Below, one piece after another: positions 1 to 64,000 of a DNA stretch of 64,000 nt. Position 1 is the stretch's first letter. Every line of letters starts with the position of its first letter. The DNA is from a virus (taxonomy: Duplodnaviria; Caudoviricetes). The stretch is from the IMG/VR virus record IMGVR_UViG_3300037461_001070, positions 6,721 through 70,720 of that record; one strand, written 5' to 3'. The notes beneath the pieces were generated by a model. That model saw nothing but the letters and a program-made list of their open reading frames with translations. It was not told where the DNA came from and ran no database searches. A program made the position numbers and the translations under genes.

Positions 1-234
1 AAAGAAATAGATATAATTAAAAAATATACGGGTGTCGATGTCGGAGATAAAGAACCCGAAGAAGAAAAAGCTGGATCAGGAACAGGAAAGGGCCAGGGTG
101 GAAGATCAGCAGGAAGTTATAGAGGACAAACTCCTAGTATAGTAAATATTTTTAATGGAGCCATAAATATACCTCAGCTTGAAGCTTCGAAAATGAATCA
201 GACTGGAAATCCAAATAAAGATGTGAATTGGTGA
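1..234 (+). CDS. 3' end of a gene truncated by the window edge, probably tape measure protein
   Basis: Frame 1 is open from base 1 to TGA 232-234; position just upstream of the baseplate module. Confidence 0.4.
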   Translation, partial: KEIDIIKKYTGVDVGDKEPEEEKAGSGTGKGQGGRSAGSYRGQTPSIVNIFNGAINIPQLEASKMNQTGNPNKDVNW

Positions 235-238
235 GATT

Positions 239-865
239 ATGCCCGGACACGGAATAATAATAAATATGTCTAGCATGGCTCCTTTTACATTTACGTATAA
301 TCCAGTAAGTGTAAACAGCGAGAAAAACATAAATTATGCTATCGCTCCAAATATTGGTGGAGCTTTTAAAAAAAGATATTTCTCTGGATTTGATTCGAAG
401 GAAATCGAATTTCAACTTATTTGCATTGACATGGAAGGTCCAACAGGAGTCTTAGAGGAAATATCATATTTTGAACAGCTACGGGAACCAGATCCGGGGA
501 TAATAGGAGGTTTTATTTCATTTGGAAACGAGAACTATCCACCTCCACAGGTATTGTTCCAATTCGGGCAATCATTCCTTCCTGTTGTCTGGGATGTTCT
601 CAATGTAAAAATAGAACAAACTCATTTTCATGCTGGATCTGTTCGCGGAGTTCTTGGTGTACCTAAGAGATGTGTAATAGATATAAAGCTTGCTCTTGAT
701 GAAGGAAACATCATAAACAAAGCAAATTCGATCGCTAAGAAAGCAGATATGTACGGAGCAAGTGCTGACAGTATATCCAGAGAAGTGCAGCACCAGACCA
801 GAAAAGTAAGGAAAGAAAAGCCAGGTATTTTTCCAAGTGATTTAAGGATAGATAGGATGTATTGA
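239..865 (+). CDS. Tail tube initiator / contractile-injection tube-like baseplate protein
   Basis: N-terminal FTFTYNP motif, later VNVKIEQTHF/PKRCVIDIKL strands; synteny before hub. Confidence 0.55.
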   Translation: MPGHGIIINMSSMAPFTFTYNPVSVNSEKNINYAIAPNIGGAFKKRYFSGFDSKEIEFQLICIDMEGPTGVLEEISYFEQLREPDPGIIGGFISFGNENYPPPQVLFQFGQSFLPVVWDVLNVKIEQTHFHAGSVRGVLGVPKRCVIDIKLALDEGNIINKANSIAKKADMYGASADSISREVQHQTRKVRKEKPGIFPSDLRIDRMY

Positions 866-866
866 T

Positions 867-1139
867 ATGTTCAGATGGAAAAATATAGAAGATAAAACAC
901 TTTTTGATATGACCGTTAAAATGTATAGAGATCCTTTTGTCTCGACAAATACGTTCGTATCTCCATTGAAAGGATTGGAGCTAGATCATTATGCGTATCG
1001 GTACATGCAAAGCGAATTATTTATGTACAGGATACTCGATACTAATTTCGAATCATTTATAGAAGAAAGAGGAGATATGTCAAGAGTAAAGAAGGTCTGT
1101 ATTCCAGCAGATCAAGATCTCTTGGCAACAATATTGTAA
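867..1139 (+). CDS. Small baseplate protein (P2 GpX/LysM-like position)
   Basis: 90 aa between tube initiator and hub; call mostly from synteny. Confidence 0.4.
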   Translation: MFRWKNIEDKTLFDMTVKMYRDPFVSTNTFVSPLKGLELDHYAYRYMQSELFMYRILDTNFESFIEERGDMSRVKKVCIPADQDLLATIL

Positions 1140-2380
1140 TGGCAATAATGTCACTTAATAGCAGGATGGTGTACTGGAAAATTTCTGTTGGCGGAAGAGA
1201 TGCAACAGAAATACTGAATAAATTCGTTGCTTCTATTAAAGTAAAGGACACAATCCTTCCTGCACCAAAAAAATCTAAGAAAGAACATGCTCCGAGTGAA
1301 GCCGAGATTGCTGTTGTCTCCAAAGATTACATAGAAGATATTTTCATACCAGGTAACACGATAAAAATAAAAATTGGATATGATAGAATATATCAACCCG
1401 AAGTTTTTTCCGGCGTAATAACACATGTCCCCGATGGTAATGCCAGGGAAATGCTCAATTATACGGTTAAAGCATTTGGTGGATCAATAGAATTATCATA
1501 CGAAGAAAAGATCAGGGTTTTTCCTATACCATTAAAATCAGCTATCATAGCTCAGATTGCTGCTGAAAATGGATGGACTCCAAACATAATAATAAAAGAT
1601 ACGTCCATGATAAAGGCTCAATTTTCTCCGATTCAAAAAACAAAAACTGATCTTGAGATATTATATGATTTTGCTAAAGCCTGGGGATGTATTTGTTGGT
1701 TTGACCAGAAGACAAGAACTATAAATTTTGTTGATGCAGATCAAGCACACATGATGGGAGGTCTCGGAAACGGGATTGGAATATATATGCTTGGTTATAG
1801 AAATGATGTAGTCCCAAATAATGTTGAGTCTGTGGCGTGGAAACAAACTCCCCCAAGAGCTGTTGGAGCCATTGAAGGTGGTGTCTCTGGATTTGGGGAA
1901 TACGGGAAAATAGTTGGTAATAATCAGGGCAAAATTCTTGCTCTTGGTGAAACCTGGGAATTAAAACCCCAATATCTTGAAGAAGCAAAAAATAACCCCA
2001 AATTATTTGGGTATTATTTTACTGTTGTTACTGCTGCTACTATAAATGGAAACGCATATGAAGGTGCATTAAAAAAATTCTACCGCGTTGTTCCATATAA
2101 TGATAGTGCTCATCAAGACGTAGAAACAGGTCCAAATGCGTCAGGCTATCAAATTGAAGTCACACTGAACGAAGGAGATCCTGATGTAAAACCCCCGGTA
2201 AAAGCAATGTTGTATGCGGGATCATTAAAATATAGAGCTGACAGTTCAAATCTTCCGGCCTGGCTTTTTAAATATAGCACAACAAAAAGATCCCCAGCCA
2301 AATTGAATATAAATGAAACCGAACTTACTTATAATCATGGTATGTTGAAATCAAAATTTATTTGCTCTATGGGTATGTAA
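1139..2380 (+). CDS. Baseplate hub (P2 GpD / T4 gp27-like)
   Basis: IKIKIGY...VFSGVIT and TDLEILYDFAKAWG patterns; synteny. Confidence 0.65.
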   Translation: MAIMSLNSRMVYWKISVGGRDATEILNKFVASIKVKDTILPAPKKSKKEHAPSEAEIAVVSKDYIEDIFIPGNTIKIKIGYDRIYQPEVFSGVITHVPDGNAREMLNYTVKAFGGSIELSYEEKIRVFPIPLKSAIIAQIAAENGWTPNIIIKDTSMIKAQFSPIQKTKTDLEILYDFAKAWGCICWFDQKTRTINFVDADQAHMMGGLGNGIGIYMLGYRNDVVPNNVESVAWKQTPPRAVGAIEGGVSGFGEYGKIVGNNQGKILALGETWELKPQYLEEAKNNPKLFGYYFTVVTAATINGNAYEGALKKFYRVVPYNDSAHQDVETGPNASGYQIEVTLNEGDPDVKPPVKAMLYAGSLKYRADSSNLPAWLFKYSTTKRSPAKLNINETELTYNHGMLKSKFICSMGM

Positions 2381-2916
2381 TGTCTAAATTCATTGCTGTA
2401 GCAAAAATAACAGATCCAATTGCAGTCCAAGCCAGATGTGCAGCAAATGGATGGCAAGCTCATGATGGTTCTATTTTTTGTTATGTACCTGAACTTGGTC
2501 TTGAAGGAGCAAATTTTGTATATTGTAGATATGGTCTGTCGTTTCCATATCTTCGAGTTCAGGTTGAAGACAGGGTTTGGATTGAGCCAACCATTGGGGA
2601 TACCGAGAGATGGGTTTATACTGGATTTGTTGATGCCGCTGATTTAATGCCAGGTACTACTGATTTATTGAAAATACTGCTTGATGCTCTTGGCCTATAT
2701 AAAGTAGAGTTTACGAGTACAGGATTTATTATACAGATCAATGCCACTTTAAAACTTGAATATTCTACTTCGACTGGAATTACGATTCAAGATTCTCCAA
2801 CAAATAAAATCGAGTTATCTTCAACAAGTATAAAATTAACATATGGTTCAAATACAATAGAAATTGGTCCATCTAATATACAAATAAATGGAACAAATTT
2901 GACGGTTGATATATAA
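2380..2916 (+). CDS. Baseplate central spike (GpV-like)
   Basis: OB-like N-terminus (RVQVEDRVWIEPTIGD) plus C-terminal beta-helix-like repeats; ATG 2380 overlaps upstream stop. Confidence 0.65.
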   Translation: MSKFIAVAKITDPIAVQARCAANGWQAHDGSIFCYVPELGLEGANFVYCRYGLSFPYLRVQVEDRVWIEPTIGDTERWVYTGFVDAADLMPGTTDLLKILLDALGLYKVEFTSTGFIIQINATLKLEYSTSTGITIQDSPTNKIELSSTSIKLTYGSNTIEIGPSNIQINGTNLTVDI

Positions 2917-3308
2917 TGGCTCTTGAGTTCATGGCAAATATAAATTGTACATTCACAAAGATCAGTTCAAGTCCTGCTGGAGCTATTGTAAATGTAAATG
3001 GATTTGTTCGCACATTCCAACAGTCTACTAAATGCAAGACAAATTCTATAAATGTAGCGCATACCAGAATAACATGGAGTGTTCCTGTTGGAAATTGTAG
3101 ATGGGGAGCATTTTCTAATCTAGCCGGATCAGGATCTATGAATTGTACTCCTAGTCTTAAAACAAGGGTAGAAGGAAATTATCCGATGCGGGTTAATGAC
3201 CAGGGAAATTGTGCTTGTGTCATGTATTTATATCCAGCATTTTTAGTTGCAATGTCTTGTGTGATAAGATTAACGGGAGCTGGTCAGACTAAAGTACAAT
3301 GTCAATAA
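2916..3308 (+). CDS. PAAR-like spike tip protein
   Basis: Cys-rich 130 aa after spike; TRVEGNYPMRVNDQGNC resembles the PAAR V.V.G.P.AR.GD segment. Confidence 0.55.
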   Translation: MALEFMANINCTFTKISSSPAGAIVNVNGFVRTFQQSTKCKTNSINVAHTRITWSVPVGNCRWGAFSNLAGSGSMNCTPSLKTRVEGNYPMRVNDQGNCACVMYLYPAFLVAMSCVIRLTGAGQTKVQCQ

Positions 3309-3323
3309 AAATGGAGGAAATGA

Positions 3324-3479
3324 ATGTGTCCGTTGCTAGATAAAAAATGTGTTGAGACAGGATGTAAGTGGTGGATAACAGCAAGATCGACTTGTGCTGT
3401 TTATTCAATAAGCTTGTCGATGTCAGAATCATCTGATTTTGTTTCAGAAGAATTTAAAAAAATGAAAGATAAAAAATAA
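3324..3479 (+). CDS. Small Cys-rich protein (51 aa, MCPLLDKKCVETGCKWW)
   Basis: Hand-translated; GGAGG SD at 3313-3317; below the ORF-track cutoff. Confidence 0.6.
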   Translation: MCPLLDKKCVETGCKWWITARSTCAVYSISLSMSESSDFVSEEFKKMKDKK

Positions 3480-3491
3480 AGGGGAAAATAC

Positions 3492-3881
3492 ATGGCAAAA
3501 GAAAACAACATGTATATTGCCAATCTATCATTTTTTCTTAACTATGGAGATGGCACAAAAAATGATGAGATTGAATCAGAAATATTCAAGGTAGGATTTC
3601 AATCAAAAGAAAGTGTCCATTATGATCGAGCAAAAGGAGCTGGATTCCAGGATCTCGAACAAGACCAGGCAAATATCGCGACCGGACTTAAATTTATAGC
3701 CAGTCTCATCGAAAGTGTTTATCGTGTTAATGAAGAAAAAAATTTTAATCCATATATTGTGCTTGGATTTTCTGACATTTCAATAAACAATGACGTTGCC
3801 GGTAAAACCGGAGAATATGTTGCTGAAGTAAAATACAGATTATTAAGAGATATAAGCGTAAGTGGAAATATAAGGCTGTAA
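3492..3881 (+). CDS. Baseplate wedge / sheath initiator (gp25/GpW-like)
   Basis: Size, position before J-like gene, GAGFQDLEQD segment. Confidence 0.5.
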   Translation: MAKENNMYIANLSFFLNYGDGTKNDEIESEIFKVGFQSKESVHYDRAKGAGFQDLEQDQANIATGLKFIASLIESVYRVNEEKNFNPYIVLGFSDISINNDVAGKTGEYVAEVKYRLLRDISVSGNIRL

Positions 3882-3893
3882 CAGAGGATTATC

Positions 3894-5384
3894 ATGGTAA
3901 ATAATATATTCAAACATAATTCAAGATCATATTATGATATATACAATGCTTTAATTACTGCATATCCAAATAAACCGACATGGATGTTCGAGGAAATGTC
4001 AGGTCTTTTTGATTTCCAATCAGAGCTCATGAATAGAATAGCAACCGATATTCTATATCCATCAACAAGAGAAGCTGCCTACGGATTCGCTTCGAGATGC
4101 GATTATGAACCTGTTGAAGCCGATGGATCGATAGATACGATTACCATAACATTAACTGGAGCAATGTCAAAAACAATTGCTGCTGGTTATCAATTTGGAG
4201 GTATAAGTCCAACTACTGGAGAAATGGTAATTTTTGAAACTACTACCTCTGCAAGTTCCGGAGGAACAGATACAATTACGGCATCGGTAAAACAACAGAA
4301 AACTGTATCAGATATTTTGATTGGGATCGTTAATAATGCCGATGATTTTGCAGATTATCCTATTGATGGATACACGAAAATAATAAAGAGTTCGATTACT
4401 CTCACTATTGGAGGTCTGACCTGGACAAGAGTTGATAATTTTGATTTCAGCGAATCCACGGATAGACATTTTAAAATAATATATCAATCATCAGGAAAAT
4501 GCAGGATACAATTTGGAAACGGAACGACAGGATTAAAGCCAACAATAGGAGATGCTATTTATGGAAATTTCTCTACAACTCTTGGATTAGTCGGAGTATT
4601 ATCAGCAGGAGAAATAGAAATAAATGTTGGGAACGACAATGATATACAAAGTCTAACAAATGCTGGATCTACTGGAGGAAATGATGCGGAATCTGTTGCT
4701 TCTATTCTTCGTAATTCCAGAGCAAATGCTAGGCTCAGGACAATTGTATGGTCTAAAGAAGATCTTGAAACAGCGGCCAGAGCTTCATCAAGTTCGGTCC
4801 AGAAAGCTCTGGGGATTCCCGGAATAGGTACAGCTTCAATTCAAGTTATCCCTACTGGCGGTGGTAACCCAAGTGCAGGTCTAAAAACAACGGTTCAAAC
4901 ATATGTACAGTCACTCACACAGTTTGGTCTGGTCCCAATAACAGCCGTAGATCCGTCATACGTTACGGCAAATATAACTGCAACAGCGACAATAAGAGCT
5001 GACTTTGATCCTACCACAGTTCTTAATCTCGTAAGATTTGCTCTGACTCTCATAACATCTAGTTATGACAATCAAGTCGTAGAATATTATGATGACAACG
5101 GTATTGACGCCTGTAGAACTGCTGTTATAAATGTACTCTGGGCCTGGGCTTTTACTGAAGATGAAAATGAAGCTCTTGAGTTTATTATTGAGAGATGGAA
5201 ACTCCTTCTTGGCTCCAGATCATACCGTGAGTGGGGTCAAGATCTTGAAGTCGGAAATATCTGGATCATGGCAGATAGTCTTTATGATTATGGAGTTGAT
5301 GTATTCAGCCTTACTTCTCCGACATCAAATATATCAACTTCTTCTGATGAAATAATAGAAACAGGAGCAATTACTGTATCGTGA
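3894..5384 (+). CDS. Baseplate wedge protein J / gp6-like
   Basis: GGNDAESVASI and RIQFGNG motifs typical of J/gp6 family. Confidence 0.8.
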   Translation: MVNNIFKHNSRSYYDIYNALITAYPNKPTWMFEEMSGLFDFQSELMNRIATDILYPSTREAAYGFASRCDYEPVEADGSIDTITITLTGAMSKTIAAGYQFGGISPTTGEMVIFETTTSASSGGTDTITASVKQQKTVSDILIGIVNNADDFADYPIDGYTKIIKSSITLTIGGLTWTRVDNFDFSESTDRHFKIIYQSSGKCRIQFGNGTTGLKPTIGDAIYGNFSTTLGLVGVLSAGEIEINVGNDNDIQSLTNAGSTGGNDAESVASILRNSRANARLRTIVWSKEDLETAARASSSSVQKALGIPGIGTASIQVIPTGGGNPSAGLKTTVQTYVQSLTQFGLVPITAVDPSYVTANITATATIRADFDPTTVLNLVRFALTLITSSYDNQVVEYYDDNGIDACRTAVINVLWAWAFTEDENEALEFIIERWKLLLGSRSYREWGQDLEVGNIWIMADSLYDYGVDVFSLTSPTSNISTSSDEIIETGAITVS

Positions 5385-5956
5385 ACAATTATTTTAATTT
5401 TCAGATCCCATTATTCATGGAGAAATATGGCGAGGATTGGGATGATTTCCGAACCATCGTTGATGATAATGTAGATTATGTCATGAACAAAACATATCAA
5501 CTTTATTGGTTAAATAATGTTGATTACATGGGAGTCAGAGAAGTAGAGAAAGCTCTGCTTTCAATGAAAATAGGAACTTCATCCTCAGAAACATTGCCAT
5601 ATAAAAAAGAAAAGCTAAGAAAATTTCTGACAATATTTGCGAATAAAGGAACTGCTGATATTTATCTTGATTTTGCCGAATCAGTGGCAGGAGCAAGAGG
5701 CGATATTTATATGGGATATAATCTTGGGGTCTGGAGATGGGGAACATCTAGGTGGGGAATTCCTGGAGCTCCAACAGTGAATGATTTGAGATGGACATTA
5801 CAATATGCCAGATTTTATGTTCTTATCGACGTAAAAACCACGGATAGTTCTGAGCTTGATCAAATAACAAGTATTTTCCGAGAATCATATTTGTTGCCGG
5901 CATTTTATCAGATATATCTTATTGATTCCAGTTTCAATATATTAAGGACTATATAA
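5381..5956 (+). CDS. Baseplate wedge protein I-like
   Basis: Follows J; NKGTADIY motif; GTGA overlap. Confidence 0.6.
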   Translation: MNNYFNFQIPLFMEKYGEDWDDFRTIVDDNVDYVMNKTYQLYWLNNVDYMGVREVEKALLSMKIGTSSSETLPYKKEKLRKFLTIFANKGTADIYLDFAESVAGARGDIYMGYNLGVWRWGTSRWGIPGAPTVNDLRWTLQYARFYVLIDVKTTDSSELDQITSIFRESYLLPAFYQIYLIDSSFNILRTI

Positions 5957-7701
5957 TGAATATTTTCGATCAATTATTCACGAACATTTTCTGGGACGGA
6001 GAAGTTGCTGATGTTAATCCTGATGCTGTTTCTGATTATTACCAGATCACAGATTTTCAAACAGATCAATTACATTTAAGAAGTGATATTGTTGATGCAA
6101 TAAGATCTATTTCTTCAGATCCTTCCAAAGAATTTTTTATATTATTTGGCGGAGAAGTAAGTGATGGAGGATCTGGAACAGTAAATATAGCAGAATGTGT
6201 GGCTCTAGGGAAAGATGATGATGGAGTCAGAGCAATTATACATCTTCCCGCTCTTACCGGAGTCTCTCTTCCTTCGGGCTGGAATGACAATAGACAGATA
6301 TGGACAAAATTAAAATATGATTTCAAGCTTGGTACACTTACCAGAGGGCATTTTAATGGCGAGATATATCATTATCAATTACTTGATACATATCTTGGAG
6401 ACTCAAACGGATACAACTATACGGGATTAACAGATCTTTTTACTGATGCAGATCCAGGTGATACCGTGGTCATACTCGGATCATTTACTATGAACGGTAC
6501 TTCTTTCACGGATTTAAGTGGAGCAGAAAGAAATATATCTTTTTCTCGTCATATTCCAAATAAAACATCTGTAGCAAACGAAAATCTTTTCCCGAACAAA
6601 ACATATTATGTAGATAGCACGTCTCAACTTGAATTGACTTTACCTGTTACTTCTTCTGTTGGAGACGAAATAAATATAATAGATTTGGGAAAGAATGGTT
6701 ACAAGATAAAGCAAAATGCCGGTCAAAATATTTTATTCATGAATATATCTACTGTTCCCGGAACAGTCGGATTTTATAATAATAAATGTTCGTATTCGTC
6801 GGTAAAACTTATTTGTGTTGTTGCCGATACTACCTGGCATCTTGTAAATATCAGAGATGAGCTTTTGATGAAAGGATATTTTGCGGGTGGTGATGATGGA
6901 TCTTATACAACTATGATAGAAGATATGGATATGAAATTTGATTTAAGTAAAGTCATTACAGCTACTCTTGGTATAGCCAAACATAGTTGCGGCGGATTTT
7001 CTGGTAGTAACAAAGGTTATTTTGTTGGAGGGAATGGAAGATCTGATATTGATGATTTGAATTTTTTGAATGAAACATCATCAACTTTAGTATCTACTAC
7101 TAGTATTCAAAAAAGTTATGTTGCCAGTGTAAATGGAAAACTCAAAGGTTATCGAATGGGAGGAGATACAGGATCTCCAGTAAATAATATTGATGATTTT
7201 AATTTTTCAACAGAACTTTCTGTGACAATAACTGCTACTCTTGATGCAGCAAGACACGGTGGAGATGGTGTTTCCGGACAAACAAAAGGATATTGTATGG
7301 GCGGGAGCTCATCATCTACCGCTATTGATGACATGAATTTTTCAAATGATACTTCTGCCGCCATTGCCGCTACTCTTGATACGGGAAGGGTATTTTATGG
7401 TGGTTCTGGAATTTCTGGTCCAACAAAAGGATATTGTATGGGAGGATTTACAACTGGAGCTGTTGCTGTCATTGATGATCTTAACTTTTCAAATGAAACT
7501 TCTGCTGCAATTACCGCTACTCTTCCAACAGCAAGATATGGTGGTGTTGGGGTTTCTAATCCAACAAAAGGATATTATATGGGTGGTTCTACAACAGCTA
7601 TTGCAACTTTTATTTTCTTGAATGAAACTTGTTTTGCTATAACAGCTACTATTGGCTCTGCAAAACTTTATGGATCTGGAGTACAAGGTTATATAGGATA
7701 A
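5956..7701 (+). CDS. Tail fibre / receptor-binding protein 1 with six C-terminal Kelch-like repeats
   Basis: Six about 44-48 aa KGYxMGG...IDDxNFSNETS...TL repeats; N-terminus paralogous to the next gene. Confidence 0.75.
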   Translation: MNIFDQLFTNIFWDGEVADVNPDAVSDYYQITDFQTDQLHLRSDIVDAIRSISSDPSKEFFILFGGEVSDGGSGTVNIAECVALGKDDDGVRAIIHLPALTGVSLPSGWNDNRQIWTKLKYDFKLGTLTRGHFNGEIYHYQLLDTYLGDSNGYNYTGLTDLFTDADPGDTVVILGSFTMNGTSFTDLSGAERNISFSRHIPNKTSVANENLFPNKTYYVDSTSQLELTLPVTSSVGDEINIIDLGKNGYKIKQNAGQNILFMNISTVPGTVGFYNNKCSYSSVKLICVVADTTWHLVNIRDELLMKGYFAGGDDGSYTTMIEDMDMKFDLSKVITATLGIAKHSCGGFSGSNKGYFVGGNGRSDIDDLNFLNETSSTLVSTTSIQKSYVASVNGKLKGYRMGGDTGSPVNNIDDFNFSTELSVTITATLDAARHGGDGVSGQTKGYCMGGSSSSTAIDDMNFSNDTSAAIAATLDTGRVFYGGSGISGPTKGYCMGGFTTGAVAVIDDLNFSNETSAAITATLPTARYGGVGVSNPTKGYYMGGSTTAIATFIFLNETCFAITATIGSAKLYGSGVQGYIG

Positions 7702-7716
7702 AGGAGAAAAACAGAT

Positions 7717-9480
7717 ATGGCTTTATTCGATCAATTATTCACGAACATTTTCTGGGACGGAGAAATAGCAGGATTCAATCCTGATGCTGGAGCAGATTAT
7801 TATTATGATTCTGATGGACAAACCGATCATTTGCATTGGAGAGCTAAACTTGTTGATATGCTGATCTCTTTATCTACTGATCCCTCCAAAGAATTTTTTA
7901 TATTATTTGGCGGAGAAGTAAGTGATGGAGGATCTGGAACAGTAAATATAGCAGAATGTGTGTGTTTAGGAAAGGATTCAAACGGGAAAAAACACATCAT
8001 TCATATTCCTGCTCTTACCGGAGTCTCTCTTCCTTCGGGTTGGAATAATAACAGACAGATATGGGTAAAAGCAGTTTATGATTTTAAATTAGGATCATCA
8101 ACAAGATCTCATTGGACAGGTACAACATATCATTACCAATTACTCGATACATATATGGGAGATTCAAATGGTTATGTAAGTACAAGCACTAACGATCTTT
8201 TCACTGATTCAGATCCAGGTGATACCGTAGTCATACTCGGATCGTTTACTATGAATGTAACTACATTTACTGATTATAGCAGTACCGAAAGAACAAGAGA
8301 TCTAATAATAAGAGAATTAAGAAATTCTGTTATAACAGCAAATACAACTGCTATCGTAAATCGAAGATATTATATGAATAGTTCATCTCAACTTGAACTA
8401 ACATTACCTTCGACATCATTGGTTGGAGATATTATTGAAGTTGTTTCTATAAATTATGGCGGTTACAAGATAAAGCAAAATGCCGGTCAAAATATTTTAT
8501 TCATGAATAGATCAACAATTCCTGGAACAGCAGGATATGTAAAAAATAGGACATTATATGCTAGTATGAGATTAGTATGTACTGTTGCTAATACGACATG
8601 GCAAGTAACAGAAGCAAGAGATGAAACATATATGAAAGGTTATCATCTTGGAGGACAAGCCATTACTACTGTAATTGAAGATCTGGATATGGAATTCGAA
8701 ACAAGTAAAGCTATTGCTGCTACTCTTGACTCAAACAAATATGGTGGAGCCGGTGTTTCAGGCCAAATAAAAGGTTATATTCTTGGTGGTTATGTTGCTG
8801 CTGTTACTGCTGTCATTGAAGATCTTAACTTTTCAGATGAGACTTCAGCGGCTATAACAGCTACTCTTGATACAGCAAAAGACTATGGTGTTGGAGTCCA
8901 AGCTTCTCTTAAAGGTTATATCATGGGAGGATATACTTCTGTTGTTATCGCTGTTATTGAAGACATGAATTATTCAGATGAGACTTCAGCGGCTATAACA
9001 GCTACTCTTGACACAGCAAAACAAAAAGGTTGCGGTATTTCTGGGAAACTCAAAGGATATCACATGGGAGGAACAACAGGATCTAATGTCGATGTCATCG
9101 AAGATCTTAACTTTTCAAATGAAACTTCTGCTGCTATAGCAGCTACTCTTGATTCCGCAAAATATGGTGGAACCGGAGTATATGGCCCAACAAAAGGATA
9201 TTGTATGGGTGGTTATGTAGCTGCTGTTTCTGCTGTTATCGAAGATTTTAATTTCTCGGCAGAGACTTCTGCTGCGATTACTGCTACTCTTAATACAGCA
9301 AAAAGATCGGGAACCGGAGTATCCGGTCCGACAAAAGGATATATGATGGGAGGATACACTTCTGCTGCAATTGCTGTTATTGAAGACATGAATTTTCTTG
9401 TTGAGACCAGCGATGTCATAGCCGCTACTCTTGATACCATACGGTATGAAGGTGCTGGTGTTCATGGATATATAGGATAA
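7717..9480 (+). CDS. Tail fibre / receptor-binding protein 2 with six C-terminal Kelch-like repeats
   Basis: Six about 47 aa KGYxMGG...IEDxNFSDETSAAITATLD repeats; paralogue of 5956-7701. Confidence 0.75.
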   Translation: MALFDQLFTNIFWDGEIAGFNPDAGADYYYDSDGQTDHLHWRAKLVDMLISLSTDPSKEFFILFGGEVSDGGSGTVNIAECVCLGKDSNGKKHIIHIPALTGVSLPSGWNNNRQIWVKAVYDFKLGSSTRSHWTGTTYHYQLLDTYMGDSNGYVSTSTNDLFTDSDPGDTVVILGSFTMNVTTFTDYSSTERTRDLIIRELRNSVITANTTAIVNRRYYMNSSSQLELTLPSTSLVGDIIEVVSINYGGYKIKQNAGQNILFMNRSTIPGTAGYVKNRTLYASMRLVCTVANTTWQVTEARDETYMKGYHLGGQAITTVIEDLDMEFETSKAIAATLDSNKYGGAGVSGQIKGYILGGYVAAVTAVIEDLNFSDETSAAITATLDTAKDYGVGVQASLKGYIMGGYTSVVIAVIEDMNYSDETSAAITATLDTAKQKGCGISGKLKGYHMGGTTGSNVDVIEDLNFSNETSAAIAATLDSAKYGGTGVYGPTKGYCMGGYVAAVSAVIEDFNFSAETSAAITATLNTAKRSGTGVSGPTKGYMMGGYTSAAIAVIEDMNFLVETSDVIAATLDTIRYEGAGVHGYIG

Positions 9481-9502
9481 AAATAAAAAGAGGTAAGCAA
9501 GC

Positions 9503-10093
9503 ATGGATATTAACGAAAAAATGAGACAAGTTCCTTTTGGAATGAGCATGTTCCAGATTCAAAGATTTGTTGCTGATCAAAAATCTCCGGAACGAACATA
9601 TCGTCAGGTTCTTCTTCAATATGATACAAAAAAGAAGGCGATGAAAGAATGTGAGTTCAGAAGGAAAAGAATAAATATTGATATTGAAGAAATAGAGGAA
9701 AAACTTAGAGGAGATGTTGTTGATGAATATCAGAGAAAAAGACTCCTTGTTGATCTCGAAGAAAAAGAATATAATCTCGAACATGAGATAAAACTTATCG
9801 AAGATTGTGTTATAGAAATGAAAGTCTATGAGGATATAATAAGTAATTTACCGGATTATACTAGGGAAGAATTTGAATCAGCAGAACTAGGTTATTGGAA
9901 ACAAAGACTTCTTGATAATGCAAATCGTGAAGTTCTTTCCAAAGGATTTGTTGGGGAGGGAACTATTGAATCCCTGGAAAAAATTGGTCTCACATATAGA
10001 AGAAATGAATCGGGTCAGATAATGTTCGTAGAAACAGAAGAATTTAAAATGTTGGAAAACAAAAATATAATTAAAAAGGATAAAACAAATTAA
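9503..10093 (+). CDS. Coiled-coil protein, possible tail-fibre assembly chaperone
   Basis: Charged coiled coil directly after fibres; function inferred from position. Confidence 0.4.
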   Translation: MDINEKMRQVPFGMSMFQIQRFVADQKSPERTYRQVLLQYDTKKKAMKECEFRRKRINIDIEEIEEKLRGDVVDEYQRKRLLVDLEEKEYNLEHEIKLIEDCVIEMKVYEDIISNLPDYTREEFESAELGYWKQRLLDNANREVLSKGFVGEGTIESLEKIGLTYRRNESGQIMFVETEEFKMLENKNIIKKDKTN

Positions 10094-10174
10094 ATTTTGC
10101 GAGGTTATTGTTATGAGAGCAAGTGCCAATACTCAAAAATTTAATACGCTGTACTTGCGCGGAGGAGTTATGAG

Positions 10175-10555
10175 ATGCACGAGTTCCAACAAATATCCCA
10201 AAAGATTGCGGAACTGGAGAAACAGGCTGTTATTGTTACTACTACCTTTGCTATTTTTAAGTGGCTTGGCAGTATTGTTTTTATTTATATCCTCGGAATT
10301 GGCATCTACGTATTCATATGGCTTAGCAGATTTAAAAAGCACAATAGAGAAAGAGCAGATATGTTTTTCGAAATTGCAGGAAAAGAAAGAGAGGATGCAG
10401 CTAATAGAATCGAAACCTTGGAAAGCTGTAACAATGAAATAATTGGACTTGTCAATGAACTATTTGGTAAAATATCTCATGAGAAAGAACTCAGAGAAAA
10501 AGATATTAAAGACTGTAAAGAAAGATGTGCTGCTATTTTATGCAATAGAGTTTAG
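10175..10555 (+). CDS. Single-TM membrane protein with coiled coil (holin-like)
   Basis: Hydrophobic WLGSIVFIYILGIGIYVFIWL; GGAGGAG SD. Confidence 0.45.
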   Translation: MHEFQQISQKIAELEKQAVIVTTTFAIFKWLGSIVFIYILGIGIYVFIWLSRFKKHNRERADMFFEIAGKEREDAANRIETLESCNNEIIGLVNELFGKISHEKELREKDIKDCKERCAAILCNRV

Positions 10556-10558
10556 ATA

Positions 10559-11536
10559 ATGGCTACTGGTAAAAACATAAGAATAAATAATTCGACTCCT
10601 ATCTTATCTCAAATTATTGCAGATCATACTGTTGTTGCCGATTACGATAAGATTCCGGCCTATTATATGGCTGAAGTTAAAAAGATGTGGTTGAATGTAC
10701 CAGGAGAAAGTCACTCCTATACATATCGTTATGGCCTAGAACTTCTTGAAGCCCTTGACGGTGATTACGCTGTCAATGCAATTGAATCAGGTGGACCTGA
10801 AGCATATACCGATGATTATCTGAGATCGAGCCGCACGATCTGGACAGGTAGTGCTTATGTTGATGGAGCAACAGGAGAAACTGTATGGTTCACATGGTAT
10901 GCTACTCCAGGACATGCCGGGGAATATAAAGACTATCTAAAAGCTCATATCCAAAAATGCCATGACGATGGTTATGAAATATCAGCACTTGGATTTGGGT
11001 GGTGTTGGGACATGTCTGCTGTTGATGAGTCTGATAGTGCTGACCCTGTATATGGATGCCATTGGTATGGAATGTCAGCAGGGGGTCCAGATGGGGACAA
11101 AGCCTGGGGACTTGATGACGATGATTATGGAGTAACAAGCAACAGAGTAAATATCGATACTTATCTTGGTGCAATGGAAGATTATATCGCATATTGCACT
11201 GCAAATAGCATTCCCACAAAAATGTTTTTTACTACAGGTCCGGTAGATACTTATACTGGAGAAGTTGGATATCAAGTTCATCTCAAACATGAACGCATAA
11301 GAGCGCACGTTCTCGATGATTCTTCCCGAATACTTTTTGATTATGCTGATATCCTATGCTATGATAATGATGGAACTCCGAATACGACGACATGGAGTGG
11401 ACACACATATCCAATAATTACAACTACTAATCTTGGAGATGCAGGAATAGGGCATATTGGAGAAGTTGGTGCAGTCAGAATCGCTAAAGCATTGTGGTGG
11501 ATGCTTGCAAGAATGGCTGGATGGGATGGTAACTAA
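10559..11536 (+). CDS. SGNH-hydrolase-like virion protein
   Basis: LFDYADI and GHIGEVGAVRIAKALWW resemble the SGNH C-terminal block. Confidence 0.45.
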   Translation: MATGKNIRINNSTPILSQIIADHTVVADYDKIPAYYMAEVKKMWLNVPGESHSYTYRYGLELLEALDGDYAVNAIESGGPEAYTDDYLRSSRTIWTGSAYVDGATGETVWFTWYATPGHAGEYKDYLKAHIQKCHDDGYEISALGFGWCWDMSAVDESDSADPVYGCHWYGMSAGGPDGDKAWGLDDDDYGVTSNRVNIDTYLGAMEDYIAYCTANSIPTKMFFTTGPVDTYTGEVGYQVHLKHERIRAHVLDDSSRILFDYADILCYDNDGTPNTTTWSGHTYPIITTTNLGDAGIGHIGEVGAVRIAKALWWMLARMAGWDGN

Positions 11537-12825
11537 TGGCATGGCCAGATTTTGATTATGATATTTGGGAAGATTTTGAAGATGGAACCCTAGAAACCGG
11601 ATTAACTGAAGACGATACCGGGGGATTCCTTACCATTGCTGATACCGAACAATATAAAGTCGGTACTCATGCCATGGAAATTGATCATAACAGTAAAAAC
11701 GCATCAGCAACAATAGATTATCAGTCTCTTGTTGCTTCAACTTCATTCGGGTTCTGGTATAGAACCGGATCGAATCTTTCAGATTTTGGCAGTGGACCAA
11801 ACTTTTTTAGAGTAGACCATTGGGGAGAGGGGCAACTTCTCGTTCTTGTCGATGAAAAATCAGCCGGTGATAATACCAGGCAAATTCGTTGTTTTTCAAA
11901 ACCATCGAATACAAATACAATTCCTGTTTCTGATTCAACTTGGTACTGGATAACATTGAAATTTACTCTCAATGGAACCTGTTATTTAAGTGTATATGAT
12001 ACCAGTGAAAATCTTGTTGGAGAAGAAAAATCTTTTGCGATGGGTGATTATACTGTGGGCTATACAGTATTTCAGCTTGGTGCTTATGGAGCAACAGCAT
12101 GGTCTTGCAAAACTTATTGGGATGGGTATGTAATTGATAAGACTGATGCTTCTTACCCATTGCTTGGATGGGAATCTGGTGGTTCAGCTCTTGAAGCCAC
12201 TATTTCTGATAGTGTTGGAATCTCAGATTCATTATCAAGATTAACTGGTTTTTCGAGATCGATTGCCGATTCAATTGGAATAACAGATGTCGTATCAAGA
12301 ATTACCGGGTTTATAAGATCATTAACTGATACCGAAGGGATAGAATCGTATGACTTTGGAAATGTTGAATCTGAAATTTATTCTGAAATAACTGATACCG
12401 TTGGTATAACCGATTCAATAACTACTTCTTCGGATAAATCAAGATCCTTATCAGATACCGTTGGGACAACAGATCTTCTGTCAAGATCAGGAGATTTTAT
12501 TAGAACCTTATCGGATTCAACGGGAATAACAGATTTAATAGATTATCTAGTCTCTGGACCGGGGATAATATATAGAACAATTTCTGATACTCTGGGAATA
12601 ACAGACGAGAACTCTAGGATAGGAACATTTATAAGAACTATCTTGACAACAGAAGGTATAACTGATATAATATCTAGGACAATGATATATATCAGATCTT
12701 TTTCTGATTCGGTGGGGATAACAGATGTTCTAAGCTATATATTCCCGGAACTTGTAACTTTATATATGCGTGGAGTTGTTAGATTCAAGTCTTTGATGAC
12801 TGGAAAAACAAGAAATAAGGAGTAA
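11536..12825 (+). CDS. Virion protein: N-terminal lectin/LamG-like beta-sandwich plus about 9 repeats of about 20 aa
   Basis: WYWITLKF...YWDGYVID beta domain; repeats FxRSxSDSxGITD. Confidence 0.5.
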   Translation: MAWPDFDYDIWEDFEDGTLETGLTEDDTGGFLTIADTEQYKVGTHAMEIDHNSKNASATIDYQSLVASTSFGFWYRTGSNLSDFGSGPNFFRVDHWGEGQLLVLVDEKSAGDNTRQIRCFSKPSNTNTIPVSDSTWYWITLKFTLNGTCYLSVYDTSENLVGEEKSFAMGDYTVGYTVFQLGAYGATAWSCKTYWDGYVIDKTDASYPLLGWESGGSALEATISDSVGISDSLSRLTGFSRSIADSIGITDVVSRITGFIRSLTDTEGIESYDFGNVESEIYSEITDTVGITDSITTSSDKSRSLSDTVGTTDLLSRSGDFIRTLSDSTGITDLIDYLVSGPGIIYRTISDTLGITDENSRIGTFIRTILTTEGITDIISRTMIYIRSFSDSVGITDVLSYIFPELVTLYMRGVVRFKSLMTGKTRNKE

Positions 12826-12830
12826 AAAAA

Positions 12831-13457
12831 ATGTTGAGGGAAAAATCAGTGATAAGAGGAAAAGTAACTGCTACTGTTTTTGATAAAAATGGTAAAGTTA
12901 AGTTGTGGTCTCCGGAACTTGATCTTGAATTGATGAAAAGGAAAATCAAGAAGTCGAATATTTTTATGACAGCAATTATTGTTTTGAAAATAATAATTTA
13001 TATCATAATTGACTCCATCAATCCTCGTCAAATGATTTCTGTAGATCATAACATCGTAACCGATCAAGGAGATGCTCTCGTTGCCGATATCATGAGCCAG
13101 ACACCAGCAAGACAAAAATTGGATAATACTCATGCTTATATTGAGGTCGGAACCGCATATTCAGCGACAGGAGCAAAAGCTCAGACTGGATGTCATACTC
13201 CTACGGGTAGTCGTGAAGGTATGGACGCAACGTATCCTAAACAAAAGGGGACTTGGGGGAATTCGAATGATAATGTCGTTCAATATATGGCTACATTTGA
13301 GGCTGGCGATCTTGATGCAACTATAAATGAAGCCGCACTCATGAATGCTTCGACATCTGGAGACTGTTTAGCTTATGGCCATATATCTCCCGATGCTGTT
13401 GTATCAAGTTCAGATACTCTTGCTGTTACTTGGGAAATAACTTTCTTAGGCGCATAA
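12831..13457 (+). CDS. Tail-associated structural protein
   Basis: HNIVTDQG...IEVGT...TINEAALMN...SDTLAVTWEITF pattern seen in phage tail proteins. Confidence 0.55.
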   Translation: MLREKSVIRGKVTATVFDKNGKVKLWSPELDLELMKRKIKKSNIFMTAIIVLKIIIYIIIDSINPRQMISVDHNIVTDQGDALVADIMSQTPARQKLDNTHAYIEVGTAYSATGAKAQTGCHTPTGSREGMDATYPKQKGTWGNSNDNVVQYMATFEAGDLDATINEAALMNASTSGDCLAYGHISPDAVVSSSDTLAVTWEITFLGA

Positions 13458-13458
13458 C

Positions 13459-13851
13459 ATGGAATATAAAGATGGTAAATTTTATCATAAAAGAGGAAAT
13501 GTCTTATCACTAGAGATATATCTTTATGATGAAAACGATGATTTGATAACAAATCTTGCAACAGCAGAAAGTGTTGTTTTCCAGATAAAACGATCGCGAT
13601 CATCTACTGTTGCGGCAATATCAAAATCAAGTGCTCTTGGTGAGGTTCTGGTAAATAATCCTACGGTTGGAGCCGTATCGATTACTGTCGACTCTGATGA
13701 TATGGAAGATCTGGATCTTGCCTCATATTATCCGGCAGTACAAGTTAATTATACTTCAACGAGATGGATAGAACCAGACCTGACATTTAATGTCAACGGA
13801 GAGTACGTTGATTTTGACAGATTCAGGATCACAAGAGATGTAATTACTTAA
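13459..13851 (+). CDS. BppU N-terminal-like adaptor protein
   Basis: RGNVLSLEIYL...VNNPTVGAVSITV...YPAVQV pattern. Confidence 0.5.
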   Translation: MEYKDGKFYHKRGNVLSLEIYLYDENDDLITNLATAESVVFQIKRSRSSTVAAISKSSALGEVLVNNPTVGAVSITVDSDDMEDLDLASYYPAVQVNYTSTRWIEPDLTFNVNGEYVDFDRFRITRDVIT

Positions 13852-13865
13852 AAGGATGGTTTTGT

Positions 13866-14075
13866 ATGATAGGAAAAATCTGGAACAATCTTAGCCTTGT
13901 CGAAAGGATTCTTGTTATTGCCGCGATAATTGTATCTATCGGAACAATTATCGCTATAATAGTTTTTGCTTTCCGGGAATGGAAATGGTTGGTAGGAATT
14001 GGAGTTCCTGCTATTGCGGCTTCAATTCTCATGTTTTTTGCAATAACTAAGATCAAAACAGCATATTCAAAATAA
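13866..14075 (+). CDS. Two-TM membrane protein, candidate holin
   Basis: Two hydrophobic helices, basic C-terminus, near lysis genes. Confidence 0.5.
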   Translation: MIGKIWNNLSLVERILVIAAIIVSIGTIIAIIVFAFREWKWLVGIGVPAIAASILMFFAITKIKTAYSK

Positions 14076-14079
14076 TGAG

Positions 14080-14115
14080 AAGGCCCAGATAATTATCTGG
14101 GCCTTTTTAATTTTT
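14080..14115 (+). terminator. Rho-independent terminator
   Basis: Perfect 26-bp palindrome AAGGCCCAGATAATTATCTGGGCCTT followed by a T-rich tract. Confidence 0.8.
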
Positions 14116-14144
14116 TGTCTTTAATTTTTAAAAATCAGCATAAT
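14115..14144 (+). promoter_or_regulatory. Candidate sigma70-type promoter for the lysis cassette
   Basis: TTGTCT-18-CATAAT. Confidence 0.4.
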
Positions 14145-14161
14145 ATATATAGGAAATAGAA

Positions 14162-14389
14162 ATGACAAATAAGAAAAAACATTGGTATGATTTTTTGATG
14201 GTAACAACAGAAGGAGATGTAGAAGCTGGTCCGGTAAAGATTAAATTCAAGCGTGTTCCTGTTGTTATCTTATTACTTATTGGAGCTGGATTATTGACGG
14301 CTGCTATTTATGCTTTTAAAATATATATGCAGACTCCAGTTAAAATCAGGCATCATAAAGTCGAGGAAATAAGAGGACAATTAAAATGA
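14162..14389 (+). CDS. Single-TM protein of the lysis cassette
   Basis: Hydrophobic VPVVILLLIGAGLLTAAIYAF. Confidence 0.5.
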   Translation: MTNKKKHWYDFLMVTTEGDVEAGPVKIKFKRVPVVILLLIGAGLLTAAIYAFKIYMQTPVKIRHHKVEEIRGQLK

Positions 14390-14907
14390 ACACAACAAAG
14401 GCCGTTTTGATTACTGTAGTGGTCGTTCTCCTGCTTTCAGCCCCACTATATATTATACCTACATATCACTTCTCAAAATGTACGTATATTCCAAATCAAA
14501 TTGTTATAACCGATCCAGGAAAAACTTCGGAGACAAAACATAATAAGCCTCCGACGACTCCTATTAAGGATTGTGGAGATCTTGAAATAGAAGGATCTAT
14601 GTTGAAAAATAATAATTTTGGAGTTATATGTAAAAATGGATGTGATAGTGCGAGTAGAACATTCGGCCTTACAACAATCAAACCAAAATATAAACAACAT
14701 ACTATTCAATTGGCATATGGTCCTGCTTGTGATGTAAGCAAAAAGAACTCTGATACTGGATATTTGCATAATCTTGGAGCAGCATATCTTTTTTCTTGGA
14801 GACCAGCATCTATAGGACTTGGATTTGATTTTATATTTTCAAAAGAAAAGATATATAATTTTTCGCCAAAAATAATTTTTCAATATAAAATTGATGCTGG
14901 AGAATAA
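14386..14907 (+). CDS. Exported/membrane-anchored lysis-cassette protein (spanin-like position)
   Basis: N-terminal hydrophobic segment, C-terminal amphipathic aromatic beta strands. Confidence 0.4.
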   Translation: MNTTKAVLITVVVVLLLSAPLYIIPTYHFSKCTYIPNQIVITDPGKTSETKHNKPPTTPIKDCGDLEIEGSMLKNNNFGVICKNGCDSASRTFGLTTIKPKYKQHTIQLAYGPACDVSKKNSDTGYLHNLGAAYLFSWRPASIGLGFDFIFSKEKIYNFSPKIIFQYKIDAGE

Positions 14908-14909
14908 AT

Positions 14910-15482
14910 ATGCCGACAAACAAAGATATGGCAGATAAGTTCAAAGAGCTTTTCAAAAAAAGAGGATACCGTTGGGAGCCTTTTAATTTAATTGGTATAC
15001 GCCATGAAGAAAACCAGGGTCAAGATGTATTCAATGATAAAATTGGATATGTTACTGACACAGATTTCTTTTTCCTGAAAGGAACAACAGATCCAGGAGC
15101 GGAAGCAACAGAGAAGAAAGAAGGTGGAGCCGCTCATTTATGTCTTGGCAATCATCCCAAGATCTGGACGATCGGAATTCATGCCAAAGGAACTCCCTTC
15201 GCTCACGAAGCTTTTATTCAGATTGGAAATTCTGTCAAGATCTGGAGAGACATAGATAAAGACACAGAATTTGACGAGAATGAACCTGTTCAGCAAGGAT
15301 ATTTTGGAATAAACTTTCACAGGGCAGCTCTCAACAAAATAGAAAAGATAGGTCCATATAGTTATGGATGTCAGGTCGCTCAAATAGCATCTGATTTTAA
15401 TGAAATATTAGTGGCTGCAAAAGCATCAAAAATGAAATACTTCAGTTATACTCTTTTCGATAAGAGTGAAATTGATGTTTAA
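14910..15482 (+). CDS. Putative endolysin with L,D-transpeptidase (YkuD)-like catalytic motif
   Basis: NLIGIR, TTDPG, INFHRA...SYGCQV (H...SxGC). Confidence 0.65.
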   Translation: MPTNKDMADKFKELFKKRGYRWEPFNLIGIRHEENQGQDVFNDKIGYVTDTDFFFLKGTTDPGAEATEKKEGGAAHLCLGNHPKIWTIGIHAKGTPFAHEAFIQIGNSVKIWRDIDKDTEFDENEPVQQGYFGINFHRAALNKIEKIGPYSYGCQVAQIASDFNEILVAAKASKMKYFSYTLFDKSEIDV

Positions 15483-15501
15483 CCATATATCTCCTTTATT
15501 A

Positions 15502-15526
15502 AAAGCCCATCTTTATGATGGGCTTT
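15502..15526. terminator. Bidirectional terminator between convergent arms
   Basis: AAAGCCCATC-TTTAT-GATGGGCTTT at the plus/minus convergence point. Confidence 0.75.
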
Positions 15527-15890
15527 CTTCTATAATCTCTTGTCTCGGAGATCCTACAGTATTTTCTCTGTGATATTCACGTAAAGCCTCATACAAAATT
15601 CTTCCCTGAACATCAACATCTCTTAATTGACCATTGTTTTTGACTCTCATATGAAAAGTTACGATTGGTTGTTTCTCCATTTTCTGGACAAGAAATGGAA
15701 TTATATTTAAGCAAGCCGGTAATCCATATTTCATCTTTACCTCTCCAAGCCTTTCTTTTATATTTTTCATGGCTTCTTCTCTACTCATTGTCTTGTCCAC
15801 GACTTTTGAAGATCCAATAACAACAGCATTTATAATAGCTTTTTGGACAGATAATAATTGGTTTCCTTTTGCTTTCTTTTTTCTTTTCAT
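15513..15890 (-). CDS. Hypothetical protein
   Basis: 125 aa ORF coupled to upstream operon. Confidence 0.5.
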   Translation of the reverse strand: MKRKKKAKGNQLLSVQKAIINAVVIGSSKVVDKTMSREEAMKNIKERLGEVKMKYGLPACLNIIPFLVQKMEKQPIVTFHMRVKNNGQLRDVDVQGRILYEALREYHRENTVGSPRQEIIEESPS

Positions 15891-16507
15891 GATATTCTTC
15901 TTACCTCACTTTTTTCAAATCCATTTTGTTTTTTTATTTTAACCTCAAAAACTCTATCCGCTATATCCACTATTTCTGGTCTATGAGTTACAACTATAAA
16001 TTGGAGCTTCAATGTTTTTGATAGCTCAGATAATACCTGTGCTGCAAGAGGCTGTAAATCATTTGATACGAATCGAAATGGTTCATCCAAAACAATAACA
16101 TTATTTGTTCCGGATAATGTCCAGGCCGATATCCTCAGAGCAAATGATGATATGTCTACGACTCCCCCTCCCGAATCATCCATAGGCTCTATTTCTTGGC
16201 CATCTTTTAAGAACACTAGGTGGGCTTCTGTCTTTCCTCTTTTGATTTCAAACTGTATTTTAAATTCATATTTACCGGGAAAGCAGGTATCAATAGCTAA
16301 TTGTACTGTATCTTCAATATGAATTTTTAATTGTTCCTGTGTTCTTTTTGCAACATCCTGAAGAAAAACTTGGGCTTCTTCAAGACTTTTCTGATCTTTT
16401 TCAAGCTCATCTTTTTTATTTTTCGCTTCCAGGACTTGTTTTTCTATGAGCTGAAATTTCCCCTGAGAACGAGATAATTTTTGCCTGTAATCTGATAATG
16501 ATATCAT
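15887..16507 (-). CDS. Rad50/SbcC ATPase, C-terminal half
   Basis: Signature DSGGG, Walker B VIVLDEP, H-loop VVTH; no Walker A. Confidence 0.85.
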   Translation of the reverse strand: MISLSDYRQKLSRSQGKFQLIEKQVLEAKNKKDELEKDQKSLEEAQVFLQDVAKRTQEQLKIHIEDTVQLAIDTCFPGKYEFKIQFEIKRGKTEAHLVFLKDGQEIEPMDDSGGGVVDISSFALRISAWTLSGTNNVIVLDEPFRFVSNDLQPLAAQVLSELSKTLKLQFIVVTHRPEIVDIADRVFEVKIKKQNGFEKSEVRRIS

Positions 16508-16746
16508 ATTTTATCCCAATCAGTCATAGAAGATATTTTATCCAGCATTTTCTCCAGACGTTCTTCATCTGCTTTTAAATCCTTCTTCATCTCGGCAAGC
16601 TTTTCCTGGGCCTGTTCTATTGTATCAACACCAAAATTATGTTTAAGATCTTCTTTGATTTTATCAAGAGCCCCTATTGCTCTTGATCTCTGCTCATTTG
16701 CAGAAGATATTTTCTTCTGAAGATTTTCGAGTTCTTCTATTTTCAT
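16504..16746 (-). CDS. Coiled-coil protein, possible middle piece of the split Rad50
   Basis: 80 aa continuous heptads; ATGA-coupled on both sides. Confidence 0.5.
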   Translation of the reverse strand: MKIEELENLQKKISSANEQRSRAIGALDKIKEDLKHNFGVDTIEQAQEKLAEMKKDLKADEERLEKMLDKISSMTDWDKI

Positions 16747-17615
16747 AGATCAAGCAACTCCATTATTTTATTTTTTGTTCTTTCCGAAAGATCATTCTTT
16801 TTCATTTCAACCAATACATTGTCATGAAAATCAAATGATACATCGGCTTTCTTAATTGATTCTACGAAAGAACTTATTCTCGTCTCTCTTTCTTCCTCTG
16901 TTCTTAAATATATATCTGTTATTTTTGTGCTATCATTCGGAAGCATTATCCTGTCTACAGTTTCTTCTTCGGTATCTACAATATAAATTGATGGAGTATA
17001 ATCTTTATAGTCTGCTTTTTGAATATTTATACAACCGGGATTAACTACATTTTTTCCTTTTTTCTTGTAATGAAAAGCTTGATGATAATCTCCAACAAAT
17101 ATCCATTTCGCTTCAGGATATAGATCCAGCATATCTTGAGCGGTGAGAGCTTTTGTATTTGGAGGCAGAGATTTTATATCAGGAAATACAAGTTGATGTA
17201 TGAATATTATTCCATTTTCAGGTCCGGTCAGTTCATCATCAAAGTAAGCAGCTTTACCAAGAATATTAAGATTTGAGACACATGAATTTTCTATGGTCAT
17301 CATATGATTTATTATTCCGAAAGATGAATTATCAAGATTTTTAACGGAATGATATTGGAGATCGTGATTTCCGGCAATAGTATATATTCCATAATTTACT
17401 GATGTTGCAAACCTCATGAACAATAATTTAATTGGATCGGATACAACAGGGGTATCAAAAATATCTCCGACAATACAGATTGGGATATTCATTGCGTTTG
17501 CTTGATCTGAAATAAACGAAAGAACTTCTTTCTGTGACTTGATCCAATCCTCGTCTGCTCTACATCGAGGACGATCTGCACGTAAATGGAAATCCGCTGT
17601 TAATAAAAATTTCAT
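16743..17615 (-). CDS. Mre11/SbcD-like metallophosphoesterase nuclease
   Basis: ADFH, VGDIFD, AGNHD, GDYH motifs. Confidence 0.9.
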   Translation of the reverse strand: MKFLLTADFHLRADRPRCRADEDWIKSQKEVLSFISDQANAMNIPICIVGDIFDTPVVSDPIKLLFMRFATSVNYGIYTIAGNHDLQYHSVKNLDNSSFGIINHMMTIENSCVSNLNILGKAAYFDDELTGPENGIIFIHQLVFPDIKSLPPNTKALTAQDMLDLYPEAKWIFVGDYHQAFHYKKKGKNVVNPGCINIQKADYKDYTPSIYIVDTEEETVDRIMLPNDSTKITDIYLRTEEERETRISSFVESIKKADVSFDFHDNVLVEMKKNDLSERTKNKIMELLDL

Positions 17616-17812
17616 TCCTTACCCTTTGTTAATCCTTTCAAAGATCTTAAATATTTCCTGAGCATAATAATTTGTTCTTCATTTATTTGCGCCTGGGAAT
17701 TGTTGCCTTTATTATTTGAAATATATTCGTGGCAAGGACAACATAAATCACCATGAAATTCTCCCTGATCATTCCTATTCTCACAGCCATTGATAATACA
17801 TTTTTTACTCAT
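17612..17812 (-). CDS. Small Cys-rich hypothetical protein
   Basis: CIINGC...CCPC; translational coupling. Confidence 0.5.
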   Translation of the reverse strand: MSKKCIINGCENRNDQGEFHGDLCCPCHEYISNNKGNNSQAQINEEQIIMLRKYLRSLKGLTKGKE

Positions 17813-18407
17813 TTATTCCACACCCCCTTTTTGCCAGAGAATCGGCCATGTCATTGAATACGTTTCCACTATGACCCTGGATTTTCTGAAATATTATTTT
17901 ACTTAAATCAACGAAATTCTTGATACAATTAACATAATCCACTGAAATTTTTGTTCGAGGGGTCCAATCTCCACTGGCAAAATTAGAAATTCCTGCATAG
18001 TCATGTACAATTACAATTTCTTCACCAGGAAATGCTAACATTGCTTCGAGAGCAGCTTTTAATTCTCCGTCTATTTGTCTGCTCTTTGCCTCGTACTCAC
18101 ATTCTCCGTGTCTGAAATCTATTATCTGATCTTTTCTAATAGCTACCCATCCCCACCCGGCTCGTTTAGTTTTGCTATTATATGATCCATCAACATAAAT
18201 CCTGACAATATCAGGATTGACTTCAATATCGAGAACATGCCTAGTCTTTTTATTCTTAAACCATTCCTGAAGATCATGATAGTTATCAAACCCCTTGAAT
18301 AATATATTGCTTTTTCCATTTGTGAATTCTTTACATTCATCCCATGAAGTAAATATATATTCTTTGCCTTGCATGGTTTTAACACCATAAAATTTCTTTC
18401 CCATCAA
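17805..18407 (-). CDS. rnhA: RNase HI with N-terminal hybrid-binding (viroplasmin-like) domain
   Basis: KFYGVK...IFTSWDECK N-domain; IYVDGS, GELKAA, VHDY, GHSGNVFNDMADSLAK. Confidence 0.9.
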   Translation of the reverse strand: MMGKKFYGVKTMQGKEYIFTSWDECKEFTNGKSNILFKGFDNYHDLQEWFKNKKTRHVLDIEVNPDIVRIYVDGSYNSKTKRAGWGWVAIRKDQIIDFRHGECEYEAKSRQIDGELKAALEAMLAFPGEEIVIVHDYAGISNFASGDWTPRTKISVDYVNCIKNFVDLSKIIFQKIQGHSGNVFNDMADSLAKRGCGINE

Positions 18408-19495
18408 TTACTCCTTATCTGATTCCCGCAATATGGACATATTGTAGGCAATTGTGATTTTAAACTCTCAATTTCTCTATCGAGAGATAATATTTTTTTT
18501 GTATAATTATTATAATTTTGATTTAATTCTTCGAGATCGAGAATAGTATCATCTTTTTCAGATATAAGATCCCATAAAGAAATTGCATCATCTACTTTTT
18601 TTTCTGTGCCAATAATTTTATCTGTTTTTGTTATTACTGACAAAGTCTTTGAATAGTCTGATAAAAATGATTCAAGTCCATTTATTTTGCTTTTGAGATC
18701 ATCATAATCTTTTTTTTTGGCAATAATCTTATTTATTTCACCAGAAGCTTTTTCAACGTATGAAAGCTTATTTATTTTCTCTTTGTATTCTTCTCCTGCA
18801 TTTACCAGATCTTCTAATTCAGATATTTTATTTGAATTGTTTTCAATTCTATCTTTTCTTTTCTCTGCTTTTTGTATTTCAAGACAAGCATCTTCTATCC
18901 ATGAATATCTGCTCATCTCTTCTTCGAGATCGTCGATCAATGTGTTTGTTTCGATAATATCTTTTGCAATACGCCTTCTCATCGTCTCAGCATTTGAAAG
19001 AACTCTATCTATAAGATCTAATCGTATGGTCCGATTAAAAAAACGAGCTACTTCAGATGATGATTCAGAAAGAAGAAATGGAGCATCCATTTGACGCTGT
19101 ATATTTACTTCGGTAAGATTAAATGTCTTCGATATTTCTTCCGGAACATCAGTTCCTATTGCTTCTAACGATTGAAATGGGGCTCCAGCATCATTACTCT
19201 CGTCATTATCTATTTCGTATCCATTAAATTCAGAAGACCGTATTCTATGAATCAGCCAGTCCCCAATATTTATAGAAACAGAAGTAAAATCAACAGGCTG
19301 TTTTTTCTTGTCTCGATTCCAGTACGAAATATATGAAAGCCCAGATGGTCTATTATATATTACCCAATTCAAAGCTCTTAGTATTGCTGTCTTTCCTGAA
19401 TCAGATGAGCCAACAATGACATTAACGCCAGGCAAGAACTCAAGAGAATTGTCTTCGTGGGATTGAAAATTTTTGATCGAGATAGAAGATATCAT
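18404..19495 (-). CDS. Rad50/SbcC ATPase, N-terminal half ending in the zinc hook
   Basis: IKNFQSH, Walker A GSSDSGKT, Q-loop, coiled coil, terminal CPYCG. Confidence 0.9.
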   Translation of the reverse strand: MISSISIKNFQSHEDNSLEFLPGVNVIVGSSDSGKTAILRALNWVIYNRPSGLSYISYWNRDKKKQPVDFTSVSINIGDWLIHRIRSSEFNGYEIDNDESNDAGAPFQSLEAIGTDVPEEISKTFNLTEVNIQRQMDAPFLLSESSSEVARFFNRTIRLDLIDRVLSNAETMRRRIAKDIIETNTLIDDLEEEMSRYSWIEDACLEIQKAEKRKDRIENNSNKISELEDLVNAGEEYKEKINKLSYVEKASGEINKIIAKKKDYDDLKSKINGLESFLSDYSKTLSVITKTDKIIGTEKKVDDAISLWDLISEKDDTILDLEELNQNYNNYTKKILSLDREIESLKSQLPTICPYCGNQIRSN

Positions 19496-19803
19496 TTATA
19501 TTTCGCCCCAAATTTTGACATCTCCCCGCATACCATACAAGGATATCCATCTCTATCCTCAAGATATAATGCGTACTTCTTGCATGGCCTTTTCTTTAAA
19601 CACCAGGAAGGATTTTTATGCTTGTTCTGGATAAAATTACGGGCAGCAAACATCATGTATGCCAATGGCAAAATATATATTGCTCCAATCACATATTCTT
19701 GGTTAAAAAAAGCTGATCCAGAAAGATAGGCCCAGGCCAAAATACTAAGACAATAACAAATTATAAGAGCAGCTCTAAACATCTTTTTCTTTCTCGTCCT
19801 CAT
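19492..19803 (-). CDS. Two-TM membrane protein
   Basis: Two hydrophobic helices, Cys-rich tail. Confidence 0.5.
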   Translation of the reverse strand: MRTRKKKMFRAALIICYCLSILAWAYLSGSAFFNQEYVIGAIYILPLAYMMFAARNFIQNKHKNPSWCLKKRPCKKYALYLEDRDGYPCMVCGEMSKFGAKYK

Positions 19804-20077
19804 TTATTGGTTTCCTCCTTCCAGTTCTTATCCTATATTTTATTTGTTGAGCATATATCTTGGCCCTATTCTTCTCGTAATATCCGGGATTCCTTTTCGC
19901 CTGTCTTTTCGCATGATGTTTTCTGCAATATGTTCCGACTTCGCGAGCTTTCCATTCCGGGAAATTTCTTTCACCATTTTCGTTAAATAGAGGAAGATAA
20001 AATCCGCAGTCAGGGCAATAGAACTCAATATCTCCGTTCTCTTTTATAATTTTCTTGGGTTTTCCTTTTATTTTCAT
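19775..20077 (-). CDS. Zinc-finger hypothetical protein
   Basis: CPDC...CRKH, basic tail. Confidence 0.5.
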   Translation of the reverse strand: MKIKGKPKKIIKENGDIEFYCPDCGFYLPLFNENGERNFPEWKAREVGTYCRKHHAKRQAKRNPGYYEKNRAKIYAQQIKYRIRTGRRKPINEDEKEKDV

Positions 20078-20285
20078 GCCTGGCTTGCTCCCACATGTCG
20101 AGAATTTTCTCTGAATCTTCTGGATATATACAGATCATTCTATTCAGAAGAAGAATGGTATGATATCTTTTTCTGAAAGTATCAGCCATACAATTCTTAT
20201 CAGAATAACAATCTTCCAAAGCATTTTTGAAATGTTCAAAATCTCCATCTTTCATGCTCTTGATTGTATTATGCGTTATCATCAA
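20025..20285 (-). CDS. Hypothetical protein
   Basis: 86 aa ORF in operon. Confidence 0.45.
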   Translation of the reverse strand: MMITHNTIKSMKDGDFEHFKNALEDCYSDKNCMADTFRKRYHTILLLNRMICIYPEDSEKILDMWEQARHENKRKTQENYKRERRY

Positions 20286-21667
20286 AATTCCTCTTTCTTT
20301 TTATATTTATTTCTCAAAAAAAGTGCGAGAGCAACTCCTACTGGAGAGATTATATCTACAAATACTGCTGGAAATAAGGACATAATAAATTGAATCCAAT
20401 CTCTTTGAGCCTTAAATATTCCGGCAAGCCATCCATAAAAGTCAGGAAGAGTTTCTGATCCTGTAGAAGATAATATAGTCCCGGATCTCTTGCTTTCTTT
20501 TATCTGCCGTTCTTCTTCACTTCTTATTTTATTGAGTTCGTCGGAAGTCTTCATTATTTCTTTATTTGCTTCAGAAAGCCTGTACTGTGTTTCGTTCCAG
20601 AGTTGAGTGTTATCTGTTCTGGATTTGATATCTCCCATACCTGAAAGTAATTGATTCAGAATTCCGGTCTGTTGCCGGTGTTCAGCCATACGCTTGATAA
20701 GATCTGCTTTACGTTCCTGAAGAATTGACCACGATGCTTTTCCGCTTTCAACTCCTGTTCTGGTTTGCTCTCTGATATTGGCAATATGTTTATTATATTG
20801 TCCGGCCACGGTTGACATGATAGAAAAGCAGGAGACAATAATCCAGAGCACAGCAAATCCTGAAGCAATAAATATCTTTGTCCATCTCGATTTCGCGACT
20901 TGTCCTGATAAGAAGAGAATGACAGTTTCGAAAGCGGAGACACTAAATCCAACCATAATGGAACTGAGAAGTAGGGCGAAGGCGACAGGTAAAAATTCAA
21001 CAAGCCAGACCGCAGTATAGTAGATGCTGATAATTGACGCACCAATTCCAATAACTCCCATACAGACTTGGATAACGTAGATTGGAACTCCATAGAGAGT
21101 GATATTTTCTCTGATACCATCATCTTTATCCTTTTTTATTTTCTTTCTTTTTTCTGGTTTTTCCAAGAAACTTTTGTTGTCTTTAATTTTCTGGCTTTCC
21201 CATTTCTTAAATAATGTTGTCGATTCTTTATACGAATCATTTATTTTTTTAAGAATAGATCTTCTGTTCTGGCGTTTAATTGTTATATCGGGAATCTTCA
21301 CTATTTCGTTTTCTTTTACTTCTGCAAAATTTGATTTGTCTATAATCTCGCCAGCAACAGAAACGACAAACCTCTTCTTTTCTTCTTCTACTGGAAATTC
21401 AAATTCTGGAATATGATCGATGACAGGTATATGATCTTCTCTTACTTCTTTGTTCGTGGTCATTATTTCCTCATGATTCTCCGGATATCTATACCAATCA
21501 CCTATTTTCTCGATATGTCCATTTTCCGCTAGAGCTGCCATACACTTTCTTGTATTTTCAGCGGAAAAATTAAGGACGTCGCACATTTCCTGGAGATTTG
21601 GAAATCTTTTTTTCTCTTTGAAGATAGAATATATGGCCCGTTTTACTTCATGCTGAATCGCTGCCAC
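20282..21667 (-). CDS. Membrane protein with N-terminal winged HTH, TM bundle and coiled coil
   Basis: FPNLQEMCDVLNFSAENTRKCMAALAENGHIEK; three TM segments mid-protein and one C-terminal. Confidence 0.55.
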   Translation of the reverse strand: MAAIQHEVKRAIYSIFKEKKRFPNLQEMCDVLNFSAENTRKCMAALAENGHIEKIGDWYRYPENHEEIMTTNKEVREDHIPVIDHIPEFEFPVEEEKKRFVVSVAGEIIDKSNFAEVKENEIVKIPDITIKRQNRRSILKKINDSYKESTTLFKKWESQKIKDNKSFLEKPEKRKKIKKDKDDGIRENITLYGVPIYVIQVCMGVIGIGASIISIYYTAVWLVEFLPVAFALLLSSIMVGFSVSAFETVILFLSGQVAKSRWTKIFIASGFAVLWIIVSCFSIMSTVAGQYNKHIANIREQTRTGVESGKASWSILQERKADLIKRMAEHRQQTGILNQLLSGMGDIKSRTDNTQLWNETQYRLSEANKEIMKTSDELNKIRSEEERQIKESKRSGTILSSTGSETLPDFYGWLAGIFKAQRDWIQFIMSLFPAVFVDIISPVGVALALFLRNKYKKKEEF

Positions 21668-21900
21668 TATTTTACCCCCAGAAATCGAGGGCCACTATAA
21701 ATATAATAACCGGGGTTGTTCTTTTTGAATATCCGTCTCGCTTCTTCGACATCTCTGAACATGTCATCATCAGATATATATTCTCTTCCGCCTCTCATTA
21801 TTTCCGGTCTCCACTTCGTATCTATCTTTTCCGTTATTGTATGTTGTGAATAAGAACTTACTCCTTCTTCGCTATGTTTTCCCGTAATTTCAAATATCAT
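21667..21900 (-). CDS. Hypothetical protein
   Basis: 77 aa ORF, coupled. Confidence 0.5.
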   Translation of the reverse strand: MIFEITGKHSEEGVSSYSQHTITEKIDTKWRPEIMRGGREYISDDDMFRDVEEARRIFKKNNPGYYIYSGPRFLGVK

Positions 21901-22454
21901 TATCTGTCTCCGTAATGGATTCGTCTTCCATACTCGCAGATTAAAATTGCCTCGGCTCTTCCATCAAGCAACCTACCTCTTTCTGTGTAAAGATCATCTC
22001 TTTTTATTTCCGGAAAGAGTTCCAATACTTTTGTTGCAGATTCTTCCTTAGACAATTTTTTTTCTCTCGATTTATAAGCTGCTTTTTCTTCTTTACTCAT
22101 TCCCTTTATTTTTTTATCTTTTGCTCGTATCAACGAAAATTCTTTTTTCCATTTCATAGGAGAAATTTCTTGAAACGGAATTCTCATAAATCTTAACGTA
22201 GTCTTTATTGTTCCGTATCCAACTCCATAATTAAAACCACCAATAGATCCTTGTCCGGGCATCGTCTGTGCTTTTTCTAATGTACAAAATGGAGACACAA
22301 GATTAGTAAGAATTTCTTCTATTCCCCGCTCATCTATTTCTCCGTTCGGAAGAAGAGGCATATCATAATAATCTATTGTTTTTTTATCTGAATGAAGTAT
22401 GGCAATAGCTCCTTTTTGTCCGGGATCTATTCCAATATAATTTATTATTTCCAC
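21900..22454 (-). CDS. RuvC-like Holliday junction resolvase
   Basis: YIGIDPG, LEK, FNYGVGYG, DGRAEAILI. Confidence 0.85.
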   Translation of the reverse strand: MEIINYIGIDPGQKGAIAILHSDKKTIDYYDMPLLPNGEIDERGIEEILTNLVSPFCTLEKAQTMPGQGSIGGFNYGVGYGTIKTTLRFMRIPFQEISPMKWKKEFSLIRAKDKKIKGMSKEEKAAYKSREKKLSKEESATKVLELFPEIKRDDLYTERGRLLDGRAEAILICEYGRRIHYGDR

Positions 22455-22465
22455 TGTATACCTGC

Positions 22466-23620
22466 CTAGAATTTTCTTTTTCGATCTGAAACTACATCAG
22501 CTTTTTTTTCTTCATCGTTCCATTTCGTCGATATTCTTTTTCTCAGTTCTTCTTCAAGATTATTTTTTTCTATGTGCCTGACCAATTTTCTCAGTGTAAA
22601 TTCTTTCCCATCCCAATCCAATTTTTTTGTTGTAGCACCCTTCGCATACTTACCATATTCAGTTCTTAGATCATAAAGATAAAGAATATTGCTTGTCACA
22701 TTATCTACGCCATAATTAAGAACAATTTCTGCATATCCTTCACGATACGGGAAACCAACTCCATTTTTTGTATTGAGTATTTTTACTGTTGAGCCTATCC
22801 ATTTATCTCCAGCATAATGCTTTTCCGGAGAAGCAAGCCAGAATACCTGCATCGGATAAAAATCAAGAGCTTTCCCTCCGGTTCGATAATATTTGGGAGA
22901 GAACATTCCCGCACCAAGATTTTCTCGGACCTGAGATATGATAATAAGTATACATTTTTTATTTCTGATTCCTTTTTTGAGAGATCTGAAAAATTGAGAC
23001 GAACCCTTGGCCTTACTCGTTCCATAAGAACCCTTTGTTTTTTCTTCCTTCTCGCCAGGTTCTTTCGTTGAATCTTTTGACTTCTCGTATGCTTTTAATT
23101 TTTTATCTACAAATTTTGTTTCGTCGTCACTGCCAAGAGAATCATAACTATCGAGAACATACAACAATCTTTTCCCATCTTCAAGATTTTCAAGTTTACG
23201 TGTAAATCTGGTCTGAAAATCTTCGATAGTATCAGATCCTTCGTTATCTTCAGGAACAATATCTATTCCCCAGATTTTTCTTGAGTTAAATGTATATCTG
23301 TGTTCTGCATCATCATAATCATATTCTACTTCATCACCATATTTTTTGACTATGGCAGCAACTATTTCTGATGCAATAAGAGTTTTCGCTGATTGAGAGT
23401 CTCCGACAATATTTATGAAACTTCCCCAGGCAAATGCAAAATCAACATTCCCTGAAGCTACAAGATTGAATATATCACACCCAGAAGTTGAAAATTCAAA
23501 ACACTCTTCTATCTGTTCACGTTCCGTTGATTTTTCTATGTCTTCAATTTCATCTTCTATTTCTTTTTCTATATCTATTTTATCCGCAGAATTTTTGGAT
23601 GGTCTTCCTCTTTTTTTCAT
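22466..23620 (-). CDS. recA: RecA/UvsX-like recombinase
   Basis: GDSQSAKT P-loop, YDDAEH, VLDSYD, ISQVRENLG, TGGKALDFY; start set at ATG 23620 behind AGGA. Confidence 0.85.
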   Translation of the reverse strand: MKKRGRPSKNSADKIDIEKEIEDEIEDIEKSTEREQIEECFEFSTSGCDIFNLVASGNVDFAFAWGSFINIVGDSQSAKTLIASEIVAAIVKKYGDEVEYDYDDAEHRYTFNSRKIWGIDIVPEDNEGSDTIEDFQTRFTRKLENLEDGKRLLYVLDSYDSLGSDDETKFVDKKLKAYEKSKDSTKEPGEKEEKTKGSYGTSKAKGSSQFFRSLKKGIRNKKCILIIISQVRENLGAGMFSPKYYRTGGKALDFYPMQVFWLASPEKHYAGDKWIGSTVKILNTKNGVGFPYREGYAEIVLNYGVDNVTSNILYLYDLRTEYGKYAKGATTKKLDWDGKEFTLRKLVRHIEKNNLEEELRKRISTKWNDEEKKADVVSDRKRKF

Positions 23621-23670
23621 GTTAATTCCTAGAAGAAAAAATATACCCCGGTCCACGCCGGGGCATTAAG

Positions 23671-23889
23671 TTATTTGCCAGTGTTTTTCTTGAGATTGCC
23701 TTTGAGCAGAAGTGCTAATTTGTCGATATCGACTCTCCATCGTCCCCCAACTTTTATACCAATTCTGTACTTTTTACACCACTCTATTATGGTAACGTTA
23801 GAGACTCCGGTAATCTTTTCTGCTTCTGGAACTGAAATATAATCTTCCAGATCATAAATAGCATTCTCAATCTTAGTAACATCTGTCAT
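23671..23889 (-). CDS. Excisionase/MerR-like helix-turn-helix protein
   Basis: ISVPEAEKITGVSNVTIIEWCK...KVGGRWRV. Confidence 0.75.
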   Translation of the reverse strand: MTDVTKIENAIYDLEDYISVPEAEKITGVSNVTIIEWCKKYRIGIKVGGRWRVDIDKLALLLKGNLKKNTGK

Positions 23890-23891
23890 TT

Positions 23892-25034
23892 TTATCCTCT
23901 TTTTTCAAGTCGATCTGCTTCATCAGCACATTCATTCCAAGTGTCCTTATCGCATTCAGAACATTCCTTGAATTTGTCATTGTCATGTCCAAAATCATAT
24001 CCTTCTGGACAAGGATTGCCCTTGCTTTTCTTGGGTTCTGGTTCCTCTTCCCGGACTCGACGAGATTCACGTTTTGGGGGTTCATCATCTTTTACCCTTC
24101 GTGATTCCCTTCGAGAAGGTTGGTCATCATCGTCATCATCATGCCTGGATTCACGCTTTGATTCTGGTTCCTCTTCCCGGACTCGACGAGATTCACGTTT
24201 TGGTTCGGGTTCTGATTCTTCATCCCTTACCCTACGAGATTCATGACGGGTCTCATGCTTTTCTTCTTGATCTGATGCGTCATCATCCGCTATTCCATTA
24301 TGAGATCTTTTAACATCCTCATATTGGGGTATAACCAGAAGATCATCAAGAGCAAATGTTTCTTTGTAGATCGACTCCTTATACTTCGGACGATCTTCAA
24401 AATCGTCAATGCGATATTCGAAGTAATTCCCTTTTGCTGATTTTTTCTGGGTGGCTCGGAAAGAAATAGATTTTCCATCCTCAATATCCCAGAACACAAC
24501 AAAATTGTCTTTTTTTACACCTGCTTTTTCGAGAACTTCTTTTTCGAAGAGATAATGAGCCTCTTCGAAGATCTGGATTTGTTGATCACGTTCAGGAAGA
24601 TCTAGGTTGATTACATTATACCAGCATCTCCGTTTCGGGCGCATACCGTTAATGATTGATTCATCAACATCAGGATCTTTCTTCAGTTCTTCCAACTCCT
24701 CACAAATCGGGCAAGCTTTTCCGTACATCTTTTTCAGGCAAAGAAATTGAGATTCACTGGGTCCGACCCTACGATGAACCCAAACATCCAGAAGATAATC
24801 AGTATATCCAGGCTTTATCTTTTGTGGATGTTTATCTGATTTCACGACATACGGGATGATATCAATATGATTTGTACCATCCTTTGGCCGGTAAAACAGA
24901 TCTTTCTTGTACCCTCCGATCTTTGACAGATCGATGACCCGCTTTCCTGCGAACCCACCTTCATTACGATGTTCGTAATTTTGGCGAGCTCGCTCCTGGG
25001 CCGCTCTTCTTTGTTCTTCACGACTTATTCCCAT
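23892..25034 (-). CDS. gp32-like ssDNA-binding protein with repetitive charged tail
   Basis: CLKKMYGKACPICE, RRCWYNVI, EG..ISFRA; RESRRVREEEPE repeats. Confidence 0.7.
   Translation of the reverse strand: MGISREEQRRAAQERARQNYEHRNEGGFAGKRVIDLSKIGGYKKDLFYRPKDGTNHIDIIPYVVKSDKHPQKIKPGYTDYLLDVWVHRRVGPSESQFLCLKKMYGKACPICEELEELKKDPDVDESIINGMRPKRRCWYNVINLDLPERDQQIQIFEEAHYLFEKEVLEKAGVKKDNFVVFWDIEDGKSISFRATQKKSAKGNYFEYRIDDFEDRPKYKESIYKETFALDDLLVIPQYEDVKRSHNGIADDDASDQEEKHETRHESRRVRDEESEPEPKRESRRVREEEPESKRESRHDDDDDDQPSRRESRRVKDDEPPKRESRRVREEEPEPKKSKGNPCPEGYDFGHDNDKFKECSECDKDTWNECADEADRLEKRG
24036..24203. repeat. Exact 42-bp direct repeat in the SSB tail (24036-24077, 24162-24203)
   Basis: TTCTGGTTCCTCTTCCCGGACTCGACGAGATTCACGTTTTGG twice. 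Confidence 0.9.
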
Positions 25035-25054
25035 TTCGCTGCTCCTTATTTATT

Positions 25055-25618
25055 TTATCGTTCGCTATTCGCTATATTTCTTAATGACTCTATATCATTG
25101 AGAAATGCAAAATCTTTAAATAATTCTTTCGCCTTTATATTATATGCAATTGCAGCATCTATTATGTTGTCAAAAGTTCCAATGTGGATTTTATTGTAAC
25201 AATAACAAATTCTAGCGTAAAATTTATTTGATCTGTGATCAAAACTAACTCCTTTTATTCCAAGAAGGTTTCTTTTCATTGTTGAACAATTATATTTATT
25301 TTCAATCAAGCTACATTTTCTTAAATTTGATCTTCTATTATCGAGTCTATTATTATTTTTATGATCTACTTTTATTTTATCAGATTTTATTCCCAATATA
25401 AATCTCGACATTCTTATTTTTCTTTTTGATTTTCGATCATAACCAGAACAATATGGTTTTGTTTTATCTCTTTGGCTAGAAATAGACCATCTTATTCTCT
25501 TTATTTTTTCATAATCTGATTTATCTATTATCGTAGAAAATTTTTCAGATAGTTTTATTCTTATATATTTATTATCAGAGTCAATAATTTCATTTGGAAT
25601 AAAAGGTCTTTCTTTCAT
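25055..25618 (-). CDS. HNH-AP2 homing endonuclease
   Basis: VDHKNNNRLDNRRSNLR; AP2-like KGVSF...FYARI...IHIGTFD...AAIAYN. Confidence 0.9.
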   Translation of the reverse strand: MKERPFIPNEIIDSDNKYIRIKLSEKFSTIIDKSDYEKIKRIRWSISSQRDKTKPYCSGYDRKSKRKIRMSRFILGIKSDKIKVDHKNNNRLDNRRSNLRKCSLIENKYNCSTMKRNLLGIKGVSFDHRSNKFYARICYCYNKIHIGTFDNIIDAAIAYNIKAKELFKDFAFLNDIESLRNIANSER

Positions 25619-25642
25619 CTATTCGCTGACTCCTACATACTA

Positions 25643-25810
25643 TTATATTTTCGCTTGTCGATAAAACGACTTCGCTTCCTGTTTTAATTCGTTCAGGACT
25701 TCCTGAACATCATCTTCTTGATCTACATCGGCGGTAAGTCCGATCTTTAGTGATTCATAATTTCCTAAATTAAAAGTCCTGTCAAGTCTTACTTCAGTTA
25801 TTTTTGCCAT
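25643..25810 (-). CDS. Small NLGNYES-motif protein (55 aa)
   Basis: Hand-translated MAKITEVRLDRTFNLGNYESLKIGL; motif common in phage replication modules. Confidence 0.7.
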   Translation of the reverse strand: MAKITEVRLDRTFNLGNYESLKIGLTADVDQEDDVQEVLNELKQEAKSFYRQAKI

Positions 25811-26309
25811 TGTCAGATACCTTCTTGCTTTTTTCTGCTCTTATCTTGTCTCTGGCCTGGACATTTCCCCTGTCTTTTATAGCCATGTCTCGACGAAGAT
25901 CCCTGCCCTCAACAGGTCCGGCAAAATATTGTCCGGCCCATAATCTGACCAGATTTTCAAGAGATGTTTTCTTGTGTTCCATAGCTTTTACTGCTGCGGA
26001 GAAAAGATTACTCCTATATATGGCATCATTTAATTTTTGTAGTGCTTCCTGATGTCTTTGATCGAGAGCGATCCGACTCTTGACAAATCCTTCAGTTATT
26101 TTTTCTTGAGATGTCGTTCTTATTTCTTTATCTAGCTGAGCATCAACAACTTCAAGTTTTTCTTTACATATTTTAACCTTGTCTTCAGCCTGAGCAGCTT
26201 TTTCTGCCCATTTCATGTACAGAACAGGTTGATGCAGCCACTCCAGGTCAAGAGCATCTGGTTCTATTTTTATATCGTCCAAATAACTTTTTTCCTTGTC
26301 TTCACTCAC
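25794..26309 (-). CDS. UvsY-like recombination mediator
   Basis: LDLEWLHQPVLYMKWAE helical bundle; near SSB and RecA. Confidence 0.6.
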   Translation of the reverse strand: MSEDKEKSYLDDIKIEPDALDLEWLHQPVLYMKWAEKAAQAEDKVKICKEKLEVVDAQLDKEIRTTSQEKITEGFVKSRIALDQRHQEALQKLNDAIYRSNLFSAAVKAMEHKKTSLENLVRLWAGQYFAGPVEGRDLRRDMAIKDRGNVQARDKIRAEKSKKVSDNGKNN

Positions 26310-26498
26310 TTATTTTTCCTCCAATTTTTCATGTACTTCTATTATTCCATTATTTTCTCGCCATTCTTTTATTATAGCAGTTTTTCTTTCATCAGAAGCA
26401 TTTGATATTTTAAGTAATGTATCCAGCATTTCTTCTGTTGGTATAAATAATTTTTTATTATGAATCATCATCAATCTCTCATATTTATTATGCAACAT
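26310..26498 (-). CDS. Hypothetical protein
   Basis: 62 aa ORF in operon. Confidence 0.45.
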   Translation of the reverse strand: MLHNKYERLMMIHNKKLFIPTEEMLDTLLKISNASDERKTAIIKEWRENNGIIEVHEKLEEK

Positions 26499-26506
26499 CT
26501 TTAAAA

Positions 26507-29500
26507 TTACATGCCAAAAATCTTGATTTTATTAACAAAATTTTCTATACCATTCTCAAATAATGATCTATTATCTGGGCTATATAGTACGGATGCAGGA
26601 TGTATAACCCATGAAATCCAGAGCCCGTATTCTTCATTCCATTCGCAGATCCCATTCTTTTGAGTTATTCCTGAATCATCATCAGTAAAATATTTTATGT
26701 TCGTGTTTCCTATAGCTAGAACAAGCTTAGGAGATATTTTCTTTATCTCTTCTTCGAGCCATCTCCTACATTTTTTAATCTGAGGTTTTGTCGGAGTCTT
26801 GGTTTTTGATGGCCAGCACTTACAGACATTTGTTACGTGAAAATCCCTTCTCGTATATCCATGCCTATTGAGTTCTGACCATAACAATCTCCCTGAATCT
26901 CCAATGAATCCTTGCTTTAATCTGTCCTCATCCCGGCCCGGAGCTTCTCCTATTATCATGATATTGGATCTTCCTGAACTCGAAAATACTGGCCCGGAAC
27001 ATTCTTTTCTCAGATCACAATCATTGCATTGACCGAGATCATTATTTTTAAATCGATTTGATTCTATGAGATCAAGATCCAGACCTTCAATATCTCCAGA
27101 CATTATTTCAGATAAGAACCAGGCATCATTACATATTATATTTCCTGCTTTTCTAGGAGAATTCGCAAGGCACAGAACAATTTCTCCTTCGCAATGTTCT
27201 ATCAAAGATTTTTTACGCTTATACAAATCGTCTCCGAAATATATTTTTGTATTTCCAGTATCATCTTTTATCGTTCCATAAGCACTTCCAGATTTTTCTT
27301 TGTCATCAATCCTATATCCTAGTTTCATCTCAGTGATCTCTCCGAAATGGAGATAATGAGTTTTATCAATATCTTTTTGATCTATGTCTTTTATATATTT
27401 AAAATTATGAGCTTTCCTGAACAAGTCAGCTAACTTTTTATATTTGTGCATTCTATTTCTAACCAAAGATATGCTTAGAAGCGATGAAATAGAATCCGCC
27501 ATATCATCCGTTAATGGTTCATCTTTAAAAGCATTTATGTCCTCCAATATTTTCTGAAATTTTGGAGTTATTTCAGATTTCCCATCCTTATAAAATCCTT
27601 TCTTTTTCTTATCGTTTAATTTTGATAGCTTCGCCGCAGTTTTTTCTCCAACTCCTTTTATATCTATATATGGAGCATAAAGAATCCCATTTCTTTCGGT
27701 CCAAGTATCTGCTTCAGAAATTCCTATTTTCGGAGGTCTTATCTCAAGTCCTAGTCTGAAAGCTTCTTCAATATATTCATTTCTTGTTTCTTCTTTATCA
27801 ATTCCATATGTGAGAAGAGAGCATAAATATTCCGATGGATAATTTTGCTTACACCACTGTCCCCAAAATGTAATAACAGAATATTCTACTGCATGAGAAT
27901 TATGAGATATAATTCCATTAGCTATAAAATTATGATTTGGGCCTTCCATTTCTATATCAAAAGTTTCTTCGCTACCACATGGTTTAATACTTACAATAGG
28001 ATCTTTTATAGCTGAGCGGCCTTTTGAATGCCGGATCTTCCTCTCTCCTTTTGAATAATCAAATTTCTTATGACAACTATTACAAAGATATAAGATATTT
28101 TTTGGAGAATGATATTTTACAAAATCATAATTAAATTTATCTATAGATTTTATATGTGAAAATTCAGGTCTTCCTATTTTTATTATACGGCCACATTCTT
28201 TACAATATTTATATATTTTCTTTCCACAACTTTCACATTTACCTTTTGATCTTTCGAAAACTATTTTTTTTGTTTCTTTTAATGTAGAATCTCTTCCATC
28301 GACAAATCCAATGTTGTCAGCTCTAAATCTGAATCCATTTCCAGAATAACTTTTACCTTCTCCTCTAAATCTTGGGATATCACTTGGAGTTCTTTTTGTT
28401 TTTTCATAATCACCCATATAAAAAAGAGATGATCCAACTTTTAGATCTTTTACTTTAACATAATCAAAATTATCGCTCAAAAATTTATGCTCTTTTGTTG
28501 CTTTTATAATCTTTCCAGATGATGTTTTTATCTCAAATACATTTTGTTTACCAGAATAATTAACTGATTTTATTTTCCCTGGTCTTATTCTTCCGTCTTC
28601 GTGTAATTGTTGGATATAAAGACCTTTCCGGCGATATTTTTCTCCAGTAGATGTTTTTGATCTCCATAAAATATAAAGTTCTTTTATTGTTATCTCCGGA
28701 GATTTTGTGTGGTTACCACTGCTTGACCGATAAACTTTTGTATCTCCAGCCAAGCATTTATTAAATGAATATGATCCCATACTTTTAAGATCATTCCAAA
28801 GAGATCTTGCTCTATCTTCGGAAAGGGTTTTTCTTTTAAGACATCCCTCTACGAATTGATCCTCGTACTCTTTAAATGCTTCCTCTCCTTTTGATTTCGC
28901 AATAATCTTTCTAACTTTTTCTGCTGTCTTCCAGTCCAGACCAGCAACCTCATGAACTAATTGCATGACCTGTTCTTGGTACAAAATTATTCCATACGTA
29001 TCTTTTGTTATTTTGTCGATAATAGGATGCTGTTCCGGAATATCTTCTTCGCCATGTTTTCGTTTAATGAATATATCCGCAGCTCCGCTTCGAAGGGTTC
29101 CAGGTCTGAACAATGACGTAGTATGCACGAGTTCCATAAAACTATCAATTTTGACTCTTTGACAGAATTTTCGTAAGCCCTGACTTCCCACCTGAAAACA
29201 GCCGATATTATTTCCTTTAGTAAATTCTCTGAAAATCTTTCTACCTTCAAGCTGAATTTCATCAAAATTGATTTCTTGGCCATGATTTTTCTTTACCCTT
29301 GCCTTTACATCATTTAATACGGTAAGCATTTTCAGACCAAGAACGTCTAGTTTCATCAATCCCATATATTCAAGGTCATCTTTATCCCAATTTACCAGAA
29401 GTTCTTTATCTTTTCCTAGAGTAAAAGCACATCTTCTACCTTCTCTAAGATCTTCGTCGGAAATAACAATGGCAGCAGCATGTTGTCCTTTGTTTCGGAT

Positions 29501-32203
29501 CTGACCCTCAAGATTCATGGCTATCCTAGATACTTCCGGATATTTTTTCTTGAATTCTTTTCCGTCTTCAAATGTATTGAAAGCATCAGCAATAGTATGA
29601 TCAGATCCTTCTTCTCCATCAAGAAGCGTCACTATTGTTGCTGTTGCTTTTCCTACATCGGATAATGGTACTCCAAATACTCTGGATACATCTCGTAATG
29701 CTCCTCTGCCTTTCATTTCAGAGTAGGTGCTGACCCCGGCAACGCTCCACTGCCCGTACAACCCTTCGAAATATTTCCTGACCAGAGGACGCTTGATGTC
29801 TTCGAAATCGAGGTCAATATCAGGAAGGTCGATCCGATCCGGCGAGATGAAACGCGCAAAGATAAGTCCAAATTCGAGTGGATCAACTCTAGTGATTCCC
29901 ATAAGGAAACAGATGAGCGATCCACCAGAACTTCCTCGTCCGGGTCCAACAAATATATCGTTCGACCTACACCAATTGACGAGATCCCATACGATAAGGA
30001 AATATCGTGCATATCCTTTTTCGACGATAATCTTGAGTTCTTCTTCATATCGTTTCCTATATTTTTTCTCGTTCTTTCCTGTTTTCTCGATCTTATTATA
30101 AATTCCATCTTCACAAATTCTTTTCAAGGCATCAATATCTTCTCTGTCTTTTAGCTTTGGAACTCTGGGTAGACTCACTGGAAGTTTTTTAATTTCGAAT
30201 CTACATTTTTCCGCAACTTCCATAGTATTTTCTATGGCTTCTTTATATTCTGAATTACTCAAACAGTTCTGTCCTCGAAAAGCTTTCGCCATTTCAGCTC
30301 TTGTCCGGAGATAATATCCGGAGCCCTGGAACTTCCATCGATTCGGATCATTCCATTTTTTGTTTGTTTGAATAGCAAGAAGAACTTCCTGACTTTTCTC
30401 GTCTTCCTTTCGAATATAATGACAATTATGAACGACAAAATTATCACAAGTATAAGAATTATCTTCCTCGACTTCGAAGTTATATACTTTTTTGGAGTAT
30501 GTCGATTCTTCTAATCCTTTAAATCGTGTACCAAAAAACTTATTCCCTTCGATAAATCTTCTTCTTATTATCTTCGGTTTTTTTATGATATTAAATCCAA
30601 ATATCTTGTCTATCTCATAAGCTTGAATCCCCGAAAAATTTACGAGATAAAGTTGGTTCCATCCTGTATCCATCATGTTTCTTCTTTCGGGGTTAGAATA
30701 AAATCCTAGAGAATTAAAAACACAACACATTTCATATGAAAGAATTTTTGACACTGACGCAGAAACTTGGATGAGCCCATCAACAATATGACCATCTTCT
30801 TCGACATACTCTTTTATTATTTTCAAGAGCTGTCTCTTTGAGAATTGTCTCATGAATGACTTATTATCAAAATATGGAAGATGTTTATTTTGGCTTCCCT
30901 TGCCACAAGTGTTATAGAAAAAATTATAAAAAATCACAGAGGAATAGAGTATTGCAATAAAATTCCCGCTTTTTCTTATGTATTCTTTGAACCCGAAACT
31001 TCTGAAATAATTTATAACGAGATTTATGTGGTCTTCCTTTTTTATATTGAACGAAAACCCAAACTGATAGCCATCATCAAGACTGCCTTGAGATATATAA
31101 TATCCGAGAATAGATAATAATTCGTCCGTTATTTCAAGAAACCTCGGAATATTTATATTCTTTTCGTCAGATCGGATTGTTCGAATGTACTCTTTATTGC
31201 CGACAATATAAGTCGTATCTTTTTTAAGATTAACCGGAGGGTCATAATAATCTAGCAGATCTATTTCGTTTTTATCATATTCGAGAAAGACATCTGCCTT
31301 TGAGATCTTCGGAGATAACAAATAATCTCCATTCTTTAATTCGATAGCTTTTTTCCATGAAAAATTTATCATTCTATGTTTTTTCTGGTCGTAATTACAA
31401 ACATAGTATGGATGATTTCCTGTGACCTCTCCTGATGATGTCCCCGCTGTAGTTTTTATCTTAAAGACTTTTTCGTTTTGTTTTAGGTTTCTCGAATTAA
31501 CGTGGACGATTTTTTTCCATCTCCCTTCGTGAGTATAGGCAAAATCTCCAATATTCACATCTTGAATTTTTTTTATTCCGCTTTTTTCAAGGACTAAAGA
31601 ATCTTCAACAAAGCAATCATTTGTTGCAATAAGTTTTAACCCATATTTATTGGACATTACCTGGGCTATTACATTTACATTTTTTTGCAGATCAAAATCA
31701 TGAGGCATAACCTCAAGATACAAATCATCTTTTTTGAAATGTAAAAGATTTTTCAGAAGATCTTCTCCCCAATCAAAGGTTAGAAATGAGCTGGCGCAAG
31801 CAGACATTATTATCAGGCCATCACAATTTTCAAGCAACCACTTTGGTTCTATTCGGGGGCGATAAAAGAAGCCTTCTATATTTGATTTGCTCAGGAGAGA
31901 AAGAATATTTGTCCAACCCACATCGTTTTTCGCAAGAAGAGTTATATGGCCTCTCTTCTCTCCTTTTTCATGAGAGGCCACATCCTCGACAATATACATC
32001 TCGACCCCAAAAATAGGAGTGATTCCTACGTCTTTACATGCGGTCTGAAATTTTATGGCTCCGCTAACATTTCCATGATCAGTAATGGCAAGATGAGTGA
32101 AACCCAGATCAATAGCAGCTTCAGCATATTGTCTGGGTTTTCCCACTCCATCGAGAATAGAATTTTCGGTATGAACATGTAAATGGCAGAAATCAGAACT
32201 CAT
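26507..32203 (-). CDS. dnaE: Family C DNA polymerase (DnaE) with two inteins and a C-terminal family-4 uracil-DNA glycosylase domain
   Basis: PHP HLHVH/TDHG/TND-CH, GRGSSGGS, PDIDLDF, KLDVLG, FNK-SH; UDG GEAPG and HPAS. Confidence 0.95.
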   Translation of the reverse strand: MSSDFCHLHVHTENSILDGVGKPRQYAEAAIDLGFTHLAITDHGNVSGAIKFQTACKDVGITPIFGVEMYIVEDVASHEKGEKRGHITLLAKNDVGWTNILSLLSKSNIEGFFYRPRIEPKWLLENCDGLIIMSACASSFLTFDWGEDLLKNLLHFKKDDLYLEVMPHDFDLQKNVNVIAQVMSNKYGLKLIATNDCFVEDSLVLEKSGIKKIQDVNIGDFAYTHEGRWKKIVHVNSRNLKQNEKVFKIKTTAGTSSGEVTGNHPYYVCNYDQKKHRMINFSWKKAIELKNGDYLLSPKISKADVFLEYDKNEIDLLDYYDPPVNLKKDTTYIVGNKEYIRTIRSDEKNINIPRFLEITDELLSILGYYISQGSLDDGYQFGFSFNIKKEDHINLVINYFRSFGFKEYIRKSGNFIAILYSSVIFYNFFYNTCGKGSQNKHLPYFDNKSFMRQFSKRQLLKIIKEYVEEDGHIVDGLIQVSASVSKILSYEMCCVFNSLGFYSNPERRNMMDTGWNQLYLVNFSGIQAYEIDKIFGFNIIKKPKIIRRRFIEGNKFFGTRFKGLEESTYSKKVYNFEVEEDNSYTCDNFVVHNCHYIRKEDEKSQEVLLAIQTNKKWNDPNRWKFQGSGYYLRTRAEMAKAFRGQNCLSNSEYKEAIENTMEVAEKCRFEIKKLPVSLPRVPKLKDREDIDALKRICEDGIYNKIEKTGKNEKKYRKRYEEELKIIVEKGYARYFLIVWDLVNWCRSNDIFVGPGRGSSGGSLICFLMGITRVDPLEFGLIFARFISPDRIDLPDIDLDFEDIKRPLVRKYFEGLYGQWSVAGVSTYSEMKGRGALRDVSRVFGVPLSDVGKATATIVTLLDGEEGSDHTIADAFNTFEDGKEFKKKYPEVSRIAMNLEGQIRNKGQHAAAIVISDEDLREGRRCAFTLGKDKELLVNWDKDDLEYMGLMKLDVLGLKMLTVLNDVKARVKKNHGQEINFDEIQLEGRKIFREFTKGNNIGCFQVGSQGLRKFCQRVKIDSFMELVHTTSLFRPGTLRSGAADIFIKRKHGEEDIPEQHPIIDKITKDTYGIILYQEQVMQLVHEVAGLDWKTAEKVRKIIAKSKGEEAFKEYEDQFVEGCLKRKTLSEDRARSLWNDLKSMGSYSFNKCLAGDTKVYRSSSGNHTKSPEITIKELYILWRSKTSTGEKYRRKGLYIQQLHEDGRIRPGKIKSVNYSGKQNVFEIKTSSGKIIKATKEHKFLSDNFDYVKVKDLKVGSSLFYMGDYEKTKRTPSDIPRFRGEGKSYSGNGFRFRADNIGFVDGRDSTLKETKKIVFERSKGKCESCGKKIYKYCKECGRIIKIGRPEFSHIKSIDKFNYDFVKYHSPKNILYLCNSCHKKFDYSKGERKIRHSKGRSAIKDPIVSIKPCGSEETFDIEMEGPNHNFIANGIISHNSHAVEYSVITFWGQWCKQNYPSEYLCSLLTYGIDKEETRNEYIEEAFRLGLEIRPPKIGISEADTWTERNGILYAPYIDIKGVGEKTAAKLSKLNDKKKKGFYKDGKSEITPKFQKILEDINAFKDEPLTDDMADSISSLLSISLVRNRMHKYKKLADLFRKAHNFKYIKDIDQKDIDKTHYLHFGEITEMKLGYRIDDKEKSGSAYGTIKDDTGNTKIYFGDDLYKRKKSLIEHCEGEIVLCLANSPRKAGNIICNDAWFLSEIMSGDIEGLDLDLIESNRFKNNDLGQCNDCDLRKECSGPVFSSSGRSNIMIIGEAPGRDEDRLKQGFIGDSGRLLWSELNRHGYTRRDFHVTNVCKCWPSKTKTPTKPQIKKCRRWLEEEIKKISPKLVLAIGNTNIKYFTDDDSGITQKNGICEWNEEYGLWISWVIHPASVLYSPDNRSLFENGIENFVNKIKIFGM
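26510..27030 (-). other. Uracil-DNA glycosylase family 4 domain of DnaE (approximate bounds)
   Basis: CNDC, IIGEAPGRDED...GFIG, TNVCKC, KKC, HPAS; four Cys for a 4Fe-4S cluster. Confidence 0.9.
27899..28756 (-). mobile_element. Intein 2 in DnaE (286 aa) with HNH-type endonuclease
   Basis: FNK|CLAGDT...NHNFIANGIISHN|SHA; internal CESC...SHI...NILYLCNSCH. Confidence 0.9.
30425..31615 (-). mobile_element. Intein 1 in the DnaE PHP domain (397 aa) with LAGLIDADG-type endonuclease
   Basis: TND|CFVEDS...VYNFEVEEDNSYTCDNFVVHN|CHY; degenerate LGYYISQG and EYVEEDG motifs. Confidence 0.9.
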
Positions 32204-32743
32204 TTAGTTGTCCTTTTTCTCTTCTTTGTTCTCATCATTATTAACTAAAAGATTTTTCCAGTCTATTTGCTTCCCTGTTAATAAGAACACTAGATCAGCG
32301 ACATTTCCAAGCATAAGAACCGGATTTCCGTCTTTGTCGAAATAATTGTCTTGGATATATTTTATCGCTGCCGGAATCATGTCGTAATCATCAGGGAATA
32401 TATCATATATTCGCTGTGAGCACTGATTCATACTTTCATATGTTATTATCCCATTATTCTTTTTTACGACCCTGAAACAATTTCCTACCATTGTCTGAGG
32501 CAATAACTCAAAAAACATTCTTGAATATTCTTGCCCATACAAAAATAAAGTATCTTTTGCTGGACGATAACCGATCCACTTATTTGTGAGAAGATATGTC
32601 TCTGCCGGAAAAAGAATCCATCGGAGAAAGTTAATCCATTTCGGAAGTATTTCTCCTATTTTTATTTTAGCAATTTTTGTTACAATAAACGATAATATTT
32701 TTCTTCTGATCTTCATCTTGTTTCTCCTTTTTATTGTTGCCAT
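32204..32743 (-). CDS. Hypothetical protein
   Basis: 179 aa ORF; may start at MKIRRK. Confidence 0.5.
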   Translation of the reverse strand: MATIKRRNKMKIRRKILSFIVTKIAKIKIGEILPKWINFLRWILFPAETYLLTNKWIGYRPAKDTLFLYGQEYSRMFFELLPQTMVGNCFRVVKKNNGIITYESMNQCSQRIYDIFPDDYDMIPAAIKYIQDNYFDKDGNPVLMLGNVADLVFLLTGKQIDWKNLLVNNDENKEEKKDN

Positions 32744-32991
32744 TTAATATTTATATTGAATCTATCCACAAGTGTTTTGAGCACATATTCAGAAGCAGTA
32801 TATGGAAATCCATTCTGCTTCTTAAATTGTTGTTCTGTTATTCCAATATATAAAGCATCATCAAGGACAATAAATTTATTTTCTGTAGTTTCAGCAAACG
32901 AAAATACAAAAACTGTCATTGATATCAGCCAAATAAAAAGAATGGAAAATAAAGAAATAAATATCATATTCATATTTATGTTTATCTTCAT
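32731..32991 (-). CDS. Single-TM/exported small protein
   Basis: N-terminal hydrophobic segment. Confidence 0.5.
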   Translation of the reverse strand: MKININMNMIFISLFSILFIWLISMTVFVFSFAETTENKFIVLDDALYIGITEQQFKKQNGFPYTASEYVLKTLVDRFNINIKWQQ

Positions 32992-33545
32992 TATTCCTCC
33001 TCTGGAAGTAATGAAAGCAATCTATCGCCAAATTCATTCTGCTTTTCGATTCGACGAGCTATCAATTCTATTTGCTGCACACAAATATTTATTTGCTTCA
33101 TGTCATCAGCTCTTTTATTTATTCTGGATTGAAGATCATCTCTTTCTGATTTTAACGACAATTCTGCTTTGGACTGGAGCATGATCGCAATATTATGAAG
33201 TTCATCTTTTTCTGAATATAAACTTCTCCAGAACCGTTGTGCAAATTTTACTTTATCTTTCAGGCCCAGGATTTCGCGATCTCTTTTATTTATATCTTCC
33301 TTGAAAACCTGGGCGATCCTGTTTATCTCGTGCTGACACACTCTATCTCTATCTTTATTGACTTGTTCTATTTCGTCTCTAATATCTTTCTCAAATTTAT
33401 CTTTTAATTTGAATTGTTCAAGACGAAGACGATTTATTTCTTTTTCATGTTCTATTTCCTGACGACGAAGAGCAGCTCTTACTTCGGATTGGGTTAATTC
33501 TTCCCAATCTCTTTTCCTGGCCAAAAATTTTTTCACAGCATTCAT
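32991..33545 (-). CDS. Coiled-coil hypothetical protein
   Basis: Charged heptads; coupled. Confidence 0.55.
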   Translation of the reverse strand: MNAVKKFLARKRDWEELTQSEVRAALRRQEIEHEKEINRLRLEQFKLKDKFEKDIRDEIEQVNKDRDRVCQHEINRIAQVFKEDINKRDREILGLKDKVKFAQRFWRSLYSEKDELHNIAIMLQSKAELSLKSERDDLQSRINKRADDMKQINICVQQIELIARRIEKQNEFGDRLLSLLPEEE

Positions 33546-33820
33546 TTTATCCTCGTAAGATTTGATTTTTTATCGGTCTCACTCAGATCTGTACTCGCTG
33601 ATTTCTTCTCAAATTCAGATTTTCTGATCCCCTTCGCACAAAATGGACATACACATAGATTATCGGCTAGGATTTCCCAATCTATTGAAGTCAAAAAATC
33701 AATAGCATCTTTCTTGGTTTCACCTTCATTCACATATAATGTCATTTCCTTCCAGCACAGATCTTCATCTACTGGATCATCACATGTAATAGTGAACAAA
33801 CTATAAAATTCGGTGGCCAT
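33542..33820 (-). CDS. Small Cys-containing hypothetical protein
   Basis: C...C and CPFC. Confidence 0.5.
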   Translation of the reverse strand: MATEFYSLFTITCDDPVDEDLCWKEMTLYVNEGETKKDAIDFLTSIDWEILADNLCVCPFCAKGIRKSEFEKKSASTDLSETDKKSNLTRIK

Positions 33821-33869
33821 GACAATTACCTCTACATGTATAATGCGAGTTAAATAAAATTATTTGATT

Positions 33870-34562
33870 TTATATTACTATGTCCAAGAATTTTTCTATT
33901 AAAAGCGCACAATTTCTGGCAAAATGAACCATATCTCTCAAGACCTCCGGAAGAGCTTCACCTGTTAATGGATTTATAAATGGAGTATACGTATCTATTA
34001 TCCTCGGAATCCATATATTTTTTTGGTACTCCCTTATAGTATTCATTTCTTTATCCCATTGTTCTTTTGTCTTCGTCACCAGAGAAAGAACGGTAGAAAA
34101 TACTGGAGGTATTAACATGATCCATGAATCGGGAAAGAGCAGATGTAATTTTTTCATGCCTGGCTCAGATAAAGGCATAAGATTCCTAAGAGGATAATTT
34201 CCGCCGATACTAATAGCTTTCTTTAAGAATCTTATTTTATTATAAATTTTGAGTCCATTTTTATCTGTTAAAAAATATAGAACCCATTCATCAGCAATCG
34301 TTCCTGGGACTCCCATATTCAGAACTATCGAATTAAATTCTTTCATAACTTCATATGAATCGAAAGTAGATATTTCCGAATCTCCGAACATAACAGATGT
34401 AGCTCCACCGAAAAAATCAGCGAGTCTAATCATCCACACAAATTGCCGGTGACGGCGTTCTGGTCCTCCGATCTTTTTCGATATTATTATTTTCTTTAAG
34501 ATCTTATGCCATATCCACTGAAAAATTTTATTCTTTGTCTTTCCTTTCATTTTCTTCTCCAA
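33870..34562 (-). CDS. Hypothetical protein
   Basis: 230 aa ORF. Confidence 0.55.
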   Translation of the reverse strand: MEKKMKGKTKNKIFQWIWHKILKKIIISKKIGGPERRHRQFVWMIRLADFFGGATSVMFGDSEISTFDSYEVMKEFNSIVLNMGVPGTIADEWVLYFLTDKNGLKIYNKIRFLKKAISIGGNYPLRNLMPLSEPGMKKLHLLFPDSWIMLIPPVFSTVLSLVTKTKEQWDKEMNTIREYQKNIWIPRIIDTYTPFINPLTGEALPEVLRDMVHFARNCALLIEKFLDIVI

Positions 34563-34717
34563 AATATTTTGTTATTATATTCTTTACATATTCTAATCTA
34601 ATAAATTTTCCTAATTCTCCGAAATCATGGGCGTTATATTCTATGTCGTTGATAATTTTTTTGATATTTTCACTTTCTAGTTTAAGTGCTCGCTCATAAA
34701 AAGTTGACTCACCCATA
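34528..34717 (-). CDS. Hypothetical protein (approximate start, near MGESTF)
   Basis: Within track ORF 34528-34782; start moved downstream to avoid overlap. Confidence 0.35.
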
Positions 34718-34729
34718 TTATTTACCTTA

Positions 34730-34954
34730 TTATTCTGGCAATTCAAAATCTTCTTCGAGATCATCGGGTGGTTCCGGTGCAATGTATCCCGATATATGGC
34801 CCCATGTTTTATTGCCTTGTTGGTATATTCTTATTTTTGTTTCGTCAAACATCTCCATATCGTGCTGATCAACGATTTCTTTTAGTGTCTCAAATTGTTC
34901 CCATGATATTTCAATCATACTTGTTTTTAATTCTTCCTTCACTTTTTTACTCAT
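34730..34954 (-). CDS. Acidic hypothetical protein
   Basis: 74 aa; GAGG SD. Confidence 0.55.
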   Translation of the reverse strand: MSKKVKEELKTSMIEISWEQFETLKEIVDQHDMEMFDETKIRIYQQGNKTWGHISGYIAPEPPDDLEEDFELPE

Positions 34955-34965
34955 ATTATCATCCT

Positions 34966-36375
34966 CTATTTTTTTGATAGCCTTGAATCAAGATATGGTC
35001 TACCTATATCCAGACATCTGAGAACTATTGCTTCTGTAGTCCTACTGAATCTCCGATATCGATCTGCGATCACACAAAATCTATGCACTCCTTTTTCTTC
35101 ATCATCTTCATTTTGATTTATGGCAATAGCAAGAGTGACATGATTCAATTTTCTATTGTCTTCGCTCAAATCACTTTGCCTGATATCTCGATCGAATGTT
35201 GCTTTGTTACTATGTGATGCGGTTATGATTGCCATTGATCGGTCTTGTCCGACTCCCCGTAATGCTTGCCAGGTCTCATCTATTTGATGCCGTCTCTCCC
35301 CTCCTCTTTCCGGGGATAATATATCAGCATAATCAAGAACAATTGCGTCAGGAATAAACTTTTCATAATATTCAAGATTATCAAGTAAAGGTATGATTCC
35401 ACCTCTGACACTAAGACTTCCGGCGGGAAAGCATTCCAAATGTAATTTTTTATCTTTCACAAGTAATTGCAAAGACTCAAGTTTTCTGACAATACTTTTT
35501 GGACTTATTCTTTTCTTTATTTCTTTTCTGTAATTTATGATCCCGTTCATATCATAATTTTTATCGAAATAAGGAATATCCACCATTTCCTCTACAGAAT
35601 ATTCGTTCTCACTTGGTTCAAGTTCTCCGTTTAATCTCTGATATATACGAACAAGCATTTGTTCTTTTGGCATTTCCAAACTAATATATAGAATATTGAG
35701 TCTATTTATCATGGCCAGAATAGCCATTTCCTGAAGCAGCCAGCTCTTAGATCTTTTTGCAGGAGCTACAATCGCAACAAAATCTTTTCTTTTGATTGGA
35801 CGAATAAGTTTTCCCAGGTCTCCAGGGAATTGGAATAATGTGTCCTCAACATCTGATCTGACAGCATCAACGGCAGCTCCGGTATCTCTGACAACATCAA
35901 TACCAGAACTACTTCCTTTTTCTATTCTTTGAAATCCTGCAATCAATGATTCGGCTCGGATAAAGTCTCCCGAAAACACAGCAGCTTTTATCTGATCAGT
36001 AAGATTTTCTAAGCTTATTGACTTGAAATATTTTACGGCTTTATCTATTTCATAATCAACATTAAAATTTATGTCTTCATCGACATATTTTTCATTGATG
36101 CTGCTTAGAAACGTGTCTATCAGCTCCAAATCATCTTCACCACGAATCATTAACTTATTGCTTTCGAGAAGAGATTTGATATTGTCTGATGGTGCTATTT
36201 CATATTCATCATAGTATTGGATACATAATTTTGCTATGATACGAGCATATTTAAGAGTAAATAGATCGGGCCTGAATATCGGGCGAATACCCGCCAGAAA
36301 TTCTGTGGATACAATCATTCCGGTAATGATGTCTCGCTCATCACTTTTATTTATTATCTTTCTCTGATATTGCAT
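34966..36375 (-). CDS. DnaB/gp41-like replicative helicase
   Basis: APAKRSKS P-loop, ISLEM, IVLDYADIL, ITASH, EDNRKL. Confidence 0.85.
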   Translation of the reverse strand: MQYQRKIINKSDERDIITGMIVSTEFLAGIRPIFRPDLFTLKYARIIAKLCIQYYDEYEIAPSDNIKSLLESNKLMIRGEDDLELIDTFLSSINEKYVDEDINFNVDYEIDKAVKYFKSISLENLTDQIKAAVFSGDFIRAESLIAGFQRIEKGSSSGIDVVRDTGAAVDAVRSDVEDTLFQFPGDLGKLIRPIKRKDFVAIVAPAKRSKSWLLQEMAILAMINRLNILYISLEMPKEQMLVRIYQRLNGELEPSENEYSVEEMVDIPYFDKNYDMNGIINYRKEIKKRISPKSIVRKLESLQLLVKDKKLHLECFPAGSLSVRGGIIPLLDNLEYYEKFIPDAIVLDYADILSPERGGERRHQIDETWQALRGVGQDRSMAIITASHSNKATFDRDIRQSDLSEDNRKLNHVTLAIAINQNEDDEEKGVHRFCVIADRYRRFSRTTEAIVLRCLDIGRPYLDSRLSKK

Positions 36376-36457
36376 TCTTATTTTATTTCTATTTTTGTGA
36401 GTCTTGTTTTTATTACAAACACCTTATTTATATAATGCTAGGCCCAAAAAATTATTT

Positions 36458-36718
36458 TTACTTTTCTTGAAATAATTCTCGTAGATAAAAATATAATCTT
36501 TCTGCTTGTTCTGCTCTGAGATAAATTTTCTTGTTGTCATCGCCAATCTGTCTGTATTCAAGACAAAAAGAAAATTCTTTTGCTGATGGGTTGAATACAA
36601 TATCTAGGTATGGAGCAATCATGGCTCTGTCCAGGCCATAAAGAGGTTCATTATCTCTCCAGTTCTGATGTTCTTCGATTATTTTTTCTATTACTTTCAT
36701 CTCATACCTCGCTTGCAC
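36458..36718 (-). CDS. Hypothetical protein
   Basis: 86 aa ORF. Confidence 0.45.
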   Translation of the reverse strand: MQARYEMKVIEKIIEEHQNWRDNEPLYGLDRAMIAPYLDIVFNPSAKEFSFCLEYRQIGDDNKKIYLRAEQAERLYFYLRELFQEK

Positions 36719-38159
36719 TTATCTGATATCTTGATCTCACACCTTCACTGCATCTACTTTTCTTTTTCTTATCCCATTCATCTTTTTCCATTTTATCTGT
36801 TATTTCTGTTTCTTCTTCTTTTGCTTTTAATTCCAGAACATTATGGAATGCTTTCTTAGCTTTTTCTATTTCTTCTTTGTTTGGTTCAAGATTAACTCCA
36901 TGCCTAGATTTTATCCAGACCACATATTTTTTCCAACAGGCTTGATTACCTATATGAGATATAGTAAATACTCCCTGATCAAAATAACGCTCCATAATAA
37001 AAGCAATATGAGTTTTAAACCACATCTCTCCTTTTATTTGATTTGGGGTACTATATATCCCTATCCGATCATTATAATCCATGCTTCTGGTACAGACAAA
37101 ATTTACGCATCGTATAAATTCTGCTTCTTCGATATCATTCATTTTATTTAATCTAAACGCTTTTTTGTAGAGGTCATAAGCGACCTGATCCTTTATTTTT
37201 TCTCTTGATCTCTTGGGTTCTCGCCCTGGTCCAGCCAAGGTCAGGAAAAATGATGTGTGTGTTGAAGCATTATATAAAAATTCTTCAAATGATTTCGGAA
37301 ACTTATTTTTATAGATCGGCCCAAAATCAGGGCCACACATATCATTAAAACGCTTGATTGCAGTCCGAATCTCATCGTCAGAATGCTTCCTGGAAAGCTC
37401 AGATGGCCCTATTCCGTTAGTTTTGGCATAGTCTGGGGCAATGTCATGGATCTTACCGAAAAGCCCGGCCTGAAGCAAATGGAGCAGACTCAGGGCATTC
37501 CAGACAGTTTTCGTCGGGGAATCTATGTTAATAACATGCTTTCGTTTAATATTTGGCTGGTTATTCCAATCCTCAATAAACGGGATGTATGGTTTTAATT
37601 TTTCGGGAATTGGCTTTTTGTTATTTCGGGAAGTTTTTTTATTTGAATCATCAGAATATTCCGCTTCGTCAGAAGCGGTATCTTTATCTTTAGATAAAGA
37701 TTTAATAGAGGGATTAGTAATAGAGGGATCTTTTGGCTCGACTTTTGAGTCGAGTGCGCACCCTACTTTTGAGTCGAGTGCGGATTCCACCCTACTTTTG
37801 AGTCGAGTGGCAGTTTCATCCTTACTTTCAAGTAAAATTTCGTAGTTTGGTCCGGGTCTGAAGCAACTATATGTTCCTTTCTGACTTTTTTTTATGTATT
37901 TTTCGAGAACAAGAGCTTCTTCAAGTTTTTTGAATCTTCTGGCGATCATCTCCCGGTTTGATATTCTAAGTATAGGGAGATCGTCGATGACAGCCTGATA
38001 TTTTACCCATTTATATTCAATATCATTGTCTGTTATCACTGTCGTCATTTTATTCGTCGCGAAGAAATCTACGAACCATCTGAGAATGATGGCATCCGTT
38101 CCATCGAGATCAAGAACAACCATTGCCTGTTGATTAAATCCTTCAATCGTGTATTTCAT
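36702..38159 (-). CDS. Replication initiator (N-terminal wHTH, lambda O-like organisation)
   Basis: YTIEGFNQ...IILRWFVDF...DLPIL...IARRFKKL wHTH; internal iterons; upstream of helicase. Confidence 0.7.
   Translation of the reverse strand: MKYTIEGFNQQAMVVLDLDGTDAIILRWFVDFFATNKMTTVITDNDIEYKWVKYQAVIDDLPILRISNREMIARRFKKLEEALVLEKYIKKSQKGTYSCFRPGPNYEILLESKDETATRLKSRVESALDSKVGCALDSKVEPKDPSITNPSIKSLSKDKDTASDEAEYSDDSNKKTSRNNKKPIPEKLKPYIPFIEDWNNQPNIKRKHVINIDSPTKTVWNALSLLHLLQAGLFGKIHDIAPDYAKTNGIGPSELSRKHSDDEIRTAIKRFNDMCGPDFGPIYKNKFPKSFEEFLYNASTHTSFFLTLAGPGREPKRSREKIKDQVAYDLYKKAFRLNKMNDIEEAEFIRCVNFVCTRSMDYNDRIGIYSTPNQIKGEMWFKTHIAFIMERYFDQGVFTISHIGNQACWKKYVVWIKSRHGVNLEPNKEEIEKAKKAFHNVLELKAKEEETEITDKMEKDEWDKKKKSRCSEGVRSRYQISASEV
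37681..37809. repeat. Iteron-like repeats, candidate replication origin
   Basis: ACTTTTGAGTCGAGTG at 37741, 37765, 37794; inverted repeat TCTTTATCT/AGATAAAGA 37681-37700; AATAGAGGGAT twice. Confidence 0.75.
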
Positions 38160-38539
38160 ATGTTCTGATCCTTGTATCTTTCTTGTCTAAAAATATTCGG
38201 AAGTTCTCCGAGAAGGAAATCTCGGTATGATATCCATCTCGTAATCTCTGACATGGTTGGATTTATTTTCCGAATTACAGTCGAGATCTGGCTGAACAGA
38301 AATTGAGTATATCCAGACCCATGGTCTAAAATACTTTTTGGGATAAGATCTTCTGGTCTTATTGCCGGAATAGATTCAAATTCTTTTAAGCAAGAATGAT
38401 ATATCATATGGATTGCTGACGGAAGAGCTACAAGATTTTTAATATTATTATTTTCTCTGTCGAAGTCAAGATGATGGACTTCGAATCCTTCAGGGATTTC
38501 TTCTCCAGTTTTCTCTTCGTAAAACTTTCTATAATCCAT
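38156..38539 (-). CDS. HNH endonuclease
   Basis: EVHHLDFDRENNNIKNLVALPSAIHMIYH. Confidence 0.85.
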   Translation of the reverse strand: MDYRKFYEEKTGEEIPEGFEVHHLDFDRENNNIKNLVALPSAIHMIYHSCLKEFESIPAIRPEDLIPKSILDHGSGYTQFLFSQISTVIRKINPTMSEITRWISYRDFLLGELPNIFRQERYKDQNI

Positions 38540-38541
38540 AA

Positions 38542-38793
38542 CTATTCCACTCCCGCTAATATTTCCTGGGCTTTCTTCTTTGTTTTTCTTATTTTCTTTT
38601 CTTCTTCGATTTCTTTGCGGCGTTCTGTGATGATTTTGTTAAGGCGGGTCTTGACTTCGATGATCAAATTCAACATATCCTGTTCGTATGTTGCTGGTGT
38701 GGTCTTGATTCTGATCCCGAACTTTGAATTTGAATAGGGTTGGAGTGTGGCGAGCTCTGAGTATTCGATTTCTAGGACATCAAGTTCTTTCAT
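38542..38793 (-). CDS. Hypothetical coiled-coil protein
   Basis: 83 aa; GGAG SD. Confidence 0.55.
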   Translation of the reverse strand: MKELDVLEIEYSELATLQPYSNSKFGIRIKTTPATYEQDMLNLIIEVKTRLNKIITERRKEIEEEKKIRKTKKKAQEILAGVE

Positions 38794-38808
38794 GTATGTC
38801 TCCTTTTA

Positions 38809-39507
38809 TTATAATGTTTGTATACTTCTTGTTTTTTTAATCAGGGATATATATTCAACCAATTCTTGTTTTGGAGAAAACCATTCGTTTTTTGTTCTGA
38901 AATTACTGAATCTTTCATGAAGATATTTTTCATTTTTTGGATGGGTTTTTATAGTGCAAAGAATTGTTAATTCTCCACCATGAGCCGATTCTATTTCTTT
39001 TTTGCGTCTTATTACATTATTAGAATAACCTATTTTTATAAGTCCTGTTATTGAAGACTGGAAGAAATATACTGATCCCCATCCATCGTTCTGCTTTTCA
39101 ATGTCATTTTTAAGAATACATTTATTGCACACATATGTTAAAGAAATATATTGTGAATTATTGGAGTGTATTTTTTTGCACTCTGGACATATATGTAGAT
39201 AATCTCTATGTCCTGGGGATTCTTTTATGTTCTCATATAATTTTATCAGAAAAAGATTTATTTCGAGAATATAATCGTCTTTATCTGAATCTATTATTTC
39301 CGATAATTTTATTTGGTTTATAAGTTTATTATCTTTGTATATTTCAACAATAACATATTTATTGTTTATCCCTGAATCAAAAACTGATAATTTTATGTCT
39401 ATTTTGCTTCTTTCTTTTGTTTCTAAATTAAATAATATTTCTTTTTTATTTTTATAAAAATAGAATGAAATATCTTGAAGGATGGAATGTAAATGTCTTA
39501 GATCCAT
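38809..39507 (-). CDS. GIY-YIG (T5orf172/MUG113-like) nuclease
   Basis: VYFFQS...IKIGYS...RKKEI...EKYLHERF...NEWF. Confidence 0.85.
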   Translation of the reverse strand: MDLRHLHSILQDISFYFYKNKKEILFNLETKERSKIDIKLSVFDSGINNKYVIVEIYKDNKLINQIKLSEIIDSDKDDYILEINLFLIKLYENIKESPGHRDYLHICPECKKIHSNNSQYISLTYVCNKCILKNDIEKQNDGWGSVYFFQSSITGLIKIGYSNNVIRRKKEIESAHGGELTILCTIKTHPKNEKYLHERFSNFRTKNEWFSPKQELVEYISLIKKTRSIQTL

Positions 39508-39520
39508 TTAAAAATAAAAA

Positions 39521-39597
39521 TGCCATTCAGAAGGGTAGTCCGGTTTTCGACTTTTTATTGTCTACAACCGAGGGATGACTGGCCCTTCTGGATGGCA
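39521..39597 (-). promoter_or_regulatory. Long leader hairpin upstream of the GIY-YIG gene
   Basis: TGCCATCCAGAAGGGCCAGTC pairs with GACTACCCTTCTGAATGGCA on the minus strand. Confidence 0.55.
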
Positions 39598-39650
39598 TCT
39601 CCATTACAAGGTTATTGGCTTTCCCTTAAACCAAAAGCTATTGTTAAGAT

Positions 39651-39680
39651 AGCATAATCATTTATATTATATCTTGTCAA
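39651..39680 (-). promoter_or_regulatory. Candidate sigma70-type promoter
   Basis: TTGACA-18-TATGCT on the minus strand. Confidence 0.45.
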
Positions 39681-39722
39681 TAAAAAAAAAAATAAAAATG
39701 CAGGAGATTTTACCTCCTGCAT
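39679..39722 (-). terminator. Rho-independent terminator ending the candidate ncRNA
   Basis: ATGCAGGAG/CTCCTGCAT stem followed by a long U tract on the minus strand. Confidence 0.8.
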
Positions 39723-40236
39723 ATTGTTATTCAGAAAGTTCGACTTATGTTGCGGATAGTAAGCCGTTTTTATACAGTCTTTACCGCTTTAGACCATTAA
39801 CTTCTGAATTTACAATGTGAGCCGTGAAGAATTGAATCCTCAGTCCGTTGATCAATCAGACCCGTTACAGGCGGCTCTACCAATCGGATTAGTCTGGTGA
39901 ACAATCATGCCTGCAAACATGACCCAAAAACGTTGCCAGCGCGTATCCTCTTGATTCTTAAATCCTGATCCGATGTGCTATCAATGGTATCGATCCATTC
40001 GAACCAGGGTTATGCAGCCCTGATCATCACCTGATATAGCGACCATGCTAATTCCGCAGCTCTCTTAAAGGTTCTATGCGCCTTAAAGATGGATCTCAAC
40101 AACATCACTTTATCCATGTCGATCTAAAGGGGTTAACAAAAGATCTGGGGGTCATGGAATTCCTGGCTACTGGCATGTGGTTCAGGAATATAATATTGTA
40201 AAGATCCATCTTTAACACGCATATTTTATCTGCCTT
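39700..40236 (-). ncRNA. Candidate large structured non-coding RNA (about 540 nt)
   Basis: No ORF of 60 aa or more; about 42% GC by hand count versus AT-rich flanks; own promoter and terminator; multiple helices. Confidence 0.7.
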
Positions 40237-40242
40237 ATCTAT

Positions 40243-40271
40243 ATTATGCCAAAATAAAAATATTAGATCAA
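40243..40271 (-). promoter_or_regulatory. Promoter of the candidate ncRNA
   Basis: TTGATC-17-CATAAT with extended -10 TG. Confidence 0.6.
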
Positions 40272-40456
40272 GATTTTTTTTCTTTTTTATTATTTTTTAA
40301 TTCTTTTATCCCCTTATATTTCTCGCCGCATTTGAAACAGACGTGATTATTCGGTATTTCTCCGAAGAACTGGATATCACATCCACACCTACATGTTATT
40401 ATTTTGTGGGAACTCATATTTTCTGACCTCGATATCATGATTTTTTGCATATCCAA
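40268..40456 (-). CDS. Small zinc-ribbon protein
   Basis: CRCG...CFKCG; real start probably downstream. Confidence 0.5.
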   Translation of the reverse strand: MDMQKIMISRSENMSSHKIITCRCGCDIQFFGEIPNNHVCFKCGEKYKGIKELKNNKKEKKS

Positions 40457-40643
40457 TTATTTCGTCACAATCTTTTCTAGCGAAATATGTTCCACAACAT
40501 AAAAGAATTCCGTTGATACAACCCAGGATAGAATTTATTCCCGACACATAAATAGTATCTTTTATGTTTGAGACATCTTTAAAAATTTCATATTGCCTGG
40601 CGTTTCCACACAAGACAAAAATATTTCCTCTGTTTTCAAGCAC
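40389..40643 (-). CDS. Hypothetical protein
   Basis: 84 aa ORF. Confidence 0.5.
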   Translation of the reverse strand: MLENRGNIFVLCGNARQYEIFKDVSNIKDTIYVSGINSILGCINGILLCCGTYFARKDCDEIIGYAKNHDIEVRKYEFPQNNNM

Positions 40644-40870
40644 TACATGGTATCCTTATATAATTTTAAAGCCGTTAATATTGATAACGCCACTACTTGT
40701 CTGGATCTGATTTTCCCCATCTCTTCAAGCTGTGTCAAGAACATAATACACATACCTTTTCTTCCTGGATTTATTTCGGTATAATCCCATTCTTCTGTGT
40801 AATCAGTAAAGGTTTTGACCAGATCTATGCTTTCATCTGATCTGAAAAAGAAGTTTTTAATCGGTTTCAT
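40643..40870 (-). CDS. Hypothetical protein
   Basis: 75 aa ORF, coupled. Confidence 0.5.
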   Translation of the reverse strand: MKPIKNFFFRSDESIDLVKTFTDYTEEWDYTEINPGRKGMCIMFLTQLEEMGKIRSRQVVALSILTALKLYKDTM

Positions 40871-41730
40871 CCTAGCACCTCTTTCATTATTGCATGAGCC
40901 TCTTCCTGGGGAAGAACTCCTGGATCTCCTTCTTTTAACAAGATCATGTCAACTTCAAGTCCTACTCCAGCAAGCTCATTCCCTAGCTCATCAGCTCTTT
41001 TCCTGGCTTCTTCTCCAGCATCATATAATAATGTTATTTTCTTGAATCGTTTTGAAAGCAATAAAACCTGTTTCTTTGTCCAGCCCACACCAAAAGTTGC
41101 GGCACTACCTCGGCCCATACGCCAAACATCGGTGCAGCCCTCGACGATAACAGCGTGATCACCACGACAGCGATCTATATTATAAAGTATGTGTTTGTGA
41201 TGTATTACCTCGTCTTTTCTTTCGCAAGCCCTGTAACGAAGTGGAGACACTCCTGTCCAGTCCCGGCCCAGATACGACACTAACTCGAATTCATAATAAA
41301 TTGGCAGAATTATTCGATGAGAAAAATTTCCGATATTTCCAGTGGCAAGAACTCCATATTCTTGTTCGATATAGTCTGGATCAAATCCTCTTTTTCTGAT
41401 ATAATCTTTGTGCTTATCCTGTAATGGACCGCATCCGAGTGGGAATTTTATTTTGTCTGCAACCTCAATCTTCTCTTCTCTATTTTTATATTCATCAGAT
41501 TCATATAAGGTCTTGACCTGATCCCAGGATTCATTGATTATCAATCGTATGGCTTCCTCTATGTTGTGTCCTCCACATTTCCAGCACGAAAAGAATCCAT
41601 TAAAATGAAAACCTCCATGCTTTCCATCATCATCACAGAATGGACACATGATATTTACGAATCCCCTGGAATTTTGTGGGGAAAAATCTATGTAGAAATC
41701 AGTGAATAATCTTTCGAAATCAAATACCAT
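40867..41730 (-). CDS. DNA primase (Zn finger + TOPRIM)
   Basis: CPFC...CWKC, RIILPI, IVEGCTD, LLYDAG, GDPG. Confidence 0.9.
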   Translation of the reverse strand: MVFDFERLFTDFYIDFSPQNSRGFVNIMCPFCDDDGKHGGFHFNGFFSCWKCGGHNIEEAIRLIINESWDQVKTLYESDEYKNREEKIEVADKIKFPLGCGPLQDKHKDYIRKRGFDPDYIEQEYGVLATGNIGNFSHRIILPIYYEFELVSYLGRDWTGVSPLRYRACERKDEVIHHKHILYNIDRCRGDHAVIVEGCTDVWRMGRGSAATFGVGWTKKQVLLLSKRFKKITLLYDAGEEARKRADELGNELAGVGLEVDMILLKEGDPGVLPQEEAHAIMKEVLG

Positions 41731-41911
41731 GTATCATAACCCACGATTTTTTTAGGAATTCTATGCCATCCTCAAAAGTATTGGAATTAAGAAATCCATG
41801 AATATAATAAGGACTTAATCCGGTCTCTTCTCGCATTCTATTTATCCGGCCCTCATTCTTTGAATCATAATATTTTTTAAGAAGTGGAATTGTTATAAGT
41901 TTTGTCGTCAA
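41720..41911 (-). CDS. Hypothetical HTH-like protein
   Basis: INRMREETGLSPYYIHGFL. Confidence 0.4.
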   Translation of the reverse strand: MTTKLITIPLLKKYYDSKNEGRINRMREETGLSPYYIHGFLNSNTFEDGIEFLKKSWVMIHGI

Positions 41912-41916
41912 TTTAT

Positions 41917-42078
41917 TTTGTCCGTAAATTTATTTTTCCAGATCTTCCAATATTTTTTGTACCACTCTTTTTCTGTTATCCCCAAGAATTTGCTCATGCT
42001 TGATGGAGTCAACTCTCCGTAGTGTTCGAGAAATGCTTTTATTCCTGATCTCGTACTTTCTGGTAAGTCCTTGCCCAT
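41917..42078 (-). CDS. Small hypothetical protein (53 aa, MGKDLPES...)
   Basis: Hand-translated; GAGG SD. Confidence 0.35.
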
Positions 42079-42102
42079 ACAATATCCTCGCTATAAGTAA
42101 TA

Positions 42103-42288
42103 TTACCATGCTCTTCTCTTTGGTGTTCTTTCGTTATTTCTATCAGAAAAATTTTGCTCTATCTGTTTGTTAAGTATTTTAGAACATAATTTACAACTTA
42201 CCTTGTCCTTATCATCGGTAAGCTCTATTCCTAGAAAAGATATACTACATATGGATCTATGACCCTCTCGCCGGTAATGAACTGACAT
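42103..42288 (-). CDS. Small zinc-binding hypothetical protein
   Basis: H...C...VSCKLC. Confidence 0.5.
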   Translation of the reverse strand: MSVHYRREGHRSICSISFLGIELTDDKDKVSCKLCSKILNKQIEQNFSDRNNERTPKRRAW

Positions 42289-42461
42289 TATTTTCCTTTC
42301 CTTGTTTCTATTTCATCAAAAATTCTTCTCTTCAAATACTCAAATCCTTTCTCTATCTTTAAAACCTTGCCGATATGGATATCGAGATAATGGCAGTCAA
42401 AACATAGACCTGTTTTATTGAATCCAGTTAATTTCTTCCCACATATTTTACAGATTTTCAT
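42288..42461 (-). CDS. Small zinc-ribbon protein (57 aa)
   Basis: Hand-translated MKICKICGKKLTGFNKTGLCFDCH; ATGA/TAATG coupling. Confidence 0.65.
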   Translation of the reverse strand: MKICKICGKKLTGFNKTGLCFDCHYLDIHIGKVLKIEKGFEYLKRRIFDEIETRKGK

Positions 42462-44065
42462 TTTATTCTCTTCGATTTATATTCGTTTATAAGATATGTC
42501 AATAAACTTTTGTTCTCGGTGTCAGCTCCATCCATGACAGCATCAAGAGTTTTTCTTTTGTTGTCTAATAATGTAGCAATATCCTCTTCTATCGTATTCA
42601 GTCCAACCAAATAATATGCCATTGTCGGAACTTTTTTATTTACGTCGATGACACGATCCTCGGCTTGGTCATGATTACCAGGAACCCAATCCATTTCTAT
42701 GAAAGCCGTGTTTTCTGCTGCTGATAATTGTATTGCTGATCCCGCAGCTTTTATATTGCCTATGAATAATGTTATTTCTTTTTTGTTTTGGAATGAATCT
42801 ATTGCGTTTTGTTTCTTGGCCGGACTGTCGCCACCATAAAGAGTAACGCATCTCCCAGAAAATTTTTCGGCCAAAGCATCAACAACATTCCTGTGTATAC
42901 AGAACACAACAAGCTTTTCTGATTCAATAAATGATTCGATCCATTCCACGATCTGATCGAATTTGCCTTTTACTGCAAGTTGTTTTAACTTTTCAAATCT
43001 CACTACTGTCTCCGCCCATGCTGCTCTTCGTGCCGCCGCATCTCCGTCATTGTCTCGAATATACTGTATTATATCTTTTTCTGCTTCATCATATTCTTTT
43101 CTGTTGTTTAACTCCATGGGTATAATAGATCTTTCTTTATCAGGAAGATCAGAATACACTTCTTTTCTTAATCTTCTTATCATGAACGATTTTTTTAAGA
43201 CTTCATTAAGACGCTTGGTATTACTAGATCCTTTTCCAGAAGGATCTCTTGCCGCATCACAGTATTCGTTTAAAAATCTTTGATGACTATTGAACATCTG
43301 GCCATCAATTAAATTCAGAATATTCCAAAATTCAGAGGGTCTGCTCAGGATAGGTGTTCCCGATATCCCTATTACATGTTCTATATTCTTACCTATGTAT
43401 TTAACAGCTCTTGTTCTCATTGCTTTCTTGGATTTGATGAGGTGGCATTCGTCTAATATTAAAAGCTTGGGTTCAAATTCAAGAATCAAATCAATATATG
43501 TTGAGAGTATATCATAATTTATTATCAATATATTGTCTTTTTCAGATAAGGCATGGGAATGGCCCTGCACTATAACATGTTTTTCATGGGTAAGCCACTT
43601 CGAGCATTCCCTTGACCATCCTATTTTGTATGAGGCTGGAGGAACTATTATAGCCGGTCTTAGTTCGGGATGAAGAATCATGTATGATAGGGCTTGGATC
43701 GTTTTTCCTAGTCTCATCTCGTCGGCAAGCAAAGCCCTGCCGTTTAACTCTTCAAGTCTTTTCACGCCCTCGACCTGGAATGGCCTTAACGCTAACCCTA
43801 CAGGTAAATCGATTTTGAGAGGTCTGGAATTATTCTTGCCTGTCCAATTCTCTAATTCGCTATTTTTAGAAAATCCTAGCTCAGTGATTTTATCCAGACC
43901 ATATCTGTTTAATGGTATTGACCACTTCCCTGTCTCTCCATGATACTGTCGGCCCGGAATCGTATTTATTTCGGATATGAGTGATCCTTGTCTGCTCCGT
44001 GGAACTCTGACAGACAAATATATTCGGTCATCATTCAATACCGCATTTTTTATTTCAGATCGCAT
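42458..44065 (-). CDS. SNF2-family helicase/annealing helicase with HARP-like N-terminus
   Basis: LADEMRLGKT, DECH, SGTP, RRL, QAEDRV. Confidence 0.9.
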   Translation of the reverse strand: MRSEIKNAVLNDDRIYLSVRVPRSRQGSLISEINTIPGRQYHGETGKWSIPLNRYGLDKITELGFSKNSELENWTGKNNSRPLKIDLPVGLALRPFQVEGVKRLEELNGRALLADEMRLGKTIQALSYMILHPELRPAIIVPPASYKIGWSRECSKWLTHEKHVIVQGHSHALSEKDNILIINYDILSTYIDLILEFEPKLLILDECHLIKSKKAMRTRAVKYIGKNIEHVIGISGTPILSRPSEFWNILNLIDGQMFNSHQRFLNEYCDAARDPSGKGSSNTKRLNEVLKKSFMIRRLRKEVYSDLPDKERSIIPMELNNRKEYDEAEKDIIQYIRDNDGDAAARRAAWAETVVRFEKLKQLAVKGKFDQIVEWIESFIESEKLVVFCIHRNVVDALAEKFSGRCVTLYGGDSPAKKQNAIDSFQNKKEITLFIGNIKAAGSAIQLSAAENTAFIEMDWVPGNHDQAEDRVIDVNKKVPTMAYYLVGLNTIEEDIATLLDNKRKTLDAVMDGADTENKSLLTYLINEYKSKRIK

Positions 44066-44127
44066 TATAAACCCCTTTATCTATATTATGCAATTTCTAC
44101 ATAATTTCAATAAATTTTTCCAATAAA

Positions 44128-44151
44128 AAAGCCTACTTTTCAGTAGGCTTT
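44128..44151 (-). terminator. Terminator of the early operon
   Basis: AAAGCCTACT/AGTAGGCTTT stem with U tract on the minus strand. Confidence 0.75.
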
Positions 44152-44154
44152 GTC

Positions 44155-44361
44155 TTATCTTATTTTTGTTTCAGCGATTATCAGGTCAAGACAGCTCATG
44201 CAAATCCTCCAGTACCCGTATCCGCCTTTAGGAAGAGAGAAACATACTTCTTCCTTGACTATCTTTTTCCTGCATACCGAACACTCTCTTTTTGCTTTTG
44301 CTCTGTCAACAAGTCTTTTCGCTATCTCTTCCGGAAGCAGTGTGCCATAATATTTTCCCAT
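44155..44361 (-). CDS. Small zinc-finger protein (PARP-type-like CSVC...CMSC)
   Basis: Start moved to ATG 44361 behind the AAAGGGGTT SD. Confidence 0.6.
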   Translation of the reverse strand: MGKYYGTLLPEEIAKRLVDRAKAKRECSVCRKKIVKEEVCFSLPKGGYGYWRICMSCLDLIIAETKIR

Positions 44362-44431
44362 GATTGTAACCCCTTTATTTAATTTTAATTTGCTCATAAT
44401 GGCCCTTTTATAAAAGGGCCATATCAACAAA

Positions 44432-44962
44432 CTAATTCATGACAAGAATACTCTGCACTTCTTTGAATGCCGTCATTATCTTTTTCCTTTTCCAGCCTTG
44501 ACCGGACAGGTATGATCTGATCAATGTCTTATGCACTTTTTTTGACCATACTGTTTTGTCTTTTCTTTTTATCAGCTTCATCATATCCGGGGGAGGATTC
44601 AGGGCAAGATCAACACATATTTTTGCGTCTCTACCCAAACTATCAAGTGTTGCTCTTGCTATCGTGGTCTCGACATAATCATCGGGAACAGGATATTCCG
44701 GCATTTCCTCGAAATCAATTTCTTTGCTTTTAATCTCTCTCTGTTCCCGGACGTACCTGTACAGGTTAAAATAAAGTGAAGCACTCAGGTATGTACTGAA
44801 TTTCGCTCCATTTGATTTTTCCTGTCTCCAGTGATGACAGCACTCAACAAAAATCTGATTTCCTTCACTTTTCAGATCATCGTAATCCATTCCGGTAAGC
44901 CTAGATAAATTACGGGCGAAGGATTTTATCAGATTTTTATTCTCTTCATATAATTTTTCCAT
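44432..44962 (-). CDS. Phage sigma-factor-like protein (sigma70 region 2)
   Basis: YEENKNLIKSFA...DDLKSEG...KFSTYL. Confidence 0.7.
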   Translation of the reverse strand: MEKLYEENKNLIKSFARNLSRLTGMDYDDLKSEGNQIFVECCHHWRQEKSNGAKFSTYLSASLYFNLYRYVREQREIKSKEIDFEEMPEYPVPDDYVETTIARATLDSLGRDAKICVDLALNPPPDMMKLIKRKDKTVWSKKVHKTLIRSYLSGQGWKRKKIMTAFKEVQSILVMN

Positions 44963-45025
44963 GATACACCCCTTTTATTTAATTTTAAGACTTGCGGATC
45001 GGGCCTATGGCCCTCACCGTAAAGC

Positions 45026-45115
45026 TTAAAATGCGAGCATAGCAATTTTAAATATTGCTATCCATAGAAGTATTGACATGAATACTACCAGAAAAATATA
45101 TTTCATTCTTATCAT
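45026..45115 (-). CDS. 29-aa hydrophobic single-TM micropeptide
   Basis: Hand-translated MIRMKYIFLVVFMSILLWIAIFKIAMLAF; GGAG SD; ATGA overlap. Confidence 0.5.
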   Translation of the reverse strand: MIRMKYIFLVVFMSILLWIAIFKIAMLAF

Positions 45116-45558
45116 GATAAATCTCCTATGTTTTTGATAGTAAAATCGCCATACTCCATGCCATCATATGTAACACAGTCTTGTTTAAACACTAATTCAT
45201 TGTCAACATCACTCATGTCATATCTATAACCGAATCCTTGAATAAATTCAAATCTTACTGTTGACATGTATGTGAAGTGTACCCATTTGAGCGGTCCAAT
45301 CATTGGCCCATTCACTCCCCAATCCTGACCCTTTATTCTGTCGTCACCATTTTTGAATCCATGAATGAGGCAGATATACAGGCCCGGATCAATTTCTTGC
45401 TCTGGTGTTTCGTTCGTGATAGGAATACTTTTTATTTTTTCTTCCTCGTCTTCAATCGCTGTTCTCATACATTCCCGGCATCGTCCATTCTTAACCGTGA
45501 AATTATCGAATCCAGAACAATCAGAACAGAAACCCTTATTACTTTTTATTGTGATCAT
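45112..45558 (-). CDS. Early hypothetical protein with N-terminal Cys cluster
   Basis: CSDC...CREC; leader element upstream. Confidence 0.6.
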   Translation of the reverse strand: MITIKSNKGFCSDCSGFDNFTVKNGRCRECMRTAIEDEEEKIKSIPITNETPEQEIDPGLYICLIHGFKNGDDRIKGQDWGVNGPMIGPLKWVHFTYMSTVRFEFIQGFGYRYDMSDVDNELVFKQDCVTYDGMEYGDFTIKNIGDLS

Positions 45559-45643
45559 GATCTTAACCCCTTTTTAGATTTAAACCTTGACAAAATAGGT
45601 TTATGTCTGTACTGCATATGTGCAGTACAGTATAATCCTGCTT

Positions 45644-46081
45644 TTATAAACAACCATCTTCTTTAAAACTATAATAACCTTCCTCGGTTATTATGATGTG
45701 ATCAAGTACAGGAATTCCTAAAATGTTTCCTGCATCCCTGACACGGTTTGTTGTGATAGTATCCTCATGAGACGGTACTAATTCACCACTAGGATGATTA
45801 TGAGCGATAATCACAGACACAGCCAGCACTTCAATAGCTCCTGAAAATATTTCACGAGGATGTACTATTGCTTCTGATATAGTGCCAACACTGACTTCTT
45901 TCCATGCTATCATCTTGTTTTTATTGTTTAGATAAATAGCATAAAAATGTTCCTGTACTGCTGTACCAACTTTTGGCATAAGAAAATCATAGACTTTCTT
46001 GGGACTGTCTATGTATGCCATATCTTTAGGCATACTATCCTTTGACTTATAACGCAATTCAATTTCCTTAACTACTATCAT
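45644..46081 (-). CDS. radC: RadC-like JAB/MPN domain protein
   Basis: EHF, VHPREIF, AHNHPSG...PSHED, LDHIII. Confidence 0.9.
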   Translation of the reverse strand: MIVVKEIELRYKSKDSMPKDMAYIDSPKKVYDFLMPKVGTAVQEHFYAIYLNNKNKMIAWKEVSVGTISEAIVHPREIFSGAIEVLAVSVIIAHNHPSGELVPSHEDTITTNRVRDAGNILGIPVLDHIIITEEGYYSFKEDGCL

Positions 46082-46162
46082 GATTTTAACCCCTTTTTAA
46101 TTATAATTTTTTCGTGTCTCTGCACTATCAATATAATGCAGAGTACCAAAAAACTATCTGTC

Positions 46163-46756
46163 TTAACCCATATAACTTTTTCTGTCTTGATCATCAGTGT
46201 AATTTTCCCGGTCTTGTCCGGCGGTCTCTTCTTTTTGTTCTGACAGGTCGGTATACTTCCATACATCAAAGGAATTGCCTGACGCTACTTTCTCGAATTT
46301 TCCACCGATATACTCGGCAATTCTAGGATAGCATGAAGTACCGACTCCGCCCTCGTAATAGACGTGTTTGTACTTTCTATTTTCATTGTGATAGTTGCCA
46401 ATACCATAAGGGTGTCCGGTAAGATCGCCTTTTTCATGAAGCTTGTATTTAAGAAAAGCGTTAAACACTCCGGCAATAACCGTACTTTCCTTGTCATAAC
46501 CACAACCACTACATGTAAATCCTTCGACTCTTACATACATCTGTGCTTGCCCATCTTTAAAACGAACGTCAGCCACCGCATGAGGATTTGATCCCCATGT
46601 GCGCGATCTCTTCCATTCAATTGAAATTATTATTGAATCTACTTTCAATTGATTGACTTCGCTTTCATAGAGCAACCGCTCTTTCTCTTCTTTCCGGGCT
46701 TGCTTCCTTGATTCGGCTCGGCTTAGTTTTTCTTCTGTTGTCATTCTTTTTGTCAT
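46163..46756 (-). CDS. Early hypothetical protein (GCGYDKES motif)
   Basis: 197 aa; leader element upstream. Confidence 0.6.
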   Translation of the reverse strand: MTKRMTTEEKLSRAESRKQARKEEKERLLYESEVNQLKVDSIIISIEWKRSRTWGSNPHAVADVRFKDGQAQMYVRVEGFTCSGCGYDKESTVIAGVFNAFLKYKLHEKGDLTGHPYGIGNYHNENRKYKHVYYEGGVGTSCYPRIAEYIGGKFEKVASGNSFDVWKYTDLSEQKEETAGQDRENYTDDQDRKSYMG

Positions 46757-46837
46757 GATTGTAACCCCTTTTTAGATTTTAAAACCGTAATGGTTTTATG
46801 TCTGTTCTGAAAATAATTTCAGAACAGTACAAAGTCA

Positions 46838-47530
46838 TTACATACTTTTCAAGAGCTCATCAAAGTAGTGGCGAAAATAATATCTTAAATCCTGTCTTGC
46901 CATTCTAATATTTTTCCCCTGTTTTATATGTTCGAAAATAAATTCAGGGTTTTTGTATCCTCTTAATTTTATCGCATTGAATAGAAGCGATGGCACAAAA
47001 TAATTTTCTTCGAAATGAGAAAATATATGAGGCGTACTAAAATTATCTTGAGGAAACATAGAACAATACCAGCAATCACCACCACCGGGATATTCGAGGC
47101 CATACAATCTTATCGAATCACAAAATCCTTTTATATATTTTGTGATAAGTTTTTCCAGCTTTTTTCTGGTCTCTACTATCCTTTTCTCTTCTTGTTCAGG
47201 TCTAGGATTAAGCACTACCTCTGATTTGATCTTGATTCCGTCAAATAATTCCTGTCTTCCTTTTTTGAGGCTGACATAGGGAACATTCTTTTCCGTAAAT
47301 ACTCGGAATGGGCAGAATCTATTGAATCTGTCTCTAGTAGTCAGGGTATTCCATCCCCCGGTATCAAGTACATAAGAATTATCAGCACTTATTTTTATGA
47401 TATCGGTTTCATGGAGACGGATGATCGCTATTTCATTTTCAACACGCAAATACGTGTTGTTAGCGATTTTCTTGCCCCTGCTTTTATCCTTAGCCTTTTT
47501 TGACAGCTCTATAGCGGTATCGTATAACAT
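46838..47530 (-). CDS. Early hypothetical protein (LDTGGWNTLTT motif)
   Basis: 230 aa; leader element upstream. Confidence 0.65.
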   Translation of the reverse strand: MLYDTAIELSKKAKDKSRGKKIANNTYLRVENEIAIIRLHETDIIKISADNSYVLDTGGWNTLTTRDRFNRFCPFRVFTEKNVPYVSLKKGRQELFDGIKIKSEVVLNPRPEQEEKRIVETRKKLEKLITKYIKGFCDSIRLYGLEYPGGGDCWYCSMFPQDNFSTPHIFSHFEENYFVPSLLFNAIKLRGYKNPEFIFEHIKQGKNIRMARQDLRYYFRHYFDELLKSM

Positions 47531-47607
47531 GATAGTAACCCCTTTTTAAGATTTAACGGTTAAACCGTTATAATGGCCCTGCACTATGGCAGGGGTCATA
47601 TAAGGAT

Positions 47608-47862
47608 TTAATTGTTATTCATGATTGTCTCGTACTGACTTAAAATATAGTCAACGTGCTCTTCATAACAGGAAAATGCAGAGGGCTGTTTTATTTTTCC
47701 ACTATAAACTTCATTCCAAAAAATATCTAGTCTTTCTATTTCTTTCAAAAAATTCTCTGCATCATCACCTTGCATGAATACTTCTGCATTATCCGTCAAT
47801 CTTGTTATGGTTATTCCATAACTTAGATTTTCATAACAGAATCTATTTTTATATTGTATCAT
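47608..47862 (-). CDS. Early hypothetical protein
   Basis: 84 aa; leader element upstream. Confidence 0.65.
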   Translation of the reverse strand: MIQYKNRFCYENLSYGITITRLTDNAEVFMQGDDAENFLKEIERLDIFWNEVYSGKIKQPSAFSCYEEHVDYILSQYETIMNNN

Positions 47863-47940
47863 AATAAAACCCCTTTTTAAGATTTAAACCTTTAAATAGG
47901 TTTATATGAGTGCAGGTATATATACCTGCACTCTATAACA

Positions 47941-48579
47941 CTACTTTTTGATCGGACACGGTTCCCGGTACATGAGAGGCGTTTTTGATTTTATTTGAGC
48001 CTTTAATTTTTTAAGGTGTTTGCTAATATCTTTTTTGATCTGTGACTCGGCAATACTCACGCCCTCTTCGAGACAGTAATTTTCATCACCGTAAAATCCA
48101 TAACACGAATCAATGACGCTACCTGTACTGTCTTCTACTACATAGGCATAGACTTGTCCGGTAAGGTATTGATCATAAGTCTCTACTTCATTTTTCAGAA
48201 ATTGTCTGACCTTTTCCTTTAATCGTGCCGATACTTTCTTGACACCGTATTCTTTCCTGACTTCATCAAGACTAACATAGATGATCCCGACCTGACCAGA
48301 ATCCCATGGACACGAAAATCCTGACGTGTTCATGGTAATGCCGCTATGGTCATAAAGAAATAACGGTAGCACTACATATTTATCATTATCAGCTATTTCC
48401 TTGACCTCATCTATGGTTAGATCATGCTTGTCTCCGAGACTGTACCGGCTATGGAAGCATACCATATGACCGAAATTATCCCATTCCGTTCTAGGGTTTA
48501 CCGGATCAAAGTCTTGTATGACTTTGACGTGATACGGTCCGACCTGCTTTTCTAAATAAACATATTCCTCTTGTCTCAT
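47941..48579 (-). CDS. Early hypothetical protein (YDHSG...WDSGQVG motif)
   Basis: 212 aa; leader element upstream. Confidence 0.65.
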   Translation of the reverse strand: MRQEEYVYLEKQVGPYHVKVIQDFDPVNPRTEWDNFGHMVCFHSRYSLGDKHDLTIDEVKEIADNDKYVVLPLFLYDHSGITMNTSGFSCPWDSGQVGIIYVSLDEVRKEYGVKKVSARLKEKVRQFLKNEVETYDQYLTGQVYAYVVEDSTGSVIDSCYGFYGDENYCLEEGVSIAESQIKKDISKHLKKLKAQIKSKTPLMYREPCPIKK

Positions 48580-48668
48580 GATTAAACCCCTTTTTAATTA
48601 TTTAAGTCTGCATTCAATTAGACTTATGTGAGTGCTGGAATAATTCCAGCACTATACAAGTCTACTTT

Positions 48669-48872
48669 TCAATGTGTCGGCACTAATTTAATATTTACTT
48701 TATCAATTAGACCTGCATTTTTCGCCCATCTTTTGGCAAGATTTTTATCCTGCCAATTTGACAGAATATGATCTTCTTTTTCTCGGCATATCTCCGATAT
48801 TGCCACTAAAACATTATAAAGATCATATTTGTCAATAAGACTCTCAATATAATCTTTTTCTTTCTGTGTCAT
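48669..48872 (-). CDS. Early hypothetical protein
   Basis: 67 aa; leader element upstream. Confidence 0.6.
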   Translation of the reverse strand: MTQKEKDYIESLIDKYDLYNVLVAISEICREKEDHILSNWQDKNLAKRWAKNAGLIDKVNIKLVPTH

Positions 48873-48980
48873 ATTAAAACCCCTTTTTAATTAAGATATA
48901 AAAGGCACTAAAACCTTTTAAAAAGGTACTGGAATAATATTAACACTATTCCAGTATAAATTTTAACGGGTTTTAAAATG

Positions 48981-49127
48981 CTATGACGCTTTGACTCTGA
49001 TAATAAATCTTTTGGTGCTGACCCTGCCCGTACTCAAGTTTTTAGTGGTCACAGTTTTAACGTGTACAATATGACCGGCACTATTTAATACTTGCTTCCA
49101 GCCAGTGCTGATTATAACTGTATTCAT
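48981..49127 (-). CDS. Early small basic protein (48 aa, MNTVIISTGWKQ...)
   Basis: Hand-translated; AAAAAGGGGTT SD upstream. Confidence 0.6.
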   Translation of the reverse strand: MNTVIISTGWKQVLNSAGHIVHVKTVTTKNLSTGRVSTKRFIIRVKAS

Positions 49128-49203
49128 GATTAAACCCCTTTTTAAATTTAAAGACTTGAGGAGATACCGCTATTATGATCTTGTTATAATAGCGGTTATG
49201 ACC

Positions 49204-49392
49204 TTAAATGTTTAAATCCCTGACAATGGTTCCAGCACAATAAAACGATTGACCGTCGCTATATATGGTTCTAATTCCTTCTCTTTCTTTTACTCTTTCT
49301 ATGACGGTCTTATTGTCTAAGCACTGTCTTAATCTCTTTTTTCTGGTCTCATATTTTTTCAATGTGAGGCCACTACTATGATATTGTATCAT
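49204..49392 (-). CDS. Early hypothetical protein
   Basis: 62 aa; leader element upstream. Confidence 0.6.
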   Translation of the reverse strand: MIQYHSSGLTLKKYETRKKRLRQCLDNKTVIERVKEREGIRTIYSDGQSFYCAGTIVRDLNI

Positions 49393-49457
49393 GATTAAAC
49401 CCCTTTTTAAAATTTGCTTGTATCTGCCTATTAAAAATAATAGGCAGTATAAACAAA

Positions 49458-49739
49458 CTAATTAAGACTGACAAGTTCATATTCACCGGATTTGATTTTC
49501 TTTCTGGTGATGTCAATATTTTCAGAAAGAAATAAATTTCTATATCTCCCGGTTGTGACCGAATAATTCCAGAACCTATTATCAAGATAGGTACGGTCAG
49601 GTGTCATTATTGCTATTATTGATTGATAACTTTGCAAGACCACACCATATTCAAAAATCAGAATAAATTGATTTTTTGACTGGAATTGTTCGACTCTTTC
49701 AAAAGTCCCGAGCTTTTCAAAAATTTCTTGTTTATTCAT
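49458..49739 (-). CDS. Early hypothetical protein (NQF...QSY...YSVTT motif)
   Basis: 93 aa; AAAAAGGGGTT SD. Confidence 0.65.
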   Translation of the reverse strand: MNKQEIFEKLGTFERVEQFQSKNQFILIFEYGVVLQSYQSIIAIMTPDRTYLDNRFWNYSVTTGRYRNLFLSENIDITRKKIKSGEYELVSLN

Positions 49740-50004
49740 ATTAAAACCCCTTTTTATTAAATTTTAAATCTCAAGGATAAGAAAGAATTAAATCAGGGAT
49801 ACAAACCATTAAGGCCACCTTTTATAGTGTAGTTTTTACAGTATTTAATAAAATTCTTTCCGCACCTTCAGACATAAAAAGGGGGGTTTTATCATTATTA
49901 TTTTTTTAATATTGTATTGTACTTAATACACATATTAAAACGTTTTAAAAGAGCGGTTAAGACTTTGCCTGAACGATTCCCACGATATCTTGACAGGCTT
50001 TTAA

Positions 50005-50160
50005 TTATGCTGTTCTTATCTTTCTTACTGCTTTACGGGTTGTGTAAATCTTTCCAGATTTGTCTTTAATCCAGATTGTTTTTACAAACATTTCCTGACC
50101 CTTGAGGTCATAGCATTTAATCCAGTTCGTTTCTTTTATGATGTTGCTTTTGTTTATCAT
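50005..50160 (-). CDS. First gene of the early operon (51 aa, basic)
   Basis: Hand-translated MINKSNIIKETNWIKCYDLKG; AAGAGG SD just after the promoter. Confidence 0.6.
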   Translation of the reverse strand: MINKSNIIKETNWIKCYDLKGQEMFVKTIWIKDKSGKIYTTRKAVRKIRTA

Positions 50161-50192
50161 TTTAAAACCTCTTATCTTTTCTTTATATAAAC

Positions 50193-50221
50193 AATATAAT
50201 AAAGATAATAAAGAATGTCAA
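50193..50221 (-). promoter_or_regulatory. Strong early sigma70-type promoter
   Basis: TTGACA-17-TATATT with an AT-rich upstream tract. Confidence 0.8.
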
Positions 50222-50930
50222 GTAAATAAAGAAAAAAAAGATAATAAATGAGAAAAAAAAATTAAAATAAATTGTGTAAGAATACAGAATAAAAGCAGGT
50301 AAATATATTATTTATTTAATTGTATGGATATATGTGATTGTTATATTAAATAAATAATGTTATATATATTAAGTGAAAATAAATGGAATAAGGGGGGAGG
50401 GAGGGAGCCATTATAATTCTATTTAAGTATAAAATAAAATAGTTTAATTGTATTCTTTTTATAAATCTATAGTCTTATGTGACATATTGTATCTTATCGG
50501 AAGCTAATAAACATGTATTTAATGCGAATATTACTGGAAATATCAAAAACCATGTTATATGGAGAATAGACTTCGTACACCCCTCTCTCAATTCCCTACA
50601 ATTTTTTCTAGGGTTCAATTTTTATATTACCACAAAATCATATAATATATTGTGTAAGAATTTAATTGGAATATATTATGGGCTCTGCCTTTCTTTTTAT
50701 TCCTTATCAGACCTTCACAGAGCTTCTACAGCGAATTCTCTGGCTTTAACCGGCCCTAGCCATCCCATCTCATATAAAATGCGGTACAGACGTTCCTATG
50801 CAGTGTCAGGACCAGAAAAAGGTAGTTCCAAAAAATATTCTGTAAAAAATTTTAAGGGTATCCCCATATTTAGTATTTTATTTTATACTTAAATAGAAAA
50901 AATAAAAATAATTTCTGGGGAACAGCATAA
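50222..50930. other. AT-rich divergent non-coding region, candidate genome end / packaging region
   Basis: Strand switch; very AT-rich; no convincing ORF. Confidence 0.4.
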
Positions 50931-50937
50931 TCAGGTC

Positions 50938-51414
50938 ATGAATAAAACCACTGCACAAATAGAGCTTGCTATTGCATACTATTTCGGGATCAGAGAAAAT
51001 CTGATCGTACCCAATGTAAGTTGGGGCTTGAACCTGCATGAATGCGATATGATCGTACTATCCAGATCAGGATATGCTACGGAAATAGAGATCAAAGTCA
51101 GTGCTTCCGATCTGAAGAAAGATTCAAAGAAAAGGCATGGGCATGTCTCCAACAAAATAAAATATCTTTATTTCGCCATACCTTCTAAGCTCTGTAAATA
51201 TATTGAGTACATACCCGAACATGCCGGGATTCTGGTTGTGACCTCTAAAGCAAGAGTTCATGAAATAGCTAAGCCCAGGCCAAGACCTAACCACATCAAA
51301 TTCAATACAGAATTAAGATATGATCTGGCCAGACTAGGATCGATTAGAATCTGGGGATTAAAGCAAAAAATTTTGGACCTGAAAAATAAGCTAGAACAGG
51401 AGAAAGAGATATGA
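50938..51414 (+). CDS. PD-(D/E)XK nuclease-like (MmcB-like) protein
   Basis: HECDMIV...EIEIKVSASDLKKD, YLYFAIP. Confidence 0.7.
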   Translation: MNKTTAQIELAIAYYFGIRENLIVPNVSWGLNLHECDMIVLSRSGYATEIEIKVSASDLKKDSKKRHGHVSNKIKYLYFAIPSKLCKYIEYIPEHAGILVVTSKARVHEIAKPRPRPNHIKFNTELRYDLARLGSIRIWGLKQKILDLKNKLEQEKEI

Positions 51415-51447
51415 TGATACAATATGAATAAATTCGGGAGGAGCGGG

Positions 51448-51567
51448 ATGAAAAATAATGAATTTAAAAGCGGGTTGAGGGATTATGTTAATATAAAAAT
51501 TGAAAATGAGGTTGAAGCATTGACCGCCGAAATTAACCGACTACAGACGGAGGTTGGAATAAAATAA
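51448..51567 (+). CDS. Small hypothetical protein (39 aa)
   Basis: Hand-translated; GGAGG SD. Confidence 0.4.
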   Translation: MKNNEFKSGLRDYVNIKIENEVEALTAEINRLQTEVGIK

Positions 51568-51581
51568 CTAGGAGACAGACA

Positions 51582-51848
51582 ATGAGTGATTTATATTCAC
51601 AATATAAAAAACAAACAGGACGCACACCACTTATTGTGGGATGCAATGAGTGCAGTGCTTTTGATTGTGATTTTCATGAATGGGTTGAAAAGAAAATGTA
51701 CTACTGGAAACGCCGATGTGAAGCGGCGGAGGAATTGAATAGAAGATGTACCAATTGTATATATAGATTAAAACGTAATAGTAATATGTGTAATTTATGC
51801 GATTATTATATTAAATTGCAATCCATCGTCAAGGAGCAAGAGATATGA
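51582..51848 (+). CDS. Cys-rich hypothetical protein
   Basis: CTNC...CNLC; AGGAG SD. Confidence 0.55.
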   Translation: MSDLYSQYKKQTGRTPLIVGCNECSAFDCDFHEWVEKKMYYWKRRCEAAEELNRRCTNCIYRLKRNSNMCNLCDYYIKLQSIVKEQEI

Positions 51849-52255
51849 GTGATATTAAAAGAACCGAGAGGGGATGGGCTGGACATTTTATATGTGCCGA
51901 TAGGTGTTTATTTCATAGAAATACTTTATTGGAATACAAGGACATAAAAATTGTAGTAAGCACAGTTGGGTTAATGGTCAATATTCATTCAAAAGATTAC
52001 CCAAATAAAATAGAATTTGAACCGATTGGAGCATTTAATAGGTATTATGAGACAATGGCCTTTCATTCAAAAAATGATGATGCTCGATATAATGATGCCG
52101 ATGTAACTAAACAGATATCATTTAATAGTAAATGGTCGTTAGATTTTCTGGATGCGGATGATTTTGCAAATAAAATGCATGAAGATGTTGTAACCGAGAT
52201 ATCAAATGAATTATTATCTGGAAACAAATATATAATCAAGGAGGCAGGGGAATGA
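51845..52255 (+). CDS. Hypothetical protein (RGWAGHFIC...C.FHRNT motif)
   Basis: 136 aa, coupled. Confidence 0.6.
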   Translation: MSDIKRTERGWAGHFICADRCLFHRNTLLEYKDIKIVVSTVGLMVNIHSKDYPNKIEFEPIGAFNRYYETMAFHSKNDDARYNDADVTKQISFNSKWSLDFLDADDFANKMHEDVVTEISNELLSGNKYIIKEAGE

Positions 52256-52542
52256 GTGACAAGAAAATAGATCAAGATGAAATATTTAAAAAATTAGTTT
52301 TAGAGGAAGAAGGGAAAGGGAATGTTGTTTTTATGACAATCGAGGGGCCAATGAAGGCTCCTTTGAGCGAATTTATAAAACAACCAGCTTACGGAATACT
52401 ATATGATTTGAACAGAGATAGAGCCACAGTATTAACCATGATTAAAAAAGATAAAAAATGGGTAAATGATTTTGCAGTTTCTCTTGTAATCAATGAATTA
52501 AAAAGGCAATTAGATGCAAAGAATAAGGAGGGGGGGGAATGA
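52252..52542 (+). CDS. Hypothetical protein
   Basis: 96 aa, coupled. Confidence 0.55.
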   Translation: MSDKKIDQDEIFKKLVLEEEGKGNVVFMTIEGPMKAPLSEFIKQPAYGILYDLNRDRATVLTMIKKDKKWVNDFAVSLVINELKRQLDAKNKEGGE

Positions 52543-52697
52543 GTATATGTCCAATATGCCATAAAGAAAATGACGACAATTGGGTTGCTACTAAAGATGG
52601 CAAGATAGTAACCGGAGTGTGTCAGATGTGTTGGGAAGAATATTCATCCGTTAAATGGTGGGAGATGATAGATATTATCGGGAGTATAATGAAATGA
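52539..52697 (+). CDS. Small zinc-finger protein (52 aa)
   Basis: Hand-translated CPIC...CQMCW; ATGA overlaps both ends. Confidence 0.6.
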   Translation: MSICPICHKENDDNWVATKDGKIVTGVCQMCWEEYSSVKWWEMIDIIGSIMK

Positions 52698-52951
52698 GTG
52701 TATGTCCGTATTATAAAGAATTGACCGCAGGATGGGATAGACCGGATCATATATGTGAGTGTTCCGGCAATATCCCCTCTCCGTGGATATCGACAGATAT
52801 TAGTCCCGGTATTGAAGCCGTTGGAAAACAGTTGTTATTATGGGATGAAATACATAATTTTAGAGTAATGAGATATATGGGACTTAATGATACTTTGCCT
52901 ATGGATGCTAAAAAATATCAAATATTGTCTCCCCCAGAGGTGAAAGAATGA
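52694..52951 (+). CDS. Hypothetical protein (MSVCPYY...)
   Basis: Start moved to ATGA overlap at 52694. Confidence 0.55.
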   Translation: MSVCPYYKELTAGWDRPDHICECSGNIPSPWISTDISPGIEAVGKQLLLWDEIHNFRVMRYMGLNDTLPMDAKKYQILSPPEVKE

Positions 52952-53289
52952 AACATGGAGAGAAAATGCAGGAATCTACTAAGAAAAAAATATCTGATTC
53001 CCAGAAGAAAAAATGGAAAGATAAATTTGAGAAAAAATCTCAGAAAAAATATGACATGAAAAAAGAGGAGAGAAGATCAATAATATATTTCAGGATTTCG
53101 ATGATATGTGCTGGAACATGTTTTGGAATTATAATATCGATAATATTATTATTTATTTACCCTCATTTCCCAACGATTGTAATATCTCTTGGAATCACAG
53201 CTTTCTCTTATTTTTTATTTTTTGTGATTTTATTCGGAAAAAGTTTGAGATGTTGGCCATATCCATATATCAAAGATCCGAGGAGGTAA
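52948..53289 (+). CDS. Two-TM membrane protein with basic N-terminus
   Basis: STKKKISDSQKKKW (NUMOD3-like) then two TM helices. Confidence 0.55.
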   Translation: MKHGEKMQESTKKKISDSQKKKWKDKFEKKSQKKYDMKKEERRSIIYFRISMICAGTCFGIIISIILLFIYPHFPTIVISLGITAFSYFLFFVILFGKSLRCWPYPYIKDPRR

Positions 53290-53294
53290 TTTTT

Positions 53295-53492
53295 ATGAAG
53301 TACATAAAAAATTTTATTAAGATCTGTTTTTTGATTGCAGGAATTATTGCTGCAATATGTTATTTGCTGGTTTGGATAGGAATGCTCATGCGCCCAGGAG
53401 TAATACCTGGTTTTGCCGCAACAATATGTGTTGGAGTTTTTTGTCTCATATTTATAAAAATAATTAAATGGAGTGCTCATGAAAAAAGTTAA
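53295..53492 (+). CDS. Two-TM membrane protein
   Basis: GGAGG SD before ATG 53295. Confidence 0.55.
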   Translation: MKYIKNFIKICFLIAGIIAAICYLLVWIGMLMRPGVIPGFAATICVGVFCLIFIKIIKWSAHEKS

Positions 53493-53550
53493 AAAGTCTG
53501 CAAAAAAGTCGTCAACAAAGAAACCTAAAAAGGTTAAAAAAGATTCGTAG
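53479..53550 (+). CDS. 23-aa Lys-rich micropeptide
   Basis: MKKVKKSAKKSSTKKPKKVKKDS; GGAG SD. Confidence 0.45.
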   Translation: MKKVKKSAKKSSTKKPKKVKKDS

Positions 53551-53580
53551 TAGTCGAAGCGTACAATACGTATCAATAAA

Positions 53581-53625
53581 ATCCAGGGTTCTTATGGAAG
53601 AGAAAGAGCTCTGGATTTTTTTATT
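53581..53625 (+). terminator. Rho-independent terminator
   Basis: ATCCAGGGTTCTT/AAGAGCTCTGGAT stem then T tract. Confidence 0.6.
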
Positions 53626-53627
53626 AC

Positions 53628-53656
53628 TTGACATTTTATTCAGGAAAAGACATATT
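53628..53656 (+). promoter_or_regulatory. Promoter of the packaging/head operon
   Basis: TTGACA-17-CATATT. Confidence 0.55.
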
Positions 53657-53759
53657 ATTATCATGCGAAGCCGAATCAGGATATCATTTCCAAGCGCAAG
53701 CCTCTCCCTTAAAAAAGGAGAGGCTGTGTCGGCTTATTTTTTAGACCTGGAATAGCGAC

Positions 53760-54341
53760 ATGCCCCTTCCCGCAAAATCAGTAGAATCAACTGACAACAT
53801 TATAGAATTAAAACGATCAAATAAAGAGCTTCAGCTTCAGATGCAGGAAGAAGCCTTACAATTAGTACATAACAGTCTCGCTGATGCTGTTGCTGTTTTA
53901 ATTGACGGATTGGATGACGAAGATCCATATATACGGATCAGATGTGCGGAAGACATACTTCGTAAAGTTCTTCCTGATAAGAAGACAAAAGAAGTTACAG
54001 GAAAAGGCGGAGGGCCAATAGAAATCGAGGAGACAGATAAGCGAGCTGCTGTTCTTACTATAGTTGGTGTTCTCGATGAACTTGGATTCGATGAATTAAG
54101 AGAGAGAGCAAGTGGAAGCCAAAGAATATTTGAAGCTGAATTCAAAACAGAAGACAAAGAGAAGAGAAGAATACCAGAAACGGAAAAGGCAGATCAGGGA
54201 AGGGAAAGATCCGGATCGGATCAAAGCCCAGGAGAGAGCTCTGAAGGCATTGTATCTGCTGAAGAAGGACCGGGAGACGAATCTCTTGACGGAAGAGGAG
54301 AGGAAGATCTTATCAGCTCTCGTCGTAGAGAGGAGTATTGA
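53760..54341 (+). CDS. terS: Terminase small subunit
   Basis: Precedes terL; EVTGKGGGPIEIE motif. Confidence 0.75.
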   Translation: MPLPAKSVESTDNIIELKRSNKELQLQMQEEALQLVHNSLADAVAVLIDGLDDEDPYIRIRCAEDILRKVLPDKKTKEVTGKGGGPIEIEETDKRAAVLTIVGVLDELGFDELRERASGSQRIFEAEFKTEDKEKRRIPETEKADQGRERSGSDQSPGESSEGIVSAEEGPGDESLDGRGEEDLISSRRREEY

Positions 54342-55725
54342 TTCGTTTTATTTCTTTGCTCGTCATGTTCTTGATCTTGATCTTTTAACCGAACAAACTC
54401 ATTTGAAATGGGCAAATGATTTTCAGTCAGCGATTCGGGCCGGTAAATATAGGTTGATGAGATTAAAACCGAGGGGATTATTTAAAACCACGCTTTATGG
54501 TGTAGCCTCTATTTTATGGTTTTGGGGATGTTATTCTCCGGGCCTGAGAATTTTTTATACTTCGTCGAACTCACTCCTTCTTGAAGAAGTTTCTGATAAA
54601 CTCAATCAATATATTGGAAATGATAAAACAGAAACATTATACTCTACGATATTTGGTGTAACCAGAGATTCTTCTGCAAAAAATACATCTGATGTTTTTA
54701 ATATCAGGGGAAGATCTGGAAAAGGATTCTCTTTGATTCTCAGAACATCAGGAGGAAGTACGGTTGGAATACATCCGAACATAATTATTGTCGATGACCC
54801 TCTTGATAAGAATGACAGAGAAAGTCAGGCCACACGGTCCGGGAAAGAACATTGGTTTGATAGTCTTACTCCATTGCTAGTTCCATTTTTTCATGAAAGT
54901 ACGGGAGTAACATTTGAAAGTATTTATTATATCGGAACCAGATGGCATATGAAGGATTTATGCAATCATATATTTGAGATGAACGAAAGACTTCCTCCTT
55001 CATTAAAATGGGATATAGAATCGGAATCGATTTATGGGCCAGGAGGAAAAAGTAATTATCCGGAACTTGTATCTGAAGAAAAAATAGCGTCTCTTCGTGC
55101 GAATATGTCCGAGGAATTTTTTAGCTGTCAATATCAGAATGAACCTCTTCCTGAAAGTTTGATGATATTTAATATTGATAAATTAAGCTTTATTCGTCCC
55201 GATCAAATAGATATCGGACAAGGCCAAATGCTTTGTGTATTCGATCCAAGCCTAGGAAAAACTCATTCAGACTTTCCTGCTGTGTGGTGGATAAATTTTT
55301 TTGATAATAAATTAACGTTTTATGATGCAATAGATAAAAAGATAGAAATATCACTTATTGTTCATCATATTGCTGCGAAGAATAGGGAATATAATTGTAG
55401 GCATATGATTTACGAAGATAATGGCATACTTCTTGTCGAACAAGCTCTTAAAGATGCTCATACCAGGATTGGCTGGAAAATATATATAGAATCAGTTCAT
55501 CACACATCAAATAAAGAGGAGAGGATTGCATCGATGCAGCCCGATCTTTATAGTGGTTATGCCAGATTTATGAGTGATTTTAAGACAAGATATCCGGAGG
55601 CTATGAATCAAATTGTATTTTATCCTGTATATGGTCACGATGACTATCCTGATTGTGCTCAAATAGGAGTTGAATATTTTAGAAAGCCACATTTTAAATT
55701 TATAAGGTACGAAGAAATACTTTAA
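54112..55725 (+). CDS. terL: Terminase large subunit
   Basis: KPRGLFKTT, IIIVDDP, YIGTRWH, CQYQNEP, VFDPS, HDDYPD. Confidence 0.95.
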   Translation: MEAKEYLKLNSKQKTKRREEYQKRKRQIREGKDPDRIKAQERALKALYLLKKDRETNLLTEEERKILSALVVERSIDSFYFFARHVLDLDLLTEQTHLKWANDFQSAIRAGKYRLMRLKPRGLFKTTLYGVASILWFWGCYSPGLRIFYTSSNSLLLEEVSDKLNQYIGNDKTETLYSTIFGVTRDSSAKNTSDVFNIRGRSGKGFSLILRTSGGSTVGIHPNIIIVDDPLDKNDRESQATRSGKEHWFDSLTPLLVPFFHESTGVTFESIYYIGTRWHMKDLCNHIFEMNERLPPSLKWDIESESIYGPGGKSNYPELVSEEKIASLRANMSEEFFSCQYQNEPLPESLMIFNIDKLSFIRPDQIDIGQGQMLCVFDPSLGKTHSDFPAVWWINFFDNKLTFYDAIDKKIEISLIVHHIAAKNREYNCRHMIYEDNGILLVEQALKDAHTRIGWKIYIESVHHTSNKEERIASMQPDLYSGYARFMSDFKTRYPEAMNQIVFYPVYGHDDYPDCAQIGVEYFRKPHFKFIRYEEIL

Positions 55726-55744
55726 ATACAAGGAGGTTTTTTAT

Positions 55745-55873
55745 ATGCCTTTTAAATCTAAAGCACAACAACGGTTTATGTTCAAGAAGCATCCGAAAAT
55801 TGCAAAGAGATGGGCGAAAGAAACTAAGAGTTTTAAAAAGCTTCCGGCAAAGGTTAGAAAGAGGAAGAAGTGA
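55745..55873 (+). CDS. Small basic protein (42 aa, MPFKSKAQ motif)
   Basis: Hand-translated; GGAGG SD; motif seen near head genes in many phages. Confidence 0.75.
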   Translation: MPFKSKAQQRFMFKKHPKIAKRWAKETKSFKKLPAKVRKRKK

Positions 55874-56022
55874 TAAAAAGTTCTTGACATAATTCAACAT
55901 AATGCTTATTTTGATTATGTCTTACACTTGCTTGCTCGCGATTTATAATCGGATGTTCCACGATACGGGACTTTCGCCAGCCATGAGCGATATCATGGTC
56001 TTCTTTTAAGACATGAGGTCCG

Positions 56023-57495
56023 TTGGTGGCGAAGAGCGAATACGAAATAATTTTTACACAAAGACATCCGGTCCTGGAATCAAAAGATTCAGCAAAAGAT
56101 TCCATCTGGAAACTTATCTATAATTCCTACATCGGCGGAAAAGAATATAAAGACGCTGAATATCTTATCAAATATCCAAAAGAAAGTCTAAAAAATTTTG
56201 AACAGAGACAGAAAAGAGCTGTTTATTTTAATCAGCTCAGCCCAATTGTTGATATGCTTTCCGGAATGTTATTTTTAAATGAACCTAAAAGAGAAATTCC
56301 GAAAGAGCTTGAGTTTTTCAGAAATACAACTTCACCGAATAAAAAAATAAACGAATTCATGAGAATTTATGCAGCGCACACATTGATGTTTACGTGTGCT
56401 GTACTCATTGACATGCCAAATTTTGATCCGGAAAAGGTTAAGACAAAAAAAGATGTCATAGATCAGAATATATTACCGTATGCTGTTATCTATCTCCCAT
56501 TCAGAATCAGAGATTTTTATATTGGAGAAGATGGAGATTTGGATTGGATTGTTTTAGACAATTCATATTATGAACATCAAGATCCTCTCCAGGAAGGGGT
56601 CGAAGTAAAATTATATAGGCTCTGGACAAGAAATACATATCGTGACTTTAAAATTGTAGAGGGAGTCGCTACCGCTCTCGATGAAGTTAATCATGGCCTG
56701 GGAAGAGTTCCGGTCAGACTTGATAGTTGGAGAGATGACAACAGCGATTTTGTCGGAGAAACTATTTTTGAAGATATAGCCATGATATCGAAGTTGATCT
56801 ATAACAGCATGAGCTATATGGATGAGATGCTGGCTTCTGGAACATTCAAAATGTTATCGTATCCGACAAAAGATGGTGCTCTTCCAGAACAAATTACGGC
56901 AGGAGGTCTCGGACCTTTATCTGCAATTCCTTATGACATGGCATCGACAAATAAACCCGAATTTATTGGAGCTACTCTTGGAGATATCGATTCTTTTGTC
57001 AAGGCCATGCAATTTTATATGACGGAGATCTTAAAGAAAGTTGGACTTTCAACTGACGAAACAAAAGAATTCGTAAAATCTGGGGTAGCAAAAAAAATTG
57101 ATTTCCAGAAAATGAGGGCGTTGCTTGTTTCTGGAGCTCAAGCAATGGGAAGAGCTGAAGAATGGATGTTCGAAACAGCATCGCTTTGGATAAAAAGAAA
57201 AGATAAGGTTTCGTCAAAATATACTTCTGATTATTCAAGCGAAGAATTATATTCTGAAGTTCAAATGCTAAACGAAATGATGGTTTATCCAGTATCAATT
57301 TTAAGACAAAATATTCTTCAGGTGTTGGTAAAAAAATTATTGTCTAATAATTTATCTTCTGAGACAATAGAAGAAATAAACAAGGCAATAGTTAAAGATA
57401 TAAAATCATCTGATTCCGTACAAAAGGTCGATCCAAAAATTGCTGCGGAAACTATAAAAGCGAAGCAAGTACAAAACAAACAACAAGAGGTGTAA
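56023..57495 (+). CDS. Portal protein
   Basis: 490 aa after terL; HGLGRVPV, ESGVAK-like KSGVAKKIDF. Confidence 0.9.
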   Translation: MVAKSEYEIIFTQRHPVLESKDSAKDSIWKLIYNSYIGGKEYKDAEYLIKYPKESLKNFEQRQKRAVYFNQLSPIVDMLSGMLFLNEPKREIPKELEFFRNTTSPNKKINEFMRIYAAHTLMFTCAVLIDMPNFDPEKVKTKKDVIDQNILPYAVIYLPFRIRDFYIGEDGDLDWIVLDNSYYEHQDPLQEGVEVKLYRLWTRNTYRDFKIVEGVATALDEVNHGLGRVPVRLDSWRDDNSDFVGETIFEDIAMISKLIYNSMSYMDEMLASGTFKMLSYPTKDGALPEQITAGGLGPLSAIPYDMASTNKPEFIGATLGDIDSFVKAMQFYMTEILKKVGLSTDETKEFVKSGVAKKIDFQKMRALLVSGAQAMGRAEEWMFETASLWIKRKDKVSSKYTSDYSSEELYSEVQMLNEMMVYPVSILRQNILQVLVKKLLSNNLSSETIEEINKAIVKDIKSSDSVQKVDPKIAAETIKAKQVQNKQQEV

Positions 57496-57499
57496 AGAC

Positions 57500-58324
57500 A
57501 TGTATTTATTTTTAAAACAAATTCAGAATCAATATCTGGTGCGATTTCTTGGACCAGATGATGGCGGAGCCGGTGGAGATGATGGTGTTAAGCTCAGTGG
57601 AGATGATGGTGTTAAGCTCAGTGGAAAATTCATAGAAAAAACCGATCCTGTTTCCGGGAAGAAAGTAAAGATCCCTGTCGAATATGATTCTGTTCTTGGT
57701 CATTTTATTTCAAAGACAAGAGAAGAAACGGAACGAAGATTTAAACCTATGCTTGAAGCTCTTGAAAGCGAGAAAGCAGACCTTTCCGGAATAAAAGCTG
57801 AATATGAAAAATTGAAAGAAGCTTCTATGACAGCCGAAGAACGTGCTCAAAATAATGCGAAGAAAGTCATAGATGAACACGAGAAGAAACGCAAAGTTGC
57901 TGAGGACGAACGTGATCGTTTCAAAAATTTATTTTTTAGTTCAACGATACGGAATGAGATCCTCTCTTCTTTTGGAGACATAAAATTATGCAATCCTGAA
58001 CAGGTTGCTATTTTGTTTGAGACTGAAGGTGGTGCTCGGCCAGAAGAACTTGTTGATTCAGAGGGGAAACCAACAAATAGGTGGGGCGCAAAAGTCAAGC
58101 TCATGCTTGAAGATGATAAGGGAAACCCTGAAGAAGTCGAGGGATCTCCGAAAGAATTATTTAAGCGTTGGATAGGACTGGAGAGAAATGCTCACCATGT
58201 CCAAAACAATATAATTCCTGGAGGCGGAAGCCGACAGGGGACACATACAAAGGGGAAGACTGATTTCAGTAAACTTCCTCCAAAAGAAAGAATTGATGCG
58301 GCAAGGCAAGCGCAAAAGAATTAA
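57500..58324 (+). CDS. Capsid scaffolding protein
   Basis: Charged coiled coil, GGGS C-terminal linker, precedes MCP. Confidence 0.8.
   Translation: MYLFLKQIQNQYLVRFLGPDDGGAGGDDGVKLSGDDGVKLSGKFIEKTDPVSGKKVKIPVEYDSVLGHFISKTREETERRFKPMLEALESEKADLSGIKAEYEKLKEASMTAEERAQNNAKKVIDEHEKKRKVAEDERDRFKNLFFSSTIRNEILSSFGDIKLCNPEQVAILFETEGGARPEELVDSEGKPTNRWGAKVKLMLEDDKGNPEEVEGSPKELFKRWIGLERNAHHVQNNIIPGGGSRQGTHTKGKTDFSKLPPKERIDAARQAQKN
57573..57620 (+). repeat. Exact 24-bp tandem duplication in the scaffold gene
   Basis: GTGGAGATGATGGTGTTAAGCTCA x2 (GDDGVKLS). Confidence 0.9.
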
Positions 58325-58363
58325 AAAAGAAAGACAATGCCAAATTCAAGGAGGAAATTGTAA

Positions 58364-59290
58364 ATGGCACTGACATTAGTAGAAGCCGCGAAACTTTATG
58401 CAGGAGATCCTCTTCGTTCAGCAATTATAGAGCTGTACGCAAGGAATTCCGATATACTGCGTGTTCTTCCCTTCGAAGATATTGCGGGGAATGCAATGCG
58501 GTATAACAGAGAACAGACTCTTCCGGGAATCGGTTTCCGGGGAGTGAACGAAGCTTACACTGAAAGCACTGGTATTCTGAATCCTATCACTGAACCTCTC
58601 GTCATCGCTGGCGGGGATCTTGATGTCGATAAATTTATTATCGATACGATGGGATCTAACCAAAGGTCTACCCATGAAGCTATGAAAGTGAAAGCGTTGG
58701 CCCTGAACTGGACACTGAAGTTCATTAAGGGTGACCAAGCAAGTGAGCCCAGGGAATTTGATGGGCTGCAAGTGCGTTGTACTGGAAATCAGGTGATCAA
58801 TGCCGGAACGACTTCCGGTGGTGATGCTCTGAGTCTGGCAAAACTTGATGAACTCATCGATGCTGTTGATGATCCCATGTATTTGGTCATGAACAAAACC
58901 ATGCGTAGACGCCTCAGCCAAGCCGCAAGGAATTATACTATTGGCGGATTCGTTACGTATACTCTTGATGAATTCGGTCGTCAGGTAACAAGGTATAATG
59001 ATATTCCTATTCTTATCGCTGACGAAGATAACGAAGGGAATCAAATACTTCCGTTTACTGAAGTTGCTTATACCGGTAGCTCGGTTTGTACTTCCATCTA
59101 TTGCGTAAGTCTTGGTGATGGAAAACTCATGGGAATTCAAAACGGAGCAATGGATGTCCGTGACATGGGTGAACTTCAGACAAAACCGTGTATGCGAACC
59201 AGGGTTGAATGGTACAATGGCATAGCCGTGTATCATGGTAAAGCTGCTGCTCGTCTCCGGTACATCAAAGATGCCGCTGTAGTGGTATAA
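58364..59290 (+). CDS. Major capsid protein (HK97 fold)
   Basis: MALTLVEAAKL, GFRGVNEAY, GGDLDVDKF, EFDGL, RTRVEWY. Confidence 0.95.
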   Translation: MALTLVEAAKLYAGDPLRSAIIELYARNSDILRVLPFEDIAGNAMRYNREQTLPGIGFRGVNEAYTESTGILNPITEPLVIAGGDLDVDKFIIDTMGSNQRSTHEAMKVKALALNWTLKFIKGDQASEPREFDGLQVRCTGNQVINAGTTSGGDALSLAKLDELIDAVDDPMYLVMNKTMRRRLSQAARNYTIGGFVTYTLDEFGRQVTRYNDIPILIADEDNEGNQILPFTEVAYTGSSVCTSIYCVSLGDGKLMGIQNGAMDVRDMGELQTKPCMRTRVEWYNGIAVYHGKAAARLRYIKDAAVVV

Positions 59291-59301
59291 GGAGGAACAC
59301 A

Positions 59302-59733
59302 ATGTCCGGAATAGCAAAGACTTTTGATTATAATCTTCTTCTGGATGATGGTGGTTCTATCACTTCATCTGAAGCTGGAGAAATTGGTGGTGTAGCCAAG
59401 ATCATCGATCTTGGTGCAGGAAAAGTAGAAGGTGATATTATTGTTGATGTCACTGCTCTTGATGTTGATAGTGGCAACGAACTCGTTACTCTTGGTGTAC
59501 AAATCAGTAGCAGCGCAACATTCGCTTCTGATTATTATCAGGTTGCATCACTTCAAATTGGTGATGCTGCTGCTCTTGTTGGTGATGTTGACATGACAAC
59601 GGGCCGTTACGTGATTCCGTTCAATAACATGATAGGTGATGGTGTAACCAAACGCTATCTTCGTATGTATTGGACCATAGCCGGAACCGTTGCTGGATTT
59701 GCTGCAACCGCTTATCTTGCGAAAAAAGGATAA
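59302..59733 (+). CDS. Capsid cement/decoration protein (Bbp16-like)
   Basis: IIDLG...KRYLRMYWTIAG jelly-roll pattern. Confidence 0.75.
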   Translation: MSGIAKTFDYNLLLDDGGSITSSEAGEIGGVAKIIDLGAGKVEGDIIVDVTALDVDSGNELVTLGVQISSSATFASDYYQVASLQIGDAAALVGDVDMTTGRYVIPFNNMIGDGVTKRYLRMYWTIAGTVAGFAATAYLAKKG

Positions 59734-59748
59734 AAGGACGGTAATAAG

Positions 59749-60972
59749 ATGGCTGGAGTATCAAAGACTTATGATCCAGATCTTCTTCTCAAAGATGACG
59801 GTGCAGTAACAGCCTCGGCAGCAGCTCAAGTTGATTCTTCAGATAAGATACTTGATCTTGGTAGTGGACTTGTTGAAGGCGACATCATAATTGATGTATC
59901 GGCTTGCGAACTTGATACTCAGGACGAAAAGTATGTTATCAGTGCTCAAATCAGCAACAGCGATGATTTTAGTGAAGATAATTATGAGATGATGGCAGTT
60001 CCTTTAGGATCTGCTGGTGTCAATCTTTTCACGGAGATTGATCTTATCTCTGGTTATACGTCTCACAAAGAAACTCCTGTTGCTGGTGTGAATGCTATTT
60101 CTGGTTATGCAACAATAGGAAATTCAGCCGGAACTCTTGATTATCCGAGTGCAACAGTACCGGGTATTACGAGTGCTACTTATGATCTTGATATCACTAT
60201 CGATGGTGGATCAAATCTTCAACTAGCAATTGCATTGCTTGATACTGATACGTGGGCTCAGATAGCTGGTAAAATTCAAGTAGCTTTAAGAGCTGCTGAT
60301 GGAGCAAAACTCCATACCGTTGCTATCAATGGTAATTTTATCAGAGTCACTTCTGTGTCAACAGGAACTTCTTCAACGGTTCTGATAGCTGCGGGTACTG
60401 CTGGATCTGGTGGAGGTGATCTTCTTACGGCTATTGATGCCATATCAGGATATACCCCGACTCTTCCAACTCCTGTTGCGGGAATAAATGCAACTGCTGG
60501 ATATGCTGAGATTTCAAACTCTGGTTCTCTTGGTGCTTTTACTGGAGCTACTGTTCCGGGAATAAGGACAAGAGATTATAATGTTGACATCACTATTGAT
60601 GGTGGATCAGCACTTAAACTTGTTGTCGCTCTTACGGAGCTGATGACGTGGACACAGATTTGTGCGGCTATTCAGGTTGCATTAAGGGCTGCTGATAGCG
60701 GGAATTTACACACTGTTGCTATCGTCGGAAATAACATCAGAGTAACTTCTGTGTCAACAGGAGCTTCTTCTGCTGTTCTGGTTGCAAATGGTACATTTGG
60801 AGCTGGAGGCTTGATCTTCGGGGATGTTGATCTTGGGGTTGGCAGATATATTATTCCTTTTAACAATATTGCTCTTAACGGAGAAATAAAACGTTATCTG
60901 AGATTATATCATACGATAACGGGTACGGTAACGACAGGGATAAACTATACTGCTTATCTTGCGAAACGATAA
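59749..60972 (+). CDS. Bbp16-like cement paralogue with a large tandem-domain insertion
   Basis: Same N- and C-termini as 59302-59733; two internal copies of PVAG...DITIDGG...QVALRAAD...IRVTSVSTG. Confidence 0.75.
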   Translation: MAGVSKTYDPDLLLKDDGAVTASAAAQVDSSDKILDLGSGLVEGDIIIDVSACELDTQDEKYVISAQISNSDDFSEDNYEMMAVPLGSAGVNLFTEIDLISGYTSHKETPVAGVNAISGYATIGNSAGTLDYPSATVPGITSATYDLDITIDGGSNLQLAIALLDTDTWAQIAGKIQVALRAADGAKLHTVAINGNFIRVTSVSTGTSSTVLIAAGTAGSGGGDLLTAIDAISGYTPTLPTPVAGINATAGYAEISNSGSLGAFTGATVPGIRTRDYNVDITIDGGSALKLVVALTELMTWTQICAAIQVALRAADSGNLHTVAIVGNNIRVTSVSTGASSAVLVANGTFGAGGLIFGDVDLGVGRYIIPFNNIALNGEIKRYLRLYHTITGTVTTGINYTAYLAKR

Positions 60973-60990
60973 TAATTTTTGATTGAGGTT

Positions 60991-61017
60991 AGTCCGTAGA
61001 TTTTCTACGGACTTTCC
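60991..61017 (+). terminator. Candidate terminator
   Basis: AGTCCGTAG/CTACGGACT stem, short U tract. Confidence 0.5.
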
Positions 61018-61046
61018 TGAATTAAAAAACAAGGAGCAGAATTTAT

Positions 61047-61352
61047 ATGGATCAGCAAAGGATAAAATTTAAGAGGAATGAATCAGGGAATATTATTCTT
61101 TTCGATCAAAAAGGAGAAGAAGTTCTTTTTCATTTTCCTATTGATGCAACTGAAGCCCTGGGAAGTCTTGATGAAAGTAAAAGGCCGAGGTATTTTGTTT
61201 CGAATCCACTGAAACAAAAAGCAGAGCCGAAAGAAGACAATGAAATAGTAAAACAAGACGAAGATCGTGAAGCCAGGAGAGCGGCTCGCGAAAAATTAAA
61301 AGAAGAAAAAAAGAAATCTAAAAAAGAAGAATCGGAAGAAGAACAAGAGTAA
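61047..61352 (+). CDS. Hypothetical head-region protein with charged tail
   Basis: 101 aa; AGGAG SD. Confidence 0.6.
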   Translation: MDQQRIKFKRNESGNIILFDQKGEEVLFHFPIDATEALGSLDESKRPRYFVSNPLKQKAEPKEDNEIVKQDEDREARRAAREKLKEEKKKSKKEESEEEQE

Positions 61353-61356
61353 ATAA

Positions 61357-61872
61357 ATGCTTAGTTCAACATATACAATTGAGGACATAAAAGCAAAATT
61401 AAGCAATGATTATGCTTATTATGGATATTCTGAAGAAACTCTTTTTGATGATGACATCGAATCAATTTGTGATGATGTTTATCGTCTTTATTTTCTTCCG
61501 AACCTCGGCTCATCTGAATATTCAAGAATTCAGGCGAAAGATAGATCGTCTCTTACCGTTTTTGAAACATATTTATATTGGGCCGAGGTTTTCATTACAT
61601 GTTTTGAGTTTTTGAAAGAACGGGGAGCGATATCTGGCCAATTACAAAACTCAGGAGATGAGACCCTTACTGTTGAAGGATATACTCATAGAATAGGAGG
61701 AGGGTCTGGAGCCGGATCAAGCCAAGGCGATAATTCTGTTGCTCGTTATTATGGTCGAGCATATAAATATTTTAAACTTGCTGGAATCGATATAGCATCG
61801 ATACAGAGAACATGTTCTATTTTTGAAAAATCTGACAATGATGATGATGTTGTCCTGGACATAATAGAATAA
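61357..61872 (+). CDS. Head-tail adaptor-like protein
   Basis: Position; SGDETLTVEGY...YYGRAY. Confidence 0.55.
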   Translation: MLSSTYTIEDIKAKLSNDYAYYGYSEETLFDDDIESICDDVYRLYFLPNLGSSEYSRIQAKDRSSLTVFETYLYWAEVFITCFEFLKERGAISGQLQNSGDETLTVEGYTHRIGGGSGAGSSQGDNSVARYYGRAYKYFKLAGIDIASIQRTCSIFEKSDNDDDVVLDIIE

Positions 61873-62901
61873 ATGATACCAGAACAAAACATAAATTTAA
61901 AATTAAATCCGTATATGTTCGATAAATATCTTCTTGAAGATGAAGATATTGCGCTTCTTGTTGATATGATAGAAAACGGAAACGAGCCTGATGCTTTGGA
62001 TATATTCACGAACGCTCATGTAATATTACCAAGCCAAGAATATCAGGATATGATGACTAGATATCTTGGATATTCTGACGGTGGTCCTATTTCGAGATCA
62101 GATCAAAGCAGACTCATAAGAAATATCGCCGTTCTTACCGTTGGGTTTTCTGCTCTTCTCATCAAGAATTTTAAAACTTATATCAATGACATATATTCTC
62201 CTTCTGTATTTAAAGTTGCCGGACTCAAAGATTCTGATATTAAGAAAGCTATTCTGAATCAAGTTATTTCTGAATACGAACAATTTATTGGCGGATCGAT
62301 GTCTCAGACTGAAAACTTCATCGTTGGAAGCATCAGAACTCTTCAAAGAGAAATGATTACTGAAAATGTGATGATAAAAAAGTTGAATTTGTCTGGAGAA
62401 AATCTTAACCTAGAAATTACTCGCTTTAAAGAATCGTTGAGATCAAAATATCCAGAGATTTATAAAGGTATTGAAGACGGACAAATTCTTGTCGTGAGAA
62501 AAGTTGGATTAGAAGGCGAAACCGTTCGTCATTATAAACTTGATTATTATACTGATATGACAACAAGAACAACTTTATTGAATATTGACAGAACATCGAA
62601 TGAAACAATGGCGAGAGTTAATAGTGAACGTGTCGTAGAATATTATTTAAGTGATCCAAGATCTGTGAAAAAAGACAGAGAAATATGCCAGGATATTTTA
62701 AATACGAAGATACTTGGGAAGAGTCTTCTGGCTCTTGATGATATAGCAGCATCAGCACTGAACATCTTGACTATCGATGAAGCAAAAGAATCTCCTGATT
62801 ATGCGATGGGACCGTATTGCAGACACACCTTCAGAAGACTTCTTCCTGAGTTTTTAAAGTTGATTGATTCGATGATAGAAACTGCAATGCAAGGAGCGTG
62901 A
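61873..62901 (+). CDS. Minor capsid / head morphogenesis protein
   Basis: YYTDMTTRT...EICQ...PYCRH pattern. Confidence 0.55.
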   Translation: MIPEQNINLKLNPYMFDKYLLEDEDIALLVDMIENGNEPDALDIFTNAHVILPSQEYQDMMTRYLGYSDGGPISRSDQSRLIRNIAVLTVGFSALLIKNFKTYINDIYSPSVFKVAGLKDSDIKKAILNQVISEYEQFIGGSMSQTENFIVGSIRTLQREMITENVMIKKLNLSGENLNLEITRFKESLRSKYPEIYKGIEDGQILVVRKVGLEGETVRHYKLDYYTDMTTRTTLLNIDRTSNETMARVNSERVVEYYLSDPRSVKKDREICQDILNTKILGKSLLALDDIAASALNILTIDEAKESPDYAMGPYCRHTFRRLLPEFLKLIDSMIETAMQGA

Positions 62902-62902
62902 C

Positions 62903-63307
62903 ATGGCAATAATAGACACTGCTATGACTCCTTCCGCTCTTGCCAGGGCGAGACTACATGTATATAATGTTTGTTCTACTGGATCTCCAATTATTTTAAT
63001 AAAACCAGGAACAAAAGATTCTTTTGGGACAATCCTTACTGAATCAACTTTAACGTTAAAAGCTTTTCCGATCAGATATAATCCTTATGACAGGGATGTT
63101 ACTCAAAAAATTGCTTGGGCAGAAAATACAGATGTTTTGTGTTATACTTCAAAAAAGGAACTCGATCTTTTGAATGTAACAATAGAACAAGCCAGAAGAT
63201 ATAAGTTTGTAAGAGTTGGAAGCAAACAATATAATCTCAGATATGTTGAGTTATACAGTAAATTTGCAGATGATTTTCTTTATGTTATTATTGGCGGGAA
63301 GGTATGA
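62903..63307 (+). CDS. Head closure / stopper-like protein
   Basis: Position and beta-strand pattern. Confidence 0.5.
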   Translation: MAIIDTAMTPSALARARLHVYNVCSTGSPIILIKPGTKDSFGTILTESTLTLKAFPIRYNPYDRDVTQKIAWAENTDVLCYTSKKELDLLNVTIEQARRYKFVRVGSKQYNLRYVELYSKFADDFLYVIIGGKV

Positions 63308-63912
63308 ATCTGGGTGTTGCAGTAGATCAAGATGGTTTTGATACTCTTTGTCGAGAACTTAAAAAACTTGGTCATGTCATTGCTTCTCCGAACATGCAAT
63401 TATATAGAGCAAATAAATTCAGAAAATTTACCATTGAAAATGTTCAGAGTGGTAATCTCGGTCTTCTTCCTATAAGTGGAGCCACAAAAATAATAGCGGG
63501 AAGTCATGAGCCGGAATGGAGAACAGGAAATCTTCTTGAAGGCATGAAAGTAAAGCCAGCAGGAAGAAATGCTGCTGATGTAGGTTATTTCGAAGACTCA
63601 TCTCTTATTCCTGGGAAAAATATAACATATACAAGAGCGGCTATTCTTCAACATACAGGGTACAGGATTCCTTTGACCGGAGAAAAAGGAGAACGGGTCC
63701 GGGCCTGGCTTGCAGCAAAAGGTGTCTTTAGCAAAGATTACCATGATTTTGCTGGCGGAGTGAAATCTTCTGATAAATGGATAATTGTTCCTCCTCGTCC
63801 TTTCATGATAAAATCAATGGATTTATATGAGAGCACAGGAGAAGATATAAAGGCTGTTGATGAATTTTTGAATAAAATGATAAATAGTCCGATAATGAAA
63901 GAGGAAGACTAA
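63304..63912 (+). CDS. Neck / tail completion (virion morphogenesis) protein
   Basis: RTGNLLEGM, AAILQHTG, VPPRPFM. Confidence 0.65.
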   Translation: MNLGVAVDQDGFDTLCRELKKLGHVIASPNMQLYRANKFRKFTIENVQSGNLGLLPISGATKIIAGSHEPEWRTGNLLEGMKVKPAGRNAADVGYFEDSSLIPGKNITYTRAAILQHTGYRIPLTGEKGERVRAWLAAKGVFSKDYHDFAGGVKSSDKWIIVPPRPFMIKSMDLYESTGEDIKAVDEFLNKMINSPIMKEED

Positions 63913-64000
63913 TTGTTTTTTGAATTTGAAAATCAGGTTTGGACTCCAAGTGACGCTTCTGTTGTTGTGACAAACAATACAGATACTAGCATTGATGGAT
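63913..64000 (+). CDS. 5' end of the next structural gene (truncated)
   Basis: TTG start right after stop; open to window end. Confidence 0.45.
   Translation, partial: MFFEFENQVWTPSDASVVVTNNTDTSIDG

Follow-up and report, generated by a model that had tools for sequence, protein, structure and literature searches.

Several phage RNAs base-pair at or near translation starts, among them C4 RNA of P1 and P7, OOP of lambda and sar of P22; C4 RNA arises by processing of a precursor and acts in trans via its loop sequences. RNAIII of S. aureus is about 514 nt long and contains an ORF of 26 aa. In S. aureus, both RNAIII and RsaE block initiation by means of unpaired C-rich loops that bind Shine-Dalgarno (SD) sequences; UCCC motifs in the loops of the Rsa RNAs and of RNAIII pair with the G-rich SDs of several mRNAs, which in the case of RNAIII is followed by RNase III cleavage, and the Rsa RNAs combine a 5' hairpin with a Rho-independent terminator (PMC2790875, PMC2837412). 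In phage T4, class-specific shut-off of early mRNAs is achieved by RegB and RegA through recognition of the SD or start region (PMC1702504, PMC3014915), with RegB inactivating early mRNAs via a GGAG SD (PMC1702504).

Here, we analyzed a candidate ncRNA of a phage. New is an apical loop that is exactly complementary to the SD core of the early genes of this phage. Unlike RNAIII and the Rsa RNAs, to which it shows neither sequence nor Rfam similarity, the candidate ncRNA is phage-encoded; its predicted targets are the phage's own early genes, the exact match is longer (9-11 nt), and the start region matched is nearly identical in a dozen genes. C4, OOP and sar are about 70-80 nt in length with one target operon each, whereas the candidate ncRNA, which has no Rfam match, would address the shared start region of about 13 genes. 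Furthermore, the T4 RegB endoribonuclease and the RegA translational repressor are proteins, whereas an RNA loop and a non-canonical SD, AAAGGGGUU, are proposed here. Likeness to GOLLD, ROOL, OLE, raiA, 6S RNA, Y RNA/YrlA and tmRNA concerns the size range, the phage- or Firmicute-like context and the organization as a promoter-to-terminator unit.

Source phage and transcription unit

The locus belongs to an uncultivated wetland phage with a GC content of 36% which encodes a DnaE-type polymerase, an SNF2 helicase and a DnaG-like primase; its nearest cultured relative as judged by DnaE shows only about 35% identity. The source record is an IMG/VR virus of 70,720 nt with direct terminal repeats, and the window, i.e., the whole stretch of 64,000 nt analyzed here, covers positions 6721-70720 of this record. 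Four wetland metagenome DNA runs carry the candidate-ncRNA stretch wholly or partly, with all sampled words present in two of the four, and no variant letters were seen at this stretch across the four runs. Among the sequencing runs listed, none of those containing the sequence was an RNA run.

The candidate ncRNA is located between the primase and initiator genes. The segment extending from the primase gene to a gene encoding 469 aa comprises three small ORFs, the candidate ncRNA and a second small structured unit, together with a T5orf172 gene, an 83-aa ORF, an HNH gene and a gene encoding 485 aa. Content and length of this segment vary among relatives; the 469-aa gene is conserved. The GC content of the locus is 42.0% as compared to a window mean of 35.8%, which corresponds to the 93rd percentile. 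An enrichment of GATC in the candidate ncRNA was considered as well (8 sites in 514 nt), but was rejected because GATC is frequent in the genome as a whole, with up to 10 sites in other windows.

A sequence-only reading of this DNA had proposed a minus-strand unit composed of a promoter TTGATC-17-CATAAT, an ORF-free region of about 42% GC and a strong terminator, and each of these elements was recovered. The promoter is located at 40243-40271 on the minus strand; its two hexamers are separated by 17 nt, the -10 hexamer is of the extended type (TGgCATAAT), and an A-rich tract is found just upstream. A 15-nt block, GCATAATATAGATAA (40235-40249, minus strand), which comprises the -10 region and the first transcribed bases, recurs unchanged before the SNF2 helicase gene (44077-44091). 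No further exact copy of GCATAATATAGATAA exists in the window, and the likeness to the SNF2 leader runs on to the ATGCG start. GCATAATATAGATAA marks a type of promoter and leader common to the candidate ncRNA and SNF2, and promoter plus leader of the candidate ncRNA are a copy of those of the SNF2 operon.

With the start placed about 7 nt past the -10 region and the end at the terminator, the predicted primary transcript spans about 540 nt (39698-40236, minus strand). The intrinsic terminator (element at 39688-39722, minus strand) consists of an 11-bp stem with five GC pairs (39722-39698) followed by the U-run UUUUUAUUUUU; its tail is GCAUUUUUAUUUUU, and the next terminator (39510-39523) has an identical one. 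Scanning of the spans 38500-41500 and 41400-50400 revealed no minus-strand terminator-like site from 44128 to 39722. Because no such site lies between, the candidate-ncRNA stretch may also serve as the 3' end of the SNF2-primase operon transcript.

No ORF longer than 37 aa was found in the region 39723-40267, the GC content of which is 42.0%, and reading TGA as W or TAG as Q opened none (three genetic codes). A 29-aa ORF of putative coding status (MRVKDGS..., 40133-40222, minus strand) has an ATGCG start context that copies the one of SNF2, and its UAA stop falls inside the anti-SD loop described below. The gene-free stretch of roughly 540 bases is probably a real non-coding RNA.

Fold of the RNA and known RNA families

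The fold of the 547-nt minus-strand RNA has an energy of -175.7 kcal/mol and a z-score of -6.75 against shuffles; the z-score of the plus strand is -4.87. Five domains had been drawn by hand in the sequence-only reading. We folded them singly on the minus strand, each against 200 shuffles, and the domains fared very differently. The rod (40075-40223) reached a z-score of -8.93, with none of the 200 shuffles folding as well. Cloverleaf A (z = -0.47) and the multi-helix domain closed by AUCGGAU/AUCCGAU (z = -0.11) behaved like shuffled sequence, being equalled by 59 and 88 of 200 shuffles, respectively. Cloverleaf B (z = -2.37; 4 of 200) and the three-way junction (z = -2.84; 2 of 200) were marginal. 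The 3' two-thirds of the RNA, which hold the claimed cloverleaves, multi-helix domain and three-way junction (39723-40074, minus strand), are non-coding and marginally structured: these 352 nt without the rod gave z-scores of -2.1 on the minus and -1.9 on the plus strand. Additionally, the global MFE structure of the candidate ncRNA contains long-range pairings unlike the hand-drawn modules. Nearly all of the fold signal of the candidate ncRNA comes from the 5' rod.

The rod consists of a 32-bp closing stem with two 1x1 mismatches and two hairpins on top, H1 (40159-40189) and H2 (40113-40158), both on the minus strand; H2 bears both single-stranded C-rich elements. The z-score of the rod is -8.93 on the minus strand versus -6.88 on the plus strand. 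On the minus strand, the stem contains five non-Watson-Crick pairs, each of them U.G and none A.C, whereas their plus-strand equivalents are A.C mismatches. If the differences between the arms are neutral transitions, such an asymmetry is expected in about 1 of 32 cases. The wobble asymmetry would fit with selection on a minus-strand RNA rather than with a palindrome in the DNA.

In a sliding fold scan with 200-nt windows, the rod was among the top windows without being unique; hairpins of the early operon scored similarly.

A cmscan of the window against all 4227 families of Rfam 15 gave no match at gathering score, and a relaxed scan of 39300-40600 (E ≤ 10) returned only weak matches at chance level. 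Neither an ornate five-domain RNA resembling GOLLD or ROOL nor a precursor cut into tRNA-like pieces was supported: two of the five domains are shuffle-like, the tRNA model is silent and no TROVE domain is encoded. The tRNA model RF00005 (gathering score 29 bits), which matched 14 of 14 control genomes, remained silent at E ≤ 10 over the whole 70.7-kb genome. ARAGORN found no tRNA genes at its default or at an 80% threshold; matches obtained at thresholds of 60-70% or in mitochondrial mode occurred on both strands and were judged junk. The local folds did not point to a tRNA-like RNA either, as cloverleaf A has the z-score of shuffled sequence and cloverleaf B is marginal. A standard or two-piece tmRNA was rejected, with no ARAGORN match at default and none in Rfam. 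At 70%, ARAGORN proposed two overlapping tmRNA candidates of low quality, one per strand; the acceptor pair at position 3, as read from the sequence, is G:C versus the G3:U70 of tmRNA.

A Y RNA or YrlA was rejected for lack of an Rfam match and of a TROVE (Ro60, Rsr) domain in the genome at E ≤ 1. 6S RNA likewise gave no Rfam match, and the interior of the rod is formed by two hairpins at a three-way junction, not by a bubble. GOLLD, ROOL, OLE, raiA and HEARO were without a covariance-model match. A group I intron was rejected as well: RF00028 was silent at E ≤ 10 and the flanking ORFs end and start independently. No RVT_1 match was found in the genome at E ≤ 1, and a retron or other RT-associated ncRNA was discarded. 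A MITE of the Correia type is expected in many copies and the element occurs once in the phage. The functional class of RNAs with C-rich anti-SD loops, in which membership does not mean homology, is different: the candidate ncRNA presents an unpaired C-rich hairpin loop, AACCCCUUU, and its computed complementarity to SD sequences exceeds chance.

The apical loop and the start regions of the early genes

A short-word search with the RNA against the rest of the genome revealed 11-nt antisense matches to two early-operon leaders; elsewhere in the genome, no long antisense matches besides this SD motif were found. The motif AAAGGGGTT occurs 13 times in the window, where 0.76 occurrences are expected. 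Twelve exact copies are minus-strand SD cores in the interval 44070-49753, each followed after 4-7 nt by an ATG, and are the proposed targets. All but one of these 12 lie within a nearly invariant start region, AAAAAGGGGTT(N3-6)ATG; additionally, a near copy of the core, AAAAGGGGTG, precedes the ATG at 44962. The SNF2 gene is among the carriers of this early-gene SD core. Most other phage genes with a recognizable site have a GGAG-type SD and not AAAGGGGUU, and with such SDs elsewhere the loop would discriminate the early genes.

The thirteenth copy of AAAGGGGTT, the sole one on the opposite strand in the whole 70.7-kb genome, is found at 40126-40134 within the candidate ncRNA. There, AACCCCUUU (40134-40126), which is fully complementary to the early-gene SD core AAAGGGGUU, forms part of the 15-nt apical loop UUUGUUAACCCCUUU of H2 (40126-40140, minus strand). 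This loop, closed by GAUCU/AGAUC, is the largest hairpin loop of the RNA; its unpaired probability is 0.73-1.0 and its opening costs 0.3 kcal/mol. The exact complementarity amounts to 9-11 nt for 12 early start regions and to 8 nt for the near copy at 44962. The duplex with the early mRNAs would comprise 9-11 uninterrupted Watson-Crick pairs and could be extended to 14-15. An internal loop of H2 contains a second C-run, ACCCCCA (40146-40152, minus strand), which is likewise unpaired and is complementary over 9 nt to the SD region of the gene at 20282-21667; on its own, this complementarity is at chance level.

Three of 1000 dinucleotide shuffles of the RNA contained the complement; the corresponding P-value of about 0.003 is optimistic, because the match was noticed before it was tested. 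Interactions were scored as the sum of hybrid energy and opening energies. Accessibility-corrected energies ranged from -5.6 to -13.9 kcal/mol for the 13 early start regions (mean -9.4 kcal/mol) versus a mean of -1.8 and a best value of -8.0 kcal/mol for 46 other genes. Of the 13 early start regions, 12 had their best raw hybridization with the loop when the whole RNA was scanned. With the opening costs included, the loop was clearly best for 12 of 13 and about tied for 44962, where the rival window contains the second C-run. RNAduplex applied to the whole 539-nt RNA did not discriminate, and RNAcofold gave zero, as pairing of a loop with a linear sequence is outside its model. The complement of the RNA resembles the early leaders over only about 15 nt around the SD; hence, the match does not derive from a copied cassette. 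A 27-nt complementarity of 70% between the candidate ncRNA and the neighbouring small RNA was judged to be chance.

Proposed function, alternatives and relatives

Working by computation on a single genome, we tentatively regard the candidate ncRNA as a trans-acting anti-SD regulatory RNA comparable to RNAIII or RsaE, the best-supported reading, which we consider plausible without holding it firmly. The ncRNA gene would be transcribed from its own promoter of sigma-70 type, a copy of the SNF2-operon promoter. The working part would be the 5' rod, with the 32-bp stem holding up the hairpin that displays AACCCCUUU in its 15-nt loop. In the infected cell, the loop would pair with the translation-start regions of early mRNAs; this pairing would block ribosome binding and perhaps create a substrate for RNase III. 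The presumed outcome is a class-specific shut-off or damping of early genes. A 32-bp stem is long enough to be a substrate of RNase III; the stem is likely to be cut by this enzyme, so that an anti-SD RNA of about 90 nt may come off the 540-nt precursor. A function of the hairpin only leaves both the length of 540 nt and the barely structured 3' 350 nt unexplained. Furthermore, the timing logic of an early shut-off is unproven because the RNA shares the promoter type of SNF2 and SNF2 itself carries the targeted SD.

A wider and more speculative picture is possible, to which we assign limited confidence. The early genes would be marked by a private start, AAAAAGGGGUU followed by 3-6 nt and AUG, and a dedicated RNA loop would carry the exact anti-sequence, as a counterpart of T4 RegB and RegA that turns off about 13 genes, an entire temporal class, at once. 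RNase III would perhaps release the active piece from a 540-nt precursor that also forms the tail of the replication operon. If true, a phage would exert compact, sequence-programmable post-transcriptional control over a whole temporal gene class by means of an "address label" in the ribosome-binding site that is read by a single RNA. This would be an RNA-based mechanism for a problem known so far mainly through proteins such as RegB and RegA of T4, and it would offer a simple orthogonal translation switch for engineering.

Several features of the locus would also be expected of filler with little or no function, the main alternative. The locus would then be a long untranslated 3' tail of the SNF2-primase transcript within a variable region rich in endonuclease genes, put together from an inverted repeat and a duplicate of promoter and leader, with the anti-SD match as chance or the relic of an inverted start region. 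The 5' end visibly copies promoter, leader and ATGCG start of SNF2; relatives differ in the segment from the primase to the 469-aa gene, which harbors T5orf172 and HNH genes here; the 3' 352 nt are marginally above shuffles on either strand; and no homologue was found in any collection searched. However, phages rarely keep 545 nt of filler that has a strong terminator and a promoter of the extended -10 type. The five wobble pairs of the rod all fall on one strand, the exact anti-SD match occurs just once in the genome and is located in an open loop, and the similarity to the leaders stops at about 15 nt. We consider filler rather unlikely. The same wobble pairs speak against an element acting at the DNA level, since the arm differences are all U.G on one strand. 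The inverted repeat of 31-34 bp (31 nt with an 87-nt spacer and TA at both ends) could be a TA-flanked, Correia-like miniature transposon, a protein-binding site or, as it lies between the genes for primase and initiator, part of a replication origin; the equivalent gap in one relative (L003) is AT-rich with iteron-like repeats. This region, however, is GC-richer than the genome and not AT-rich, the phage itself contains no second copy of the repeat arm, and the arm pattern (20 specified bases) had no match in 185,579 species genomes (GTDB) or in IMG/VR, which makes a DNA-level element very improbable.

The whole-molecule z-score of -6.75 and the marginal advantage of cloverleaf B and the three-way junction over shuffles would also suit a structured ncRNA with another role, either a multi-domain scaffold or a precursor of tRNA-like decoys against anticodon nucleases. 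By eye, a T-loop-like string, GGUUCGAAU, can be recognized, and both hand-drawn cloverleaves end in ACAU. But cloverleaf A and the multi-helix domain are no better folded than random sequence, neither the tRNA covariance model (E ≤ 10, genome-wide) nor ARAGORN at default responded, and both an Rfam family at gathering score and a TROVE gene are missing, so that we give such a role little credence. Equally improbable, in our estimate, is an mRNA encoding a very small protein or several of them, e.g., that of the 29-aa ORF (40222-40133), with the rod as a translational control element. The start context of this ORF (AAGG, 10 nt, ATGCG) copies the SNF2 start and its end falls exactly in the loop; however, its SD is weak and badly spaced, and the ORF is buried in the 32-bp stem. 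Moreover, the plus strand gives an equivalent ORF, as any palindrome does, the peptide lacks recognizable features, and tblastx detected no similarity at the protein level among the loci of relatives. Should the anti-SD reading prove wrong, the locus would show that hand-folded cloverleaves and multi-domain drawings can convince and yet score like shuffled sequence.

Homologues of the candidate ncRNA, which the sequence-only reading had suggested collecting, were found in none of the collections searched. A blastn search of the region against 50,697 GenBank phages gave no match. Nothing similar was detected by nhmmer, blastn and tblastx in eight IMG/VR and 29 metagenome (JGI) loci anchored on the primase, all with a primase identity of ≤41%. 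Exact 20-22-mers from the RNA had no match in IMG/VR, the T5orf172 protein as an anchor led to no homologous RNA locus, and the early start-region pattern gave 23 single matches in IMG/VR, which is chance level. The ORF-free gaps near the primase in four relatives (L003, L008, L014 and L038) are AT-rich, repeat-rich or unstructured, and none resembles the candidate ncRNA.

We also searched three relatives with primase identities of 32-41% (G001, G002 and G003) for the pair of a private SD and its antisense, and it was present in none. G002 and G003 have no private start region. In G001, the record behind locus L009, a highly uniform start region, GAAAGGAT, occurs 19 times on the gene strand and is usually followed by aGGAAAATG; no antisense copy was found in the available 30 kb of this record, which is 39% complete. 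As far as these sequences go, the comparison with relatives appears neutral toward the anti-SD model, lending it no support and not refuting it. The absence of homologues reflects sparse sampling of the lineage more than it is evidence against function; closer primase relatives with 44-55% identity (P0002-P0008) occur in a large protein database.

Early-gene start regions and promoters

The exact Shine-Dalgarno (SD) core AAAGGGGTT was found in 12 genes, including the SNF2 helicase gene, within the minus-strand early set (window 44070-49753). Eleven of these 12 genes share AAAAAGGGGTT(N3-6)ATG, a start region that hardly varies among them; the hairpins located upstream are not the same in the individual genes. 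Where a site can be recognised in the other genes, it is mostly of the GGAG type; a near copy of the early core, AAAGGGGAA, is present at gene 3492-3881.

A promoter and leader block, GCATAATATAGATAA, is common to window positions 44077-44091 and 40235-40249; furthermore, weaker copies were detected at 36424-36438 and 14138-14152. The shared block suggests a single promoter class for the SNF2 operon and the large candidate RNA (~540 nt, minus strand), to which the conserved 469-aa gene perhaps belongs as well.

Second C-run and small transcription unit of the RNA region

The second C-run of the large RNA, ACCCCCAGA (RNA nt 85-93), is complementary over 9 nt to the SD region UCUGGGGGU of a 461-aa gene (window 20282-21667). 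Taken alone, this complementarity is at chance level; the putative pairing would resemble in flavour the main match between the rod apical loop of the RNA and the early SD core.

A second small transcription unit (39515-39680, minus strand) is located directly downstream of the large RNA. Its promoter, TTGACA-18-TATGCT, occupies 39680-39651 on the same strand, and its RNA of ~125 nt contains a hairpin of ~25 bp with a z-score of -5.2. This unit and the large RNA have the same terminator tail, GCAUUUUUAUUUUU. Right after this unit, a T5orf172 ORF starts at 39507, and this start is not preceded by a Shine-Dalgarno sequence. The small unit may serve the T5orf172 gene as a leader or attenuator, or it may encode a separate small RNA.

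Start sequences and intergenic gaps in relatives

In the distant relative L009 (record G001, 30,167 nt), GAAAGGAT occurs 19 times on one strand and is absent from the other. Ten copies were viewed, and most of them lie inside a uniform start region preceding an ATG. L009 is another phage whose translation starts follow a stereotyped sequence.

Downstream of the primase gene, a further relative contains an 802-nt gap of 22% GC (L003 5919-6720, the same as L016 8919-9720). It harbors three direct AACAATAAGCT repeats of iteron-like appearance, a ~60-nt element, GGGCAAAGGGGAACC...TTTGCCC, that is present twice, and one long hairpin; this gap may represent an origin region in which small structured repeats are located. 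In another relative, L038, a 900-nt ORF-free gap (10434-11333) separates the primase gene from the homologue of the 469-aa gene. This gap contains palindromes rich in GC (GCGCGCGC...) as well as a duplication of ~70 nt, and its fold reached a z-score of -9.3. Additionally, 15-nt units (GGGGCCAATCTT...) are repeated in tandem at L016 6729-6950; this array might lie inside a coding repeat.

GATC content

The whole window contains 371 GATC sites, corresponding to 5.8 per kb, as compared to ~3 per kb expected by a rough estimate from base composition alone. A possible explanation for this excess is the biology of Dam-type methylation in the host or the phage.

Follow-up and report, generated by a model that had tools for sequence, protein, structure and literature searches.

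Why do so many genes of a phage early operon carry their own hairpin leader and the same ribosome-binding motif? We addressed this question in a 64 kb stretch of DNA (the window), which is part of a 70.7 kb contig of an uncultivated phage. On its minus strand, 14 co-oriented genes run from a strong sigma-70-type promoter at 50221 to a terminator at 44151-44128 and would form a single early operon (Table 1). An earlier, sequence-only reading had placed the limits of the operon at 50221 and 44128, and a promoter match and a hairpin with a T run were found at these two places.

The early operon and its ribosome-binding motif

The repetition of one ribosome-binding motif through the early genes, also claimed by the sequence-only reading, is borne out by counting. 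The window holds 11 copies of AAAAGGGGT where 0.69 would be expected, and every one of them is on the minus strand, from 44968 to 49754. Throughout the 70.7 kb genome AAAGGGGT(T/G) has 13 minus-strand copies, all within 44078-49753, and an ATG follows each of the 13 (A)AAAGGGGT(T/G) copies 5-9 nt downstream. AAGGGG stands upstream of 12 of the 13 early-block starts (all 13 if the ATG at 44361 is taken as the start) and of just 2 of 92 other genes; GGAG-type sites, which had been proposed for most late genes, occur at 51 of these 92. A special role for GGGG is weakly supported, since part of one relative's leaders use AAAGGAG. Spacers have a median of 81 nt in the early operon versus -1 nt among the tightly packed middle genes, and the early spacers measure 65-115 nt, the exception being the 271 nt spacer before gene 2. 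A lone plus-strand copy of AAAGGGGT(T/G), at 40126, is unrelated.

Most of the spacers had been described as sharing one layout, in which stem B, stem A and AATCT lead from the stop codon to the ribosome-binding site. Both stems are present in only around half of the 12 spacers, namely the ones that precede the ATGs at 48872, 48579, 47862, 47530, 46756 and 45558, and the four stems quoted as examples (CTGTACTGCA, CTGTTCTGAAA, GAGTGCAGGTA and AGTGCTGGAA) were all found, with perfect pairing; the layout is nevertheless less general than described, in that AATCT occurs in only four or five leader copies and gene 1 has no leader. The spacers before 49392, 46081 and 44361 form one long composite hairpin of 21-23 bp that lacks stem A, and those before 49127 and 44962 are weaker. 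Among the early products, one carries a RadC domain (E=3.7e-45) and another, of 176 aa, contains Sigma-70 region 2.

Table 1. Features of the early operon and its borders, in the order of transcription (window coordinates).
Feature	Position	Strand	Details
Early promoter, TTGACA-17-TATATT	50193..50221	-	Top sigma-70-type match in 43900-50500, 11/12 positions
Early gene 1, 51 aa	50005..50160	-	ORF; own AAGAGG ribosome-binding site, no hairpin leader
Atypical 271 nt spacer before gene 2	49737..50007	-	Ends in AATAAAAAGGGGTTTTAATATG; stretch at ~49876-49892 complementary to the ribosome-binding motif, the two paired by RNAfold; last 130 nt fold no better than shuffles (z=-0.6)
Leader of 62 aa gene	49390..49460	-	Composite 21 bp hairpin, no stem A, then TTTTAAAAAGGGGTTTAATCATG; -20.9 kcal/mol, z=-5.7
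Leader of 48 aa gene	49125..49206	-	10 bp stem B inside weak outer stem, stem A degenerate; z=-4.0; weak covariance-model match (E=0.003)
Leader of 67 aa gene	48870..48983	-	13 bp stem B, short T run (possibly an attenuator, from the sequence), stem A (TAAAAGGT/GCCTTTTA), ribosome-binding site; terminator-like site 48956-48927; model R1 match, E=5.6e-8
Leader of 212 aa gene	48577..48671	-	Stem B and stem A (TAAGTCT/AGACTTA), or 9 bp + internal loop + 10 bp; long form -24.4 versus alternative -20.7 kcal/mol; cognate 5' flank contributes -10.2 versus -4.8 kcal/mol shuffled
Leader of 84 aa gene	47860..47943	-	11 bp stem B, stem A (TAAACCT/AGGTTTA), AATCT, ribosome-binding site; top model R1 match in window, 55.4 bits
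Leader of 230 aa gene	47528..47610	-	Stem B (CCCTGC/GCAGGG), stem A (TAACGGT/ACCGTTA), AATCT, ribosome-binding site; R1 E=7e-6
Leader of 197 aa gene	46754..46840	-	11 bp stem B, stem A (TAAAACC/GGTTTTA), AATCT, ribosome-binding site; 21 bp long form beginning at stop codon
Leader of RadC-like gene	46079..46165	-	Composite 23 bp hairpin (10+2+11), no stem A; z=-6.2
Leader of 148 aa gene	45556..45646	-	10 bp stem B, stem A (TAAACCT/AGGTTTA), AATCT, ribosome-binding site; 22 bp long form from stop codon, isoenergetic with two-hairpin form (-19.8 versus -20.3 kcal/mol)
29 aa gene	45026-45115	-	ATGA overlap with upstream neighbor; no leader
Weaker leader of sigma-factor gene	44960..45028	-	GC hairpin, AATAAAAGGGGTG; z=-1.25
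Leader of last early gene (68 aa)	44359..44434	-	Composite 21 bp hairpin, no stem A, AAATAAAGGGGTT; z=-4.6
Intrinsic terminator closing the operon	44128..44151	-	10 bp stem, then TTTTTTATT
Post-terminator spacer	44063..44157	-	Ends in ATAAAGGGGTTTATAATG, the 13th motif copy, before SNF2-type helicase gene
SNF2-type helicase, first middle gene	42458-44065	-	Preceded by the 13th motif copy

Folding, strand bias and covariation

Compared with dinucleotide shuffles, 44 leaders from three phages fold with a mean z of -4.06, and folding favors the sense over the antisense strand in 26 of 31 leaders (mean difference -3.3 kcal/mol, p=4e-5). This strand bias points to a structure at the RNA rather than the DNA level, in agreement with the view of the leaders as a modular, repeated RNA element. 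Stem A, which sits just upstream of the polypurine ribosome-binding site, is 95% paired and has compensatory changes in six of its seven pairs, with none of 500 shuffles scoring as high, which supports the covariation noticed in the sequence-only reading.

Two near-isoenergetic folds are predicted: a long interrupted helix, or stem B together with the small stem A. In energy the long form differs from the two-hairpin form by a few kcal/mol; in 24 of 26 leaders it spans 17-23 bp, interrupted by bulges or internal loops (13 and 16 bp in the remaining two), and it begins at nucleotide 1-2 of the upstream stop codon in 18 of the 26. Its near-constant length may be partly a by-product of the constant spacer length. 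The AU-rich helices include some short ones (13-17 bp), and the upper stem ranges from 6 to 17 bp across leaders, which leaves no fixed geometry from which to predict a cut site.

The competing pairing is specific to each leader. The outer helix reaches -8.5 kcal/mol with its cognate flank; shuffling that flank leaves -3.3, and substituting the one from another leader leaves -3.8 (p<1e-6). On an alignment made without fitting to the structure, the helix has 37 double-change cells versus 18.8 in shuffles, of which 0 of 500 score as high. The alternative pairing proposed for the 5' arm of stem A is therefore real and covarying; it is strong in the relatives, but in the window it is clear only for the 48671-48577 leader, moderate for two and absent in two, and the outer helix within the window alone is significant in only one to three leaders. 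On these predicted energies the 48577..48671 leader appears to be the window's clearest switch. Promoter matches do not recur at a set place within the leaders, the sole sense-strand 11/12 match being the operon start, and T runs after leader stems are absent save for one terminator-like internal hairpin (48956-48927), the others being followed by ACATAA/ATAAG. An Rfam search of the leaders returned no family match; a sub-threshold match to mir-2001 at 47528..47610 was rejected as the leader hairpin read on the opposite strand.

Related phages and gene turnover

Three relatives (G1, G2 and G3), whose major capsid proteins are 68-77% identical, served for comparison. All four phages share the leader architecture, with consensus sequences that differ between them, and a covariance model of stem A with the adjoining ribosome-binding site matches only early operons, and only their sense strand, in the window and in G1, G2 and G3. 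Early gene content is almost wholly different among the relatives and gene order is partly permuted between two of them. A comparison of gene content and order had been proposed as a test, and it returned a leader design that is kept around contents that are not fixed; the leader resembles a standard adaptor through which exchangeable early genes would be expressed. Early gene 1, which has no Pfam match, is among only three genes common to the early regions of the window phage and its relatives, and its homologues (51-56% identical) open the early operons of G1 and G2.

Stem B sequences are unrelated between copies, and conservation is limited to short flanks (TTTAT/ATAAG and TAAG/CTTA). In G1, near-identical leaders of ~80 nt stand ahead of unrelated genes; G2 and G1 contain an inserted block whose leaders are of another style, and one relative has several motif sub-types within one operon. 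On this sequence evidence, it is plausible that the leaders seed recombination.

Discussion

Among the closest known systems are the RNase III sites in early polycistronic mRNA of T7/T3 and of Bacillus phage SP82 (SPO1 group). Like these sites, the leaders would be intercistronic in an early transcript of the host polymerase and are predicted to contain an interrupted hairpin of about two helical turns, which we propose would remain on the upstream message while the downstream message begins near a strong polypurine ribosome-binding site. As in SPO1/SP82, the operon includes a phage sigma factor gene; by analogy this could indicate an SPO1/SP82-like cascade, and we count it in favor of processing. 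The two differ in that cleavage is known in T7 and SP82 and proposed here, and in that the leaders occur in 10-20 copies per genome rather than ~5, form an additional covarying hairpin that shares its 5' arm with the foot of the competing long helix, and have a ribosome-binding site and spacer that are near-identical within a genome. The leaders bear no likeness in sequence to known RNase III sites.

Three other systems share parts of this design. Cluster K mycobacteriophages have start-associated sequences (SAS), conserved motifs of 11-13 nt that include the ribosome-binding site and lie just upstream of numerous start codons; roughly half of them are extended, with an inverted repeat directly in front, the consensus varies by phage subgroup, and the role of the motif is thought to be linked to expression (PMC3203893). 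The leaders likewise have a motif of ~13 nt with a ribosome-binding site shortly before starts (13 copies, at 5-9 nt), but the motif sequences and phage lineages are unrelated and the likeness is one of analogy, not homology; SAS are spread genome-wide rather than confined to one early operon, and the inverted repeats of extended SAS are conserved in sequence, with 17 bp half-sites, whereas stem B is kept as structure only. The PeSLs of T4-type phages are short repeated cassettes that flank small, variable, mostly uncharacterized early genes in hyperplastic regions, where repeats between genes could mediate modular shuffling (PMC2839356, PMC4122927); a PeSL, however, consists of a sigma-70-type promoter and a terminator hairpin, whereas our leaders have neither, include a ribosome-binding site and depend on a single promoter for the whole operon. 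Finally, ompA, aprE, ermC and the cryIIIA STAB-SD combine a small hairpin near the 5' end with a strong ribosome-binding site at a fixed spacing, as we propose for the leaders after a cut. These are primary 5' ends of single genes, unlike the leaders, in which the hairpin would arise only after refolding, internally and many times per transcript.

The reading we favor, to which we would give an even chance, is that the leaders are processing sites for a host RNase III-type enzyme that afterwards refold into a 5' hairpin beside a strong ribosome-binding site. The sequences show the repeats, both predicted folds, the covariation, the strand bias, the confinement to early operons, a design kept in four phages and the turnover of the intervening genes; we infer the cleavage, the enzyme and the stabilizing effect. 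Host RNA polymerase would make the early operon as one long transcript, in which each nascent spacer would fold into an interrupted helix of ~20 bp made of the stop-codon flank, stem B and a flank overlapping the 5' arm of stem A. Host RNase III would cut this helix, which resembles the early-gene sites of T7 and SP82 in size and shape; the RNase III domain PF14622 is absent from the phage genomes G000-G002, so that cleavage would need the host enzyme. The stem B hairpin would be retained at the 3' end of the upstream message and block 3' exonucleases, and the freed downstream flank would switch partner to form stem A. The new 5'-monophosphate end would then carry a terminal hairpin and, 11-18 nt further on, a strong, largely unpaired polypurine ribosome-binding site, two kinds of feature known to stabilize 5' ends, giving independent messages with similar expression regardless of the gene inserted. 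Secondarily, the leader DNA shared between genes would supply homology for gene swapping. A terminating ribosome would open the long helix at its base, and this might block cleavage instead of favoring it. In support of the analogy, PMC4838370 cites the cutting of SP82 early mRNA by B. subtilis RNase III (Panganiban and Whiteley 1983), PMC4838370 and PMC7509114 both cite the action of the SP82 polypurine ribosome-binding site as a 5' stabilizer, and PMC7509114 cites the stabilization of mRNA by the RBS-like SP82 sequence and by 5' stem-loops (Hue 1995, Emory 1992, Sharp and Bechhofer 2005).

A bolder version, which we hold only tentatively, is that the leader is a self-refolding, plug-and-play adaptor, triggered by a cut or by a terminating ribosome, whose DNA is a recombination site for the exchange of early host-takeover or anti-defense genes. 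A helix of ~21 bp would turn into a capped-like 5' hairpin beside a standard ribosome-binding site, and any inserted gene would be expressed alike. If true, this would be an integron-like cassette system that lacks an integrase.

Could the hairpins act without an endonuclease? They might be passive stabilizers or insulators that stall 3' exonucleases and separate the folding of cistrons, with the strong ribosome-binding site driving independent initiation and the alternative pairing without function. We consider this unlikely: it accounts for a stable hairpin in every spacer and for a ribosome-binding site accessible in either fold, and intercistronic stem-loops are known to stabilize upstream segments (PMC7509114), but it leaves unexplained the covarying stem A, the cognate-specific, covarying outer helix that competes with it, and the flanks TTTAT...ATAAG...CTTAAAT conserved in four phages.

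Alternatively, a ribosome at the stop codon could melt the base of the long helix, allow stem A to form and so tune initiation of the next gene without cutting, a translational coupling by RNA refolding with a topology like that of the ermC attenuator. The start of the long helix at the stop codon and the near-equal energies of the folds agree with such a sensor, yet the ribosome-binding site is predicted to be unpaired with a probability of 0.59 in the long form versus 0.66 in the stem-A form (p=0.06), with a large gap in a few leaders only. The site is mostly unpaired in prediction (0.58-0.70), and its near-equal exposure in both folds lends poor support to an on/off translational switch; the flip that the sequence-only reading had thought would expose it is weak for the same reason. 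The 3' arm of stem A is able to pair with the ribosome-binding site in some leaders, but these arms have no bias toward complementarity to it and three window leaders have no stem A, and we regard the sensor as quite unlikely.

The leaders might instead be an operator for a phage or host RNA-binding protein that reads the conserved single-stranded flanks and the ribosome-binding motif and toggles the entire early class together. Such a protein could repress or activate translation, or be a sequence-specific nuclease, after the model of T4 RegA or RegB (precedents reviewed in PMC3014915). The restriction of the motif to one temporal class, its linear conservation within each genome beyond the needs of ribosome binding and its divergence between genomes, as if co-evolving with a factor, all fit. 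We nevertheless think an operator improbable: no candidate protein was found, the early proteins having no RNA-binding or nuclease families, the mixture of motif sub-types in one relative's operon does not suit it, and operator reading alone does not explain two competing helices. Least probable is a mainly DNA-level, PeSL-like recombination scaffold (PMC2839356, PMC4122927), with repeats kept for gene gain, loss and shuffling and RNA folds incidental, for which the gene turnover and permuted order, the near-identical leaders of G1 and the inserted block in G2 and G1 speak, but against which stand compensatory changes and a sense-strand G-U bias that show selection on RNA pairing, stem B sequences too divergent to give homology, and leaders with neither promoter nor terminator. 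A role in recombination can coexist with the processing reading.

If the leaders are processing or stabilizing modules, they would allow uniform, independent expression of fast-changing small early genes from one promoter. Synthetic biologists use ribozyme or RNase insulators for this uniform-expression problem. The two competing, covarying helices offer a testable RNA switch with dozens of natural variants in four genomes. With a conserved adaptor and replaced cargo, such early operons are a hunting ground for new host-takeover and anti-defense genes, and the small covariance model provides a means to locate the early regions of related uncultivated phages.

Organization of the early operon

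The leaders that precede the early genes lie on a phage contig of 70,720 bp with 36% G+C, of which the window covers positions 6721-70720, whose two ends repeat each other and which has no close DNA relative among deposited phages; against these phages its terminase gives only distant matches (<=27% identity) and its sigma factor gives no protein match. A simple gene call divides the genome into three blocks: the plus strand carries the late structural genes, and the minus strand carries a long, tightly packed block with replication genes among others and, upstream of it, an early region. The sequence-only reading had described this last region as one transcription unit, and a promoter and a terminator were found at the two ends it had named (see the table). 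Between them lie 14 co-oriented genes, most without a known family. Those with family matches encode a RadC-like JAB protein and, next to last, a sigma factor; a match to Kyanoviridae Gp96 is weak and sub-threshold. An SNF2-type helicase is the first gene beyond the terminator. A promoter/terminator scan of the operon ruled out a promoter in each cassette, and N4-type hairpin promoters were rejected because the phage has no giant virion RNA polymerase (its largest ORF is 1898 aa).

Genes of the early operon are separated by a median of 81 nt, against -1 nt in the middle block. AAGGGG stands ahead of 12 of 13 early-block starts (all 13 if the ATG at 44361 is used) but of only 2 of the 92 other genes, 51 of which have GGAG-type sites, which bears out the suggestion that the early genes have a ribosome-binding site of their own. 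The related pattern AAAGGGGT(T/G) has 13 minus-strand copies in the whole genome, each 5-9 nt upstream of an ATG.

Features of the window and of related phages (window coordinates unless a locus is named)
Feature	Location	Strand	Description
Early promoter	50221-50193	minus	TTGACA-17-TATATT, 11/12 positions; best sigma-70-type match on this strand within 43900-50500
Terminator	44151-44128	minus	10 bp hairpin, then T run
Middle block	44065 down to 15513	minus	replication and other genes
AAAAGGGGT	44968-49754	minus	11 copies, all on this strand, vs 0.69 expected
Leader with clear long helix	48671-48577	minus	
Motif complement	49876-49892	minus (RNA)	AAAACCCCCCTTTTTAT, within the spacer of 271 nt that separates early genes 1 and 2
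AAAAAGGGG	49876-49892	plus	on this strand, found only here
Terminator-like hairpin	48927-48956	minus	13 bp, then CCTTTTT; spacer before 67 aa gene
AAGGGG-preceded gene	3492-3881	plus	outside early block; site AAATAAAGGGGAAAATACATG
AAGGGG-preceded gene	17612-17812	minus	outside early block; site AAAAAGGGGGTGTGG; with the preceding row, the only two
Relative G1	L236		IMGVR_UViG_3300037067_026376, 81.7 kb
Relative G2	L001, L237		IMGVR_UViG_3300035211_000203, 27.6 kb
Relative G3	L370 (G003:C34:28000-46000)		JAAEQR010000034.1, 90 kb phage-like contig in PVC-group MAG; capsid 77% identical
Paired G1 leaders	L236	minus	genes 9 and 12, and genes 10 and 14; identical or nearly so over about 80 nt; flanking genes unrelated
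GC-rich leaders	L237 (G2 genes 10-13; L001:9633-10796 is the same region)	minus	repeated AGCGGRC...GTCCCGCTGTAATGC hairpins, CCGGAC, AAAAAGAGG
GC-rich leader	L236 (G1 gene 5)		same style
G2 gene 8 leader	L237; L001:8434-8554	minus	3-4 tandem AAAGTATCTT right after stop codon, rest canonical

The leaders are structured RNAs

From 5' to 3', the leaders of the four phages that have them (the window phage, G1, G2 and G3) consist of a stop codon; a 5' flank, often with TTTAT; a small-looped stem B of 6-13 bp, unrelated in sequence between leaders; a 3' flank that ends in ATAAG and overlaps the 5' arm of stem A; stem A itself (TAAGnnn, loop, nnnCTTA); AAAT and an A/T-rich stretch; a polypurine ribosome-binding site; and the ATG. 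The stem sequences quoted in the sequence-only reading are all present and pair perfectly. Its general spacer formula held for roughly one spacer in two; of the remainder, three form a single long composite hairpin lacking stem A, and two are weak. The window leaders that lack stem A are single hairpins of 21-23 bp.

All leader structures are predictions. Since RNAalifold on MAFFT alignments gave no consensus structure, with stems of differing length and sequence out of register, we relied instead on constrained folding of each sequence, on a covariance model and on direct counts of pairs. The predicted structures, their covariation and their conservation are shown. In a set of 44 leaders taken from the window and two relatives, minimum free energies average 4.06 SD below those of dinucleotide shuffles. 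Of 31 canonical leaders, 26 are more stable as sense strand than as complement (mean difference -3.3 kcal/mol, Wilcoxon p=4e-5), as G-U pairs would bring about where the transcript rather than the DNA is under selection; this bias disfavours a DNA-level cruciform or origin. The leaders match no Rfam family, with sub-threshold chance matches only.

Stem A was claimed to covary, and it does. The covariance model R1, which describes stem A and the ribosome-binding site, has 35 matches at E<1e-4 in the window, G1 and G2 (L236 and L237), all of them in early operons and on the sense strand; the rest of the window and late regions of further relatives give no convincing match. On the R1-derived alignment, whose fit to the model makes this count lean towards structure, stem A is 95% paired, six of its seven pairs show compensatory changes, and double-change cells number 60 against 16 in shuffles (0/500 as high), while slid controls collapse.

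Two helices compete for the same strand

Two alternative partners are predicted for the segment made up of the 3' flank and the stem A 5' arm: it can pair with the 5' flank or with the stem A 3' arm. Folding of 26 leaders with this 3' arm barred from pairing yields a long interrupted helix of 13-23 bp (17-23 bp in 24 of them, median about 20), which in 18 of the 26 starts at nt 1-2 of the upstream stop codon and whose energy is within a few kcal/mol of that of the fold with both stems. The 5' flank contributes -8.5 kcal/mol, compared with -3.3 for a shuffled flank and -3.8 for the flank of another leader of the same phage (both p<1e-6).

Covariation of the outer helix was counted on a plain MAFFT alignment without fitting to any structure. 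Paired cells make up 71.9% against 62.1% in shuffles, double-change cells number 37 against 18.8, and the covariation score of 0.271 against 0.141 (0/500 as high) exceeds all slid controls. Among paralogous G2 leaders, for example, a TAATAACC/GGTTATTA pair in one is replaced by TAATAATC/GATTATTA in another. The alternative pairing put forward from the sequence covaries; within the window it is clear in a single leader, moderate in two and absent in two.

The adaptor is conserved while its cargo turns over

A terminase search recovered related contigs with structural proteins 45-80% identical. Two of these contigs, G1 and G2, extend upstream of the late genes, and each has there a divergent early operon with a hairpin spacer and a conserved motif ahead of nearly every gene. 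G3 was located through the capsid protein and then with the RNA model, all four of whose matches in a 3.3 Mb assembly fall on the G3 contig. This brings the genomes with the leader system to four so far. Homologues 56% identical to the window's 197 aa early protein are encoded on two Logan contigs (69.6 and 68.6 kb), which are possibly closer relatives. Besides the G3 contig in the PVC-group MAG, capsid homologues were found in prophage-like regions of Proteobacteria; those of 49-69% identity lie in Janthinobacterium, Burkholderiaceae, Methylobacter, Rhizobium, Hoeflea and Planctomycetota assemblies.

Gene content and order are not fixed. The window, G1 and G2 have only three early proteins in common: the product of the small opening gene, the sigma factor, and the helicase encoded just past the operon. 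Beyond these the window shares one early gene with G2 and none with G1, and G1 and G2 share five in partly permuted order. The window's 212 aa and 197 aa proteins have hundreds of relatives on unrelated contigs. Together these observations indicate that the cargo turns over and the adaptor stays. Relatives of the 212 aa protein (80 loci) have neither the motif nor the gene order in common with the window, and its gene is therefore a widely travelling cassette.

The motif itself differs between genomes. In G1 and G2 it approximates CTTAAAT followed by a few nucleotides, AATTATAAA(A)GGG(G)T, 7-10 nt and ATG, unlike that of the window, and G3 has mixed sub-types, some with AAAGGAG, which rules out GGGG as a required core and makes it a local habit. 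Exact-pattern scans of viral and metagenome collections with the window's motif gave single scattered matches with no repeated copies, which we take as chance; a scan with the relatives' motif re-found, among the matches listed, only G1 and G2, the rest being chance.

A proposed role in RNA processing

We give even chances to a model in which the leaders are host RNase III-type processing sites that refold and stabilise the downstream message. The early transcript would be made by the host polymerase, and the interrupted helix of about two turns between cistrons would be a target for RNase III. A search for a phage-encoded RNase III found none, so the host enzyme would be needed to act on the leaders. 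Refolding after the cut would place stem A at or near the new 5' end, with the ribosome-binding site 11-18 nt downstream. In T7, RNase III sites are likewise interrupted helices of about two turns between the cistrons of the early transcript, and by analogy the leaders may follow the same logic as phage RNase III sites. As cited in PMC4838370, B. subtilis RNase III has sites in SP82 early mRNA (Panganiban and Whiteley 1983). Work cited in PMC7509114 (Hue 1995, Emory 1992, Sharp and Bechhofer 2005) attributes message stabilisation in SP82 to a sequence resembling a ribosome-binding site and, more generally, protection of 5' ends to terminal stem-loops and to strong ribosome-binding sites. The sigma factor at the end of the window's early operon is a further likeness to SPO1/SP82.

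Recombination is a plausible second role for the leaders. In its favour are the two pairs of G1 leaders that are near-identical ahead of unrelated genes, and the gene block with GC-rich leaders inside the G2 and G1 operons. The paired leaders suggest recent duplication or gene conversion and are ready substrates for deletion or circle formation; the GC-rich block looks like a module inserted from another lineage. Because the long helix starts at the stop codon, the leaders could possibly be linked to the end of translation on the upstream gene. Uniformity of the linear motif inside each genome, together with its divergence from one genome to the next, would be accounted for by a protein operator, but we found no candidate protein. 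An on/off translational switch through leader refolding is poorly supported, since the ribosome-binding site is nearly as accessible in the long form as in the stem-A form (unpaired probability 0.59 vs 0.66, p=0.06); the value is 0.58 for the complete free leader and 0.70 for RNA beginning at stem A. The compensatory changes and the strand bias speak against recombination at the DNA level as the sole role.

Comparison with known systems and further observations

Cluster K start-associated sequences (PMC3203893) resemble the leaders in having a motif before starts and upstream inverted repeats in the same layout, but their repeats are conserved in sequence and spread over the genome. The PeSLs of T4-type phages (PMC2839356) have the same genomic ecology, with shuffling mediated by repeats, but are built of different parts, as the leaders hold neither promoter nor terminator. 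We found no description in the literature of a leader in which two covarying helices compete, the base of one lying at the stop codon of the upstream gene, and which is present in 10-20 copies per operon and kept across a phage lineage.

The stretch complementary to the repeated ribosome-binding motif, in the spacer before early gene 2, is paired by RNAfold with the ribosome-binding site of that gene. It may be a relic of an inverted leader, or an anti-ribosome-binding-site element acting in cis or in trans. Two similar complements lie upstream of the G2 operon, and short ones in G1 and G3 could be chance. The hairpin at 48927-48956 scores as terminator-like and may be an internal attenuator dividing the operon into two expression levels. 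Relatives found through the helicase are too distant and have no such leaders. One of them (L238, IMGVR_UViG_3300025128_000415) carries a different repeated element, the 18-mer TGTACGTCATGTTCTACA or similar, in ~24 copies within 15 kb. Locus L228 (IMGVR_UViG_3300037484_000452) carries the 14-mer CGATGCAGTAGGCG in 21-23 copies, which may be a tandem repeat within a gene.
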